Notes: generated by a model not told the origin, from the sequence alone. DNA of 63,121 bases, filler included, from Nemertoderma westbladi (GCA_032718475.1; 4 parts of 4 records of this genome joined end to end with filler, not necessarily neighbours in it); one strand, 5' to 3'. Counted from the whole stretch's first letter, positions 1 to 63,121 are shown. Numbers and translations are program-made.

Positions 1-2629
1 TACTGTATTTCACGTTGGCTCGAATTGAAATATTTCCATGAAAGAGCGTAAAGCGAAGTGAGTGAAATATGAAACGAATGCCAGAAAGTGAAATACTGAG
101 AATTTAAATCGAATATGCTGTTTATTTTCAAGTTTAGAAATTTTTTAAATAGGAATCGTATATTATACCCTGTCTGTACCGTATTTTATATTTTGTTTTC
201 TTTATAATATCAATTAGGATATAAAATCTTAATTTGAAGAAACACCGATGTCTAATTACATAATACCTACCATATTTACTATAGCTATAAGGCGCAAGTG
301 GCCTAGTGCAGTACTATTTTTGTAATTATTAAGTATTAGTCAGCTTTTTTTATAACAAAAACATTACATTGACCATTTTTAATAACTGTTTTAACTTGTA
401 TTGCTCCCCAAAGATTACATTTGGGTTACCCCATTCCCTCCCAAAGCTACAGTATGTTTCAAGATAAGCTACCAAACACGGCAACCTTTTATTTATTAAC
501 CTTTCATATAACCTGCTGACATCAGATTACTGACTGTCAGACTCAGTTGGCAAAACAATTCCTCGAACAGCAAGCATACTATTGAATTATCTAATGGAAC
601 CGCAAGAGTAAATGTATTTCGGACTTTATCGATAAATAAATATATCCACTTGCTGCTATTGACATAATATCTGGTCGAGAAAACCGACTCAAAGGTTTGA
701 ATTTCTCAATTTTTAGGAATCGAATTTACATTTCTCTTTAAATTAAATGATAAGGTTTGTCTGGGAAAATATTTTACATCGTAATTATATATGGCGGGAC
801 TGGTGAAGCATATTAATGTGTGTGAGTTATGGATTTATGGATTACATTGGAGTCTGGAATTAATTATAAAGCTCTTAGGATTCACTACCGATAAGCTAGT
901 GAACTCTACCAATATTTCTCAATCCATAATTTGCATGTTATCTACACGAACAACCACACTCTATTCATCACTGTGTGGGGCGAGTCAGAACTGCGAGCCA
1001 TCAGCGAACTGTTATAATTATACTATGGCCGTTTTCTAAAAGTCTCTGTGTGTGTGTGTCGGAAGCCATGATATACAGTAACTAGCCATAGTATATATAA
1101 CTAATTATAATTGTTCGCTAAGATGGCTTGCAGCTTTTGCTGCACGAAGGCCCCACTAGTGACTTACAGTACTACATCTAATTACACAAATTTTGCATAT
1201 GATAATGTCCATTAATCCAAAAGACTGTCAGTGTAGGTCGTATAGAAATCCTATAAACGTTAAATATAAGTTATGAATGAGGAATGTTTGTTTTTAATTT
1301 TATTTCCCTACATCAAATCTAGTGTTGGTAAATATCATAATGGCTAGGTTTATTCCCTCTAAAGGCAAATCTTCAAACACTATACTTAAATTGGCAACTT
1401 ATTTGAATAGAAGATTGGCTGACTATGACTAGGATTTACATTTTTCGATCGTCACTTTCTGTAAAGTTTAAAGTTTAGCCAGATAGGCTATCTAATTTGC
1501 CTTTTTTCAATTTTGTAATTAACCACACCCAGAGTGCAGCTCACACGTCACACTTCAGTTTGTTCTTTTGTATAATTGGTATTCCAGCGGTGTAACTGAT
1601 CTCGTAACTCAGTTAAATAATAAACGACAATGATTACTAATGACATACAATCACTTCTAAATACTAAATCGATTTATTGGTCCAGAAAAATATCCGATTC
1701 CCCTTTAACTCAATGGAACCAACGCTTAGATCCTATTTACACAGCCGTAAGGAATGTAATTACATTAATTTCGCGGATGAATAATAATGATGTGTCGGTT
1801 TTAATCAGATTGTGTTGAAGTTAGTTAATAGAATCCGCATTTTTTCTGGGTAAAATTACCTATGACATGCGCAATAACCTTTATTCCAAATTATAACTTC
1901 TTTTAATTTGTATTTTTAGATTTAAAAAGTAAATTTTTTAAGGAAAGAATCTTTTTATATATATTATAATTATTTATTACATGGGAAAAAAAGTAGAACT
2001 TTTTTCCACTATTCTCGAGGCATTTTATTTACCGAGCGTCAGCGAGGTTAATAAAGGGTCGAGAGAATATTGAAACATGATATTCTCTTAACAACATAAA
2101 CCAATATTGGATATTGAGTTCCGTTTTGGAGAACGCCACGCAGACACATTTGCAATAACTTTTGAGTGCGTGCATGGATTTTGCTCAAATTACGTGCAAA
2201 CCTTTTCTACGTCAATGCTCTTTCAACACATTTAATATAATTTAAGAGATTCCACCAAAAATATTTTATTTTACTTTTTTCGCCGGAAAAAAAAAGTCAA
2301 ATCAATGCAATCCTACGGGTTACTTTTTTTCCCTAGGGAAAAAAGTGAAACTTTTTCTCCCGATTTTGGTTTAAATTCGATTTTTTTAAGTATATAACAT
2401 CAAGTTGTATTTGTATGTTCCATATCTTAACTCAAGTGAACATTCATACATTCTAGATGTACGATATTTAATAGCTAAGTCAGTGACATAAAACTGAACC
2501 TGAAATTGGTTTGCCTTTGGCATAATAAATAATATAATTATTAATTACCTACCGGGCATACAGCTGTCTATCTATCTATCTATCTGTGTATCTTTCTGTT
2601 GTGATATAAATACTGATCTTTGTGGTTAT

Positions 2630-3128
2630 GAAATCTCACCCTCCATATCGTGGCCATTCTTCACATTAGTCGTAATTTTTTCATATCATTAGAAAGCATG
2701 CGTTACAAGGATTCCAAATATGTAACAATATCTGAATTTCTTTGAGAAACAGCTGAGAAATAGGCGTTCAAAGATTGCAAGAATTATTGTTCGCTGAAGG
2801 CCATTTATTCTATTTAATAAATACACAATGTTCTGGAACATTTTGTATATGTATGATTAGCTACGCAATATAGATATTGTATAGGCATACCGCTGTTGCC
2901 AACCAACTCATAAAATAAATAACTCGAATTTTGTGTATTTATTAAATAAAATAAATGGCCTACATCGAACGAGCCTTCTTGCAATATTTGAACGCCTATA
3001 TGTGGGAAGTTCCTCACGGAAATTAAGATATTGATGCAGGTTTGGAATCCTTGCGAGCAAGCTCTTTAATGATATGAATAATTATGACTAATTTGAAGAA
3101 TGGCCACGATACGGAGGGTGAGATTTCT
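2630..3128. repeat. ~90-bp imperfect inverted repeat pair (internal arms of a non-autonomous DNA transposon)
   Basis: gaaatctcaccctccatatcgtggccattcttc...aaggattccaaa (2630-2717) is mirrored by tttggaatcctt...gaagaatggccacgatacggagggtgagatttc (3041-3128). Confidence 0.6.
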
Positions 3129-3358
3129 CAAAAGCACTCTTTTTAAACGCTTATAAAAAGTTTTAAAGGCTAAATCGAAAATTTCGACTTCATGGGTACA
3201 TCGACGATGAGTTGAACTCGACGTGTTTCAAATTTCAAGCAATATGATAAAGACTAGGAACTATGTGAACTACAGTAGTTGTATTAAAACTATGTGAACT
3301 CTGCACTGTGCAGTAACCAAGGCTCCATGTATGTATCATTTAATTATTTATCAAACAG

Positions 3359-3574
3359 GTTAAATTAGGTACAGATCTGGGTAAATCTATTGAATCGATA
3401 ATGGAGAAGGGGGATCTAGTTGATATCAAGATTGTCTTCGACCTCCTCAAGAAAGCTGTTTGTGATAAATCGTCCAGCAAGGGGGTCCTTATTGATGGAT
3501 TTCCAAGGAGTGTTGAACAAGCGAAGATGTTCAAAGAAATAATACGTGAATGTGATGACGTCATTTATCTCGAG
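3359..3574 (+). CDS. AK1: Adenylate kinase (AK1/UMP-CMP kinase family), penultimate exon
   Basis: After acceptor aaacag reads VKLGTDLGKSIESIMEKGDLV...KGVLIDGFPRSVEQA...VIYLE, then donor gtgaat. The IMEKGxLV and LIDGFPR motifs are typical of AK1. The P-loop exon was not found in the window. Confidence 0.88.
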
Positions 3575-4018
3575 GTGAATTTCATCTTAATTAAAATTTA
3601 ATAATTGTTTACGTGGGAAAAGTATAACTATATTTTAGACATTTTAGTTAACGAGCGAAGCGAAGTTTATTGAAATTCTACTGCATTGTGAAAATGGAAA
3701 AGTTCTAACTGTGTTTTTTTTATTAAAAGTAAACCACCTTTGAATATAATAAATTGACAATAAATTTTTGTTTTCTCAAATGCATTAATGGTATGTGCAT
3801 ATATACTAAAATATGTTTTCGTTAAATATATTGGATATTGTATATTTATTAATATACAAATACTTAATAATATATATATTTGTTTTTACTTTTTAGTGTG
3901 GAGGGTATTAACTACAGTAAAACCAGGGAGAAATAAATCAAATCAAATTTAGATGGTCTTAATAATGTAATATTCTAGATGAGTAGCCTTCAATGTTATT
4001 TGTAATAAATGTTTTCAG

Positions 4019-4240
4019 GCAAGTGACGAGACAATGCGGGAACGTCTTATTGGTAGAGGCAAAGCGAGTGGAAGAGTTGACGATAACATTGTAACCATAG
4101 ACAAGAGATTGAAGACGTTTCATAACGAGACAGAACCTTTACTCACTCACTATGGCGACAAAGTCCGGAGTATTCCAGCTATAGGATCCCCTGACGAGAT
4201 ATTTAAAAAAATTCGTGTTATTTTAACTTCATCTTCTTAA
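4019..4240 (+). CDS. AK1: Adenylate kinase, last coding exon
   Basis: Acceptor ttttcag, phase-0 join to ASDETMRERLIGRGKASGRVDDN...KRLKTF...stop (short-LID RxDDN motif). AATAAA at 4372. Confidence 0.9.
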   Translation, partial: ASDETMRERLIGRGKASGRVDDNIVTIDKRLKTFHNETEPLLTHYGDKVRSIPAIGSPDEIFKKIRVILTSSS

Positions 4241-5351
4241 AAAGTCGGTTAAAAAATAGTTTAGTTTTTAATTGTGATGATTTTAATTATTATGTAGGCC
4301 TACCTGTAATAATAATTGTGATGTGATATTTTAGAGTGTTGCACATTACATTTTACATTGCACACTCTCTTAATAAACTTTGAACTACTGTATCACTAAA
4401 ACACATTCATTTATTGAGTCTCCCATAACTCACCCAAACGTTTTTAACTAGAAACTGGACAAATTTTGAATTCTCTCGTATTGGTGTACTTTAGTACCGT
4501 CTGCATATGTACGTATCCTGTGTATTGTACTAACTTTATGTGCCGTTTTGTCGGAGACAGTCCGGAGTTTCATTGGCTGCTCATAATAATACCGGTTAAT
4601 TTGTATTTTTTTCAACTGCCAACGAATGAAGTAACAGTGACGTATTATTATATATCGAAGACAAATTTTCGGTTTTTGGGTGCAATAATTTATTTGTATC
4701 ACTTACTTACTACTTTTGTGTTGGAATGTAAAATTATATTTCACTTGCATTTTTAGTTAATAAAAATATTTATAATACTAAATATTAATACACGATTTTA
4801 ACAATGTCGATTAATTAATGAAGCAGGCTTGTGTGCCAATATTACCTTGGATGATGAATGATTCCAGGAATACCATATTATACATTTACATCACTTACTG
4901 TACATCATTTTCTTAATTATTTGACATCCGCTACCGATTATGAGAGATTTGTAGTTAAATTTGAGTGATCGGAGGATCACTCCTCCATCATTATCAAGGA
5001 TTATTGCGTGCTAATCCAAACACTGGAACCAGTCAGCCCTGTAACGGATGTCCAATTATGGAAATGGACATCCGGTACAAGATGTTTGATCACCCCCTAC
5101 AGTTAATGGATAGGCCTACGGTTAAAACTTGTTCCTTTTCTGAAAGATTATCTATCTATCAATTTAATTCATTCGACAAACATATGGCTTGCCGCGCTGA
5201 CCGAAACAGCTCTCACACCTCACAAAACACTTCATATAGGCTGAAACTCGTCATCGTCATTTTTTTAGGAAAGTGGAGAAAAATAAGAATAAAATTATGG
5301 TTAACTCGGAATGGGAATTATCGGACAGATGCCAATGTCTTTTCACTAAAA

Positions 5352-8300
5352 TCGGGTAGCAGATAGGAGTAGCGCCCACCCCTACCTTCGGGTAGCAGAT
5401 AGGAGTAGCGCCCACCCCCACCCTCGGGTAGCAGATAGGAGTAGCGCCCACCCCTACCTTCGGGTAGCACATAGGAGTAGCGCCCACCCCTACCTTCGGG
5501 TAGCAGATAGGAGTAGCGCCCACCCCTACCTTCGGGTAGCAGATAGGAGTAGCGCCCACCCCTACCTTCGCGTAGCAGATAGGAGTAGCGCCCACCCCTA
5601 CCTTAGGGTAGCAAATAGGAGTAGCGCCCAGCCCAACCTTCGGGTAGCAGATAGGAGTAGCGCCAACCCCTTCCCCCGGGTAGCAGATAGGAGTAGCGCC
5701 CACCCCTACCTTGGGTAGCAGATAGGAGTAGCGCCCACCACTACCTTCGGGTAGCAGATAGGAGTAGCGCCCACCCCTACCCTCGGGTAGCAGATAGGAG
5801 TAGCGCCCACCCCTACCTTCGGGTAGCAGATAGGAGTAGCGCCTACCCCTACCCTCGGGTAGCAGATAGGAGTAGTGCCCACCCCTACCTTAGGGTAGCA
5901 GATAGGAGTAGCGCCCACCCCTACCCTCGGGTAGCAGATAGGAGTAGTGCCCACCCCTACCTTAGGGTAGCAGATAGGAGTAGCGCCTACCCCTACCCTC
6001 GGGTAGCAGATAGGAGTAGTGCCCACCCCTACCTTAGGGTAGCAGATAGGAGTAGCGCCCACCCCTACCTTCGGGTAGCAGATAGGAGTAGCGCCTACCC
6101 CTACCCTCGGGTAGCAGATAGGAGTAGTGCCCACCCCTACCCTCGGGTAGCAGATAGGAGTAGCGCCCACCCCTACCTTCGGGTAGCAGATAGGAGTAGC
6201 GCCTACCCCTACCCTCGGGTAGTAGATAGGAGTAGCGCCCACCCCTACCTTCGGGTAGCTGATAGGAGTAGCGCCCACCCCTACCCTCGGCTAGCAGATA
6301 GGAGTAGCGCCAACCCCTACCTTAGGGTAGCTGATAGGAGTAGCGCCCACCCCTACCCTCGGGTAGCAGATGGAATAGCGCCCACCCCTACCCTCGGGTA
6401 GCAGATAGGAGTAGCGCCCACCCCTACCCTCGCCCTTGGGTAGCAGATAGGAGTAGCGCCCACCCCTACCTTGGATAGCTGATAGGAGTAGCGCCAACCC
6501 CTACCTTCGGGTGGCAGATAGCAGTAGCGCCCACCCCTACATTCGTGTAGCAGATAGGAGTAGCGCCAACCCCTACCTTCGGGTAGTAGATAGGAGTAGC
6601 GCCCACCCCTACCTTCGGGTATAGCAGATAGGAGTAGCGCCCACCCCTACCTTGGATAGCTGATAGGAGTAGCGCCAACCCCTACCTTCGGGTAGCAGAT
6701 AGCAGTAGCGCCCACCCCTACATTCGTGTAGCAGATAGGAGTAGCGCCCACCCCTACATTCGTGTAGCAGATAGGAGTAGCGCCAACCCCTACCTTCGGG
6801 TAGTAGATAGGAGTAGCGCCCACCCCTACCTTCGGGTATAGTAGATAGGAGTAGCGCCCACCCCTACCTTGGATAGCTGATAGGAGTAGCGCCAACCCCT
6901 ACCTTCGGGTAGCAGATAGCAGTAGCGCCCACCCCTACATTCGTGTAGCAGATAGGAGTAGCGCCAACCCCTACCTTCGGGTAGTAGATAGGAGTAGCGC
7001 CCACCCCTACCTTGGATAGCTGATAGGAGTAGCGCCAACCCCTACCTTCGGGTAGCAGATAGCAGTAGCGCCCACCCCTACATTCGTGTAGCAGATAGGA
7101 GTAGCGCCAACCCCTACCTTCGGGTAGTAGATAGGAGTAGCGCCCACCCCTACCTTGGATAGCTGATAGGAGTAGCGCCCACCCCTACCTTCGGGTAGCA
7201 GATAGGAGTAGCGCCCACCCCTACCTTGGGGTAGCAGATAGCAGTAGCGCCCACCCCTACCTCCGGGTAGCAGATAGCAGTAGCGCCAACCCCTACCTTC
7301 GGGTGGCAGATAGCAGTAGCGCCCACCCCTACATTCGTGTAGCAGATAGGAGTAGCGCCAACCCCTACCTTCGGGTAGTAGATAGGAGTAGCGCCCACCC
7401 CTACCTTCGGGTATAGTAGATAGGAGTAGCGCCCACCCCTACCTTGGATAGCTGATAGGAGTAGCGCCAACCCCTACCTTCGGGTAGCAGATAGCAGTAG
7501 CGCCCACCCCTACATTCGTGTAGCAGATAGGAGTAGCGCCCACCCCTACATTCGTGTAGCAGATAGCAGTAGCGCCCACCCCTACCTTGGATAGCTGATA
7601 GGAGTAGCGCCAACCCCTACCTTCGGGTAGCAGATAGCAGTAGCGCCCACCCCTACATTCGTGTAGCAGATAGGAGTAGCAACCACCCCTACCTTGGATA
7701 GCTGATAGGAGTAGCGCCAACCCCTACCTTCGGGTAGCAGATAGCAGTAGCGCCCACCCCTACATTCGTGTAGCAGATAGGAGTAGCGCCAACCCCTACC
7801 TTCGGGTAGCAGATAGCAGTAGCGCCCACCCCTACATTCGTGTAGCAGATAGGAGTAGCAACCACCCCTACCTTGGATAGCTGATAGGAGTAGCGCCAAC
7901 CCCTACCTTCGGGTAGCAGATAGCAGTAGCGCCCACCCCTACATTCGTGTAGCAGATAGGAGTAGCGCCCACCCCTACATTCGTGTAGCAGATAGCAGTA
8001 GCGCCCACCCCTACCTTGGATAGCTGATAGGAGTAGCGCCAACCCCTACCTTCGGGTAGCAGATAGCAGTAGCGCCCACCCCTACATTCGTGTAGCAGAT
8101 AGCAGTAGCGCCCACCCCTACCTTGGATAGCTGATAGGAGTAGCGCCAACCCCTACCTTCGGGTAGCAGATAGCAGTAGCGCCCACCCCTACATTCGTGT
8201 AGCAGATAGGAGTAGCGCCAACCCCTACCTTCGGGTAGTAGATAGGAGTAGCGTCCACCCCTACCTTCGGGTAGCAGATAGCAGTAGCGCCCACCCCTAC

Positions 8301-8371
8301 ATTCGTGTAGCAGATAGGAGTAGCGCCCACCCCTACATTCGTGTAGCAGATAGGAGTAGCGCCAACCCCTA
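5352..8371. repeat. 36-bp tandem satellite, left arm (unit CGGGTAGCAGATAGGAGTAGCGCCCACCCCTACCTT)
   Basis: About 3 kb of direct head-to-tail units. 35- and 38-bp variants appear from about 6460. Confidence 0.98.
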
Positions 8372-9458
8372 TGTTCGCGGTATTTCAACTTTCCATAACG
8401 CGAGTTGAATATTTTTGTATTTTATTAAAATTGATTATTCCGATATTACTACTGGGTGCGGGACCATGGGTTTTGGGCACATTCAATAAACTGGGGGCGA
8501 TTTATGGGCGAACTTTGGGGCGACTTACAGGGTACGGGAATAATTTCATAGTTATAAGGGCCAGGGGGGGATGGAAAATGCAAGCAGTATTCAGGTTAGC
8601 CTGAGTACTATTAGGCCCTGGCCAACTTCCTGCTGCCTGTAGGGATGGATTTGGTAATGCGCCAGGCCTAAAGGACAAGGACTGCCCTTAGCGGTCCCTG
8701 GCCAACAGCAGTTATTACGAGACTGAAAAGAACTCGGAACGCTGACTGCTTGTGTCAGGGATTTGCGACGGGAAACGACGGCCCCTTAGTAGCCAAGCCG
8801 TTCTGGTTCTCGATGATCGAACCCTTCGGGGTTCATGAGGGGTGGAGCGGACACGCGAACGGGTGGCCAACTAACGACTGCCCCCTGAGCTAAGCCGTAC
8901 TGGTTCTCGATGACTGATCCCTTCGGGGTTCGAGAGGGGCGGTACGGATACGCGACAGAGTCTACCGACTGGACCGACCCTTAGCCAAGCCGTGCTGGTT
9001 CTCGATGATCGTTCCCTTCGGGGTTCGTGAGGGGTGGAACGGACACGCGACAGGGTCGACCGACACCGACACTACGGCACTAAGACTAGGACCGAGGGGA
9101 AATCTGGGGAACACTAGGTAGGCTAAAATCTGAGCGAACAGTGGGTAATTAAATAATATACTGTAGGGACTTATATTATCGTGTATAATTATTGTGAATA
9201 TTTGGTGTATATTGATTTGGGGAAGCCCAAAATTATTCTTAATCAAGTTTCAATGATGTTGAACAGGTTTCAACTATAGGAAGTTACATTAAAGAGTATA
9301 TCCAACTAATGCAGCTTTCTATCAACCGCAAACTTGCATCTCAGAAAACATTCCTTCTCCCAAATCAATATCCGGTGACTGGCCGGGGCTCAGTGGTCTG
9401 TAAAGTCACGTCTCCAGCATCGGCGTTTTTCCCCCCTGGTGTTGGGATAACGGCAACA
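8372..9458 (+). repeat. 5' LTR (1087 bp)
   Basis: tgttcgcggt...cggcaaca. Matches 17892-18978 at offset 9520 with about 7 substitutions by eye. Confidence 0.97.
8798..9042 (+). other. Three 53-nt stem-loop repeats in the LTR (K-turn-like GA/GA core, cUUCGg loop)
   Basis: Copies at 8798-8850, 8895-8947 and 8990-9042: ccgtNNtggttctc-gatga-N-stem-cTTCGg-stem-N-ga-gggg...cgg. Also present in the 3' LTR at 18318-18562. Confidence 0.7.
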
Positions 9459-9516
9459 AAATTAAGAATAATTAATGCGGTTAATTTTGACATGGTGTCA
9501 AAATTAAGAATAATTA
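9459..9516 (+). promoter_or_regulatory. Primer-binding-site position: duplicated ATTAAGAATAATT complementary to LTR 9231-9243
   Basis: 9461-9473 and 9503-9515 are exact reverse complements of aattattcttaat (9231-9243). No TGG-initiated tRNA complement abuts the LTR. Confidence 0.55.
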
Positions 9517-9709
9517 CGGTCAACTTCAACTGGTGGAAGTTGAGAATCCTTCAATACTCTTCAAAAACTCTCTACGTGCTTGCCAGCACCCACTACGAGG
9601 AAACTCTGGTATTTGAGTTGAGACGAAGTCGTGGTTTAATTAATCAGCAAACTCGATCTAACCAACTCGTAGTCGGCAGATCACATATTTGGAGAGTTGT
9701 TAACAGGGA

Positions 9710-9901
9710 ATGGAAGTATCGATCACACCCATTGATATAATTCAAGTTGAGCCAGGAATCTGGCACGTCGAAGTTGAGGTACAAGGAACGAACGTTGGAC
9801 GATTCAGGATTACTGTTCGGGTGGTCCAAGCTGAGTACAATACCTACGAGGAACTGTTTTACGACATCGCGTATCTAGCCATCGACGAGGCGTTACAATG
9901 A
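9710..9901 (+). CDS. 63-aa leader ORF whose stop overlaps the gag start (ATGA)
   Basis: MEVSITPIDIIQVEPGIWHVEVEV...LAIDEALQ*. The TGA at 9899-9901 overlaps the ATG at 9898. Protein-like amphipathic pattern. Confidence 0.45.
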   Translation: MEVSITPIDIIQVEPGIWHVEVEVQGTNVGRFRITVRVVQAEYNTYEELFYDIAYLAIDEALQ

Positions 9902-12900
9902 CAACAAATAACGTATCCGATACCGACGAGATGGATCACCACACAGACTCGGAAGCCGACGAGGTACCAAACGTCAAGAACATGACCCGTCGGTTAGGGG
10001 CTCTTAAAGGCAGAGTAACCCGAGCGTATCAACGGATGGAGAAACAACTCAAGGGAGCCAAAACCCCCCTCAATGAGGTACAAACTCAGCTTCAAAGTAT
10101 CCGAAATATCCTACAGCGGTACGAAAGAATGATACAGGCGTACCAAGAGCTCGTTCCCCCCACCGATCAGGAAAACTACCCCAAGTTGGAAGAACACGTT
10201 GTACATCTAGATGGGTTCCGCAAACAACACCGGAGGACCCTCAGCCTTGTGAGAGGCTATGAGGAACAGTATTACAAGAGGGCTGAAAGAACAGACGCGG
10301 AATCAGTACGATCCTCCAGCATCAGGACAGCAGTACATCGAAAGAGAACGGGGTCCGTTAGAAATCAGCACTCCAGCGCTAGGAGCGAGATATCCGGCTC
10401 AGCGCGCAGTTCTCAAGGGGCGCCGCCACTCCGAGACCAACTGCGAGAACGGAAGGCATTAGCCCTCAAAGCTCGGATGGAAGATGAGTATATTCAACTG
10501 CAAGCCGAGCAAGATGTATTAGCCGCCGAAACACAAAAGCGAGAGGCCGAACAAGCGGCCGAACGGCAGGCCGAACAACGTGAACAGGAGGCCGAACAAC
10601 ATAGACGAGAGGCCGAACGACAGGCCGAACAACGTGAACAGGAGGCCGAACAACATAGACGAGAGGCCGAACGGCAGGACGAACAACATAAACGAGAGGC
10701 CGAACAACGTAGATGGGAGGACGAACGACAGGCCGAACAACGCAAACAGGAGGCCGAACAACGCGGACGAGAAGCCGAACGAGAGATCGAACAACGTAAA
10801 TGGGAAGCGGAAATGCGTAAACAACACGCCGAGGCCCAAGCAATTCTCATCCACAAAAAAAATGCGGATATTGCAAAACTCGCAGAATACGAAGCCGCAC
10901 TTATAGAACGAGATATTCAACTCTACGAGGACTGGGAAAGGGATATAGATCAGGAATATGAACCAATTCCGGTACCGGAGTTAGAAAAGTCATTTACACC
11001 AACAGCGGCGAAACCTCCGAAACCCGAGATCCCGCCTACCAAACAGTCTACGCTATCGGCACAAGCCCCGGTGTTCCATCCCCCACCGGCTACGCTAAAG
11101 AATGAGGAACCTTATTTCCCATCCAACACCACGACAGCGAGTGTACCCAAGTACGAGCCTGAAAAGGACTCGGAACGGGATGCCACTCCCCGATCTAACA
11201 ACCCATTTACATCCACACCACAAACTCGTTGCCGCGTCATTATTAAAACTCCACCTATTATTGATCCATCAAGTATGGGAGTGAGTGCCAATAACTATAA
11301 CCCTCCGAGTCACTCTAGTTCAGACGACGTCAGCATCATCCAGGCGTTGGAGAACCGCCTTGCCATGCCTAAGATGGAGATCCGCACCTTCGAAGGAGAT
11401 CCCGTCGATTACCTCAGATTCAAGAAACGGTTCTTTGCGCAGATCGGATCAACGGACATAGCCGACGCACAGAAATTGGTATATTTATCGCAATACCTGG
11501 GTGACAAACCACGCAGAATTGTTGCATGTTTTGAAGGAGGCTCTCATGAGGCATACTATGACGCATGGAAAACTCTAGATAAAAGATACGGTAATACCGG
11601 AACTATAATTAATAAAACTCTAGAGAGACTGATACAGGACGCAGGATCACTAGGGGACCCACAGAACATACAGGAATTCTCCGACTCTATGAAGGATGCC
11701 TACTATACTCTGAAACCCTTAAATAAGGAGGACCAGGTGAACAACATTCTAAACCTCCGACAGATCGCCAAGAAGTTCCCCGGATGGTTACAAAGTAAGT
11801 GGGCTTATAAATGTGTAGATCTCCGGTGCAGACATCCAGATCGAGATCCTAGCTTCCTTGAAATGTCGGCATTCCTGGACGATATCTCCGAAGCCATGAA
11901 TGACTCGATGTTTTCAAAACAAAGTCTCGCAAAGTTGGACGGAATAGAGAGCAACTCCAGGAGTAAGATAACCCCTCCGAAACCGAGATTCCGCCCCCCA
12001 CCGGTAAGTACGATGGCCATTACCATGGCCGAGGATTCCGACGACGAAGACTATGAGGAACCGACATCCGCCGAGGAATGGGCATGTTATCTCGCGAGTT
12101 GGGCACCCGAAAGGGAAGGCATCACAAACTCCCTGCTCTGTCTCTTCTGTGGGGAGAAACATAAAGTGGAATTCTGCAGAAAGTTTCAGTTCGCCGAACT
12201 CGTCCCACGCTTCGAGGCGATAATGAAACACCGAGGATGCTTCCGGTGTCTTGGAACAGGTCACTATGTTCGGGAGTGCGACCAAAGATCATGCTGTGCT
12301 GTCTGTAACGACCAACGCCATCACACGCTCCTCCACATCCCCGCGAACTTCGATTTTACTACCCTCCCCTTTCGGATCGAAGCCAGGCGAAGAGGAGAAA
12401 CAAACCACATCTTCAAAGGAACCCGGACAACCCAACGGAGAGAAACCAACCCGTTTAAAATCTCCACCGACACACCACAAGTAACCAATATTTCGGCCAC
12501 GATTAATCTTATAAATCGCCGCTACATGGTTTTCGCAAAGGTAATCCCAGTAAGGATCCAAGGAGTCGGCAAATCTTTGACGACACTCGCGTTCCTCGAT
12601 AACGGGTCTGACGGAACCATCATCGACCGGGATTTCCTCGAGCAACTCGGCCTAGAATATGAACCTTGTAAACGGCCCATACAAACCATCACCGATAACA
12701 GAGAAGTAGAGTCCGGGGAGGTACAACTCCAGATGGAAGGAGTGATGAAGGGCTACGAAACGGCTAAGTCAACCATCAAGAACGCCTTGGTACACACAGA
12801 CCTCCGAGTGCGGTTCCGACAATCAGCCGAGTACGCCCCCCTCATACAATTGGACCGAGACGATGTAGATCTGAGGTGTCCGCAGTTGGACGTAAACCGC

Positions 12901-13878
12901 ATCACCCTACTGATCGGACTTGATACACCGGAATTACACATACCTACCGGAGATGTCGCCCGATCCATAAAGAAAGATGACGGCTTTTACGCTGAACGAA
13001 CCATAATGGGATGGACCCTCTGCGGCATCAAGGAAGAAACTACTGACACCTATACATATCTTCCTAAATGTCAGATTAAAGAAAATGTAACATCCGTGGG
13101 ATATTGCTCAGCTACAGACCTCGATGAGGATTTATTTCTCGAAACCGAGAGAACCCAGCGGGAGATGACCGGATGCTTTAATGTGGAGACCCGAGAGTTT
13201 GCCGAGAAGGACGAGAATCCGTCCGAGGAAGATCAATATTGTACCAACATTTTTGATCAGGCCACGTTCAAAGACGGACATTGGCGCGTGCCCATGCTTT
13301 GGTGGCTAATAAGGTTGTTGATGATAATAATGATGTTGATAACATTGACACCATTAATGAGAGAGCACGGACTAATCTGCCGTAATACCCGGATGGCGAA
13401 CGCCTCAGTTGAGCCCCTCACTCCTAACCACTTACTGGGGAGACCCAAAACCCACGTTCTCCCGGAAACCATGTTTCCGGATCCCAACGAGATCACGAAA
13501 CATACAAACTGGAAAAAGGCCCAAGCGTTGGCAGCGCATTGGTGGAGAATCTGGGCCCAGGAGTACCTCATAACCCTCCGGACCAGGAGGAAATGGAACA
13601 ACACCTACCGGAACGTCGCAGTTGGCGACATGGTACTAGTTAAAGAAGATCTCAAAGACCGCGTTCACTGGCCTGTGGCGCGGGTCGTGACCATACACCC
13701 AAGCAAAGACGGACTTGCGAGGACTGTGACAATACGAACGGCAAAGGGCCACTACCAACGCCCTATCCAGAGGCTGTGCCTTCTTGAAGGCAATGATAGC
13801 GGTGACTCTACGAGAGGTGATAAGATCCCTACTCAAGATCCTGCTGTGGACATTGGTGACAATTACAAACCCGTGTAA
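9898..13878 (+). CDS. BEL/Pao Gag-protease polyprotein fused to the integrase C-terminal domain; RT, RNase H and IN core absent
   Basis: Coiled-coil EAEQ/REAE repeats; BEL gag core (FEGDPVDYLRF...KLVYLSQYL); three Zn knuckles (CLFCGEKHKVEFC, CFRCLGTGHYVREC, CAVCNDQRHHTLLH); protease AFLDNGS; then PLTPNHLLG...WWRIWAQEYL...VGDMVLVKED...SKDGLARTV...RPIQRLCLL. No YVDD/YxDD RT motif. Confidence 0.93.
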   Translation: MTTNNVSDTDEMDHHTDSEADEVPNVKNMTRRLGALKGRVTRAYQRMEKQLKGAKTPLNEVQTQLQSIRNILQRYERMIQAYQELVPPTDQENYPKLEEHVVHLDGFRKQHRRTLSLVRGYEEQYYKRAERTDAESVRSSSIRTAVHRKRTGSVRNQHSSARSEISGSARSSQGAPPLRDQLRERKALALKARMEDEYIQLQAEQDVLAAETQKREAEQAAERQAEQREQEAEQHRREAERQAEQREQEAEQHRREAERQDEQHKREAEQRRWEDERQAEQRKQEAEQRGREAEREIEQRKWEAEMRKQHAEAQAILIHKKNADIAKLAEYEAALIERDIQLYEDWERDIDQEYEPIPVPELEKSFTPTAAKPPKPEIPPTKQSTLSAQAPVFHPPPATLKNEEPYFPSNTTTASVPKYEPEKDSERDATPRSNNPFTSTPQTRCRVIIKTPPIIDPSSMGVSANNYNPPSHSSSDDVSIIQALENRLAMPKMEIRTFEGDPVDYLRFKKRFFAQIGSTDIADAQKLVYLSQYLGDKPRRIVACFEGGSHEAYYDAWKTLDKRYGNTGTIINKTLERLIQDAGSLGDPQNIQEFSDSMKDAYYTLKPLNKEDQVNNILNLRQIAKKFPGWLQSKWAYKCVDLRCRHPDRDPSFLEMSAFLDDISEAMNDSMFSKQSLAKLDGIESNSRSKITPPKPRFRPPPVSTMAITMAEDSDDEDYEEPTSAEEWACYLASWAPEREGITNSLLCLFCGEKHKVEFCRKFQFAELVPRFEAIMKHRGCFRCLGTGHYVRECDQRSCCAVCNDQRHHTLLHIPANFDFTTLPFRIEARRRGETNHIFKGTRTTQRRETNPFKISTDTPQVTNISATINLINRRYMVFAKVIPVRIQGVGKSLTTLAFLDNGSDGTIIDRDFLEQLGLEYEPCKRPIQTITDNREVESGEVQLQMEGVMKGYETAKSTIKNALVHTDLRVRFRQSAEYAPLIQLDRDDVDLRCPQLDVNRITLLIGLDTPELHIPTGDVARSIKKDDGFYAERTIMGWTLCGIKEETTDTYTYLPKCQIKENVTSVGYCSATDLDEDLFLETERTQREMTGCFNVETREFAEKDENPSEEDQYCTNIFDQATFKDGHWRVPMLWWLIRLLMIIMMLITLTPLMREHGLICRNTRMANASVEPLTPNHLLGRPKTHVLPETMFPDPNEITKHTNWKKAQALAAHWWRIWAQEYLITLRTRRKWNNTYRNVAVGDMVLVKEDLKDRVHWPVARVVTIHPSKDGLARTVTIRTAKGHYQRPIQRLCLLEGNDSGDSTRGDKIPTQDPAVDIGDNYKPV

Positions 13879-14149
13879 CCCTTCTCATCATGTTGACAAA
13901 CTCTTTTAAACTGTGATTTACTGACAATGAGTTATGGACCCCCCTTAAACCAACTGTAACCACGCAATGGTATTTGTGTTTCCTCGTGTGTTATGTGGAG
14001 TCCAGCGTCACCCTGCAGATGTTTCGGCTGACGCAGGGTCGTTTATGTTTTGTTTACCCTGATTTTGGTCATCAGGACCTACGATATTGGATTATTGGAA
14101 ATGGAAAAGATTTGAAGTGGAATTCATTGTATTCATTGCAGTATGTTAT

Positions 14150-14580
14150 GTTGTCCGTTGCGTGCGCAGTTCGGGGGGTAGGCGGTGTAACGAGTCCAGC
14201 TGTAGATCCCGGATTGCCGCGCAACACCCCCTCTATCCCGTTATTCTGGTGGGTCCATGGTGCATCCACATGACTTCGACGATAGAGGGTTTTATGTTTC
14301 TCAGTCGCGTTATTCTGGTGGGACCATTACGTGGATTTTGGGGCGTAGGCGGTGTAACGAGTCCAGCTGTAGATCCCAGAATGTTGCGTAACCCCATCCC
14401 ACATGACTTCGTCGACTGAGCTTTATGTTGTTGGGAGTGTTATTCTGGTGGGTCCCTGGTGCATCCACGTGACTTCACTCCCAGCGTCTTCATTGTCCGT
14501 TACGTGCGCAGTTTGGGGCGTAGGCGGTGTAACGAGTCCAGCTGTAGATCCCAGATTGCCGCGTAACACCCCTTCCACGA
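14150..14580 (+). repeat. Three copies of a conserved module in the inter-ORF region
   Basis: gtaggcggtgtaacgagtccagctgtagatccc at about 14178, 14345 and 14520; gttattctggtggg at about 14240, 14309 and 14439. Confidence 0.85.
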
Positions 14581-15125
14581 CAAAGATTAACCAAAGAAAA
14601 TGATTGAATATAGTTGGAAATGATGAAAAGGATCAGACAACTCTGCTATAAACCTGAATGATGACGCGTATAATGATGAAAATGAAATGATGCGCACCCT
14701 GGTGCTGCGCTTATAACCAATGATGATAGCCGGGGGGCTATAAACCCAATGATGATGTGGAAATAAATAAATGTGAAATAAAGGGTGGAAATAAATGTGT
14801 TGAAATATATGTGGAAATAAATGAAATGAGATGAAATAATAATGAAATGAAAAAAGACAAAAAAAAGGTATAAAAAAGTCTAAAGAAAAGAATTAGAAAA
14901 AAGAAAAGGACAAAAAAGTCATAAAAAACTGGTTGGATATTAATGTATAGCTATAGTAACTGTAAATGCTGAATGTATTAGCAATAAGATGATAGATGTC
15001 TATATAGCAATGTTATTAACAAACTGAATTAAATAAAAAACTGAATTATTCTGCTATCGCTATAGTTTCAGACTTTCTGGACTTATAATTAACTGAACTA
15101 ATTTGTAACGGATATAATCGTAAAT

Positions 15126-17726
15126 ATGGACCCAAATCGCCAAATTATCGGCGAATTACGTAACATGACAGATCTACTGGAATATTCGCAACCCGGATCC
15201 CCTGACTTCGATACAAATTGGAGCACCCTGCTAAATGAGAACGTGCGAGTCATTAAATTCACCGGGCGAGAGGGACCGGATTCTAAGAATCTACGAGCCC
15301 TCCGGTTAGCCGATGCTAGTACGAGACTGAAAAGAACTCGTAACGCAAAGGCAACCGGAGGGGACGATTCGTCATTTTGGGAAACGTTCCGGCAGAGCAT
15401 CTACAGATCCCGATGTTTGATCTACGACAACGAGGGAAACGCGACGCCCACCTCGAAAGCGATTACGTTGGCGAGATGTCAAAGTTTTGTCGACGACAAG
15501 AGTACGTACCTCGTCCACTGGGGAAACCTGTCGGAGTGTACGGCGACGCTTCGAGAGGAACGCGTATCGATTATCCAAAACCGCGACGACTACCAGGAAA
15601 AGTACGGGGCGAAAGAATACGGTCGATCCTTAGTCGTCATCCTCGGAACCCTGGACGGTTTGGTACTGGTGTGCCGAATATTCCCGACACCCAGACAGGA
15701 AGTGCAGGCAGCCGGAGCGATCTGGTTGCTGCCTCCGGAAATCCAAAAGATCCTCTTCGACTTCGACGTCATTAAAATCGGGTCGGATATCAAGGCGGAC
15801 GTCCAGAACGACTACGCGAACGCTCCTGCAGGAAGAAACCGACGAGACGACCTCAACGCCCTTAGCCATTGCATCGACACTCAAACGCTACTAGCCTGGT
15901 TACGATTCGCCGAGTTCATGCGAGGATTTCAAGAGGTGAGACCGACGAAATCAGGGATCGGCTACCTCGCTGTGCTAAACGGCGGTATCGACTTCAAACC
16001 CCAGAAATTCCGGGACTATAATAAAATATACGGTGGATACCCGGGATTAGAAATAAAGAGCGAGCGAGAGGGTCGATGGAAGGACGTTGATCGGAAGTGG
16101 ACGATACACCAAAGGTGGGAGAATCCCGATCGACGGAACTACGTTTACGTCGTTATGGAATGCTACACCGTCGCTAAGTTTATCTGTAGAACTCTCGATA
16201 ACCTTATTACGGCGGTCCCCCTTTCCTTCGTCGACTACGACTGGAACGAGGTCATACACCACGCGTTCAAAGCGGTCGAGAACATTACACCGGGAGAATC
16301 GAAAACGCCCGCCATTATCGATTCCTGGGACGAGAGCGGACCTAACGACATCCCTACGATTACCGAACTTCTCGGTGCGGAGGAGCCTCTGATCTCTTCG
16401 GAAGGGGAAGAGATATGGCTAAACGAGGGTGTTCTACTCTCCACCCCGAAGCGACAAATCGAGCCGGAGGCCGCGTACGGACCGGTCGCCAAACGGGTTG
16501 CCTCGGCCGAACCGATGAAGAGAGCAGGCGTTTACACCCCACGCGGCTCCGGTAGCCCCGCGAGGGAGGTAGCCACTACAGCTGCATTGAGCGACTTCGG
16601 CGACATATGCCAACGGTTATCCCCGTATCCTTTCCCGGGTGGCGAAGATTGGTCGTCGGAGATCCCGAGTACCAGCCACCAACGGACCCGCTCAGCGATA
16701 CTGGTCGAGGAGGGCCCCAGCGATGCGCCGACCCCCGACGATCTCCTCGGTATCCCTCCGTCTAAAACCCCGGCACCTCTTCGCCGACCAGCGGTGGCCA
16801 CTACACCCGCCGTTCCTCAGGACCCTATGCGACTAACCCGTTGGTACGCCGAGCAAACTGAATGGATCCACCGCCAGAAACGGTCATCCGAGTTAAGACC
16901 AGCGGGACACAAAGAAGGTTATCGGAGCGAGAACCTACTACGCAAAAGCCTAGCATTCCGCGGGCTACCGACCACTGAGAATATTCCGAAGAGCGACCGA
17001 CGACTCGAATACTACATCGGCGTCCCGATTCCGATATTTCCTGGTCGAGAGATGCAGTTGGAGCTATGCGGCGACTGTGGTTCGGAGCAGTGCCCACGCG
17101 GCAGAAGGAATCGGGTTACCGATTCATGCCTCCAGCTCCTCGGGATACTCTATTGCCCATACTGCGCGACATCGGGCCACGACGTTTCCGTCTGCCCGAT
17201 CCTTTATAACCTCTGCACCACGTGCGGTTTCCGTGGACATTCCTCTAGCCCCCGCTGCTATATCAAATCTCCAACCAAAGACGTTACTGCTATGGGAAAT
17301 ATGGTCATGTTTGAAACATACGCAAACAGCCACTTAAAGACCAAGGTTCGGAGAAACGCTCGGAATATCGCGCAGGAGATGGCGTGCGGATATTTCTCCT
17401 TCCCGGAACGCCTCCACACGTCGGCCACGCTACCTTTCCATTACGTGGATCTGCTACTGAGCGCCGGATTATTCGGTCCATTTGAAGTCATTAGGCGATT
17501 ATACTCGTATAAAGAGGAGTTCGGTGACGGAGAGTGGTTCCTAGAGGCACGCAAGTCTGAGTTGGAAAGACGAACCGACATGATCCCTATGCCTTCGAAA
17601 GGAAGAGCCGCCAGGAGACAAGCCGAAGCGTTACTCACGATGGATGTGGACGCTCCTCTACCAGCCATAGCGATCGATGAGAGTCGACGGGCGAAGAGAC
17701 GAAAGGCGTATCAGAGAAAGAAATAG
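15126..17726 (+). CDS. 866-aa accessory ORF of the LTR element: WRN/EXD-like 3'-5' exonuclease-fold region, disordered linker and CCHC zinc knuckles
   Basis: Intact ORF. LVVILGTLDGLVLVCRIF...LPPEIQKILFDFDVIKIGSDIKAD...CIDTQTL...GIGYLA...W...YVVME follows the DEDDy exonuclease motif order. CPYCATSGHDVSVC and CTTCGFRGHSSSPRC knuckles. No signal peptide or TM anchor. Candidate splice acceptor tttcag at 15066-15071. Confidence 0.75.
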   Translation: MDPNRQIIGELRNMTDLLEYSQPGSPDFDTNWSTLLNENVRVIKFTGREGPDSKNLRALRLADASTRLKRTRNAKATGGDDSSFWETFRQSIYRSRCLIYDNEGNATPTSKAITLARCQSFVDDKSTYLVHWGNLSECTATLREERVSIIQNRDDYQEKYGAKEYGRSLVVILGTLDGLVLVCRIFPTPRQEVQAAGAIWLLPPEIQKILFDFDVIKIGSDIKADVQNDYANAPAGRNRRDDLNALSHCIDTQTLLAWLRFAEFMRGFQEVRPTKSGIGYLAVLNGGIDFKPQKFRDYNKIYGGYPGLEIKSEREGRWKDVDRKWTIHQRWENPDRRNYVYVVMECYTVAKFICRTLDNLITAVPLSFVDYDWNEVIHHAFKAVENITPGESKTPAIIDSWDESGPNDIPTITELLGAEEPLISSEGEEIWLNEGVLLSTPKRQIEPEAAYGPVAKRVASAEPMKRAGVYTPRGSGSPAREVATTAALSDFGDICQRLSPYPFPGGEDWSSEIPSTSHQRTRSAILVEEGPSDAPTPDDLLGIPPSKTPAPLRRPAVATTPAVPQDPMRLTRWYAEQTEWIHRQKRSSELRPAGHKEGYRSENLLRKSLAFRGLPTTENIPKSDRRLEYYIGVPIPIFPGREMQLELCGDCGSEQCPRGRRNRVTDSCLQLLGILYCPYCATSGHDVSVCPILYNLCTTCGFRGHSSSPRCYIKSPTKDVTAMGNMVMFETYANSHLKTKVRRNARNIAQEMACGYFSFPERLHTSATLPFHYVDLLLSAGLFGPFEVIRRLYSYKEEFGDGEWFLEARKSELERRTDMIPMPSKGRAARRQAEALLTMDVDAPLPAIAIDESRRAKRRKAYQRKK

Positions 17727-17882
17727 TGGATCGGGATATTCCAGGAACATTTATCGAACATTTATTTTTATACAAACTCTAGGCCAAATTAATTAAAAAC
17801 TATGCAATATTAAATTTGGGTTTTTTATATTGGGAATGACCTACGCAAACTCAATCGACCGACAGACTTCACGAAGGTCATT

Positions 17883-17890
17883 GGGGGGGA
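17883..17890 (+). other. Polypurine tract
   Basis: GGGGGGGA ending 1 nt before the 3' LTR. Confidence 0.75.
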
Positions 17891-17891
17891 C

Positions 17892-18978
17892 TGTTCGCGG
17901 TATTTCAACTTTCCATAACGCGAGTTGAATATTTTTGTATTTTATTAAAATTGATTATTCCGATATTACTACTGGGTGCGGGACCATGGGTTTTGGGCAC
18001 ATTCAATAAACTGGGGGCGATTTATGGGCGAACTTTGGGGCGACTTACAGGGTACGGGCATAATTTCATAGTTATAAGGGCCAGGGGGGGATGGAAAATG
18101 CAAGCAGTATTCAGGTTAGCCTGAGTACTATTAGGCCCTGGCCAACTTCCTGCTGCCTGTAGGGATGGATTTGGTAATGCGCCAGGCCTAAAGGACAAGG
18201 ACTGCCCTTAGCGGTCCCTGGCCAACAGCAGTTATTACGAGACTGAAAAGAACTCAGAACGCTGACTGCTTGTGTCAGGGATTTGCGACGGGAAACGACG
18301 GCCCCTTAGTAGCCAAGCCGTTCTGGTTCTCGATGATCGAACCCTTCGGGGTTCGTGAGGGGTGGAGCGGACACGCGAACGGGTGGCCAACTAACGACTG
18401 CCCCCTGAGCTAAGCCGTACTGGTTCTCGATGACCGATCCCTTCGGGGTTCGAGAGGGGCGGTACGGATACGCGACAGAGTCTACCGACTGGACCGACCC
18501 TTAGCCAAGCCATGCTGGTTCTCGATGATCGTTCCCTTCGGGGTTCGTGAGGGGTGGAACGGACACGCGACAGGGTCGACCGACACCGACACTACGGCAC
18601 TAAGACTAGGACCGAGGGGAAATCTGGGGAACACTAGGTAGGCTAAAATCTGAGCGAACAGTGGGTAATTAAATAATATACTGTAGGGACTTATATTATC
18701 GTGTATAATTATTGTGAATATTTGGTGTATATTGATTTGGGGAAGCCCAAAATTATTCTTAATCAAGTTTCAATGATGTTGAACAGGTTTCAACTATAGG
18801 AAGTTACATTAAAGAGTATATCCAACTAATGCAGCTTTTTATCAACCGCAAACTTGCATCTCAGAAAACATTCCTTCTCCAAAATCAATATCCGGTGACT
18901 GGCCGGGGCTCAGTGGTCTGTAAAGTCACGTCTCCAGCATCGGCGTTTTTCCCCCCTGGTGTTGGGATAACGGCAACA
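17892..18978 (+). repeat. 3' LTR (1087 bp)
   Basis: Near-identical to 8372-9458 and followed by the TSD CCCTA. Confidence 0.97.
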
Positions 18979-20411
18979 CCCTACCTTCGGGTAGTAGATA
19001 GGAGTAGCGCCAACACCTACCTTCGGGTATAGTAGATAGGAGTAGCGCCCACCCCTACCTTGGATAGCTGATAGGAGTAGCGCCAACCCCTACCTTCGGG
19101 TAGCAGATAGCAGTAGCGCCCACCCCTACATTCGTGTAGCAGATAGGAGTAGCGCCAACCCCTACCTTCGGGTAGTAGATAGCAGTAGCGCCCACCCCTA
19201 CATTCGTGTAGCAGATAGGAGTAGCGCCCACCCCTACATTCGTGTAGCAGATAGGAGTAGCGCCAACCCCTCCTTCGGGTAGTAGATAGGAGTAGCGCCA
19301 ACCCCTACCTTCGGGTATAGTAGATAGGAGTAGCGCCCACCCCTACCTTGGATAGCTGATAGGAGTAGCGCCAACCCCTACCTTCGGGTAGCAGATAGCA
19401 GTAGCGCCCACCCCTACATTCGTGTAGCAGATAGGAGTAGCGCCAACCCCTACCTTCGGGTAGTAGATAGGAGTAGCGCCCACCCCTACCTTCGGGTATA
19501 GTAGATAGGAGTAGCGCCCACCCCTACCTTGGATAGCTGATAGGAGTAGCGCCAACCCCTACCTTCGGGTAGCAGATAGCAGTAGCGCCCACCCCTACAT
19601 TCGTGTAGCAGATAGGAGTAGCGCCAACCCCTACCTTCGGGTAGTAGATAGGAGTAGCGCCCACCCCTACCTTCGGGTATAGTAGATAGGAGTAGCGCCC
19701 ACCCCTACCTTGGATAGCTGATAGGAGTAGCGCCAACCCCTACCTTCGGGTAGCAGATAGCAGTAGCGCCCACCCCTACATTCGTGTAGCAGATAGGAGT
19801 AGCGCCAACCCCTACCTTCGGGTAGTAGATAGGAGTAGCGCCCACCCCTACCTTGGATAGCTGATAGAAGTAGCGCCAACCCCTACCTTCGGGTAGCAGA
19901 TAGCAGTAGCGCCCACCCCTACATTCGTGTAGCAGATATGAGTAGCGCCAACCCCTACCTTCGGGTAGTAGATAGGAGTAGCGCCCACCCCTACATTAGT
20001 GTAGCAGATAGGAGTAGCGCCAACCCCTACCTTCGGGTAGTAGATAGGAGTAGCGCCCACCCCTACCTTGGATAGCTGATAGGAGTAGCGTCAACCCCTA
20101 CCTTCGGGTAGCAGATAGCAGTAGCGCCCACCCCTACATTCGTGTAGCAGATAGGAGTAGCGCCCACCCCTACCTTCGGGTAATAGATAGGAGTAGCGCC
20201 AACCCCTACCTTCGGGTAGTAGATAGCCTACATTCGTGTAGCAGATAGGAATAGCGCCAACCCCTACCTTCGGGTAATAGATAGGAGTAGCGCCAACCCC
20301 TACCTTCGGGTATAGCAGATAGGAGTAGCGCCCACCCCTACCTTCGGGTAACAGATAGGAGTAGCGCCAACCCCTACATTTGGGTAGCAGAGGAGTGTAG
20401 CGCCTACCCCT
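18979..20411. repeat. 36-bp tandem satellite, right arm
   Basis: Resumes in register after the LTR; 181-bp higher-order repeats; degenerates near 20400. Confidence 0.97.
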
Positions 20412-20564
20412 GTTTGCTTGCTATGATAAACATACAGGGAATAACTACACAGTGATGTGTTCATATGCTGGGGATTCTCTATAAATAGAAAACATAGAAT
20501 GTTAACTTGGCTTGCCTTATGTATTATTGCTTAATGAAGGTAATTTGTATTTATTTTTTATTAG

Positions 20565-20677
20565 GAATTATCTTATTAATGGACGAAAACGTAAACCTAA
20601 CAGGTTGTAGTGTTTACTCCTCAGTTATGTCGGACGGAGAACAAGGAAAGTGCAACACAACAGCTATAAAGGGAAAG
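20565..20677 (+). CDS. Internal exon of an unknown extracellular glycoprotein
   Basis: Acceptor tttttattag, (G)IILLMDENVNLTGCSVYSS...GKCNTTAIKGK, donor gtgaga. Joins in phase with the next exon. Confidence 0.6.
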
Positions 20678-21039
20678 GTGAGATCATTAATACCGATAGT
20701 TAGTTAGCTTTTAATATGTTAAAACAATTAGATTTTTTCCCTAAATATTATTAATATCATTGCATGTATATTACATTTCTCTACGAAGAAATTAAAATAA
20801 GGATATAAATGAAACGAGAGGATATTTTTGGTGGAATTTCTTTAATTATATTACTGAATACAAGTAGCTTATCGTAGTAGAACAGGGTTAAATATTAGTT
20901 TATAATATACCTAAATTCATTAAAATTATTCTGATTTATTTATACTACCGGTATTCATTGCAATACCATTCTTTCCGGCTGTACCTATAGTAACTACCTC
21001 CAATGTCTCCATAGTAACTACCTCCAATGTATTCAACAG

Positions 21040-21212
21040 GGACTGTTTTACGAGAATACCAATGAAGAAGATGGCATCGTGATCAAAGGGCCTAGCAATA
21101 CAACCTCAGCGGAAACTGTTTCATTTAACTTGTCTGTGGTCATTGATAATGTTCAAGCAGTTGGATTTAGATTAATAAATAATTACACAGAGATATTCAT
21201 GTTAGATAAAAA
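21040..21212 (+). CDS. Internal exon of the same unknown glycoprotein
   Basis: Acceptor caacag, GLFYENTNEEDGIVIKGPSNTTSAETVSFNLSVVIDNVQAVGFRLINNYTEIFMLDK, donor gtaagt. Sequons NTT, NLS and NYT. Confidence 0.6.
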
Positions 21213-22678
21213 GTAAGTATAAATCTTACATACATGTTAGATAAAAAGTAAGTATAAATCTTACAAAAATGTTAGATAAAAATTAAGTATAAATCTTACA
21301 TACATGTTATATAAAAGTTAAGTATAAATCTTACATACATGTTAGATAAAAAGTAAGTATAAATCTTACGTACATGTTAGATAAAAAGTAAGTATAAATC
21401 TTACATACATGTTAGATAAAAAGTAAGTATAAATCTTACATACATGTTATATAAAAAGTAAGTATAAATCTTACATACATAAAACATACTTGTTATATAA
21501 AAAGTAAGTATAAATCATACATACATGTTATATAAAAAGTAAGTATAAATCTTATACTTGTTAGATAAAAAGTAAGTATAAATCTTACATACATGTTATA
21601 TAAAAAGTATTTATAAATCTTACATACATGTTATATAAAAAGTAAGTATAAATCTTACATACATGTTATATAAAAAGTAAGTATAAATCTTACATACATG
21701 TTATATAAAAGTTAAGTATAAATCTTACAGACATGTTATATAAAAATTAAGTATAAATCTTACAGACATGTTATATAAAAAGTAAGTATAAATCTTACAT
21801 ACATGTTATATAAAAAGAAGTATAAATCTTACATACATGTTATATAAAAATTAAGTATAAATCTTACATACATGTTATATAAAAGTTAAGTATAAATCTT
21901 ACAGACATGTTATATAAAAATTAAGTATAAATCTTACAGACATGTTATATAAAAAGTAAGTATAAATCTTACATACATGTTATATAAAAAGTAAGTATAA
22001 ATCTTACATACATGTTTTATAAAAACTAAGTATAAATCTTACAGACATGTTATATAAAAGTTACGTATAAATCTTACAGACATGTTATATAAAAATTAAG
22101 TATAAATCATACATACATGTTATATAAAAAGTAAGTATAAATCTTACATACATGTTATGTAAAAAGTAAGTATAAATCTTACATACATGTTTTATAAAAA
22201 CTAAGTATAAATCTTACAGACATGTTATATAAAAAGTAAGTATAAATCTTTCATACATGTTATATAAAAAGTATGTATAAATCTTACATACATTTATATA
22301 AAAAGTAAGTATAAATCTTACATACATGTTATATAAACAGTAAGTATAAATCTTACAGACATGTTATATAAAAAGTAAAAATAAATCTTACATACATGTT
22401 ATATAAAAAGTAAGTATAAATCTTACATACATGTTATATAAAAAGTATGTATAAATCTTACAAACATAAAACATACATGTTATATAAAAATTAAGTGTAT
22501 AAATCTTACATACATGTTATATAAAAAGTAAGTATAAATCTTACATACATGTTATATAAAAAGTAAGTATAAATCTTAAATACATGTTATATAAAAGAAA
22601 GTATAAATCTTACAGACATGTTATATGAAAAGTAAGAATAATTCTTACATACATGTTATATAAAAAGTAATTATAAAT
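21198..22678. repeat. 35-bp AT-rich minisatellite (ACATGTTATATAAAAAGTAAGTATAAATCTTACAT)
   Basis: About 40 tandem units with period 35. Confidence 0.97.
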
Positions 22679-22837
22679 CGTATCACTCTTGTTTTTCCTT
22701 ATAAAATTACTAATTTATAGTTTGGTTTTCTTAATAATATATTATATCAAACGAAGATCTATTATATAATTAGACTTAATAATTACTATAAAATATTCAA
22801 ATAGTTTTATGTCCCCTAAGTCCTCTAAGTACGTGTT

Positions 22838-23120
22838 GTGGGGCGAGCCACGAAAGTAAGCGACCTTATCATACGGGTACAACTATCTCAACCTATGTGT
22901 CTGTTAATCTGTAGATCTGTCGTTCTGTAGATCTGTATACTACTACTACTACTACTAGGTCGAGCGAGCTCGGACATAGATAGATCATAGGTAGATCTGT
23001 ATACCAATATTTAAACATTAATAACTCGGCCAATCCTCGATGAAATCTAACCAAGTTTATAAATTTTCCAAATAGAATTTACGTGTGGTCTACGAGAAGC
23101 TAAAATAAAAAGTAATTAAT
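22838..23120 (+). mobile_element. Dispersed non-autonomous repeat (Helentron/HINE-like architecture); second copy at about 60104-60330
   Basis: Shared ggggcgagccacgaaa...catacgggtac...microsatellite...aataactc-gccaa...tgaaatcta-ccaa...cgagaagctaa. Confidence 0.55.
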
Positions 23121-23208
23121 TAAGTGCTAAATATTTTGTGAATACATTAGGCAAAATAAAAAATGTGTGTGAACTTGATGCTCTCTCAGTGAATGGCTTT
23201 AATTGCAA

Positions 23209-23935
23209 GATGTGATGGTTCTTCTTGCCAAATGTGATGGCTCCTCTTGCCAAATGTGATGGCTCCTCTTGCCAAATGTGATGGATCTTTTTGCCAAATG
23301 TGATGGCTCCTCTTGCCAATTGTGATGGCTCTTCTTGCTAAAAGTGATGTCTCATCTTGCCAAATGTGATGGCTCCTCTTGTCAAATGTGATGGCTCCTC
23401 TTACCAAATGTGATGGCTCCTCTTGCCAAATGTGATTTCTCCTCTTGCCAAATCTGATGGCTCCTCTTGCCAAATGTGATGCCTCCTCTTGCCAAATGTG
23501 ATGGCTCCTCTTGCCAAATGTGATGTCTCCTCTTGCCAAATGTGATGTCTCATCTTGCCAAATGTGATGGTTCCTCTTGCCAAATGTGATGGCTCCTCTG
23601 GCCAAATGTGATGGCTCCTCTTGCCAAATGTGATGGCTCCTCTTGCCAAATGTGATGGCTCCTCTTCCCAAATGTGATGTCTCCTCTTGCCAAATGTGAT
23701 GTCTCATCTTGCCAAATGTGATGGCTCCTCTTGCCAAATGTGATGGCTCCTCTTGGCAAATGTGATGGCTCCTCTTGCCAAATGTGATGTCTCTTCTTGC
23801 CAAATGTGATGTCTCATCTTGCCAAATGTGAGGGCTCCTCTTGCCGAATGTGATGGCCCCTCTTGCCAAATGTGATGGCTCCTCTTGCCAAATGTGATGG
23901 CTCCTCTTGCCAAATGTGATGGCTCCTCTTGTCAA
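23209..23935. repeat. 22-bp minisatellite (AAATGTGATGGCTCCTCTTGCC)
   Basis: About 33 tandem units. Confidence 0.97.
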
Positions 23936-25067
23936 TGCAATGTGTGTAATGGTTTCAAGTTGAATTTTGGGAGCTTCCATTAAATATTTCAATGCTGGAA
24001 TGAACGTCTCCTGATGCTGACGGTAAAATGATCTGAAAATTTCGACATAACTTACTGCAAAATGCATTCATCAACTCTGAGAATTGGTTGAATGGAGTAG
24101 AACCATGGGTGATTGTACTGGAACCATCGTTGATTGAACTGGAAACGACGTTGATTGTACTGAAACCATTGCTATTGGAGTGGAAGCATTGTTGGCTGCT
24201 CATTCGAGGATATCTTTACAATATGGCTCATTTCCTATAATCACTTATATCTTATATCGGACTTATATCAGCAAACTCTTGATTTATCAAAGAGAATATG
24301 TTCTAATCTGATTAGAGAACCCTTTGTTGATTGTATAGAATTATTAATTTACTTGTAATAAAACTGTTTCTCTGAAATATATGCGATCTGTGCATTTATT
24401 ATTGTGCTTTTCTGCTGGTTGGTGCTGTAAGTGGCTGACTGTTGACTGGGTTGTCACAAACCGATTCGTATTTTTATATTGCAATTTTTCATATTAATTA
24501 ATTCTACTAATACTGTGACTGTTAATACTTACTATTTACATATAATATAATATAATATAATTAATTAATTAATTAATATATAATGTAGTAATAACAATTT
24601 TTAATTAATTATTATATTTTTATTATTATTAATTCATAATTAAACAAAATGTAATATACACACATATAAATATATATTTAAATAACTGAATAATGAAATA
24701 ATATGAAGGCCTAGTTAATGAAAACAACTATATCCTTTATTTATGTTTCTTCTTATTATTATTATTAAGAACAAGAGATAATAAAGTGGACGGCAGCACC
24801 ATCCTAGACACCAATGCTGCGCCAATATGTTCCGCTGGAGCGAAGGCAACTTGTTTACTTATTATTATGTATTATCCTATTAAATAACCAAATAAGAAAA
24901 TACATTATTAAATATCTATTAAATAAATATCAATAATGATTTGTAATATAGTGTTTTATCTTATCACGGGCCACGGGCTTGAAAATCGTACAATTACCCC
25001 CCCCCCCCCCCCCCCCTGGTACGAATTAACGTGTACCAGAGAAAATTCGGTATTAGGGGTAAAGTCG

Positions 25068-25155
25068 GTAGTAGTGGGTGCATTGAATTCATATCTTTCG
25101 TAGGTCGTGGGTTCGATCCTCCCCCCTTGCCTTGGCAGTTTTCGGCTTTTCGGCC
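25068..25155 (+). mobile_element. tRNA-derived SINE head (family also at 32970-33140 and 56565-56655)
   Basis: gtagtgggtgcattgaattca...gggttcgatcc...ggcagttttc, with A/B boxes shared with the other copies. Confidence 0.55.
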
Positions 25156-26459
25156 GAAGAATACTTTAACTTTTTTTACTACATATGAGACGGACGTTTC
25201 TAAAAATGCATCCCATCTAACCTTATCAACTTGTCTTAAACGAAGTGCAATTTAGTGTCAACTTAACATCATGTGAGGAAAAGATAATCTCATTTATGTT
25301 ATATTACGAAATGAATGTCTGACATCTGTATTGAGACTGTCAGACAGTTTATTTAACGCCCCGCAGGTTACTCCAAAATAAATGATGGAGAGCGGGTTCT
25401 TATCCCAATTACAATTCAACCTGCTCCACTCCGGGGGAAAATCGTAGCAAATAACAGCTGATTGCGAGCAGAATTTGAAATGTAACATGTTCTCCCTTAA
25501 TTGATAATTAACTTTGTTGATTTCATGGCCGAGATTGGATTCCCTACAGTGTCTCAAATCCTTAACCCACAGTGTCGGTTGCCACCTGAATGCCATCACT
25601 ACAGTCATATTATTTTTTACCACAAGGCTAGGTAAAGAAAGTTTAGAAAGGTAAAGACTCGTTTATATTATTCATATTCGTATAAGGGGGCAGCTGTGTT
25701 TGCAGATTGAGCTTGAAGTTGTTTATTGCACTCCAGGTTTTCGTAAATTAAAGAGAACAAGTCGCAATAAATATTATATCTTCTTGTATTAGTTTACTTA
25801 CGAACTGCTGTTTATTATACAAAATGTCGAGAAACGTCGTTATCAATTCTGCTGATGATAGCCTGTATAGTTTGTTCTTCAACTCGTTTCCATATTGGCT
25901 ATTCCATACGTTTACCATTATGTTGTGTATCCCAATTCTATTTTTGGTGTTGATATTATTAAATATAACGATTTTTACGTCGTCTTTGAGGTTATGAGAT
26001 TACGCCGCTGGTATGGAATGGGTAGCAACACACAGATGTTACTAATATATCTGGGTGCGGGAGTCATTATAATGGTTCATATTTATCGATTTAAGCAGTC
26101 GTTATCCAGTTGGTTGGAGATAAATATTATAAACAAACTACTAATAATAATAGTACTAACCTTTCGCATTATATTAATCCATTTCGAGAAGCCACATTAT
26201 ACGTTTAAATTTTATTAACTGGTGGAAATCTTGATAAAAAGTAAGCAGAAAACAAAGGTGAAATGGAGACTGCAAATTATTAAATGCGATATTTAAATTA
26301 CTGGGGCCTTTGAGTGTGATTTCCACTCCATTCAATCCTATCATTTTATATGTATATTATATATATGCATGTAAGGTAATCTATAATATCTACAACTTAG
26401 GGATAAAACCTAACCACAAATAACCGTAGAACCGAACTGAGACATGCACTTGTAAGCAT

Positions 26460-26705
26460 CATCAGTACAAGCAGTTTTACGCCTTTGCTCAAGAAGTAAA
26501 AACCATGTCATATCGAATCTACCTTTCTGGAATCCAACGCAAGGAATGTGTAGCCGTGGACGACTGGCTATGACATATATAGACCAACTTGAAAGAGATA
26601 CTGGAGTTGAGAGAAACGAAATTGCGACAACTATGGAGAATCGGGAAGCCTGGAATGATCTCATTTCCCCCTGTCTGACCTCGTTCGAACTAGTAGTAAT
26701 AGTTA
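26460..26705 (+). mobile_element. RTE-clade LINE 3' end remnant
   Basis: Reads VISNLPFWNPTQGMCSRGRLAMTYIDQLERDTG...MENREAW, followed by a tag-repeat tail. Confidence 0.75.
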
Positions 26706-26959
26706 ATTGATATCACATACAACTGCATGCTATTCCTTTCTGAAATGGTTTGCTATTTTTGTAAATTATTGTGGTTTCCATAATTTTGCAGTTTTTTTTT
26801 GAGAATCTGCACCGCATACAATGAGAGTACACGGCAAATATAGATAGGCCTATAATAATTGTAGTTATCACTTCATCAGTTTGAGATAAGAGCACTACTT
26901 ATTCAAACTTTGTCGGATCTGTTGATTTGAGACCAAGATTGTCAGCTATTGATTGAACC

Positions 26960-27500
26960 TAGCAACTTCCCAGTATCGACAAATTAGTGTAGACAATAGT
27001 GTTTTTCTGGTGAACATTCCTTTACTCACTCGAGCTGTAGAATTTCCATTAAGATAAAGTTGTTTGTACATACTATTTTGCATTACCAGCCTGTTATTTC
27101 TCTGATAAACTTTGCAGTCCTAAGTAGAATACTGAATGATAATTGGTGAATGTGTTCTGATCGAGATACTCTTCGCTATTGTTGAACTTTCCATAAAATC
27201 TTTCAAATATGGATTAACAGGTATATATAAATGGGAACGAAGTAAGCTAGGTTCGTACATCGATTCTCCCCCGTGGTTAATCGGGTTGATCAACATTGAA
27301 TTATATTAGAGCAACTATAGATTCATCAAAAACTCTTGCGGTAGTAGTCCTTTGAGTGGAGTAATTTATTTGGATTGGTACAGCGCAGTGGTGCCTTGAT
27401 TCTTGCCCCAAAGGAACGCACCTGCAACATCTATTATTATTTATCCCAATAATTGATCATCGATCGATTAAGACCAGTGCATGTGTCCGCCCAAGTGTTA
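26960..27500 (-). pseudogene. Very degraded LTR-retrotransposon (BEL-like) integrase remnant
   Basis: Minus strand gives scattered HLGG, CCRC, QRTTTARVFDESIV and WKF pieces in integrase order. Confidence 0.3.
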
Positions 27501-28299
27501 ATAGAAACCTAGGTAGTACCTAGTGTATAGTGGAGAGGCTGACCACAGAACTTTTGGCCCATTGTCCAATCTCAGTAGCACTCCAAACGCCTCATATATT
27601 AATTATTATTTATTTTTTATTATAGGTAGCTAGTATCTTTTAAGAGTAAAGTCCAATCTTGAATTTAGGTGTCAACTTAATACATCAAACTTACCTGCAA
27701 GAAGCAAGAACGGCTTCAAAGAAAATGTGTTATTTAAAGAGTCATTCATTTAAGCAAAGCCAGGAAATGACTTAGGCCAGCAGAAGGTCGATTATTTATG
27801 TTCAATTTATTTTCGCTTTGTGCGATTTTTTTGTTATATTAATGCCCCGTTTACTCAGTGTCCCTTTTAAGTGAGAGCATGCTGGCCTGTCATGGAAGGA
27901 TTTTGATTGTTAGTTAATTCTTATATACTGTGGATCGGTTAAAGCGAATATTCTATGTTTGGTAAAGGGTATTATGGACACACAGGAAGGGTAAGAAATG
28001 GGTTACCGAATGGGACTTCACCATTTTTCCCACCATTTTTCTCAATACCTTTTCTCAATCCCTTACGGATAGAAGTGATATAAGGGATTTACGTACGTAA
28101 AGTTAATTGAACGAGCTCCTCTATACAGTTGGTTTCCCAAATATATTATTTAGATTAAATAGATGACTATATTTATTTGGAATTAATCTACCATTCCTAA
28201 TTAATGTTAAGGAAACACCTGATACCGCATTATGTAGCTACCCATACTATATAGTAGAATCATGGAATCAGCATTTATTACGATTACAGCTCTTCGTTT

Positions 28300-28470
28300 T
28301 TCCAACACTCAATTCAACGGAATAATGTTTAAACAGTATAAGGGATCCTATTGAAAGGTTTCTATGTAAGGCTTATCGGATCCGCGATGAGATAATTCAT
28401 GCAATCAAATCGATGTATGATGGATCCACAATGTTTGTTTTTACAAAAGATAGCTATAGACCCACTTGAA
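28300..28470 (+). mobile_element. RTE-clade RT fragment
   Basis: KAYRIRDEIIHAIKSMYDGSTMFVFTKDS resembles the AYGIP..II.AI..MY segment of RTE RT. Confidence 0.5.
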
Positions 28471-29115
28471 TAAGTGACATGAGGTGTCATTCAATCGTTG
28501 ACAACACCCCCAAGTAAGTCTGCATCAATCTTTTGTAAAAACAAACGTTGTGGATCCATGTGGCGGATTTAGGGGTATGGCATTCCCCTTGGAAAACGCT
28601 GTAAATCTATTTTGTTACTCTCGATATCTTTATTCAGCAACACTAATTTTCAGTTCTTCTCATCAGTAACAGAATAAACCTAATCCTAAAAAGTTCCGCT
28701 CAAAACACTCGCGTTTGTTTTCATAACTTAAAGGGCATACTTATTGAAGTTGTTCTCTGATTACCAATCTGCCAATTACGTAGCATTTGACTGCATTTTA
28801 ACAACATATTTACCAACAGACAAGTTTAATTATTTTAAATTCTATTTTGTTGCAAATAATTTAGAAAATGATGACGTGGCTCGGTGCTAATTTTGTGCTA
28901 GGGTATGGCGTGAATTTTCACCTGGAGTGGCTCGAATTTATGATTTGTACGGCTGGAGATTCCAACTGAGATGGGGAGAGGGGGAGGGGGGGGGGGGGGG
29001 TAGGGTAGGTGGAGGGTGATAATTATTCTTCATGTATGTATATTATTAATAAAATATATTTATAAACAATTAATAACAATATTAATTTGTATTTAATGTT
29101 GTCAGTACCAAGAAT

Positions 29116-29352
29116 AAACAAGCAAACAGTCGGGCGAGACCAGAGAAGGTGACCCGAAGGCTTTCTTTTCATAGCTTCTAGCCTTCTACCTTAAGGTAGG
29201 GTTGGGTGCTTCACCTATCCTTTGTTTTGCTCCCAGGGTAATTCAACTGGTACTCATTTTATCGACCCCATGGGATGATAGGCTGAGTGGACCCTGACAG
29301 GGTTTGAACCTACAGCCTATTGATTGCCCTTGTGCTCAACCAACTGACAACC
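29116..29352 (-). mobile_element. tRNA-derived SINE with conserved central domain
   Basis: Minus strand: A-box-like, B box ggttcaaacc, then ggtccactcagcctatcatccc..ggggtcgataaaatgagtacc (a widespread metazoan SINE core) and a gaaagccttcgggtcacc tail. Confidence 0.7.
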
Positions 29353-30905
29353 ATAATTTCAGTATCAGTAAATATCACAATTATTCCTGTAACAGTATGC
29401 ATTGGAAATTGTGAATGTAATATTTATGATTGAAAATATATGTATATCATATAATATAATTCCATATCTCAATATTATTAATTTCTTGTATGTCATCATC
29501 GCATCGGCATTAAGTAATTCATAAGCTAAATATTTTTTTGTATTTAAAATTTAAATAATTTCTGGTCACATTATAAATGTTCATTCCAGGGAATGCACCT
29601 ACATTGGTCAAAATGTTTCTAAAATTTATATTTTCATTATAAAATAGCTATTTAGTTAAAACTAAAGATAATGTAATTTTATTGTAGGAAAAATTGTCTA
29701 TTATTCACAGGCACAGACCCGATCGCGTTAGAAATTACACTAAAAACGAGCCGTTTGATTTAATCGGTGCCGGATACGGAGCTATGCTATTCCTAAAAAA
29801 GACGGTTCGATACCAGATTGACTTATCGGAGAAACCTGATATTCTGTTTGAAACCAGGGTAAGGAAGGCATACTGTAGACCAGGTAGGTGGTATGTAGGC
29901 AGGATATCGAACTATTAATGAATGGAAAATATTGACTCTAAAATAAATTTTTAATTTTTTTTAACATTATTAAAAAACGCATGCTTGAATATCAAATTTG
30001 CGTATTTTAATTACAAATAATGTAGTGCTCATGCAGTAATAACCTGAATCAGGTCGGTTGTTTTCTCCTATTAAGACACTTTTATAAGTGTATTGAAGAA
30101 GTCAACAAACACTCTTTTAGTATCTCGACCTTCTCTCTTATTTATCCCTCTCCTCATTCGTTATATTAACACTTTTACTTCTTTGTATTTCAGACAGTTT
30201 TATTTAAACCAGATACATCTGGGGAAACCGATGAAGAAACTCATAATTCCAGCGATTCGGGCCGAAAGGTAAAGTTTTTATTGAGTTAAATATAATACAT
30301 ATAACATACATTATGTCTCATCAGGCTTAAGTTTCTGCTGTGAAATTTCGCGGTATAAATTAGATATTTTCAATTATTTATAAGTTATTTTATAGGTTTG
30401 TAATTTTCTTGGGTATGTATTATTTTATACAGGTTCGCACTGAGTTTCATATTCAATGGGAGAGAGCGGAGGTGATGGAGCTGCATGAAGTTTACACAAC
30501 AAGTCTGTGGACAACAGTGTCAGTCATTTGTACAGTAATGCTGACCTTACATCGAGCTTACACCTTATTGTCCAATATGGCCCAACAGGTATTCATTATG
30601 TTTTGAATTTCTTACGATAATAAACCGAATTTAGATCCTTTCTTCACATACCGAAAGCTGACAAGTTGACATAATGTAACAAAATTACATACATCGTTGT
30701 GTGCAAAGGTCACTTTTCATCCTTAAAGACCCTTGTTTATTTATGTAAACCTCCCTCGCTGCGCTCGCTCGCTACATAAATAAACACGGATCATAATGCG
30801 GCAAAGTGTTACTTTGCACACAATTATGTAAATAGTTATATTTTATGCTTATTTATTTGTTGCGATGAGGGAAATTAAAGTAAATATATAAAATTTGAGT
30901 TCGTA

Positions 30906-31005
30906 NNNNNNNNNNNNNNNNNNNNNNNNNNNNNNNNNNNNNNNNNNNNTTAATTAATTAANNNNNNNNNNNNNNNNNNNNNNNNNNNNNNNNNNNNNNN
31001 NNNNN
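30906..31005. other. Artificial contig spacer
   Basis: 44N + TTAATTAATTAA (six-frame stop linker) + 44N. Confidence 0.97.
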
Positions 31006-31442
31006 GTTTCGTTTTTTCAAATACGATCAAATTTTCGTTTTGTTTCATACATCTTAAATTTGTTTTTTGTCTCGTTTCGTTTTTTTTTAAATTTATTTAT
31101 TTTCTATTTTATAATTTTATACGATTACTGGATTACTGACTTCTTTATTTGACGACTTTCTAGACAACTTTATTTAACACCTTATTTGTCTTTCCAAATC
31201 AATCAAAGATTGAATATTCACTGTATTTCGGCCTAGGCCTATAAATAAATATATTTTTAAATTGTTTTCAATTGCGACGTTTTGTAGTTACTACTAGCTT
31301 TCTACACTCGGTCACCTGGGACCCTAGTGCTATAATCAAAAGTGCGAAACGCGAAATTACTACTTTAGTTAGTAATTAGTTTTAAACATTGTGGTAAACG
31401 ATACTAATTGTTTAAAATAATTAAACCAACTTGTAATTCTAG

Positions 31443-32576
31443 GGAGACAATATGTACAGTTGCGATAAATGCGCTAAACTCCGACACGGAATGAAGTTCT
31501 CCGCCCTTCTGGAGTTGCCGGAGATTCTCTGTATCCATCTGAAGCGATTCCGTCACGAGATATCCTACTCGGCCAAGATCGGGAGTTACGTGTCCTTCCC
31601 GCTAAGGGGCCTCGATCTGCGGCCGTACCTGGACGCGGGGGCGCCGACCGGCGGCACCACCGTGTACGACCTGGTGGCTGCGGTGTGCCACCACGGCACC
31701 GCCGGTGCGGGCCACTACGTGGCGTTGTGCCGCAACTGGAGTAACGGCCGGTGGTACGAGTTGGACGACGAGTACGTGACGGAGGTGTCAGAGTCGCACG
31801 TCGCCGGGGTCGAGGCCTACATCCTGTTCTACCGGAAGTCCAACGAATCCGCGGAACGGATGCGGAACCGGATTATCCGAGTGTCGGAGTCGGATTCACC
31901 GGAACCCGAGCTGCTTAAGTTCTATGTGTCACGGCAGTGGCTGCATCGGTTCAACACGTTCGTGGAGCCCGGCCCGATCAGTAACCTGGACTTCCTGTGT
32001 CCCCACGGCGGGTTCCCCGCGGTCACGGCTCGCTGTCTAGCCGCTGACCCCCTGGAGCTGGCCGCCCCGGTCTCCCAGACCGTCTGGGAGCATCTGTGTG
32101 CCGCCTACGGGGGCGGCCCGCCGGTGAACAATCTGCGGTCCTGTTCCGTTTGTCTGGAGGAGCGGACTCGGTTGGAACGACGGCGACAGAGTGAGTTGGA
32201 CCGGTTGGTGGAGCTGATGGATCGCTTCCAGACGGACGGGGTCGCGAGACGTCGGCGGGTCTATATCTCGATGGCTTGGTTCCGGGAGTGGGAGCAGTTC
32301 GCCAGGGGGCACTGCGTCGAGCCGCCCGGTCCGATAGACAACTCTGTGATCGCCGGGGGCCAGCGGGGCGACGTGTTCGCGTTGCGTAGAGACGCCCACG
32401 GTGCGGAGATATCGCAGGACGCGTGGAAGTTCCTACACGGGGTCTACGGGGGCGGTCCCTTGGTAACCAATGACATCATGGTTGGTATGGAGGCGGGGGA
32501 CAGAGAGTACGATGAGTCAGGAGACGAGATGCTAGGTAACCCGGCGATTGGTCGCAGTCAACTCAAATTCCTATGA
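31443..32576 (+). CDS. USP20: Ubiquitin-specific protease USP20/USP33 family, terminal exon (catalytic C-half and two DUSP domains)
   Basis: After acceptor ttctag: GDNMYSCDKC...LPEILCIHLKRFRHE...VCHHGTAGAGHYVALC...WYELDD...AYILFYRK, then two ISxxW...PGPIxN...YGGGP DUSP repeats. Confidence 0.93.
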   Translation, partial: GDNMYSCDKCAKLRHGMKFSALLELPEILCIHLKRFRHEISYSAKIGSYVSFPLRGLDLRPYLDAGAPTGGTTVYDLVAAVCHHGTAGAGHYVALCRNWSNGRWYELDDEYVTEVSESHVAGVEAYILFYRKSNESAERMRNRIIRVSESDSPEPELLKFYVSRQWLHRFNTFVEPGPISNLDFLCPHGGFPAVTARCLAADPLELAAPVSQTVWEHLCAAYGGGPPVNNLRSCSVCLEERTRLERRRQSELDRLVELMDRFQTDGVARRRRVYISMAWFREWEQFARGHCVEPPGPIDNSVIAGGQRGDVFALRRDAHGAEISQDAWKFLHGVYGGGPLVTNDIMVGMEAGDREYDESGDEMLGNPAIGRSQLKFL

Positions 32577-32969
32577 ACTACCCCATTGATAACCCCCCCC
32601 CCCCCCCCCATTTTTTCTCCCACATTGGTCTTTATATACCGATATTCTTTTTTTCGAAACTTCAACCTGATTTTAATTTATATTGCTTTAGGTTTCTCTT
32701 CACTTCTTTCTATATAAACTATGATCGGATATCGGGGGTCTATTTATTTGCCTAACAACAGCCCAATTGCCAAGTATAGCAACATGTTATGCCGACAGTT
32801 TATAAAATCTATGTCGGATAGGAAACTTAAAATATATTTGAAACGTAACAAAGTAATTGTGTTTTTGTAATTGTGTTTTTGTAATTGTGTTTTTTTCGTA
32901 TACTTACCAATTAGTTTAAGATACTTGTCAACACTTGGTAGTTGTAAAAAAAATAAACAAGTAAACTTT

Positions 32970-33140
32970 TATTCGGCAGTTAGAGCTACCACCTAAGGAT
33001 GCAAGTCAGAGATGCGCCCTATGGCTAGTCCCATCAAGCATTCGTGCCGAAACCAAAACTGCCCTGGCCCTCGTGCGGGGATCGAACCCTCGACCTCCAG
33101 AGTGATGTAAATTCAATGCAACCACTACACTAAGGTGGAG
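32970..33140 (-). mobile_element. tRNA-derived SINE
   Basis: Minus strand tccaccttagtgtagtggttgcattgaattt...gggttcgatccccgc...cagggcagtttt. The 3' part also recurs at 61127-61165. Confidence 0.7.
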
Positions 33141-34229
33141 TCTAACTAACCTATGTAACGAGGGAGAATTTACTGCCACCGTGTTTTTTTAAAGTGAATT
33201 CAGTCTTGATGGGTGAGACAGAGGGGGGGGGGGGGGGGGGGGGCTGGACGCAAATCCCATCTTGGCGAATTAATATCCCGCCTTAATGTTAAATTCTAAA
33301 TTTAGGGAAAGGAGCAGGTTATAGTGGCACGTTATTTTAACCAAAACAATAAACTAAACAAAATAGAACAGGTTACAGTTTTATTTTTGAAGTAATCAGC
33401 TGTTATTTGCGTCCAATTTCCCATAGAGAGGGATGAATTTTTCTTGAGTCCAGTCCCCCCCCCCCCCCCCCCCACCCCCCATCTGTGATGGGTATGTATA
33501 ACAGACTTTCAAAAAACTTTCACCTGATAATCAAACTAAAATGATCTCACCAACTGTTACATGCCTTAGTATTCGTATACAATTCACAACCGCCTTAATT
33601 TACATCTTGTTAAACCTTTTGTCGCTTTGAAGATTTTTTATGAAATGCATTAGGCCCATAAGTCGTTTTCAGATTTTGTCTGAGTCCGTATGTCAAAAGT
33701 ATAGCTCCCGTGCTCCACTGGTAACACAAGTCAAAAGTCATTTGTTAAAATATATAAGATGCGTCTCACATTTACTACATATTTCTACCCAAAGTAACCA
33801 ATCACAGGCCTTCATTCGGCATGCCATTAGTCATGAGTTGTGAGTTGATTATTGTAGATGGAATTATTATTATTATCAGATAGGGGGAAAACTGGACGCT
33901 ATAAAAATTCATCCCTCTCCAGGAGAAATTCGACGCAAATAACAGCTGATTACTCTCAAAAATTGAATTCCATGTCGTTTAAGGCTGAAGTATGGGGGTA
34001 CTTCCGTCCCATAAAAGGCCTATTCCGGCATGTTGAATTCCGGTTCCGGCCGGAATCAAAATATCGATTCCGGGACATCCCTACTGCGAACATTCTTTAC
34101 TTGCATCGTGAACATATCGATTTATGTTATAAACAGCCTCCGATAAATTCGATTGCCAATTCCCAGACAATTCAGACATATGAATCTAATACGATCTTTT
34201 AAAGTGTGGTGATTTCTTTCTATAACTCC

Positions 34230-34925
34230 ATTGCCTTGCGGATAGTACCGCGATGAATATGTATATGATCAATTTCATAATTTTAAAAGGCGGTTTCTAG
34301 AATATTATTGAACATCGTCGTGGAGGACCATGTCTGAATACCCATCCTTTCTGAAAATGCGTAGGCAGTTAATTGAGCTATAACCATTTTCATTGGTATT
34401 GCTTTCAGGTAACGTAATATGCCATCATAATATCTTGTTGTTAGTAAGGGTCCAACAATGTCAATAGAGATAGGGATAATCTCCCCATGTATGTATGTTT
34501 TACAGTTCGGTAGCTCGCCTTTTGGGGGATTTTATACCGCGACACTCTATATACAAACATCTTGAATTGAACGAAGTGTGGATCTCATTTTTGGGAACCT
34601 AGTCCGCCATTTAAAATTGCCGTACAAGTTTTGTTTATTGAGTAATGGCCTGCTTTATGATATTGCTTGCTACTCTCTCGGAATCTCTGTCAGATAATGC
34701 TTTTATAGCACAAACTGCGTTTGGTACGAATGGAGCGACGTATATATTTGGGAACGTCGTTGACTCTAACGGTAAGCGAGACAAAGTTTCTGCCACAATA
34801 TTTTCTACTCCACGTATATAATTAATATATAATTTAAAGTCTTGTCTTGACTTTTATTCTTTCCAACTTTCTTGTCTATCAATCCAATTAACGGTTTGTG
34901 ATCAGTGTACACTGTTACTTCATGT
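34230..34925 (-). pseudogene. Degraded Ty3/gypsy pol fragment (RNase H end and integrase)
   Basis: Minus strand gives ENIVAETLSRLP (N.VADALSR motif) and then DIVGPL, in gypsy order. Confidence 0.55.
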
Positions 34926-34944
34926 CCCTTCAAGTACATTTAAG

Positions 34945-35090
34945 TAATTTTAGTGTCCCAGTTATTTATCTTAGTTAGAATCCTTAAAACAATATGTTTA
35001 GCGCGTTGAAAATACTTGTCCCTAACTAAAATTATGTCCTCTTTCAGATGAGACAAATAAAAATGTAATTGCTCCAGTCGTTTTCGAGAT
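34945..35090 (-). repeat. Dispersed DNA-transposon internal repeat; reverse-complement copy at about 46710-46853
   Basis: ccagttatttatc...cgcgttgaaa...cctctttcagatgagacaaataaaaat...ttttcgag matches the reverse complement of 46710-46853. Confidence 0.7.
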
Positions 35091-35139
35091 GAGGATAGTT
35101 GATGAGGAGTTCCTGACACCCATTCCAGCCCAGGATATG

Positions 35140-35350
35140 ACTCAACCCAGGGAACCTACTGGAAACAGGGAAGGGACTCCCACTGAATCCAGGGAACCCG
35201 CTAGGAATGGGGCGGGGACAACCACCCAACTCCGGAAACGCGCTGGAACTAGGGAGGGGACAACCACCCAACTTAGGGAACCTAATAGAACCAGGGAGGG
35301 GGCACCCATCTAACCCAGGGAACTTGGTAGATCCAGGGAACCCGCTTGAC
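35140..35350. repeat. Degenerate 42-bp tandem repeat
   Basis: Periodic cccagggaac/accacccaact...agggagggg motifs. Confidence 0.65.
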
Positions 35351-35469
35351 CAAGAGAGGGGACAATCCCTCCACCCGGAGTACCCAGCAGGCACAGTAAG
35401 GGGACATTCACCCAACTTGGAATTCACAATAAACCCGGGGGTAACGAACCTGAACTCACAAGACAATCA

Positions 35470-37177
35470 TCTGCTTCAAAAATGGTATGCCGATGATGGC
35501 AACGTTGCTGGTCGTCTCAAAGAACTAAGGATTTATTGGGAAACGGTTTGTAAAATCGGACCCGGATACGGATATTTCCCGAATGCCTCAAAGTCCTTTC
35601 TTATAGTAAAAGATGAACACTGATCCACTGCAGAGCAGATATTTGAAGGAACAGGTATCCAAATAACAGATGGCCACAGAGTTTTGGGTTCCGTCATCGG
35701 TTCTCAGTGCGCTTGTAAAGAATACATAACCAAATGGGTTGATCAACTCTGCAAACAGTTAACCCGGCTTAACGACTTCGCTAACACAGCACCTCATCCC
35801 ACCTACAGTTGCCTAATATACGGGCTGCAGCCTAAGCTAAACTACTTAAGCAAGAACAACACCAGATTTTATCGACGCCCTCGACAAAATGGAGGAGTAC
35901 ATATCGAACAAAGTAATCCCCACGTTAACTGGCAGATCCCCTCCTGGTTCAATGGAACGGGAACTACTAGCACTTCCGATAAGGGAGGGCGGTTTAGCAA
36001 TCCAACAACTCCTAGATTCTGCCCCCAGTTACAGCTGGTCAGTTAGCCTTTGCGAGCCCTTCTCAGCGCCATCTACAGGCAACGACTTCCGCAACCTGCA
36101 GCGCCCCATTTTAAGCGAGATTCGCAAAGAGAAGGACGCGCTACTGAAGGCGAAGTGTGCTTCATTGGACGAGCAGCTCCCTGCAGAGTTGACATACCAC
36201 CGGGCCCTAGCAAAGGGGAAAGGCGGATCCGCCTGGCTCACAGCCCTCCCTATCGAAAAGTACGGCTTCGCCCTACATAAAACCGCGTTTCGGGATGCGC
36301 TCTGCTTACGATATGGATGGCTGCCGGCCAAATTGCCTTCTCGGTGCGTATGTGGTGCAGCCTATACCATTTCGCACTCCTTACACTGCCCCACTGGAGG
36401 ATACCCCAGTATCCGGCACAACGAGGTGCGCGACTATCTCGCCGAGCTCCTTTCGGAAGTAGCACACGATGTGGAGATCGAACCACATCTCCAACCGGTG
36501 GAAGAAGAACAGTTTCGTCTCGCCAGTACGTCGAGGGATCTGGACGCACGTTTGGACGTTGCGGTTAGCGGCATTTGGGGTGGCCGATTTGAGAGGGTCT
36601 ACATAGACGTGAAGGTGTTTAACCCCTTCTGTTCCTCCAACCCGAGGTCAATCGAATCGGCCTACCAGAAGCACGAGGGGGAAAAGCGCCGTAAATACGA
36701 AGAGCGGATAACTGAAATAGAACACTCCGGTTTCTGTCCCTTCGTTCTAGCCACAACCGGTGGTGCCAGTAGGAGTGCCCATGCTCTAATTAATAGAATT
36801 GCACTTCTACTGTCGGTAAAGAGGGACACACAACTGGCGCTGAGCCCGGTTAGGTTTTGCCCTGCAGCGTTCCGCTCTGATGTGCCTCAGGGGCGCTCGT
36901 GTCCCTAAGACAAGACGGACCTACCAGTCCCTGGGGGAGACTGGCATCCGATGTGCGGTGGCGGAGGCCCACATTCCTGGTGTAGGTACCTAGGGAGGGT
37001 CTATGGTTCACTGGACTGCGACTGGGAATTTTAGTCCCTTTGTGAATCTGGTTGCGGGAGTGTTCGTTTTTATTGTGGTGGATGGAGGGGAGCCTATCGT
37101 TAAATCGTGCTTTATGTGTTCTTTACATTTATCATATGTTAATAATATACGAGTAATTGCGATAAAAAAAAAAAAAA
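35470..37177 (+). mobile_element. CRE-clade non-LTR retrotransposon (RT C-half and restriction-like endonuclease), 5'-truncated and frameshifted
   Basis: WYADDGN...GPGYGYFPNASKS; FRDALCLRYG; CVCG...HSLHC...RHNEVRD; RLDV...YIDVKVFNP...EKRRKY; poly(A) at 37164-37177. Confidence 0.88.
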
Positions 37178-38334
37178 TCCAGCACTTCGGTATAGCCTAC
37201 TATATTATTATTTTGTTGTTGTGTTGTGTTGAATTCATTATGAACAATCGAAAGTGAGATTATAAGTCAAAACACCTATTTTTAATAAACACAAAACCAG
37301 AGTTGGCAGAACGAAACGAAACGAAAGAACTTTCGTTTCGTTTTCAACAAATTTGTTTCGTTTCGTTTTTACAAATCCGATCAAATGTTTTGTTTTGTTT
37401 TTTTATCAATCTATTACATTTTCGTTTCGTTTCATAGATTTTAAATTCGTGTTTCGTTTCGTTTCTTGTAAAATTGTTGATTTTATCAAATAAAGGTTTT
37501 AAATATAACCTCCTCCGCCCCCCATCAACACCATGATATTGAAGTATAATGTAGTACACAATACACTAGTACAGTATAAAATAGTTCATTATAATTCTAT
37601 CAATATACTGTACAGCTGGTGTTGACTCCACCCGACTTTTTGCGGGATGTCTCCTTTTTACACTCTATATAAGGCACGTGTAACACTTAAGGAATTAAAT
37701 GTCAAAGATTTTGGTCAAAGTTGTAAAATTTGAACCGCTAAACGGATTTCTGTCATTCAAGTATCGTTCGAAAGCTAATTTTCGGCTCTTTAACATAATA
37801 TATAAATTGTAAAATTGTAGCACATATTTAATTATACACAACATGAGAAAGTAAATCCCAAAATACATAAAAACGTAGACTTGTCAATGATTTGTGTTGT
37901 TTTGGAAGTGGTGGCTTCATAATAGATCGAAAATTATGAATTAAAAACAAGTTTATGCAAATATATTACATACCTATGTGATCCTCATATAATTTACAGT
38001 TCAGTAAAACTACTTGCATTACATTAGCATCGATTTTATCGAGACAGGAAACCAAAATATAAAGTATATGGAAATTCTATGTGTCGTAAAACCTCTGTAA
38101 CCACTTATTTTCATAAAAAAATTATATCTTGAAATTTCAGTGTTAAATTTCATATATAATTTTTCTATACTAAAATTTTATGTTCTATTCGGTGTAACCA
38201 TCCAAAATATCATATCTACAGTATTAGCGGTATGAAATTGGGTAAAGTTTATTACAACTACGCGAAATATAGAGACAAGCTGTCTTGGAAATCAAAATTC
38301 AAGGCTATAAAAAAAAATCAGAGACTGTCCTTAA

Positions 38335-39956
38335 CCCTTTCACTACTGATTCAAGATTGTATGTGTTCCCCACGTACTGATGTCTGTCGGTCTTTCTGTC
38401 AGTTTGTCTGTCAAGACTTAAGAAAGAATTAAATCTACTAACATTCTCGCTTTGGGGGTTTTAAGGGTTGGTGATTTCATTTCTGATGTCAGTTTTTACG
38501 ACTGACCAACTCTAGGCTGTCTGTGTCTGTATGTATGTCTGTTTGTCTGTCAGTCTGTCTGTCAAAAAATAAGGTAGCATATTATGTAATAAAAACATTC
38601 GCTATGGGGTTTTCTAGGTCTCTGATTTCATTTCTGATGTCATTTTTAACGACTGACCAACTCTAGGCTGACTGTGTCTGTATGTATGTATGTTTGTCTG
38701 TCAGTCTGTTTGTCAAAAAATAAGGAAGCATATTATGTAATAAAAACATTCGCTATGGGGGTTTTCTAGGTCTCCGATTTCATTTCTGATGTCAGTTTTT
38801 ACGACTGACCAACTCTAGGCTGTCTGTGTCTGTATGTATGTCTGTTTGTCTATCAGTCTGTCTGTCAAAAAATAAGGAAGCATATTATGTAATAAAAACA
38901 TTCGCTATGGGGGTTTTCTAGGTCTCTGATTTCATTTCTGATATCACTTTTTACGACTGACCAACTCTAGGCTGTCTGTGTCTGTATGTATGTCTGTTTG
39001 TCTATCAGTCTGTCTGTCAAAAAATAAGGAAGCATATTATGTAATAAAAACATTCGCTATGGGGGTTTTCTAGGTCTCTGATTTCATTTCTGATATCACT
39101 TTTTACGACTGACCAACTCTATGCTGTCTGTGTCTGTCTGTTGGTCTGTCACACAGTGTGTCGTGAGTCGAGCCAGGCGTGAAAACTGACATCAGAAATG
39201 AAATCAGAGACCTGGAAAACCCCCACTTATTTTTTGACAGACAGACTGACAGACAGACAAACAGATATACAGACATACATACAGACACAGACAGCCTAGA
39301 GTTGGTCAGTCGTAAAAACTGACATCAGAAATGAAATCAGAGACCTGGAAAACCCCCATGGCGAATGTTTTCATTACATAATATGCTTCCGTATTTTTTG
39401 ACTGACAGACAAACAGACATACATACAGACACAGACAGCCTAGAGTTGGCCAGTCGTAAAAACTGACATCAGAAATGAAATCAGAGACCTGGAAAACCCC
39501 CATGGCGAATGTTTTCATTACATAATATGCTTCCGTATTTTTTGACTGACAGACAAACATACATACAGACATACATACAGACACAGACAGCCTAGAGTTG
39601 GTCAGTCGTAAAAACTGACATCAGAAATGAGATCAGCTACCTGGAAAACCCCCATGGCGAATGTTTTTATTACATAATATGCTTCCTTATTTTTTGACAG
39701 ACAGACTGACAGACATTTTATTACCAGTACCAGCAGGCCTTTATATTCCATTATACTTACTGCTCTACAGCCCTACCAAAAACCAAAACAACCAATTAAT
39801 TCTGTTATGAGGAAGAGTACTGAACATGTAATGGGTGTGTCAGCTATCAGACTGACATGTTTAGGTGGCCATAGAGCTCCTAGTACTTCGTGGCATAACA
39901 CCTAGGCCATAGTACAGTAGGTGTGACCTAACTGTTATGCCATAGTAGTGAAAGGG
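38335..39956. mobile_element. piggyBac-type non-autonomous element containing inverted 152-bp tandem arrays
   Basis: TTAA|CCCTTTCACTACT ... AGTAGTGAAAGGG|TTAA. About 5 forward units (38440-39150) face about 4 reversed units (39180-39715). Confidence 0.85.
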
Positions 39957-40676
39957 TTAAAAATCCCCGGTTATGCTTCCAAGACTACACATAGTGTTAG
40001 GCTTCATATGCATTAAGTGTCATATTTTTAATGAAATGTAGTTTGGTTACAGGAGCTAGATTTTCCAAGACTAGGCCTATTAAAAAAAAGTAGTCTTGTC
40101 AACGTAGACTTGTCAAATATTGAGTCGTTTTGTCCCTAAATATGGTAGTCTTGTAACAATAACTTCGTGAATACTGTATATAAATTATTGGACAAGTTTA
40201 CATATTTTTCTTGACAAGTTACATATGAAATGCGTAACTTGTCAACAATAATCCCATAGGCGTACAGGGCAGGGGGTATTCTTTATGGGCCGAAATTACA
40301 GGCATAATGAAGGGCAAAATTGTTGGGTATTAACCCTTAAACTGGTGGAAAGTCATATATGAGTTTTGGCAGTTCCAATTCCACTTGGTGGGTTTTTTTT
40401 AATTCATGTGTTTGACTTGGTGAAAACTCATATATGAGTTTATGAGCAATCGTCCTGACTTGGTAGAGGTTATATTTTTCTGCTATTCCTCCTTGGTGAG
40501 AGTTTTTCTTCTACTTGAGAAAGTTTAAAAAAATTTTATGTGAAGTTATGAATTGAATGCGAAATGATATCAGTTTGGAATACATAAAAAGAATGACTTG
40601 AAAATTATTCCTAACTTTCTCGAAGTGGCAAATACAATAAGTAAAATATAAAAGTTGTTTATCTAGTATTCAAGTA

Positions 40677-40799
40677 AACCATGACCCGTAATATAGTGTC
40701 ATTTTCTCATAAAGATTTGTAGAAAAATCTGGGGGGGGGGGGGGGGGGGGGGGGGGGTCCGTGTCATCAGAAAATGACACTATATTACGGGTCATGGTG
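40677..40799. mobile_element. Tiny MITE (30-bp perfect IR around a poly-G core, TA flanks)
   Basis: accatgacccgtaatatagtgtcattttct (40678-40707) and its reverse complement (40769-40798). Confidence 0.75.
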
Positions 40800-41412
40800 T
40801 ATATTATAATTAATATTAACATATCCACACATAGGACTATCCTAACATTGCCATACCAGTAAACATATAAGTAAACATGTAATTTTCATCCGATCAGTTA
40901 TTCATTGTCACTCATTTTAACATCTAATTCTGATTCTGCCCAGAAGTTCCTTCTCGTGTGGTAGATTTCGAAACATAGTATAGTGCACAGATGTATAATA
41001 TGATGTAAAGATGTATAATATGATGTAAAGATGTATAATACACACGGCACACGGCACTTAATAGATAAAAATAGATAAAATACTAAATAAATATAAAAAT
41101 TAATAAATAAAAATAACGGCGAATTAGTTCAAAACATTAAATTAGCGATAGACAGCGTAATTTTCAACTTCAGAGGAAGTTATACAGTATAAATATATCA
41201 TCTGAAAGAGGAGAAACTCACCTTCAACCTGGTGCTTATAGTTTGTCTCTATGACTTATAATAATGAAACGGCCTTTAGTTGAAATTAGATAATTTTCCC
41301 ACACTTTACTACCGCGTAGTTTAGCATGTACATGTAGTGATCGTCTGGCGCCGATTCAACTACTGTTGTAAAGCTTATCAACTGCCCAATACAATAGGCT
41401 ATTGTCGTCGAC

Positions 41413-42130
41413 GGATGTAGGACAATTCGGTCCCGGACAATTCGGTCCCAAAACACTAAATAAATGGGATCGAATTGTCCGGGATCGAATTGTCCGGGAC
41501 CAAATTGTCTGGTTCCTGATAGCAACTTTTTAGTGCGTTTTTGATATTGGTGAATGTTCTAGAATATTAGTAGAGATATTTTTATATGGTAGCTAGTGTT
41601 TTTTACTAGCTAGAATTTTTTTTAATTTAAAAAATACTGTATTTTTTTCTATTTTTGTTATTGGTTAGTATTCGAGAACATAATTATTATACATTATTTA
41701 TTAAGGTGTAGCTAGTGTTTTCTTTACTAGCTAGCATTTTCTTGAAATTATAATAAAACTTGTGAAAACATTGATATTTCAGAATTAGGCCTAAACTGTT
41801 GCAGATTATATTAATTACCAAAAATATGTATGATATTATAACAATCCCTGAATGTGATCCAGCTATTATCTAGGATAATAATTTAGGCTTGTTAACCAAC
41901 CAACAACACGGTACCGGACAATTCGGTCCCATTACTATGTATGTTTTGGGACCGAATTGTCCTAGTCAGTATCCGGACAATTCGCTCCCAAAACACAAAA
42001 TTAATGGGACCGAATTGTCCGGGACAGAATTGTCCGGTACCGAATTGTCCGGACCGAATTGTCCGGGACCGAATTGACCGGGACCGAATTGTCCGGACCG
42101 AATTTTCCGGGACCGAATTGTCCTGCTTCC
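41413..42130. mobile_element. Mutator/MULE-type non-autonomous element with 15-bp subterminal repeats
   Basis: 9-bp TSD GTCGTCGAC (41404-41412 and 42131-42139), GG...CC ends, ggacaattcggtccc repeats. Confidence 0.8.
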
Positions 42131-45100
42131 GTCGTCGACATACATTATAAGTCAATGCTTCTTTCCTGACAGCTGATAAACAATAGTATAGCCGAAACTC
42201 AAATGTGAGTTTTCACTAAGTCAGAATAGATTTAAAGAAAAGTTCCCACCAAGTAGAACTTACTCTCATTAAACTCATATTTCAGTTTACACCAAGTCAG
42301 AATAGATTACATCAAAAATTCCCACCAAGTACAGTAGAACTAACAATCGCAAAACTCATATTTGAGTTTTCACCAAGTGAGGTGGCGTTTTAGAAAAACC
42401 CTCCCAGTTTAAGGGTTAAAGCTTTTTCCAACAGTACAGTATTATATTACTGCAGAGGTGAAGGTCCACTGTTATATACCGAACGGAAATATACAAGGGT
42501 CAATAAGCTTAAAAGTGGCCAATGGTTTGTCCGGAAGTTACGATATAATTTTAAATGCTTTAATTTATTCGTATGTAATAAAGTTATATATTATTTTGTA
42601 GCTAATTTATTTGCGCAGCTTACGCACTAAAAATTATCAAAATCTGTAAAGGCAGTGAAAAGATATGCCCCATCAAAGACTGAAATATCGTGAAAATCAG
42701 TTGTCCCTTACATGACACGACCACAAACAACTGTAAATTTTATCACTCCAAGTGGCAAATATATAGGAAACCTATATGTTGTTGGAAAGCTTAGATGTTT
42801 TGCTTTTTTTTCAGATTTATTTCAGGCCATAATATTCATGTTGAACCATTTGAGATCGATACATAAAATGGGCATGGATGTTTCATTTTTTGTGTCACAT
42901 CTGTAACATTTACGTCTAGAATCTGAAGTAGTAACTGTAGGTTTACAGTTTTGATATATTTAGAATCTACAGGTTTCTAACATATATAGACCAAATATCA
43001 CATACAAAGGGTAAGGTCATCTCATTTGGGAAGCATTTATGTTTAACAAAGTCAATATAGAAAGCATAAACGTCCATATCTGTAACGCTACAAAATGTGG
43101 CCATAGATTTTGATAATATTAATCTCATACAAGTATAATGGTACGTGTGGAAAGGCAATTTTAATTTATGCCGCATCAACCCCAAGAGTTGATGTGATAA
43201 ATAAACACCTAGGATGTATGGCGGTGGTAAGCGATTTTGTCAACCATCTGTAACGCGTCACCGTTACAGTGGAGTGCGTTACAGATAAGGGCATGTCTCA
43301 TCTGTAACGCACTATATAACCAGTTATCGATGCGTTACAGACTGTAGGTTTTCAGTCCTATCTATATGACAGTCCTATCTGTAACGGAGTGTCATCCTGA
43401 AATACAATAAGGCATCACTGACAATACTTGAATGCCTACGCGTTTGATAACGTTCTTCGTCTTCCTACTGACATCCTAACCGCTCATGGTAATGTGGTAG
43501 TGTAAGATGGGTAAGTGTAAAACGCGGAACCGGATGCAGGATCCGGATCGGTACCCGGATTTTGAGGTTAAAACGCGGATCCGGATTTTGATGAAATCCG
43601 GAAATGATTGCAAAATGCGAATTCAAGCTAATTTTCATTGCCAAGTGTTACTGGATCCCATAAGGGGAGTAAAACACGGATTCATGTTTATCTCTATCCG
43701 GGAAGAGGTGATTGTGGATTCTGGGGAGTAAAGCGCAGATTCACTTCACATATGAAATTGTATGAATCCAGAGCTTCTGGGTCCGTGGTAAATAATTTAG
43801 AAATTAATTGCAAGTATATACAATCTCTGTCCTATACATTTTATGTATTAATAAAATGTGCATTCTGGAAAATTTTGCTTCATTTCGTTTAGAATTGTAA
43901 AAGATACATTTCCTAAAAGACGGTGTTTTTTTAACATACAATATATTGTGCAGACGGTCCTTTGCTTTGCCCAATGTTTTGTTTTTCGTTTTTCATGATT
44001 AGGGTCTGCAGACGTACAGTATATAGATAGACTTCAATAAATTTGTATGTCTAATTTCATCTGACATGAAGCAATAAATAAACATCAAATTAAATAATCC
44101 AGTGACTGTTATCAGTGAGTCTTGTGTAACTTCAATGTAAGATTATAATTTACTCTAATGATTAAATACTCTAATGCGTATAAAAGGCCTATATTTTACT
44201 TTCAATTTCTAAATCATTGCCTTAACATCACTTACTGACTTACATGACGGATTTGTGCACTACTTATATTATTGTGATAAGTTTAGTCAGATCCGTTTAT
44301 TGGATGAGGTAATGGACGTCTCTGAATCAGTTGCAGAGAAACGCCAGGGAGCCGTTAAATAAGTACAGAGAACAAATTGACCGCGGTTGTTATACAGAGT
44401 ATTTTAAACAAGCATATAAAAAGCGGCGCGATAGAGAAAATTTAACACGGGGTAAAGAAAAATCGTGTAAAACAAGATTATGGGTTACACAGAAAAATGT
44501 TAATGAAAAACATTTTCTATTTATTGGAAATCATGTGTATTAAGTACATATAATTTAGTGGATGCGATGGTTATGGTCAGATATCGCTGTTTGTTACAGA
44601 TGTTTGTCCAATAAATTACCATATTGTCGAAGCAATAAGTTATAAATACTGCAAAATCCATAACATAATTACCGTTACAGATGGCCGTTACAGACGTTTG
44701 TCCCATAAATGTCATCACTGTAATGCGTTACAGTGGTAGACAAAAACGTTACAGATATGACATTAGTTTTTGCCATATTTCTCCCTTTGAGCAGCGCGTC
44801 ATGCTCTCCCTCTACCATCACAAGATTCGCCATGAAATTATCTTTCGAATGGTGTATGGTTTTGCACTAATTTCCGACAAAAAATTTTTGGTCAATTTGT
44901 ACCCATTTCTGGCCACTGTTAAGCTTATTGACCCACAAGCGTTAGTTTTATCAAAGTATTACATTGTTTAAAAAGTTTGATTTAAATGTGCAAAATCCCA
45001 ACATTGTTAAAAAAAATGTACATGATGTAAATGTAATAAATGTAAATTTAAATGATGTAAATGAAAGGATAAAAATTGAAAGCAAATTTCATTATTTCAT

Positions 45101-45829
45101 TTATGTAAAGTCTGTCCCGTTAGCGGTAATTTTTTGATTTAGGCTAATCAATAATATTGTAATGAATGAACTGAACAGTAGGTATGTAGGGCTTAATGAT
45201 GAAATACTCTGTAATAAGCAAGTTTCCAAGGTTACAATGTAGTCTTGGAAGTTGTACAAGACTACAAAATGTAGTCTTGTCAAGCGTAGACTTGTCTGCG
45301 ATTTGTAGTCTGGGAGACGGAATTGTACGATTTTACCACATTCCACACAGCTACCACACAGCAACAACACACAGCCCACACACACAGCAACAGTTGTCAA
45401 GCGCAGTTGATTGGCTAATATAAAGTATAATATTGCAGTATCTAAAATAAAACAAATAATAAATGTAGCTAAGTATTTATTTGGATGTGTATTTGTGTTG
45501 TGTTAAGAATCGATTATAGGATAGCGGTATGGAGGCAAATTATTCATATCAAGTTAATATTCTAGAATAATATTTATTTCGCCCATACCTGTACCGTAGA
45601 GCTGTAGCTAAAAACAAATATAGCTAGCTAAATACTGCCAGGCGTTTCATTAATAGATTTTTTAATCGTTTTTACAACGAACAATGCGGGATGTGTAGAT
45701 TAGCACTAGATGGAAATTATTTAGTTTTTTTGTCCAGTGATTTAGCTAGCTGGTAAAAATTCTAGAATTTTAAGGAGCATTTTTCAATAGTAGCTACAGG
45801 GATGCAAGTAAAAGTTATTATACAGTTAT

Positions 45830-46081
45830 TGGTTCCCCGAACACGCCTCTGCAACCTGCTCCTTTACTAACCTGCTCTATTAAATGGCAATGGAACCTAG
45901 CGCTATTTGGGACCTAACGCTATTTGGGACATAACGCTATTTGGGACCTAACGCTATTGTGGACCTAACGGTCTTTGTGACCTATCGCGACTTTACCTCT
46001 TTGTGTTGTACAGGTCCCATTGCCATTTAAAGGAGTAGGTTAGAAAATGAGCAGGTTACAGAGGCGTGTTCGGGGAACCAA
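45830..46081. mobile_element. MITE with ~70-bp TIRs and internal 17-bp repeats
   Basis: tggttccccgaacacgcctctg...aaatggcaatgg and its mirror; gggacctaacgctattt repeats. Confidence 0.8.
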
Positions 46082-46211
46082 AACAATAAACGAAAGTTAA
46101 CACATGTTACAAGATTATGCAAGTTAATTAATTAGGCCATTTGTCTTTGTTTTGTACTCACCCCATATAACCACTCAATTAATTGTATTAATTTATAACT
46201 ACAATTTATAT

Positions 46212-46385
46212 TCAATAGGGGCGATCCTCGCAGAAGTAGATACGTGCACTTATGTTTGGGTTCTCGGCATCATGTCTCCCAGATTTGGTGAACCACAGCT
46301 TTCTTATTTTTATTCCACGCGGAGCACTTACAAATTGACATTTGATGGAATTATTGGGGCATTTTAGCACACCGCAATATTTTGT
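46212..46385 (-). pseudogene. THAP zinc-finger domain fragment (probably transposon-derived)
   Basis: YCGVLKCPNN...FVSAP...RKLW...IYFCEDR fits the C-x4-C...P...W...C-x2-(H) THAP pattern with the His lost. Confidence 0.6.
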
Positions 46386-47189
46386 CGCACTTGACGAACC
46401 CCGCTCCATTACGTGAGCGTCTTGTGGCATTTGCGACCTTGTCAATAATTATCCTATATTTGCTATCTCTTTATTTGATGTATTTTAGTGGATATATTAT
46501 TTTTAGTATAAACGCGGCTACTGTCCGTATTTACTTCTAGTAGTAGGCCAATATATTTTGAGTTAGCTATTTAACTACAACTGAACTGCTCAACACATCA
46601 AATAATCGTAATATGGTTATATCAAAGTCTTTAAAGGGATAGAGGAGTATTTTGAGTGATAATTTTGTATCAATTCTGAAAGGTTGGTGACATCTGCCAG
46701 GAATTCCCCTTAACTCGAAAACTACTGGGGCTATTTAATTTTTATTTGTCTCATCTGAAAGAGGAGATAATTTGCGTTAGGACCGAGTACTTTCAACGCG
46801 CTGGACCTGTTGTTTATGGGATTCTAACCAGGATAAATAACTGGCCCACTAAATTGAGGAGCTTTGCAACGGCTTGGCGGGTCGGGTCGTATAGTAGGCC
46901 TAAGACATGACCGCATTGATGTTTTGTAGCAGAGGAAGTGGTGGACAGATGGTCTCAACCGAGCTGACAAAAATTGTGTCCATTCACATTTCACTCGCTC
47001 CGTAGCGTCGGATAATTACTACCCCCCTCTCACTCCTCTACTAAAAAATATTTATTATTACAAAATGTATTTTTATTTTATCAAAAAAAATTTAACTGTA
47101 ACCTGTTATTTAAATTTCCTTTATTATTTTGGTTATACTACTACGATCGGCATGCTGCATTGCAGCTGCATTATTACATATATATTAAG

Positions 47190-47531
47190 AATGCTGTGCC
47201 GGCTTGTCGACAATATTGCACCGCCACAACTCCCTATCACCCATGACATTTGCTAGATCATCCGCATCTTCAAGGCCAGTGTCCTTTAAGATGCGTCTCA
47301 AGAAAGTCATGGGCTGTCCAAGTGTCCACCATGCTTATTCACTCCATGAGGCCACCAAAGCACAAGATTATGCACTGACTGGTCCTCACGGCGAAAGCAA
47401 TGTCCTGCAAAGCGGAGGCGGCTTTGTTCTAGTGTCAAGCTTGGGCTAACCAATGGGACACCTCCAATGTTATATAGTGTCTGGTTGGAGATGTGTGATT
47501 TGTACTTGATACAGTGAACCCGCCGTAGCAT
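47190..47531 (-). mobile_element. RTE-clade LINE 3' remnant
   Basis: SHISNQTLY...SRLRFAGHCFRRED..VHNLVLW. Confidence 0.8.
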
Positions 47532-48814
47532 TCTTTTGGTTATAATGACGTGCCATTGTAACCTGCCCTTTTCCCATATGTATGTAGTGATTTATAATAT
47601 ATTTTTTGTGATAATTAATTTTTTTAGTAATTTTCCTGTTGTTAACATTTAGTGAAAAATGATTATTGTTAGAAGGTCGGTAAATCACTGCCTTTTTATT
47701 TAGTATAATAAATGGCCACCAGCGAACGATTATTCTTGCAAACATTGAAATTTGGGTACAAATTTTAGATAATTTTATATAACTTTTTTTGAGAATTTGT
47801 ATACAAGTTTTGCTAACAATAAATGGTGCTTTACTTACGGGGAACACTTCCCACTAATATCTGATAAACTTCTGTAGTAGACACCGGCGAACAGCGAAAA
47901 ACGATTATAATAAATATTATCGGTCAAGTGAATGCCATGGTGTGGTGTAACCATGGCGACCTTTACTAACGTTAATAAGTTAGTAAAGGTCGCCTTGGGT
48001 GTAACCCAGCTCCGGTATTCTTTCTTAATCTTTTTAATTCTTTAAACCATGTCCCGGAAAATATGAATGTCGTACATACAGTTAGTTCACGTAACTCAAC
48101 TACCTATGAGACTCAGACAATAGTACAGGATGAAGAAAACGTTTTCTGGGAAACAGCAGACCACATGGCTTACCATTACTCCCAATAGATAACTGTAGAG
48201 CTATACTTCACAATGAAATTAAAAGTTTTTATAATACGTGAAATATTTATCGAATAGGATGATCTACAAAACGACATATGTTGTAACAATAATGAACATA
48301 ATTCTAATAATGGTCTTCTATTGAAATTATGAGTTTTAGTTCTCTTTGGGCTGAACGTTTCATTTATAGATCTAGTCACATGGCGCATTATCTTATTATA
48401 CAACATTCAATATGCCTCATAAATACGCTATCTACCCGAAAAAAAAAACAGTGCATTGTACAGAAACTGTACGGGTATGCAATAATACCTATATTCGAGG
48501 ATACAGTAGTGTCTTGTCATATTTGAAAGGTACGTAAAGGAAAACAAATAAGTGGCTTTATTAATTGTAAGTCAGTAATTTAATTATTGTTTACTTTCCA
48601 GTACGTCATTGATTGAATTCTTTACTGTTTTTGTGTCATAAGGACAACGGCCACTGTTATTCTATGCAATCAAGTTGGTATGCAATTGCTCAAACTCCTA
48701 AGTATCATTTCATCATCCCATGTCAGCACTGTTCCAACACGTTGCATTTGTGAGATCAGCATCATTTTATATTGCATCAATGTTCAATCCCTATATCTTA
48801 TCATTGGTTACAGG

Positions 48815-49058
48815 ATGAAGTTATTTTTCCTGTTGGCGGTAGTCGTGGTACTGGCGACTTCAGTTGCGGCTAGACACCACGCTCACAGAAAGGCGAAGAT
48901 ACCACCCCATCATGGACAGAATAAGGAGATAGGCTTAGTTAGATACCACGACGAAAAACCAAGTGTGAAGGACCTCGGCACTAACTTAGCTCTGCATAAA
49001 CCCACAAAACAACAATCGACAGCAACGAATGGGGGGAAATCAGAACTTGCTGTTGATG
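48815..49058 (+). CDS. Secreted F-type lectin (fucolectin / F5/8 type C) protein, first coding exon
   Basis: Signal peptide MKLFFLLAVVVVLATSVAA, then TNLALHKPTKQQST...GG.SELAVDG, then donor gttagt. Acceptor ttacag just before the ATG. Confidence 0.8.
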
Positions 49059-49111
49059 GTTAGTTGTCTGTTAGTTCGTGTTCTGTGTTATTTTGGGTCG
49101 TTGATTCGATT

Positions 49112-49250
49112 GGGGGACTTTAGTGCCCGCGAGACGTTAGTGCCCGCGGGCACTAACGTCTCAGGACTTTAGTGCCCGCGAGTCATTAGTGCCCGGGAAC
49201 CATGTCTGCAAGTGAGACGTTAGTGCCCGCGAGTCATTAGTGCCCGCACC
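49112..49250. repeat. Terminus of a DNA transposon with ttagtgcccgcg subterminal repeats
   Basis: Several direct copies and one inverted copy of ttagtgcccg. Confidence 0.6.
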
Positions 49251-49449
49251 TCGCACTGAATTTGGAAGTTAGTATAAGCCAATCCGTTTTTCTTCTTACT
49301 TATACCCAATTCAACCAAAGTCATCGACAACGGCCTCCTCCATTAACATACACCAATTTAATTAAGTCCCTAATTTAATTAACCAAAAGCACTACTTTAC
49401 ATTTAATTCTTCGACAAAATGTCACACAGTCGACTGAGTATTTTTCTTG

Positions 49450-49549
49450 NNNNNNNNNNNNNNNNNNNNNNNNNNNNNNNNNNNNNNNNNNNNTTAATTA
49501 ATTAANNNNNNNNNNNNNNNNNNNNNNNNNNNNNNNNNNNNNNNNNNNN
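49450..49549. other. Artificial contig spacer
   Basis: 44N-TTAATTAATTAA-44N. Confidence 0.97.
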
Positions 49550-50538
49550 GTAAACGTTGAAATTCTACTAATATTATTTTGTTTTCTATCAATTTTCTTA
49601 TAATTTGCGGCGGCCAATACTGCGTATTTAAAGCATTCCCCCAGCGGGCAGTCTACACTTACGGTACATTTTTTATTTAATAATAATTTAGAATTATTGA
49701 AGCCTTGACCCTTTAAATAGGGGTTGCGTTGGGACCGCGCAATCTCAATAGTTATTCGCTCGATGGCTATTATGCGCCAACCCGAGCCGAGACAGAGAAA
49801 CACGCTTAACAGTTGATCGATACGATTGACGGCGCTAGAAAACCAGTTATTAAAGTCGCTATTATTTAGAATTTGATTATTGTTACCGCTAGATTTAAAA
49901 CAGAATGATTCAATTTGAAAACCCTCGCTGGTTTCACGCTCCATTACGATATTGATTGTAAGCCAGACTCTTAAAAAAGTTCCCAAAGCACTTTGTAAAT
50001 GGCTACTAACGTGTTCTTGAATGTGTGGAAAATTTTCGTTTAATGTTAATTCTGCGTCGAGTCTTGTTTCTGCGAGGTCGTTGTTATAGGTAAACAGTCG
50101 TCCGTGTGCGCTTCCGTTAGAGGGTGGTTGAAAGGGATTGTTCGGGGAAATAGAATCTCGCGAAGTTGAAGGTTCGTTATTGGAGCCGCCGCCGCCGACT
50201 TGTTCTGGAGTAGAGTTGATGGAGGATGAGTGGGAGGTAGATGGAGTTTTGCGTTTCCGCGAAAAAAGTCGAGTGTAGCATTCATGCTCAGTAAAGGATG
50301 ATAGGGTGAGCGAATCCCCGCAGCGGCAATCGGCTGGCTCGTTTACGTAACTAAATCCTGTTCCCCCCTGAGGACACGAAACAAGATGGCCAACCAGTGT
50401 CTTCTTTTCCGAGGACCAAGTCGGGCAGCAATCGCATCTATATTGCACGAAATGAGTTTTAATATGGCGGGATAAAGTATCGCTCCGCATCTCTTTGTCG
50501 CAGATGGGGCAGCTAACTTTATTGCTAGACATAGGCAT
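49550..50538 (-). CDS. Polinton/adintovirus-type protein-primed DNA polymerase B N-terminal region with C2H2 zinc fingers (cut by the gap)
   Basis: CPICDKEMRSDTLSRHIKTH finger; F..LGSGWRIIAIERITIEI...L.NKKCTVSV...CFKYAVLAA resembles the conserved GSGW...CF.W/Y.VLA block upstream of invertebrate pPolB. Confidence 0.7.
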
Positions 50539-51627
50539 CTTGAATCTAGAAAAATACGTTGATTATTTGTAAAAAGATAAAAAATACTGTATACTTGCTA
50601 AAAATAAAGTAAAACATTAGATATTAATTGGTTACTAGGCAACAATACTGTGTTTGTATAGTTAGGCCTATTGCTGTATTGTAGCAATCAGTCAGTGAAA
50701 CATAAAGCAGACAGTCGGCAGTGTCTAGTGCAGTAGTGTTAGTGTACCAGCTGCCAGATAGTGGCGATAACCAAGACACAATAGCGATGGCAGTTATTAT
50801 TCGTGGAAAGAGGGTCTATAAACAGCAGTCATCAGTCAGTTAGTGCAGTAGTGCTAGTGATATAGTCTGCTAGAAGTCAGACGTACCGGTAGCGTTAACC
50901 AATACAAATCAACGATAGGCCTAGCTAATCGCTGTGTGAGATCTCAATTAGTCAGTAGGATATATATTGAAAACTGCAGTATTCAGTGTTGTTCAGTAGG
51001 GTCTATATCGTTACTATGATGGCATTAGGCTAACTCGAATGATGGGGTACCGGTAGTCAGGTAGACAAGCAGATAGACAGATGTAGGCCTATTGATCGAA
51101 TGCTTCGATCCCGGTTTAGGCTATCGGTACCACCGCAGTCTGACAGTAATTAATAATGAGCCTACTGCAATACTGTTGTACCGGTAGACATTAAATGTAA
51201 ATTGTTTGCTAGCGGCGTCGATGGAGATGGTGGAAGGCAGATTTTACTTACGGTGGTAGTTAATATTCACGGAAAGATGAAGTTTGGATGTTCGCGAAGA
51301 AGTTGGTTGACGTGGACGACGAGAGAGTTTATTAATCGATAGAACGGAATGGTATCGGAAGAATATTACGCGACGGCTACGCGGAAAGTTTGTTGTCGAC
51401 GATGAACGATAACGCGGCGAAATGACAATAATACAATAATACAACTGGATTGTTGACTGATGATAACAAATAAATATTCTTAATAAATAATATTAAACTC
51501 GAAAACAAAATAATGGTAAATGATGTTAATTGTAAATTGCAATTGAAATAATGACGTAATATATTGACGGGGATGTATTAAATAGCAATTCGGTTATTAA
51601 GGGAGGCCCTCAACCCCGTCTCTTAAA

Positions 51628-51675
51628 TGAGCCAATCAGAGCGCAGCAGCAGAAATGAACCCCGCTGATTGGCTG
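51628..51675. promoter_or_regulatory. Inverted pair of CCAAT boxes upstream of the pPolB-like ORF
   Basis: agccaatcag ... ctgattggct. Confidence 0.35.
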
Positions 51676-52719
51676 TTCATGCATAAGCGGTTACCAGGGC
51701 AACTTCTCGTGTTGATGAATCTATATTAGAAAACTCCTGTAGGCATATTGACTAATTATGTTGAGTTGACTGTATAACAGAAGCAGGTCTGGTGCAAAGG
51801 AAAGGGATTAGTAGAGAGGAATGCGTGATTAGAGGCGCTTCATTGTTATGATACTGGCTGCCTGGATATAGTAAAGGACCCAAGTGATGCTATAGTGAGA
51901 ACAAAGGAGGGCCGCTAGAACATTAGCCTTGAGCGATATACGGATTTGGTGTAGTCAAGGCCGAGATGGGATTATTAGTGAGTCATCAAAGGGGCTGCTA
52001 ACAGACGGGACTGCTCATTTATATTTGCCTTGGGGGTATACGTGTAGATTCACTGCCTGTTGTATCTAGTTAATGAATAATGAGGACAGAGGAGGGGCCC
52101 CCCGCCGATGAACGCAGTTGATAGTTGCCAGTAGGGAGCCGTATACCATAGCCATTATAAAGTTAAAAATAGACATTATGTCATAGTGATCTCATTGGTA
52201 ATATAAAAACTAATTAATCTAAAAATAGAAATCAATGTATAAAATAAAAGTAATACAATTAATTAATTTAAAATAAAGTACAAATGAATAAATAAAGTAA
52301 AATAAAGTACAATTAATTAATTAAAATTAAATATAAATAAGTATTAATGAATAAAAGAGCTGCGGTGTCACTTATGACACCCTCTTGAGCCGGCTCTGCG
52401 ACAGTTGGACAACACTGATGACCCATTGTGTGTCAGGGCGCTAATCAGTCTGATTAATTAGGATAATCAATTAAACCCTAATTAGGAGTCATATGACACC
52501 TGTTAGGGTTTAATTGTACTAATTAATTGATGACACCTGTCAATTAGGGTCTAATTAGCCTAATTGGGAGGTGTCACCCAGACAGTCTGGCGCCAATGAC
52601 ACCCAATGACACCCATATGGTGATAATTGGGTGTCATATGACACCCAATGGGTGTCAGTGAGGTCCAACTGTCGCAGAGCCGCCCAAGACCCTACTACTC
52701 ACACAATCAGAACCACCTT

Positions 52720-55690
52720 AGGAAAGTTAGATTATTGCAGTTGGCATAGGATGCACACAGATTAATTAATTTTTGCAGAGCAGTAGGTGATGTCGAAATA
52801 AGGCAAATATCGTCGGCATAAAAGAAGTGATTAATGCAGACGTGATGAAGTCTAGATCCTATACCAGTATTAGTTAGCTGCGTACTAAGATTATTGGTGT
52901 ATACATTAAAGAAATAGGGGCTCAGAATTCCACCTTGTCTTACACCATTTGTACAGTTAAGGGGGGCACTCTGTAATTGAATGACGTTTTTATTTTCTTA
53001 ATTTTGGCGCGGGACTATGTTCAAAAATAGTAATATTTGGCAAACCTATGTAATATAGATCCAAAAAACTAAAAATCGCAAAAATTTTTTTTTTTAATTT
53101 TAATTTTGCTAATTAACATAATTTATTCAAATTTTTAAAAAAAGGCTTCTAGAACCCCAATTTTGATTCAAATTGTTCAAAATTTGGTTCGAATGTCCGG
53201 AACAATGTTATAAAACGATGCAATTGACAGAATTTAAACATCTGTCTTACTTTTAAAATTATTCCATTTTTTCGAAATTTTTCACCAAAAATAACTAAAA
53301 AACTCGAAAAAGTCACAAAAAATTTCGAATTTTGACTATAACTTTGGTTAAAATCAAAATTTCAAAATTGTGTCAATTGCATAGTTAAAACACTTCATCA
53401 AGACCACGCATGCCAAAAATCAGCCAGTTTTGACCAATTCCCTACAAGTAGTAGCATTTTAAAATATAAAAAAGTGCAAAAAAATGAAATAGGAATAAAT
53501 CCAATTTAAAGTTCGAAAGCAGATTAGTTTGATAAAAATATCTTAGTTTTGCAATATTTTCAGTTAAAATAACTCAATTTACGAATTTTTTTTTTTTTAA
53601 ATGTAGTGCTCCATGTGCTACATGCGGAATTTTCGGTTTTAAGTAAAGATCGCCAATACGATGTATATTAATTAATTAATAAAATATAGTGAGTATGACA
53701 ATATAAAATATAATAGGGAACGATCAAACTGGAGCAAACTGTTTCTGTGTACCTCGAAAAGTTGTTTCTTTCTTTCTAGGCATATCTACAGGTTATATAC
53801 AAATAAGGAATTAGATCTTGAGATCTGGTCGCAAATATAGAGAAATGTAATCTATCATGTAATGTAGTATTCCGGGTTTATCTGTTTATTGCAGTACAGT
53901 ATCCGCGGTAATAATGCAAATCCGTCCCTGTGATTTTGACATTTACGTTCTGGGCATATACTACTGCAATCTTGTAATTCGTGTAATCAGAATTTCAGAA
54001 TCCTAGGCTAACCTAACAGCTGTGACTGTTCTAGCTACCATGAGCTAGGGTTAGGCAGACGGTTCCAGCTAGGATTAGGGAGCAAACGGTTAATATTGGG
54101 GTTAGGGTTAGATTACAGTTAGCTTGGGGTTCTGACTATGTTGACCCTAACCAAAAAAATTAACCCACACTACCGGTACGGCAGTGTGGGTAGGGACAGA
54201 TATGCGTTAGAGCCGAATTCACAGTCAGACAGTACAAGGGAAAGGGACTAATGATCACAGATTCTCGTTTAAATTTACCGCCACTGATGCTTAGATACAG
54301 TTGCTAAGCAACATTACACTGGATACACCAGAAAACCGAAAATAAACTTCTTATGAGTGAAAATACGAAAAATTTGGATATTTTTGTGCCAGATTAAGGT
54401 GTACGAAAGTCCATATATCTCGAAAACTAAAAGTCGCTCTGTCAAACCGTTTGCATATTTGGAATCTCCATTAAAAATCGGCTTAGAACAAAAAATAAAA
54501 AAAATGACCAAAATTCTTCAAAAAAAAAATTTAATTACAGAGTGCCCCCCTTAAATGGAGCAGATAGGTATCCATCCCATAGAACCCTAACAGTTTGATT
54601 CACGTACCAAAAACAAATAATTCTCAAAATATATGGTGGTACACATCTATCAAAAAGTTTATCAAATAATTTAGAATACGATACAGTATCGAATGCCTTT
54701 GAGGCATCTAAGAATGATATGTATACATTAGAACCATTACGTAAATAGTAGTTAATGAGTTCTTTAATTGAATACACACATAATTCCGTGCCTAAGTGTC
54801 GTTTATAACCAAACTGATTGTCATTAGTTACCAGCTTATCACGAATGCGTTCTAGAATAATAATTTCAAAAAGTTTGCCCATGATAGAGGACAATGCTAT
54901 TGGGCGATAGTTAGTGCGGTCAGTTACCAGGCCACTACTATCTTTAATTACAGGCACAAGATTAGATTCTATTATAGACAAGGGTAAAAAACCGTGAATA
55001 AAATAGCATGAATATAAAAAACTTATTAAAATATGTAATCTACGTGGAGCATACAATATATTTTCAGAAAATAATGAATCAGGACCTGATGCCTTATTGC
55101 ATGATAAATGAGAAATAGCACTTAAGACTTCACGTGGGGAAACGAGCATTTCTAAACTAAAGACAATATTAGCGGTTGCTGATTTGACCTTTCCTGACAC
55201 ACTACCAATAGGAGAGTTATTGGAATTAAATAGTAATTTATAATTATCGGCCCACAGATTGCAAATTGCAGGTCCACCACTAGCGTCACCCACCGTTTGG
55301 GGAGGCGTGGTGCGAAAGGTAGTATTACTTTTTACGTGTTTCCAAAAATCACGAGGATTATTGCCAGCAAGCGAATTGGCCAAACGGTCTGATCGAAGTT
55401 GATCGGCATCCCGTTTGGCACCTCGATACGCGCGCTTAAACTGGGCTTTCGCCTTAAGTAGTTGAGCGTGTAATGGACCCCCCCGAGGGCTGTTCATCTC
55501 ACGCCAGATTAAGAAGAGCTCTCTCGAATGGAGGTACTTCTCTTTCACAATTTCGTTCCAACCGGGGATATGGTTGTACTGAGCGGATGCCGCCGAATGA
55601 GTTTTGGAAGAGGGAAAAGATAGGGTTTCTGCCTCCTTTAGAGCCGAAATTATATCGTCGTTGAACCTCGTAATATCCTCTCTATGCCTC
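52720..55690 (-). mobile_element. Non-LTR retrotransposon (RTE-X-like) RT, split by a DNA transposon
   Basis: PGWNE...KASGPD...NYRPIAL...NQFGYK...FLDASKAFDTV (54551-55690) rejoins in frame to NCTNGVRQGGILSP...HFFYADDICL (52720-52960) once the insert and one TTAA are removed. Confidence 0.88.
52961..54550. mobile_element. Kolobok-type non-autonomous DNA transposon
   Basis: TTAA|GGGGGGCACTCTGTAATT ... AATTACAGAGTGCCCCCC|TTAA (18-bp TIR, purine termini, TTAA TSD). Confidence 0.85.
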
Positions 55691-56500
55691 AGTGCCCCAG
55701 TGAGGCATAGTCTATGCCTCAGTGCCCCAGTGAGGCATAGTCTATGCCTCAGTGAGGCATAGTCTATGCCTCAGTGAGGCATAGTCTATGCCTCAGTGAG
55801 GCATAGTCTATGCCTCAGTGAGGCATAGTCTATGCCTCGGTGAGGCATAGTCTATGCCTCAATGCCTCAGTGAGGCATAGTCTATGCCTCAATGCCTCAG
55901 TGAGGCATAGTCTATGCCTCAGGGAGGCATAGTCTATGCCTCAGTAAGTCATAGTCTATGCCTCAGTGCATCAGTGAGTCATAGTCTATGCCTCAGTGAG
56001 GCATAGTCTATGCCTCAGTGAGGCATATTCTATGCCTCAGTGCCTCAGTGAGGCATATTCTATGCCTCAGTGCCTCGGTGAGGCATAGTCTATGCCTCAG
56101 TGAGGCATATTCTATGCCTCAGTGCCTCAGTGAGGCATAGTCTATGCCTCAGTGCCCCAGTGAGGCATAGTCTATGCCCCAGTGAGGCATAGTCTATGCC
56201 TCAGTGAGGCATAGTCTATGCCTCAGTGCCTCAGTGAGTCATAGTCTTTACCTCAGTGAGGCATAGTCTATGCCTCAGTGCCCCAGTGAGGCATAGTCTA
56301 TGCCTCAGTGCCCCAGAGAGGCATAGTCTATGCCTCAGTGCCCCAGTGAGGCATAGTCTATGCCTCAGTGAGGCATAGTCTATGCCTCAGTGAGTCATAG
56401 TCTATGCCTCAGTGAGGCATAGTCTATGCCTCAGTGCCTCAATGAGGCATAGTCTATGCCTCAGTGAGTCATAGTCTATGTCTCAGTGAGGCATAGTCTG
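55682..56500. repeat. Fully palindromic 22/30-bp minisatellite (CTATGCCTCA-G-TGAGGCATAG-T)n
   Basis: A 10-bp arm alternates with its reverse complement, separated by single nucleotides; 8-bp insertion variants. Confidence 0.96.
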
Positions 56501-56564
56501 TGTCAGGTCTTAAATGAGAGTCTTACAAATTCGAACGTCAACGAACAAATTCGACGGTTACTGT

Positions 56565-56655
56565 TCCACTTTGGTGTAGTGGTTGCGTTGAATTCACATC
56601 TCCCGTATGTCATGGGTTCGATCCCTGCATGAACCAGGGCAGTTTTCGTTCGGTC
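56565..56655 (+). mobile_element. tRNA-derived SINE head
   Basis: tccactttggtgtagtggttgcgttgaattcaca...gggttcgatccctgc...cagggcagtttt. Confidence 0.65.
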
Positions 56656-57691
56656 AGCAATAGGCCTAACGTTGCAAAATGCAGTATTATTGCCTAGTAA
56701 CCAATTCATGGCTACTGTATGGTTTTCACTTTGAGACATTTCGCCCTCTAGCGGCAGACTGGGGAACTTCATACTACTCTGTGACTCTGCAAAAGATATA
56801 GCCTATGCCGTAGTAGATGCCGATTGGGGGGTCAAAATTAAGTAATAATATATCTAAATAAGTCTCAAACATCTTGCCTCATGGCTCGCCCCTTAGAACT
56901 CTTAAGCAATATAACTTCATAGTTTTTAAGGAAAACTGGTAAATGAGATGTGTTAATTACGCAACCTCGCAGTCTTAAGTAATTAATTATACAGTAGGTT
57001 AGATCGTTTTGAGAATAGGACCATTGGAAAGAGCGCCCTGATAACCTCAGTACAAAGAAAATTAATACGGATTAACCGGATATAGCTTGTTATTATAAAA
57101 CATAAATTACAGTAGAACAATTAGGGTTGTAAATAAAAACAAATTAAATTGAAGATAAACTGTATATATATAAACTTATGTATTAAAAGAGGGCCCTATT
57201 TAATTATACAGTATACTGAAAATGGTTAGCGATACCATAATTAGATTATCGATAGCGATGCGGCTTCCTTAAATGAGGCAATCCGGACGCAGCACAAAGA
57301 ATTTTAAGAGGGGCCCCGATAAATTGCTCATTCATGCGTAACTGGTAACCTAGGCGATAGCTTGTCTTAATTTTAGGCCCTTTGCTAACATTAACTCCAA
57401 AATAGTTACCAGTAGGGGAGCTGTATACCCTAGGGCTAAATAAGGCTGCAAGTCTATGGTTAGATGTTTCCAATAATGATCTCATTTAGTAGCGGTAAGT
57501 AATATAAAAACTAATTAATCTAAAAATAGAAATCAATGTATAAAGTAAATGTAATACAATTAATTAATTTAAAATTAAATATGAATAAATAAAGTAAAAT
57601 AAATAATTAATTAAAATTAAATATAAATAAATAAGTCTCAAACATCTTGCCTCACGGCTCGCCCCTTAGAACTCTTAAGCAATATAACTTC

Positions 57692-57791
57692 NNNNNNNNN
57701 NNNNNNNNNNNNNNNNNNNNNNNNNNNNNNNNNNNTTAATTAATTAANNNNNNNNNNNNNNNNNNNNNNNNNNNNNNNNNNNNNNNNNNNN
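57692..57791. other. Artificial contig spacer
   Basis: 44N-TTAATTAATTAA-44N. Confidence 0.97.
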
Positions 57792-58689
57792 GACCTGACC
57801 GCACCTAACGACTACTGCTAACTGATCATACATACTGACTGCTGAAACATTGCAAACTCGTAACAATCTGTGTTCAGTTGTTGTTTTATACTGCTATTTA
57901 CTGTCATTTCTTCATAATATGGTTGATGAATTATTATATTTGGAATAACGATAAATAACCCCGAAACCCAATATTCTTGATATACCGAAGGTAAGAGAGA
58001 AAGGTTACCAATAACGATTGTGACTTATGTCGAAGTGGTTTGAAGTGAATCTAATGTTATTTGATAGACCCTACATGAGTCAGCCTGTGTTCCTTTTATA
58101 TGTGACTAAAATCAGTGAAGATTGGCAGATTAGTGTGCAGTATTGTGCAGCATTGTGTATGAGTGAGTCTGTTAAAGAAGCAATTCCTAAAGAATGCGCC
58201 ATATATGTGAATTATAATTAAGCCATATCGTTGTGAGTAGTTTAAGTCATAACTCTGTTTATATAGATAAAGCGCCACGTCCTAAAGGAACTGTTAATAT
58301 TACCGAAGGTGAATAATATTGTCAGAGATTATATAGTACTGTCAGTCGAATAATACATTAGGCTTACATAGCAATAAAATTAAACCGTCGAACCCAATCT
58401 CCCGGGAATATCCAGCGGGTGAATGGTCGCGCACGGATTGGTTTCGACTAGTGTAGTGAATCAAATACTTGTCATAGACTAAAAACAGATTTAATATCTA
58501 GAAGACATCTTAATTTGGTGGGTTAAACTGCCAAAGGTCTGAAAGCGCGAACAGAGGTGGTGGGCACACAGTTGCGCGGCCAAAGTAGCGACTGCCGGGG
58601 GGTGCGGTCGGCTGTGATGTTGTAAAATTACTGGCGGAAGAGGCCACTGCATTTGTAGCCACCCTCCAGCACAACCCTCCTGGTGCCAA

Positions 58690-59930
58690 ATCTGAGAGGC
58701 TTATGCTTGAGACTCCCTCCTGCACCACCACGACCCTAGGGTCGCTAAAGGGTTCGATATCCGTCTACTACTCTCTCAGAGAGTCGAGTTGTGGATCTCT
58801 GGACAACTAGGGTTCCTCCTGTAGGAGCCTAAGCACTGTACCTCCAATTATAGTTCTGTTCACAGGAGCGGAGGACCTCCCACTGAGCACACAGTCCGGA
58901 TATTCATGAGATTGATGCTGGAAGGGAAAGTGCGAAGTGTGGTGAAGTGGGTGACAGGCTGGAAGGCAGGAGGCATAGTAGATCCCAATGGCGAGATTGA
59001 TGATGGAAGATGACAGTTTTGGAGGTGCACCAAGGAAAACACCCAGCAGCTTCCCAGCCACCAATTGATCAGCTACTAGAATCAGTCGAGAACCTTCCCC
59101 TTCGCGTTGACATCGACGTTTCCCACATCGAGGATGCCACCCGTTGGCTCCACGGTGGTGCATGTCCCTCCGACACCCGTTTAGACTCCAACTGCTGGCG
59201 TGACAAACTCCTTATCTTTGGAGCACACAGCGCTCAGTTACGCGACGCAATCGCAAGGATGGTCCGCAGTATGGCCAACACTATTGTCCCATGGGTGTCC
59301 GTCCGTGCCCTCATGCCTGGCCGCCTTATTGCATTGGATAAATGCCCTGGGGTGCGGCCAATCAGAATCGGGAATGTCTGCACCGAATCATGGCCCATTC
59401 CATGGCTCAAGCTACTGGAGTGACAGCATAACATCGACATGTGTCACCAAACAGCTATCCGCTGGCATATCTTCTGGTGTCGAAGCCGCAGTTCGCTCGA
59501 TGGTGGGTATCTTTGAGGAGCGGGCCGATGCTGGTTGGGGGTTCTCATGGGGGACGCATCTAACACTTCCAATCGTCTAAATAGGGTAACAGCCTTGTGG
59601 AATGGCCTGCAGCTAGCTGTGGCCCGATTGCTCATTATTCTTATTTAATTGCTATTGAGGCCACGCTACATTATTCTCACTGTCCAAGGAACAGAGACGA
59701 TTATCTTTAGCGAGGAACGCGCCACTCAGGGGGACCCACTGGCTATGCTAATCTACGTAGCTGGCCTCATCCCCCTCATCCACAAGCTCCGGGATCCAAA
59801 AACGGTACAGAACTGGTTCTCTGATGATTCAGCTGCTGCCGGCAGACTCCCAGACTTTCTTGGATGGTATGAGAAACTCCAGGTTCTCGGCCCCGATTCG
59901 GGTTACTTCCCTGAAGCAAGTGCAGTGGCA
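58690..59930 (+). mobile_element. Degraded CRE-clade non-LTR retrotransposon RT
   Basis: RLIALDKCPGVRPIRIG, GVEAAV, TQGDPLAMLIY, WFSDDSAAAG and GPDSGYFPE across frameshifts. Confidence 0.85.
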
Positions 59931-60691
59931 TGCAGAGAGGGGGTCGGGGGCGAAGGCCCGAGGCGCCACCTTCCAGGGGGCGCCACATTGTGGTGGTTCG
60001 TAGTGGCATCGAAGCCAGCTGACAGTATAATGGTGGTTCCAAGATTACTGTAGCTTATTGTTGCCACTAGTTTTGTTATTTATTATAACATAGTTTGGTA
60101 CTATGGGGCGAGCCACGAAAGGAATCGAGCTTAGCATACGGGTACCCCCAACTCAATCGGTGTGTCTGTCGTTCTTTTGTTCTGTTGTGTTCAGTTTTAA
60201 ATGTTAATAACTCAGCCAAATGTTAATGAAATCTAGCCAAACTTGGTACACATGTAGTCTGGCAAAAGTTTAGCAATTTCCAAGTTGAATTTCCGTGAGG
60301 CCTTCGAGAAGCTAAGATAATAGCAGTTAATTAGATAATTAAGTTGATTAGCGTAAAAACAGCATTTTCAACCTGCCCATTAAAGGATATTAATTATTTT
60401 CTAGTATAAGATTTAAATAATTATACTTAACAATAAATTATACAACTAACTATATTCTCCATACCCCATTCCATTATAGTTTTTAATTAGTTCATGAGAT
60501 TTGCTTTAAGAAATGTGTCTTTAATTGATCTAAACATAATTAACTTATTAATATGCCCCGTCTCCAGCTATAGCTCCCTCCTTCCTTGGCATGCTTGCAA
60601 TAGCAAGCATGCCTACCTAGCTTGGAAGAAGGGGAACCAGTCCAACCCCACCTCGCCTCTACTCAAAGGCAGCATTGTAATGAGCCAGGCG

Positions 60692-62170
60692 TGCGTAGAC
60701 GCTGTGCCGACAAAGGTGCCGACACAGTTGTCGACATAGGTGCCGACACAGGTGTCGACATAGGTGCCGACACAGGTGCCGATGCAGGTGCCCATGCAGG
60801 TGCCGACACAGGTTCCGACACAGGTGCCGACACAGGTGCCGACTTAGGTGCCGACATAGGTGCCGACGCAGGTGCCGACACAGGTGCCGACATAGGTGCC
60901 AACACAGGTGCCGACAGAGGTGCCGACACAGGTTCCGACATAGGTGCCGACACATGTGCCGACGCAGGTGCCGTCACAGGTGCCTACATAGGTGCCGACA
61001 CAAAAGTAAAAAAAAAGTAAATTTTCTTCGGCCGCTAGGCCAGGGATTACGCACAAAGTCTGACGACTTATTTCCAGTGCGGCCCCCCAGAACTTTACTC
61101 TCCAGAGGAAACTCCAGTACTCATTTAGCTACCACTTAAGGATGCAAGGCAGAGATGCGCCCTGGCACAGGTGCAGACACAGGAACATTGCTCCCGACCC
61201 GCCAAAAAAAAGGTAGGGGCGACCTACAAGAGCAAAATTAAAAAAGCGGCAACAAACAATCGCATTCTATCCGCCGGTATAATAAGTTGTAACCCCCCCC
61301 CCCCCCCCCCCACATTGTATAACTTCCACTAGTACTTGTACAATTACGTAAACTAATTTTAAGTATAGTTTAGACTGACACATGAGGAGAATATAAATGG
61401 GTAATTGTTTAGACTCCTTGTGTCTTATCTTATGTAATTCGCTTGTTTAAAGTCTTCTGAATGATTATGCTGAAAAGGAATAATTATTTTTATATGAAGT
61501 TAATAATAACATACGGCAAGGTTTATTGGGTGAATGAAATATATGATTTAAGTTAATTATTGACAGCAGGATGTTTTTATACAACATGTGTCCCTATCGC
61601 ATGGGGTCTTCAGGTATGGTATAAATATAAAATATTTTTTGACGTGTGAAACCTTTGCATGGTGCCGACGGGGTTAATCTGCCACATAAAGCTTTTGGAA
61701 TTTGATTTTTCTGAAAGTTACAAATAGACAGTATATAACTTCACAACAAGGTAAGCCATTTAGTGAGATAAACATAGTGAGAGAAACCTGGAGTGCCTAA
61801 GTCGGCCACTATGTTGGCACCTATGTCGGTACCTGTGTCGGCAACTGTGTCGGCAACTGTATCGGCACCTGTATCTGCACCTGTGTCGGCACCTGTGTCG
61901 GCACATATCTCGGCACTTGTGAGGCACCTGTGTCGGCACCTGTGTCGGCACTTGTGTTGGCACCTGTGTTGGCACCTATGTCGGCACCTGTGCCGGCACT
62001 TGTGTCGGCACCTATGTCGGCACCTGTTTCGCCACCTGTGTCGGCACTTGTGTCGGCACCTGTATCGGCACCTATGTCTGCAACTGTATCGGCACTTGTG
62101 TCGGCACCGATGTCTGCACCTGTTTCGGCACCTGTCTCTGCACGGCACCTCTGTCGGCACAGGGTCTACG
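60692..62170. mobile_element. Foldback-like element with inverted 12-bp arrays (AGGTGCCGACAC)n
   Basis: Array 60703-61001 faces its reverse complement at 61793-62161. Outer IR gcgtagac.ctgtgccgaca / tgtcggcacag.gtctacgc. Confidence 0.75.
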
Positions 62171-63121
62171 CCCGAGCCAGACTAATAAGCCAGCTTGGTT
62201 ATTGTGTTTAGCTTACAAAATGATTGGCCGAGTACTTAAACAGGATTCTTTAGAATATATTAGCTAAATAATTTCGTTGAGGTGTTGACATGATGAATTA
62301 ATATCTCAGTATCAATACTATCGGCGGCATAAGGTAAGTTTTAAATTTTTTACAAATTGGGTCGCCTCCACGCCTAAAATATTTAATATATTACTTTATG
62401 AATTTAACATGTAACAATAATATGAGTTTATTGATTTCTTTGTTGGTTAAGTAAATTAAATAATATGCGATCTTTAATTATTTTTGCTAGAAATTTGTGC
62501 TGTTTGTATATTTGTGAATAGCTTCCAGTTCTATTTTGTGATATATTCAAAATAAATATAATTCTTTTAATTTTAATTCTTTATAATTTATTTTATTAAT
62601 AATTCTTTTAAAACACAAATTTTATGTTAAAACCTCTGCCTTTCATCAATCCTGTGTGCGCCTTTGGGTTGGGGTGGTGTAGATTATGAGTTCGAGTTCG
62701 CTCGACCTAGTAGTAGTAGTAGTAGATTATGAGGGAGGTTAAGGGGGCGGGGGGGGGGGCTTTTCCCTCTCTTTGATTTACTGGTGTTTGGTTAAATTTC
62801 TTAGATACCGAGTTTGTGATACAGTAGAATCACCCAATATTAATCTGTATCTCCTAACTGAGGCATCGTGCTGCGCGAAGGCCCCACGAACGAGTAGTGG
62901 TTGCATAGCCTTTCGGCACTGCCCAGCAAATCGGGGGCACAGCAAATTTCATCACCCCCCATGGTAGTGAGTGTGAAAGTAGATGTCACCTGTGATTGGT
63001 CCATGGTATGGTCACAGGAAATATCTCCATTCAGTAAATTCAGTGGTTTGGTGGTTTACGGCAAGATCTCAAATGTGCGGTCAGCAGAATATTATATATA
63101 TCACCCATTTTCACCCATTTT

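What the first reader, a model, noticed from the sequence alone, without database searches (positions are those of the whole stretch)
15126..17726. BEL/Pao element carries an intact exonuclease-fold plus zinc-knuckle gene in place of env
Seen: a stop-free 866-aa ORF between the truncated pol and the PPT, with no signal peptide or TM anchor, so it is not an envelope. The region at about 15480-16200 runs LVVILGTLDGLVLVCRIF / LPPEIQKILFDFDVIKIGSDIKAD / CIDTQTL / GIGYLA / W..YVVME. The C-terminus has a canonical CX2CX4HX4C, a CX2CX4HX5C and a further Cys cluster. Established: that motif order is that of WRN/EXD1/EXD2/Mut-7/Egalitarian DEDDy domains (LP..L..LL.D..I.KVG..I..D; .D...L; gL..L; W...YAA.D), several of which act in piRNA trimming or mRNA transport. 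Inference: ExoI and ExoIII acidic residues look degenerate (GNLSE, YVVME), so this may be a captured pseudo-nuclease used as an RNA-binding factor, silencing suppressor or RNP-transport factor. It stayed intact while RT and IN were lost. I recall an exonuclease domain reported in a nematode BEL element, so precedent needs checking.
Basis: partly seen in the sequence, partly recalled or inferred. Interest (0 to 1): 0.88.

Follow-up and report, generated by a model that had tools for sequence, protein, structure and literature searches.

The report
BEL/Pao retrotransposon carrying an RNA exonuclease
A young jumping gene of the BEL/Pao type carries, where an envelope gene would sit, a conserved extra gene for a protein predicted to join an RNA-trimming enzyme fold to zinc knuckles, likely still active, a kind of cargo described in print for rotifer retroelements of other groups.

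Summary
The 866-aa ORF is real. It sits between pol and the polypurine tract of a young BEL/Pao element (LTRs differ at 7 of 1087 bases). It has nine remote, mostly unnamed relatives. A profile built from this family alone hits only DEDDy exonucleases (EXD2, E 9e-7), and the family-guided model matches DEDDy folds (Z up to 11). ExoI is D101/E103, set off by a 55-residue insertion; D225 and Y341 are also present. The only departure is E345 where Asp is usual, also seen in two relatives. Nine of 11 relatives with the domain keep all five catalytic positions. One distant relative lies directly behind a complete BEL/Pao gag-pol. A diverged copy shows purifying selection (dN/dS about 0.2-0.3). The loss of RT and integrase belongs to this copy or subfamily, and other deleted copies cut ORF2 as well. 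Best reading: a conserved BEL/Pao accessory RNA 3'-5' exonuclease with zinc knuckles, target untested. DEDDy third ORFs are published for rotifer retroelements, so this is a new variant of a known kind.

The parts
8372..9458 (+). 5' LTR, TG...CA, 1087 bp; 5-bp target duplication at 8367-8371 and 18979-18983; inserted in a 36-bp satellite
9461..9473 (+). Primer-site position: 13 bases complementary to LTR 9231-9243, repeated at 9503-9515 (self-priming-like signature, inferred)
9898..13878 (+). ORF1, 1326 aa: Gag (DUF1759, triple Cys-His box 12139-12336), aspartic protease, then integrase C-terminal DUF5641; RT, RNase H and integrase core are missing between about 13303 and 13410
   Evidence: depth dip and loose ends
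13879..15125 (+). Intergenic region with three repeats about 170 bp apart, an A-rich tract and a candidate splice acceptor at 15066-15071 (candidate only; no RNA evidence)
15126..17726 (+). ORF2, 866 aa: DEDDy-type exonuclease domain, linker, zinc-knuckle domain, basic tail
15372..16205 (+). Predicted DEDDy exonuclease domain (aa about 83-360): D101 (15426), E103 (15432), D225 (15798), Y341 (16146), E345 (16158)
15438..15605 (+).
16236..17045 (+). Pro/Ser/acidic linker, not conserved among relatives (likely disordered)
17067..17495 (+). Three tandem zinc-knuckle-type motifs (C648-C711) plus a conserved extension without a Pfam family
17682..17723 (+). Basic C-terminal tail, possible nuclear localisation signal (inferred)
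17883..17891 (+). G-rich polypurine tract
17892..18978 (+). 3' LTR, 7 mismatches to the 5' LTR in 1087 bp

Best explanation
ORF2 is a conserved accessory gene of a group of BEL/Pao retrotransposons, and its protein likely works as an RNA 3'-5' exonuclease whose zinc knuckles would hold single-stranded RNA and feed its 3' end to a DEDDy-type active site. Shown: the ORF, its place, the family, purifying selection and the catalytic positions. Predicted: the fold. Inferred: expression from a subgenomic, perhaps spliced, RNA; catalytic activity with Glu at the last acidic position; RNA as substrate. For the target, my first choice is counter-defence, trimming or destroying host small RNAs or their precursors aimed at the element (about 35% of all readings). 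Second is trimming the element's own RNA or primer (rival 2). This copy cannot move by itself and was likely copied in trans by longer family members.
For: Family: 9 relatives at E 5e-14 to 1e-3, best stretch to P0003 in the exonuclease part; same two-domain order. Fold: family profile against PDB sequences hits only DEDDy proteins, 3 of 3 (Egalitarian E 4e-4, EXD2 4e-3) and 4 of 4 with a larger alignment (EXD2 E 9e-7, Mut-7, WRN). Model pLDDT 60, pTM 0.63; Foldseek best EXD2 E 3e-3, probability 0.99; VIA Z 11.0, rmsd 4.3, 159 aligned, the top rows nearly all DEDD/DnaQ-type domains. Atlas nearest clusters for P0003 are PF01612, the best with CCHC, score 0.86, a lead only. Catalytic positions: D101, E103, D225, Y341, E345; 9 of 11 relatives with the domain keep all five. 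Context: L007 has the gene directly behind a complete BEL/Pao gag-pol. Selection: 15 synonymous against 14 non-synonymous differences to a diverged copy, dN/dS 0.17-0.27, p 0.0003-0.004. Analogy: in trypanosome RNase D the zinc knuckles raise RNA binding and cleavage (PMC7797062 section 13).
Against: No activity or expression data. The last acidic residue is Glu, whose effect is unknown (one search found no paper), and the three Glu-bearing members do not form one group in a poorly resolved tree. The 55-residue insertion lies next to ExoI. Egalitarian keeps all five residues, yet mutating them does not harm RNA binding or function (bioRxiv 10.1101/2025.08.03.668247). 2 of 11 relatives (P0004, P0007) are degenerate, and 3 of the 9 phmmer hits have only the knuckle domain. 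The diverged copy used for dN/dS has a stop and lacks the ExoIII Tyr, and only 48 codons were compared. Foldseek had no match at E 0.001 or better. Only 1 of 9 related loci is long enough to show a neighbouring pol. Nothing here points directly at small RNAs as the target.
Confidence: 0.55

Rival explanations
1. The nuclease fold serves as an RNA-binding scaffold, as in Egalitarian or EXD1: the protein binds the element's RNA and helps export, transport or protect it, and catalysis is absent or incidental.
For: Egalitarian is the best hit of one profile and needs none of its catalytic residues; PDB holds it bound to an I-factor RNA signal (entry title). Glu replaces Asp in ExoIII; 2 of 11 relatives are degenerate; knuckle-only relatives exist; 5 of 7 full proteins printed end in a basic tail.
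Against: All five positions are kept in 9 of 11 relatives at about 20-30% identity. With the larger profile Egalitarian drops out and EXD2 leads.
Confidence: 0.25
2. The exonuclease acts on the element's own nucleic acid: it would trim the 3' end of a self-primer, of the genomic RNA or of cDNA intermediates inside the particle.
For: The element has a self-priming-like primer site, 13 bases complementary to its own LTR. Rodriguez et al. name 3'-end processing of the element's RNA as a possible role (PMC5408684). The knuckles resemble nucleocapsid-type domains.
Against: Self-priming signatures are noted in many BEL/Pao elements by earlier scan notes that do not mention this gene (unchecked). Most described BEL/Pao elements have only gag and pol (PMC3118150 passages). 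No sign of packaging was tested.
Confidence: 0.15
3. ORF2 is a recently captured host gene fragment with no use to the element, intact only because the copy is young.
For: The LTRs are 99.4% identical, so this copy is young. A diverged copy has a stop, and several deletion derivatives cut ORF2.
Against: dN/dS about 0.2-0.3 between subfamilies; same gene order in a distant BEL/Pao element; no close named host homologue in 1.84 billion representatives.
Confidence: 0.05

Closest known systems
DEDDy-exonuclease ORF3 of bdelloid rotifer Juno and Vesta LTR retrotransposons and of Athena/Terminon elements (PMC5408684, main text read; PMC6431247, passages)
   Same: Exonuclease gene in the env position; invariant residues kept with one Asp-to-Glu change (the paper writes DEED); no membrane anchor; activity untested; the paper also describes a non-autonomous family that keeps its third ORF while losing most of pol.
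   Different: Here the host element is BEL/Pao. The protein adds a long linker and a three-knuckle domain with a conserved extension. The Glu is at the last acidic position. Common descent with the rotifer ORFs was not testable (no sequences).
Trypanosoma brucei RNase D (TbRND; PDB 7c42; PMC7797062, abstract and section 13)
   Same: DEDDy exonuclease followed by several CCHC knuckles; hit by the knuckle profile (E 3e-4) and by the fold search (Z 8.7).
   Different: A cellular guide-RNA trimming enzyme. Here a linker of about 280 residues separates the domains, and the exonuclease is nearer to EXD2/Egalitarian by profile.
EXD2, Egalitarian, EXD1, Nibbler/Mut-7, WRN exonuclease domains (PF01612 group)
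   Same: Fold, motif order, N-terminal helix before ExoI, LP..I..LL.D..I.KVG..I..D segment, W before ExoIII.
   Different: About 10-20% identity; below the Pfam threshold; the source family is unresolved, since the best hit changes with the alignment.
BEL/Pao elements with env (Tas, Cer7, Cer13, Atlas; PMC554778 and PMC9094657, passages)
   Same: Same element group and same position of the extra gene.
   Different: Those genes are envelope glycoproteins; this one is a soluble nuclease-fold protein in a separate ORF. A nematode BEL exonuclease is recalled only and was not confirmed.

Membership tests
BEL/Pao LTR retrotransposon | LTRs with TG...CA ends and a short target-site duplication | tested here: met
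   1087-bp LTRs, 5-bp duplication
BEL/Pao LTR retrotransposon | Triple Cys-His box in Gag and LLDXG + LIG protease motifs (PMC554778) | tested here: met
   Three boxes at aa 748, 781, 800; FLDNG at 899 and LIG at 1004; DUF1759 and DUF5641 above cut-off
BEL/Pao LTR retrotransposon | Pao-type RT and RNase H, placement in an RT tree | not testable with these tools
   RT is missing from this copy and no genome is held; relative L007 has Peptidase_A17, RT and integrase
DEDDy 3'-5' exonuclease | RNase H-like DnaQ fold | tested here: met
   Predicted model; profile and fold searches
DEDDy 3'-5' exonuclease | ExoI D-x-E | tested here: met
   D101, E103 by leave-one-out profile, z = 6 among 850 windows
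DEDDy 3'-5' exonuclease | ExoII Asp | tested here: met
   D225, invariant in 9 of 9 rows
DEDDy 3'-5' exonuclease | ExoIII Y-x3-D | tested here: inconclusive
   Y341 is invariant in 9 of 9 rows; the acid is Glu here and in 2 relatives, Asp in 6
DEDDy 3'-5' exonuclease | Two-metal 3'-5' nuclease activity | not testable with these tools
   Needs an assay
Pfam PF01612 member | Score above the curated cut-off | tested here: not met
   No hit for ORF2; P0003 11.9 bits against 23.6
Pseudo-nuclease (EXD1/Exuperantia type) | Loss of catalytic acidic residues | tested here: not met
   All four acidic positions are acidic and the Tyr is kept
Envelope glycoprotein | Signal peptide and membrane anchor | tested here: not met
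   The only hydrophobic stretch is a predicted beta-hairpin; hydropathy scan only
Rotifer Juno/Vesta DEDDy ORF3 lineage | Common descent in a tree | not testable with these tools
   No rotifer or host reference sequences could be fetched
Rrp6/RNase D-type with HRDC | HRDC domain behind the exonuclease | tested here: inconclusive
   No Pfam hit; the region behind the domain is an unconserved linker and was not folded

The most novel reading that the evidence does not exclude
BEL/Pao elements of several animals carry their own active RNA exonuclease with a new zinc-knuckle domain as an anti-silencing weapon that destroys host piRNAs or their precursors: a capture independent of the rotifer and gypsy cases, and a sign that retroelements repeatedly recruit RNA nucleases against small-RNA defence.
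Probability: 0.25. Interest if true: 0.8.

Novelty: new variant of a known kind. Interest (0 to 1): 0.45.

Why it matters
The role of nuclease cargo in retrotransposons has been open since the rotifer report of 2017, which left its activity undemonstrated. This extends the arrangement to BEL/Pao, defines an unannotated family of about 15 members that Pfam misses, and includes natural Asp, Glu and degenerate forms that can be compared in a simple nuclease assay. If the target is host small RNA, it would be an element-encoded suppressor of silencing in animals.

Tried and rejected
Searches that found nothing for ORF2 alone: Pfam (only a weak zf-CCHC_4, E 0.0045), PDB sequences, word-indexed homologue searches (one search returned only 3 proteins already in hand), metagenome and viral contigs by single protein, viral contigs by motif. 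The single-sequence model (pLDDT 35) and its fold search (best Z 4.9) were uninformative and are not used. No RNA holder was listed; run X5 is only guessed to be RNA, is from another organism label and covers 14 of 30 bins, so expression and splicing are untested. Depth is no copy number. The ORF1 counts (4 synonymous, 14 not) and the Fisher test used a wrong frame and are void; one search gives 12 and 8, which removes the apparent contrast with ORF2 (8 and 8; p 0.74). These counts rest on the 40 best-supported of 993 differences. 5 of the 14 motif loci (L002, L003, L005, L008, L013) were dropped as weak knuckle matches: L002, L003 and L005 lie in front of LINE- or gypsy-type pol genes, and L008 and L013 are near-copies of L002 and L003. 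The family tree is mostly unresolved. A link between the ORF downstream in L010 and Gag was not found. The Atlas could not be queried with ORF2 itself. No tRNA gene in the window. The nematode precedent was not found in searches; three look-ups for older papers were not held, so its absence from print is not shown. No supplementary files were read. No complex prediction was run.

Full report
Observation. It lies in an LTR element spanning 8372-18978. The two 1087-bp LTRs differ at 7 positions, end in TG...CA and are flanked by a 5-bp duplication inside a 36-bp satellite. ORF1 (9898-13878) has DUF1759, a triple Cys-His box, an aspartic protease and DUF5641. These are the BEL/Pao hallmarks listed in PMC554778 (passages). 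RT, RNase H and the integrase core are missing, with ORF1 still in one frame.

Copies. The DNA is held by runs of one organism label in three studies. Laying four runs showed cover in all 30 bins for the three DNA runs. Depth falls at 13122-13415 in X1 and X3 (about 3,000-4,000 against about 12,000-30,000 over the rest of ORF1), and loose ends at 13113, 13346, 13404 and 13411-13414 show that other copies continue into different sequence there. By eye the last of these reads like the integrase stretch that precedes the conserved PLTPNH motif. So the loss of RT and integrase belongs to this copy or its subfamily; that complete copies exist is inferred, not shown. Other joints remove parts of ORF2 (11177 to 15311, 12567 to 16094, 16181 to 17340), so ORF2 is not uniquely spared.

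Selection. One contig of run X4, about 83% identical over 15936-16140, gave 29 listed differences of 35: 5, 8 and 16 by codon position, 15 synonymous and 14 not, dN/dS 0.17-0.27, p 0.0003-0.004 depending on the transition weight. That copy has a stop and lacks the ExoIII Tyr, so it has since decayed. Among the 40 best-supported of 993 differences, ORF2 has 8 synonymous and 8 other, ORF1 12 and 8 (an earlier ORF1 count was in the wrong frame and is void).

Family. Single-sequence searches found nothing. phmmer against 1.84 billion representatives gave 9 relatives (E 5e-14 to 1e-3), unnamed or 'hypothetical'. Six have an N-terminal domain plus a C-terminal Cys/His domain like ORF2; three have only the latter. 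A motif scan of metagenome contigs gave 14 loci. Nine score at E 4e-14 or better against the knuckle profile; five weaker ones were dropped as Gag/ORF1 knuckles of other retroelements. Only L007 holds enough upstream DNA to show context (1 of 9). There a 1369-aa frame with both domains (exonuclease E 5.5e-5, knuckles 9e-19, from profiles that did not include it) directly follows a complete BEL/Pao gag-pol. L007 falls in a well-supported subgroup apart from ORF2, so the link with BEL/Pao is likely old.

Fold. A profile of seven family domains, with no known nuclease in it, matched three PDB sequences, all DEDDy: Egalitarian twice and EXD2. A nine-row profile matched EXD2 (E 9e-7), Mut-7 and WRN twice. 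AlphaFold2 with the seven-row alignment gave pLDDT 60 and pTM 0.63, with a confident core and low-confidence insertions. Foldseek ranked EXD2, a plant WRN-like protein, Egalitarian and Nibbler first (best E 3e-3; none at 0.001). VIA-align gave Z 11.0 to 7.2 over 50 rows that are nearly all DEDD/DnaQ-type domains. The Atlas placed P0003 next to PF01612 clusters, the best with CCHC knuckles (0.86, a lead only). The knuckle profile hit Lin28, Air2, nucleocapsids and trypanosome RNase D.

Active site. A profile built without ORF2 aligns it from aa 86 to 357 (E 2.5e-21) and puts ExoI at D101-x-E103, followed by a 55-residue insertion that contains GNLSE; the ungapped block scores 19.7 there, 2.9 at the next best place. 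D225 and Y341 are invariant in the nine-row alignment; the last acid is Glu in ORF2, P0003 and P0005 and Asp in six. Of 11 relatives with the domain, 7 keep all five positions in one frame, 2 keep them across a break (L006, L014) and 2 are degenerate (P0004, P0007). The family is therefore best read as catalytically conserved. Whether Glu is tolerated is unknown (one search found no paper), and Egalitarian shows that intact residues need not be used.

How it likely works. The gene would be expressed from a subgenomic RNA (candidate acceptor at 15066-15071; no RNA data). The knuckles would bind single-stranded RNA and the exonuclease would trim its 3' end, as shown for trypanosome RNase D. I favour counter-defence against small RNAs, because nuclease cargo recurs in unrelated retroelements: rotifer Juno, Vesta and Terminons in print, gypsy elements in unchecked scan notes. 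That is an inference from recurrence, with no direct evidence. Non-catalytic RNA binding and trimming of the element's own RNA remain open.

Known and new. Rodriguez et al. 2017 describe DEDDy third ORFs with intact residues and one Asp-to-Glu change (parts 1-3 of 5 read, the main text). I found no report for BEL/Pao in searches or in the passages searched in PMC3118150, PMC554778, PMC9094657, PMC13524379 and PMC11662393. Older subscription papers were not available, so the recalled nematode case stays open. Verdict: real, conserved, a new variant of a known kind; interest 0.45.

Noticed in passing
window 9461-9473 and 9503-9515 against 9231-9243: The primer-site position is complementary over 13 bases to the element's own LTR, a self-priming-like signature; it is duplicated around a hairpin in this copy, and other copies skip 44-48 bases here.
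   Followed up: partly
window 13303-13410: The pol deletion looks like two junctions around a short remnant, and ORF1 stays in one frame to the integrase C-terminal domain. The junction region is seen with differences in three runs, which suggests a replicating non-autonomous subfamily.
   Followed up: partly
window 8786-9064 and 18306-18584: Three repeats about 96 bp apart inside each LTR, 80-100% alike.
   Followed up: no
window 14151-14575: Three repeats about 170 bp apart between ORF1 and ORF2, with high depth; could be packaging, promoter or translation signals.
   Followed up: no
window 10497-10820: Tandem repeats in gag encode a long Glu/Arg/Gln-rich, likely coiled-coil stretch.
   Followed up: no
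window about 5240-8370 and 18980-20420: 36-bp satellite array into which the element inserted.
   Followed up: no
window 31443-32576: 377-aa open frame that looks like the C-terminal part of a USP20/USP33-type deubiquitinase (recalled resemblance).
   Followed up: no
window 35141-36908, 54535-55770, 59004-60053: Fragments that look like non-LTR retrotransposon RT genes (recalled resemblance).
   Followed up: no
window 48617-49063: Exon-like frame with a signal-peptide-like start and a motif resembling F-type lectins (recalled resemblance).
   Followed up: no
window 38447-39716 and 60668-62172: Large inverted arrays of about 150-bp and 12-bp repeats.
   Followed up: no
L007 6155-8860: The relative's frame has about 900 further residues in front of the exonuclease and overlaps the end of pol; no Pfam family.
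   Followed up: no
L011 79-2022 (P0004): Relative with a degenerate exonuclease and a duplicated knuckle domain.
   Followed up: partly
L006 3-1133 and L010 3-956: Unexplained hydrophilic frames downstream of the family gene on the same strand; L010's has no match to this element's Gag.
   Followed up: partly
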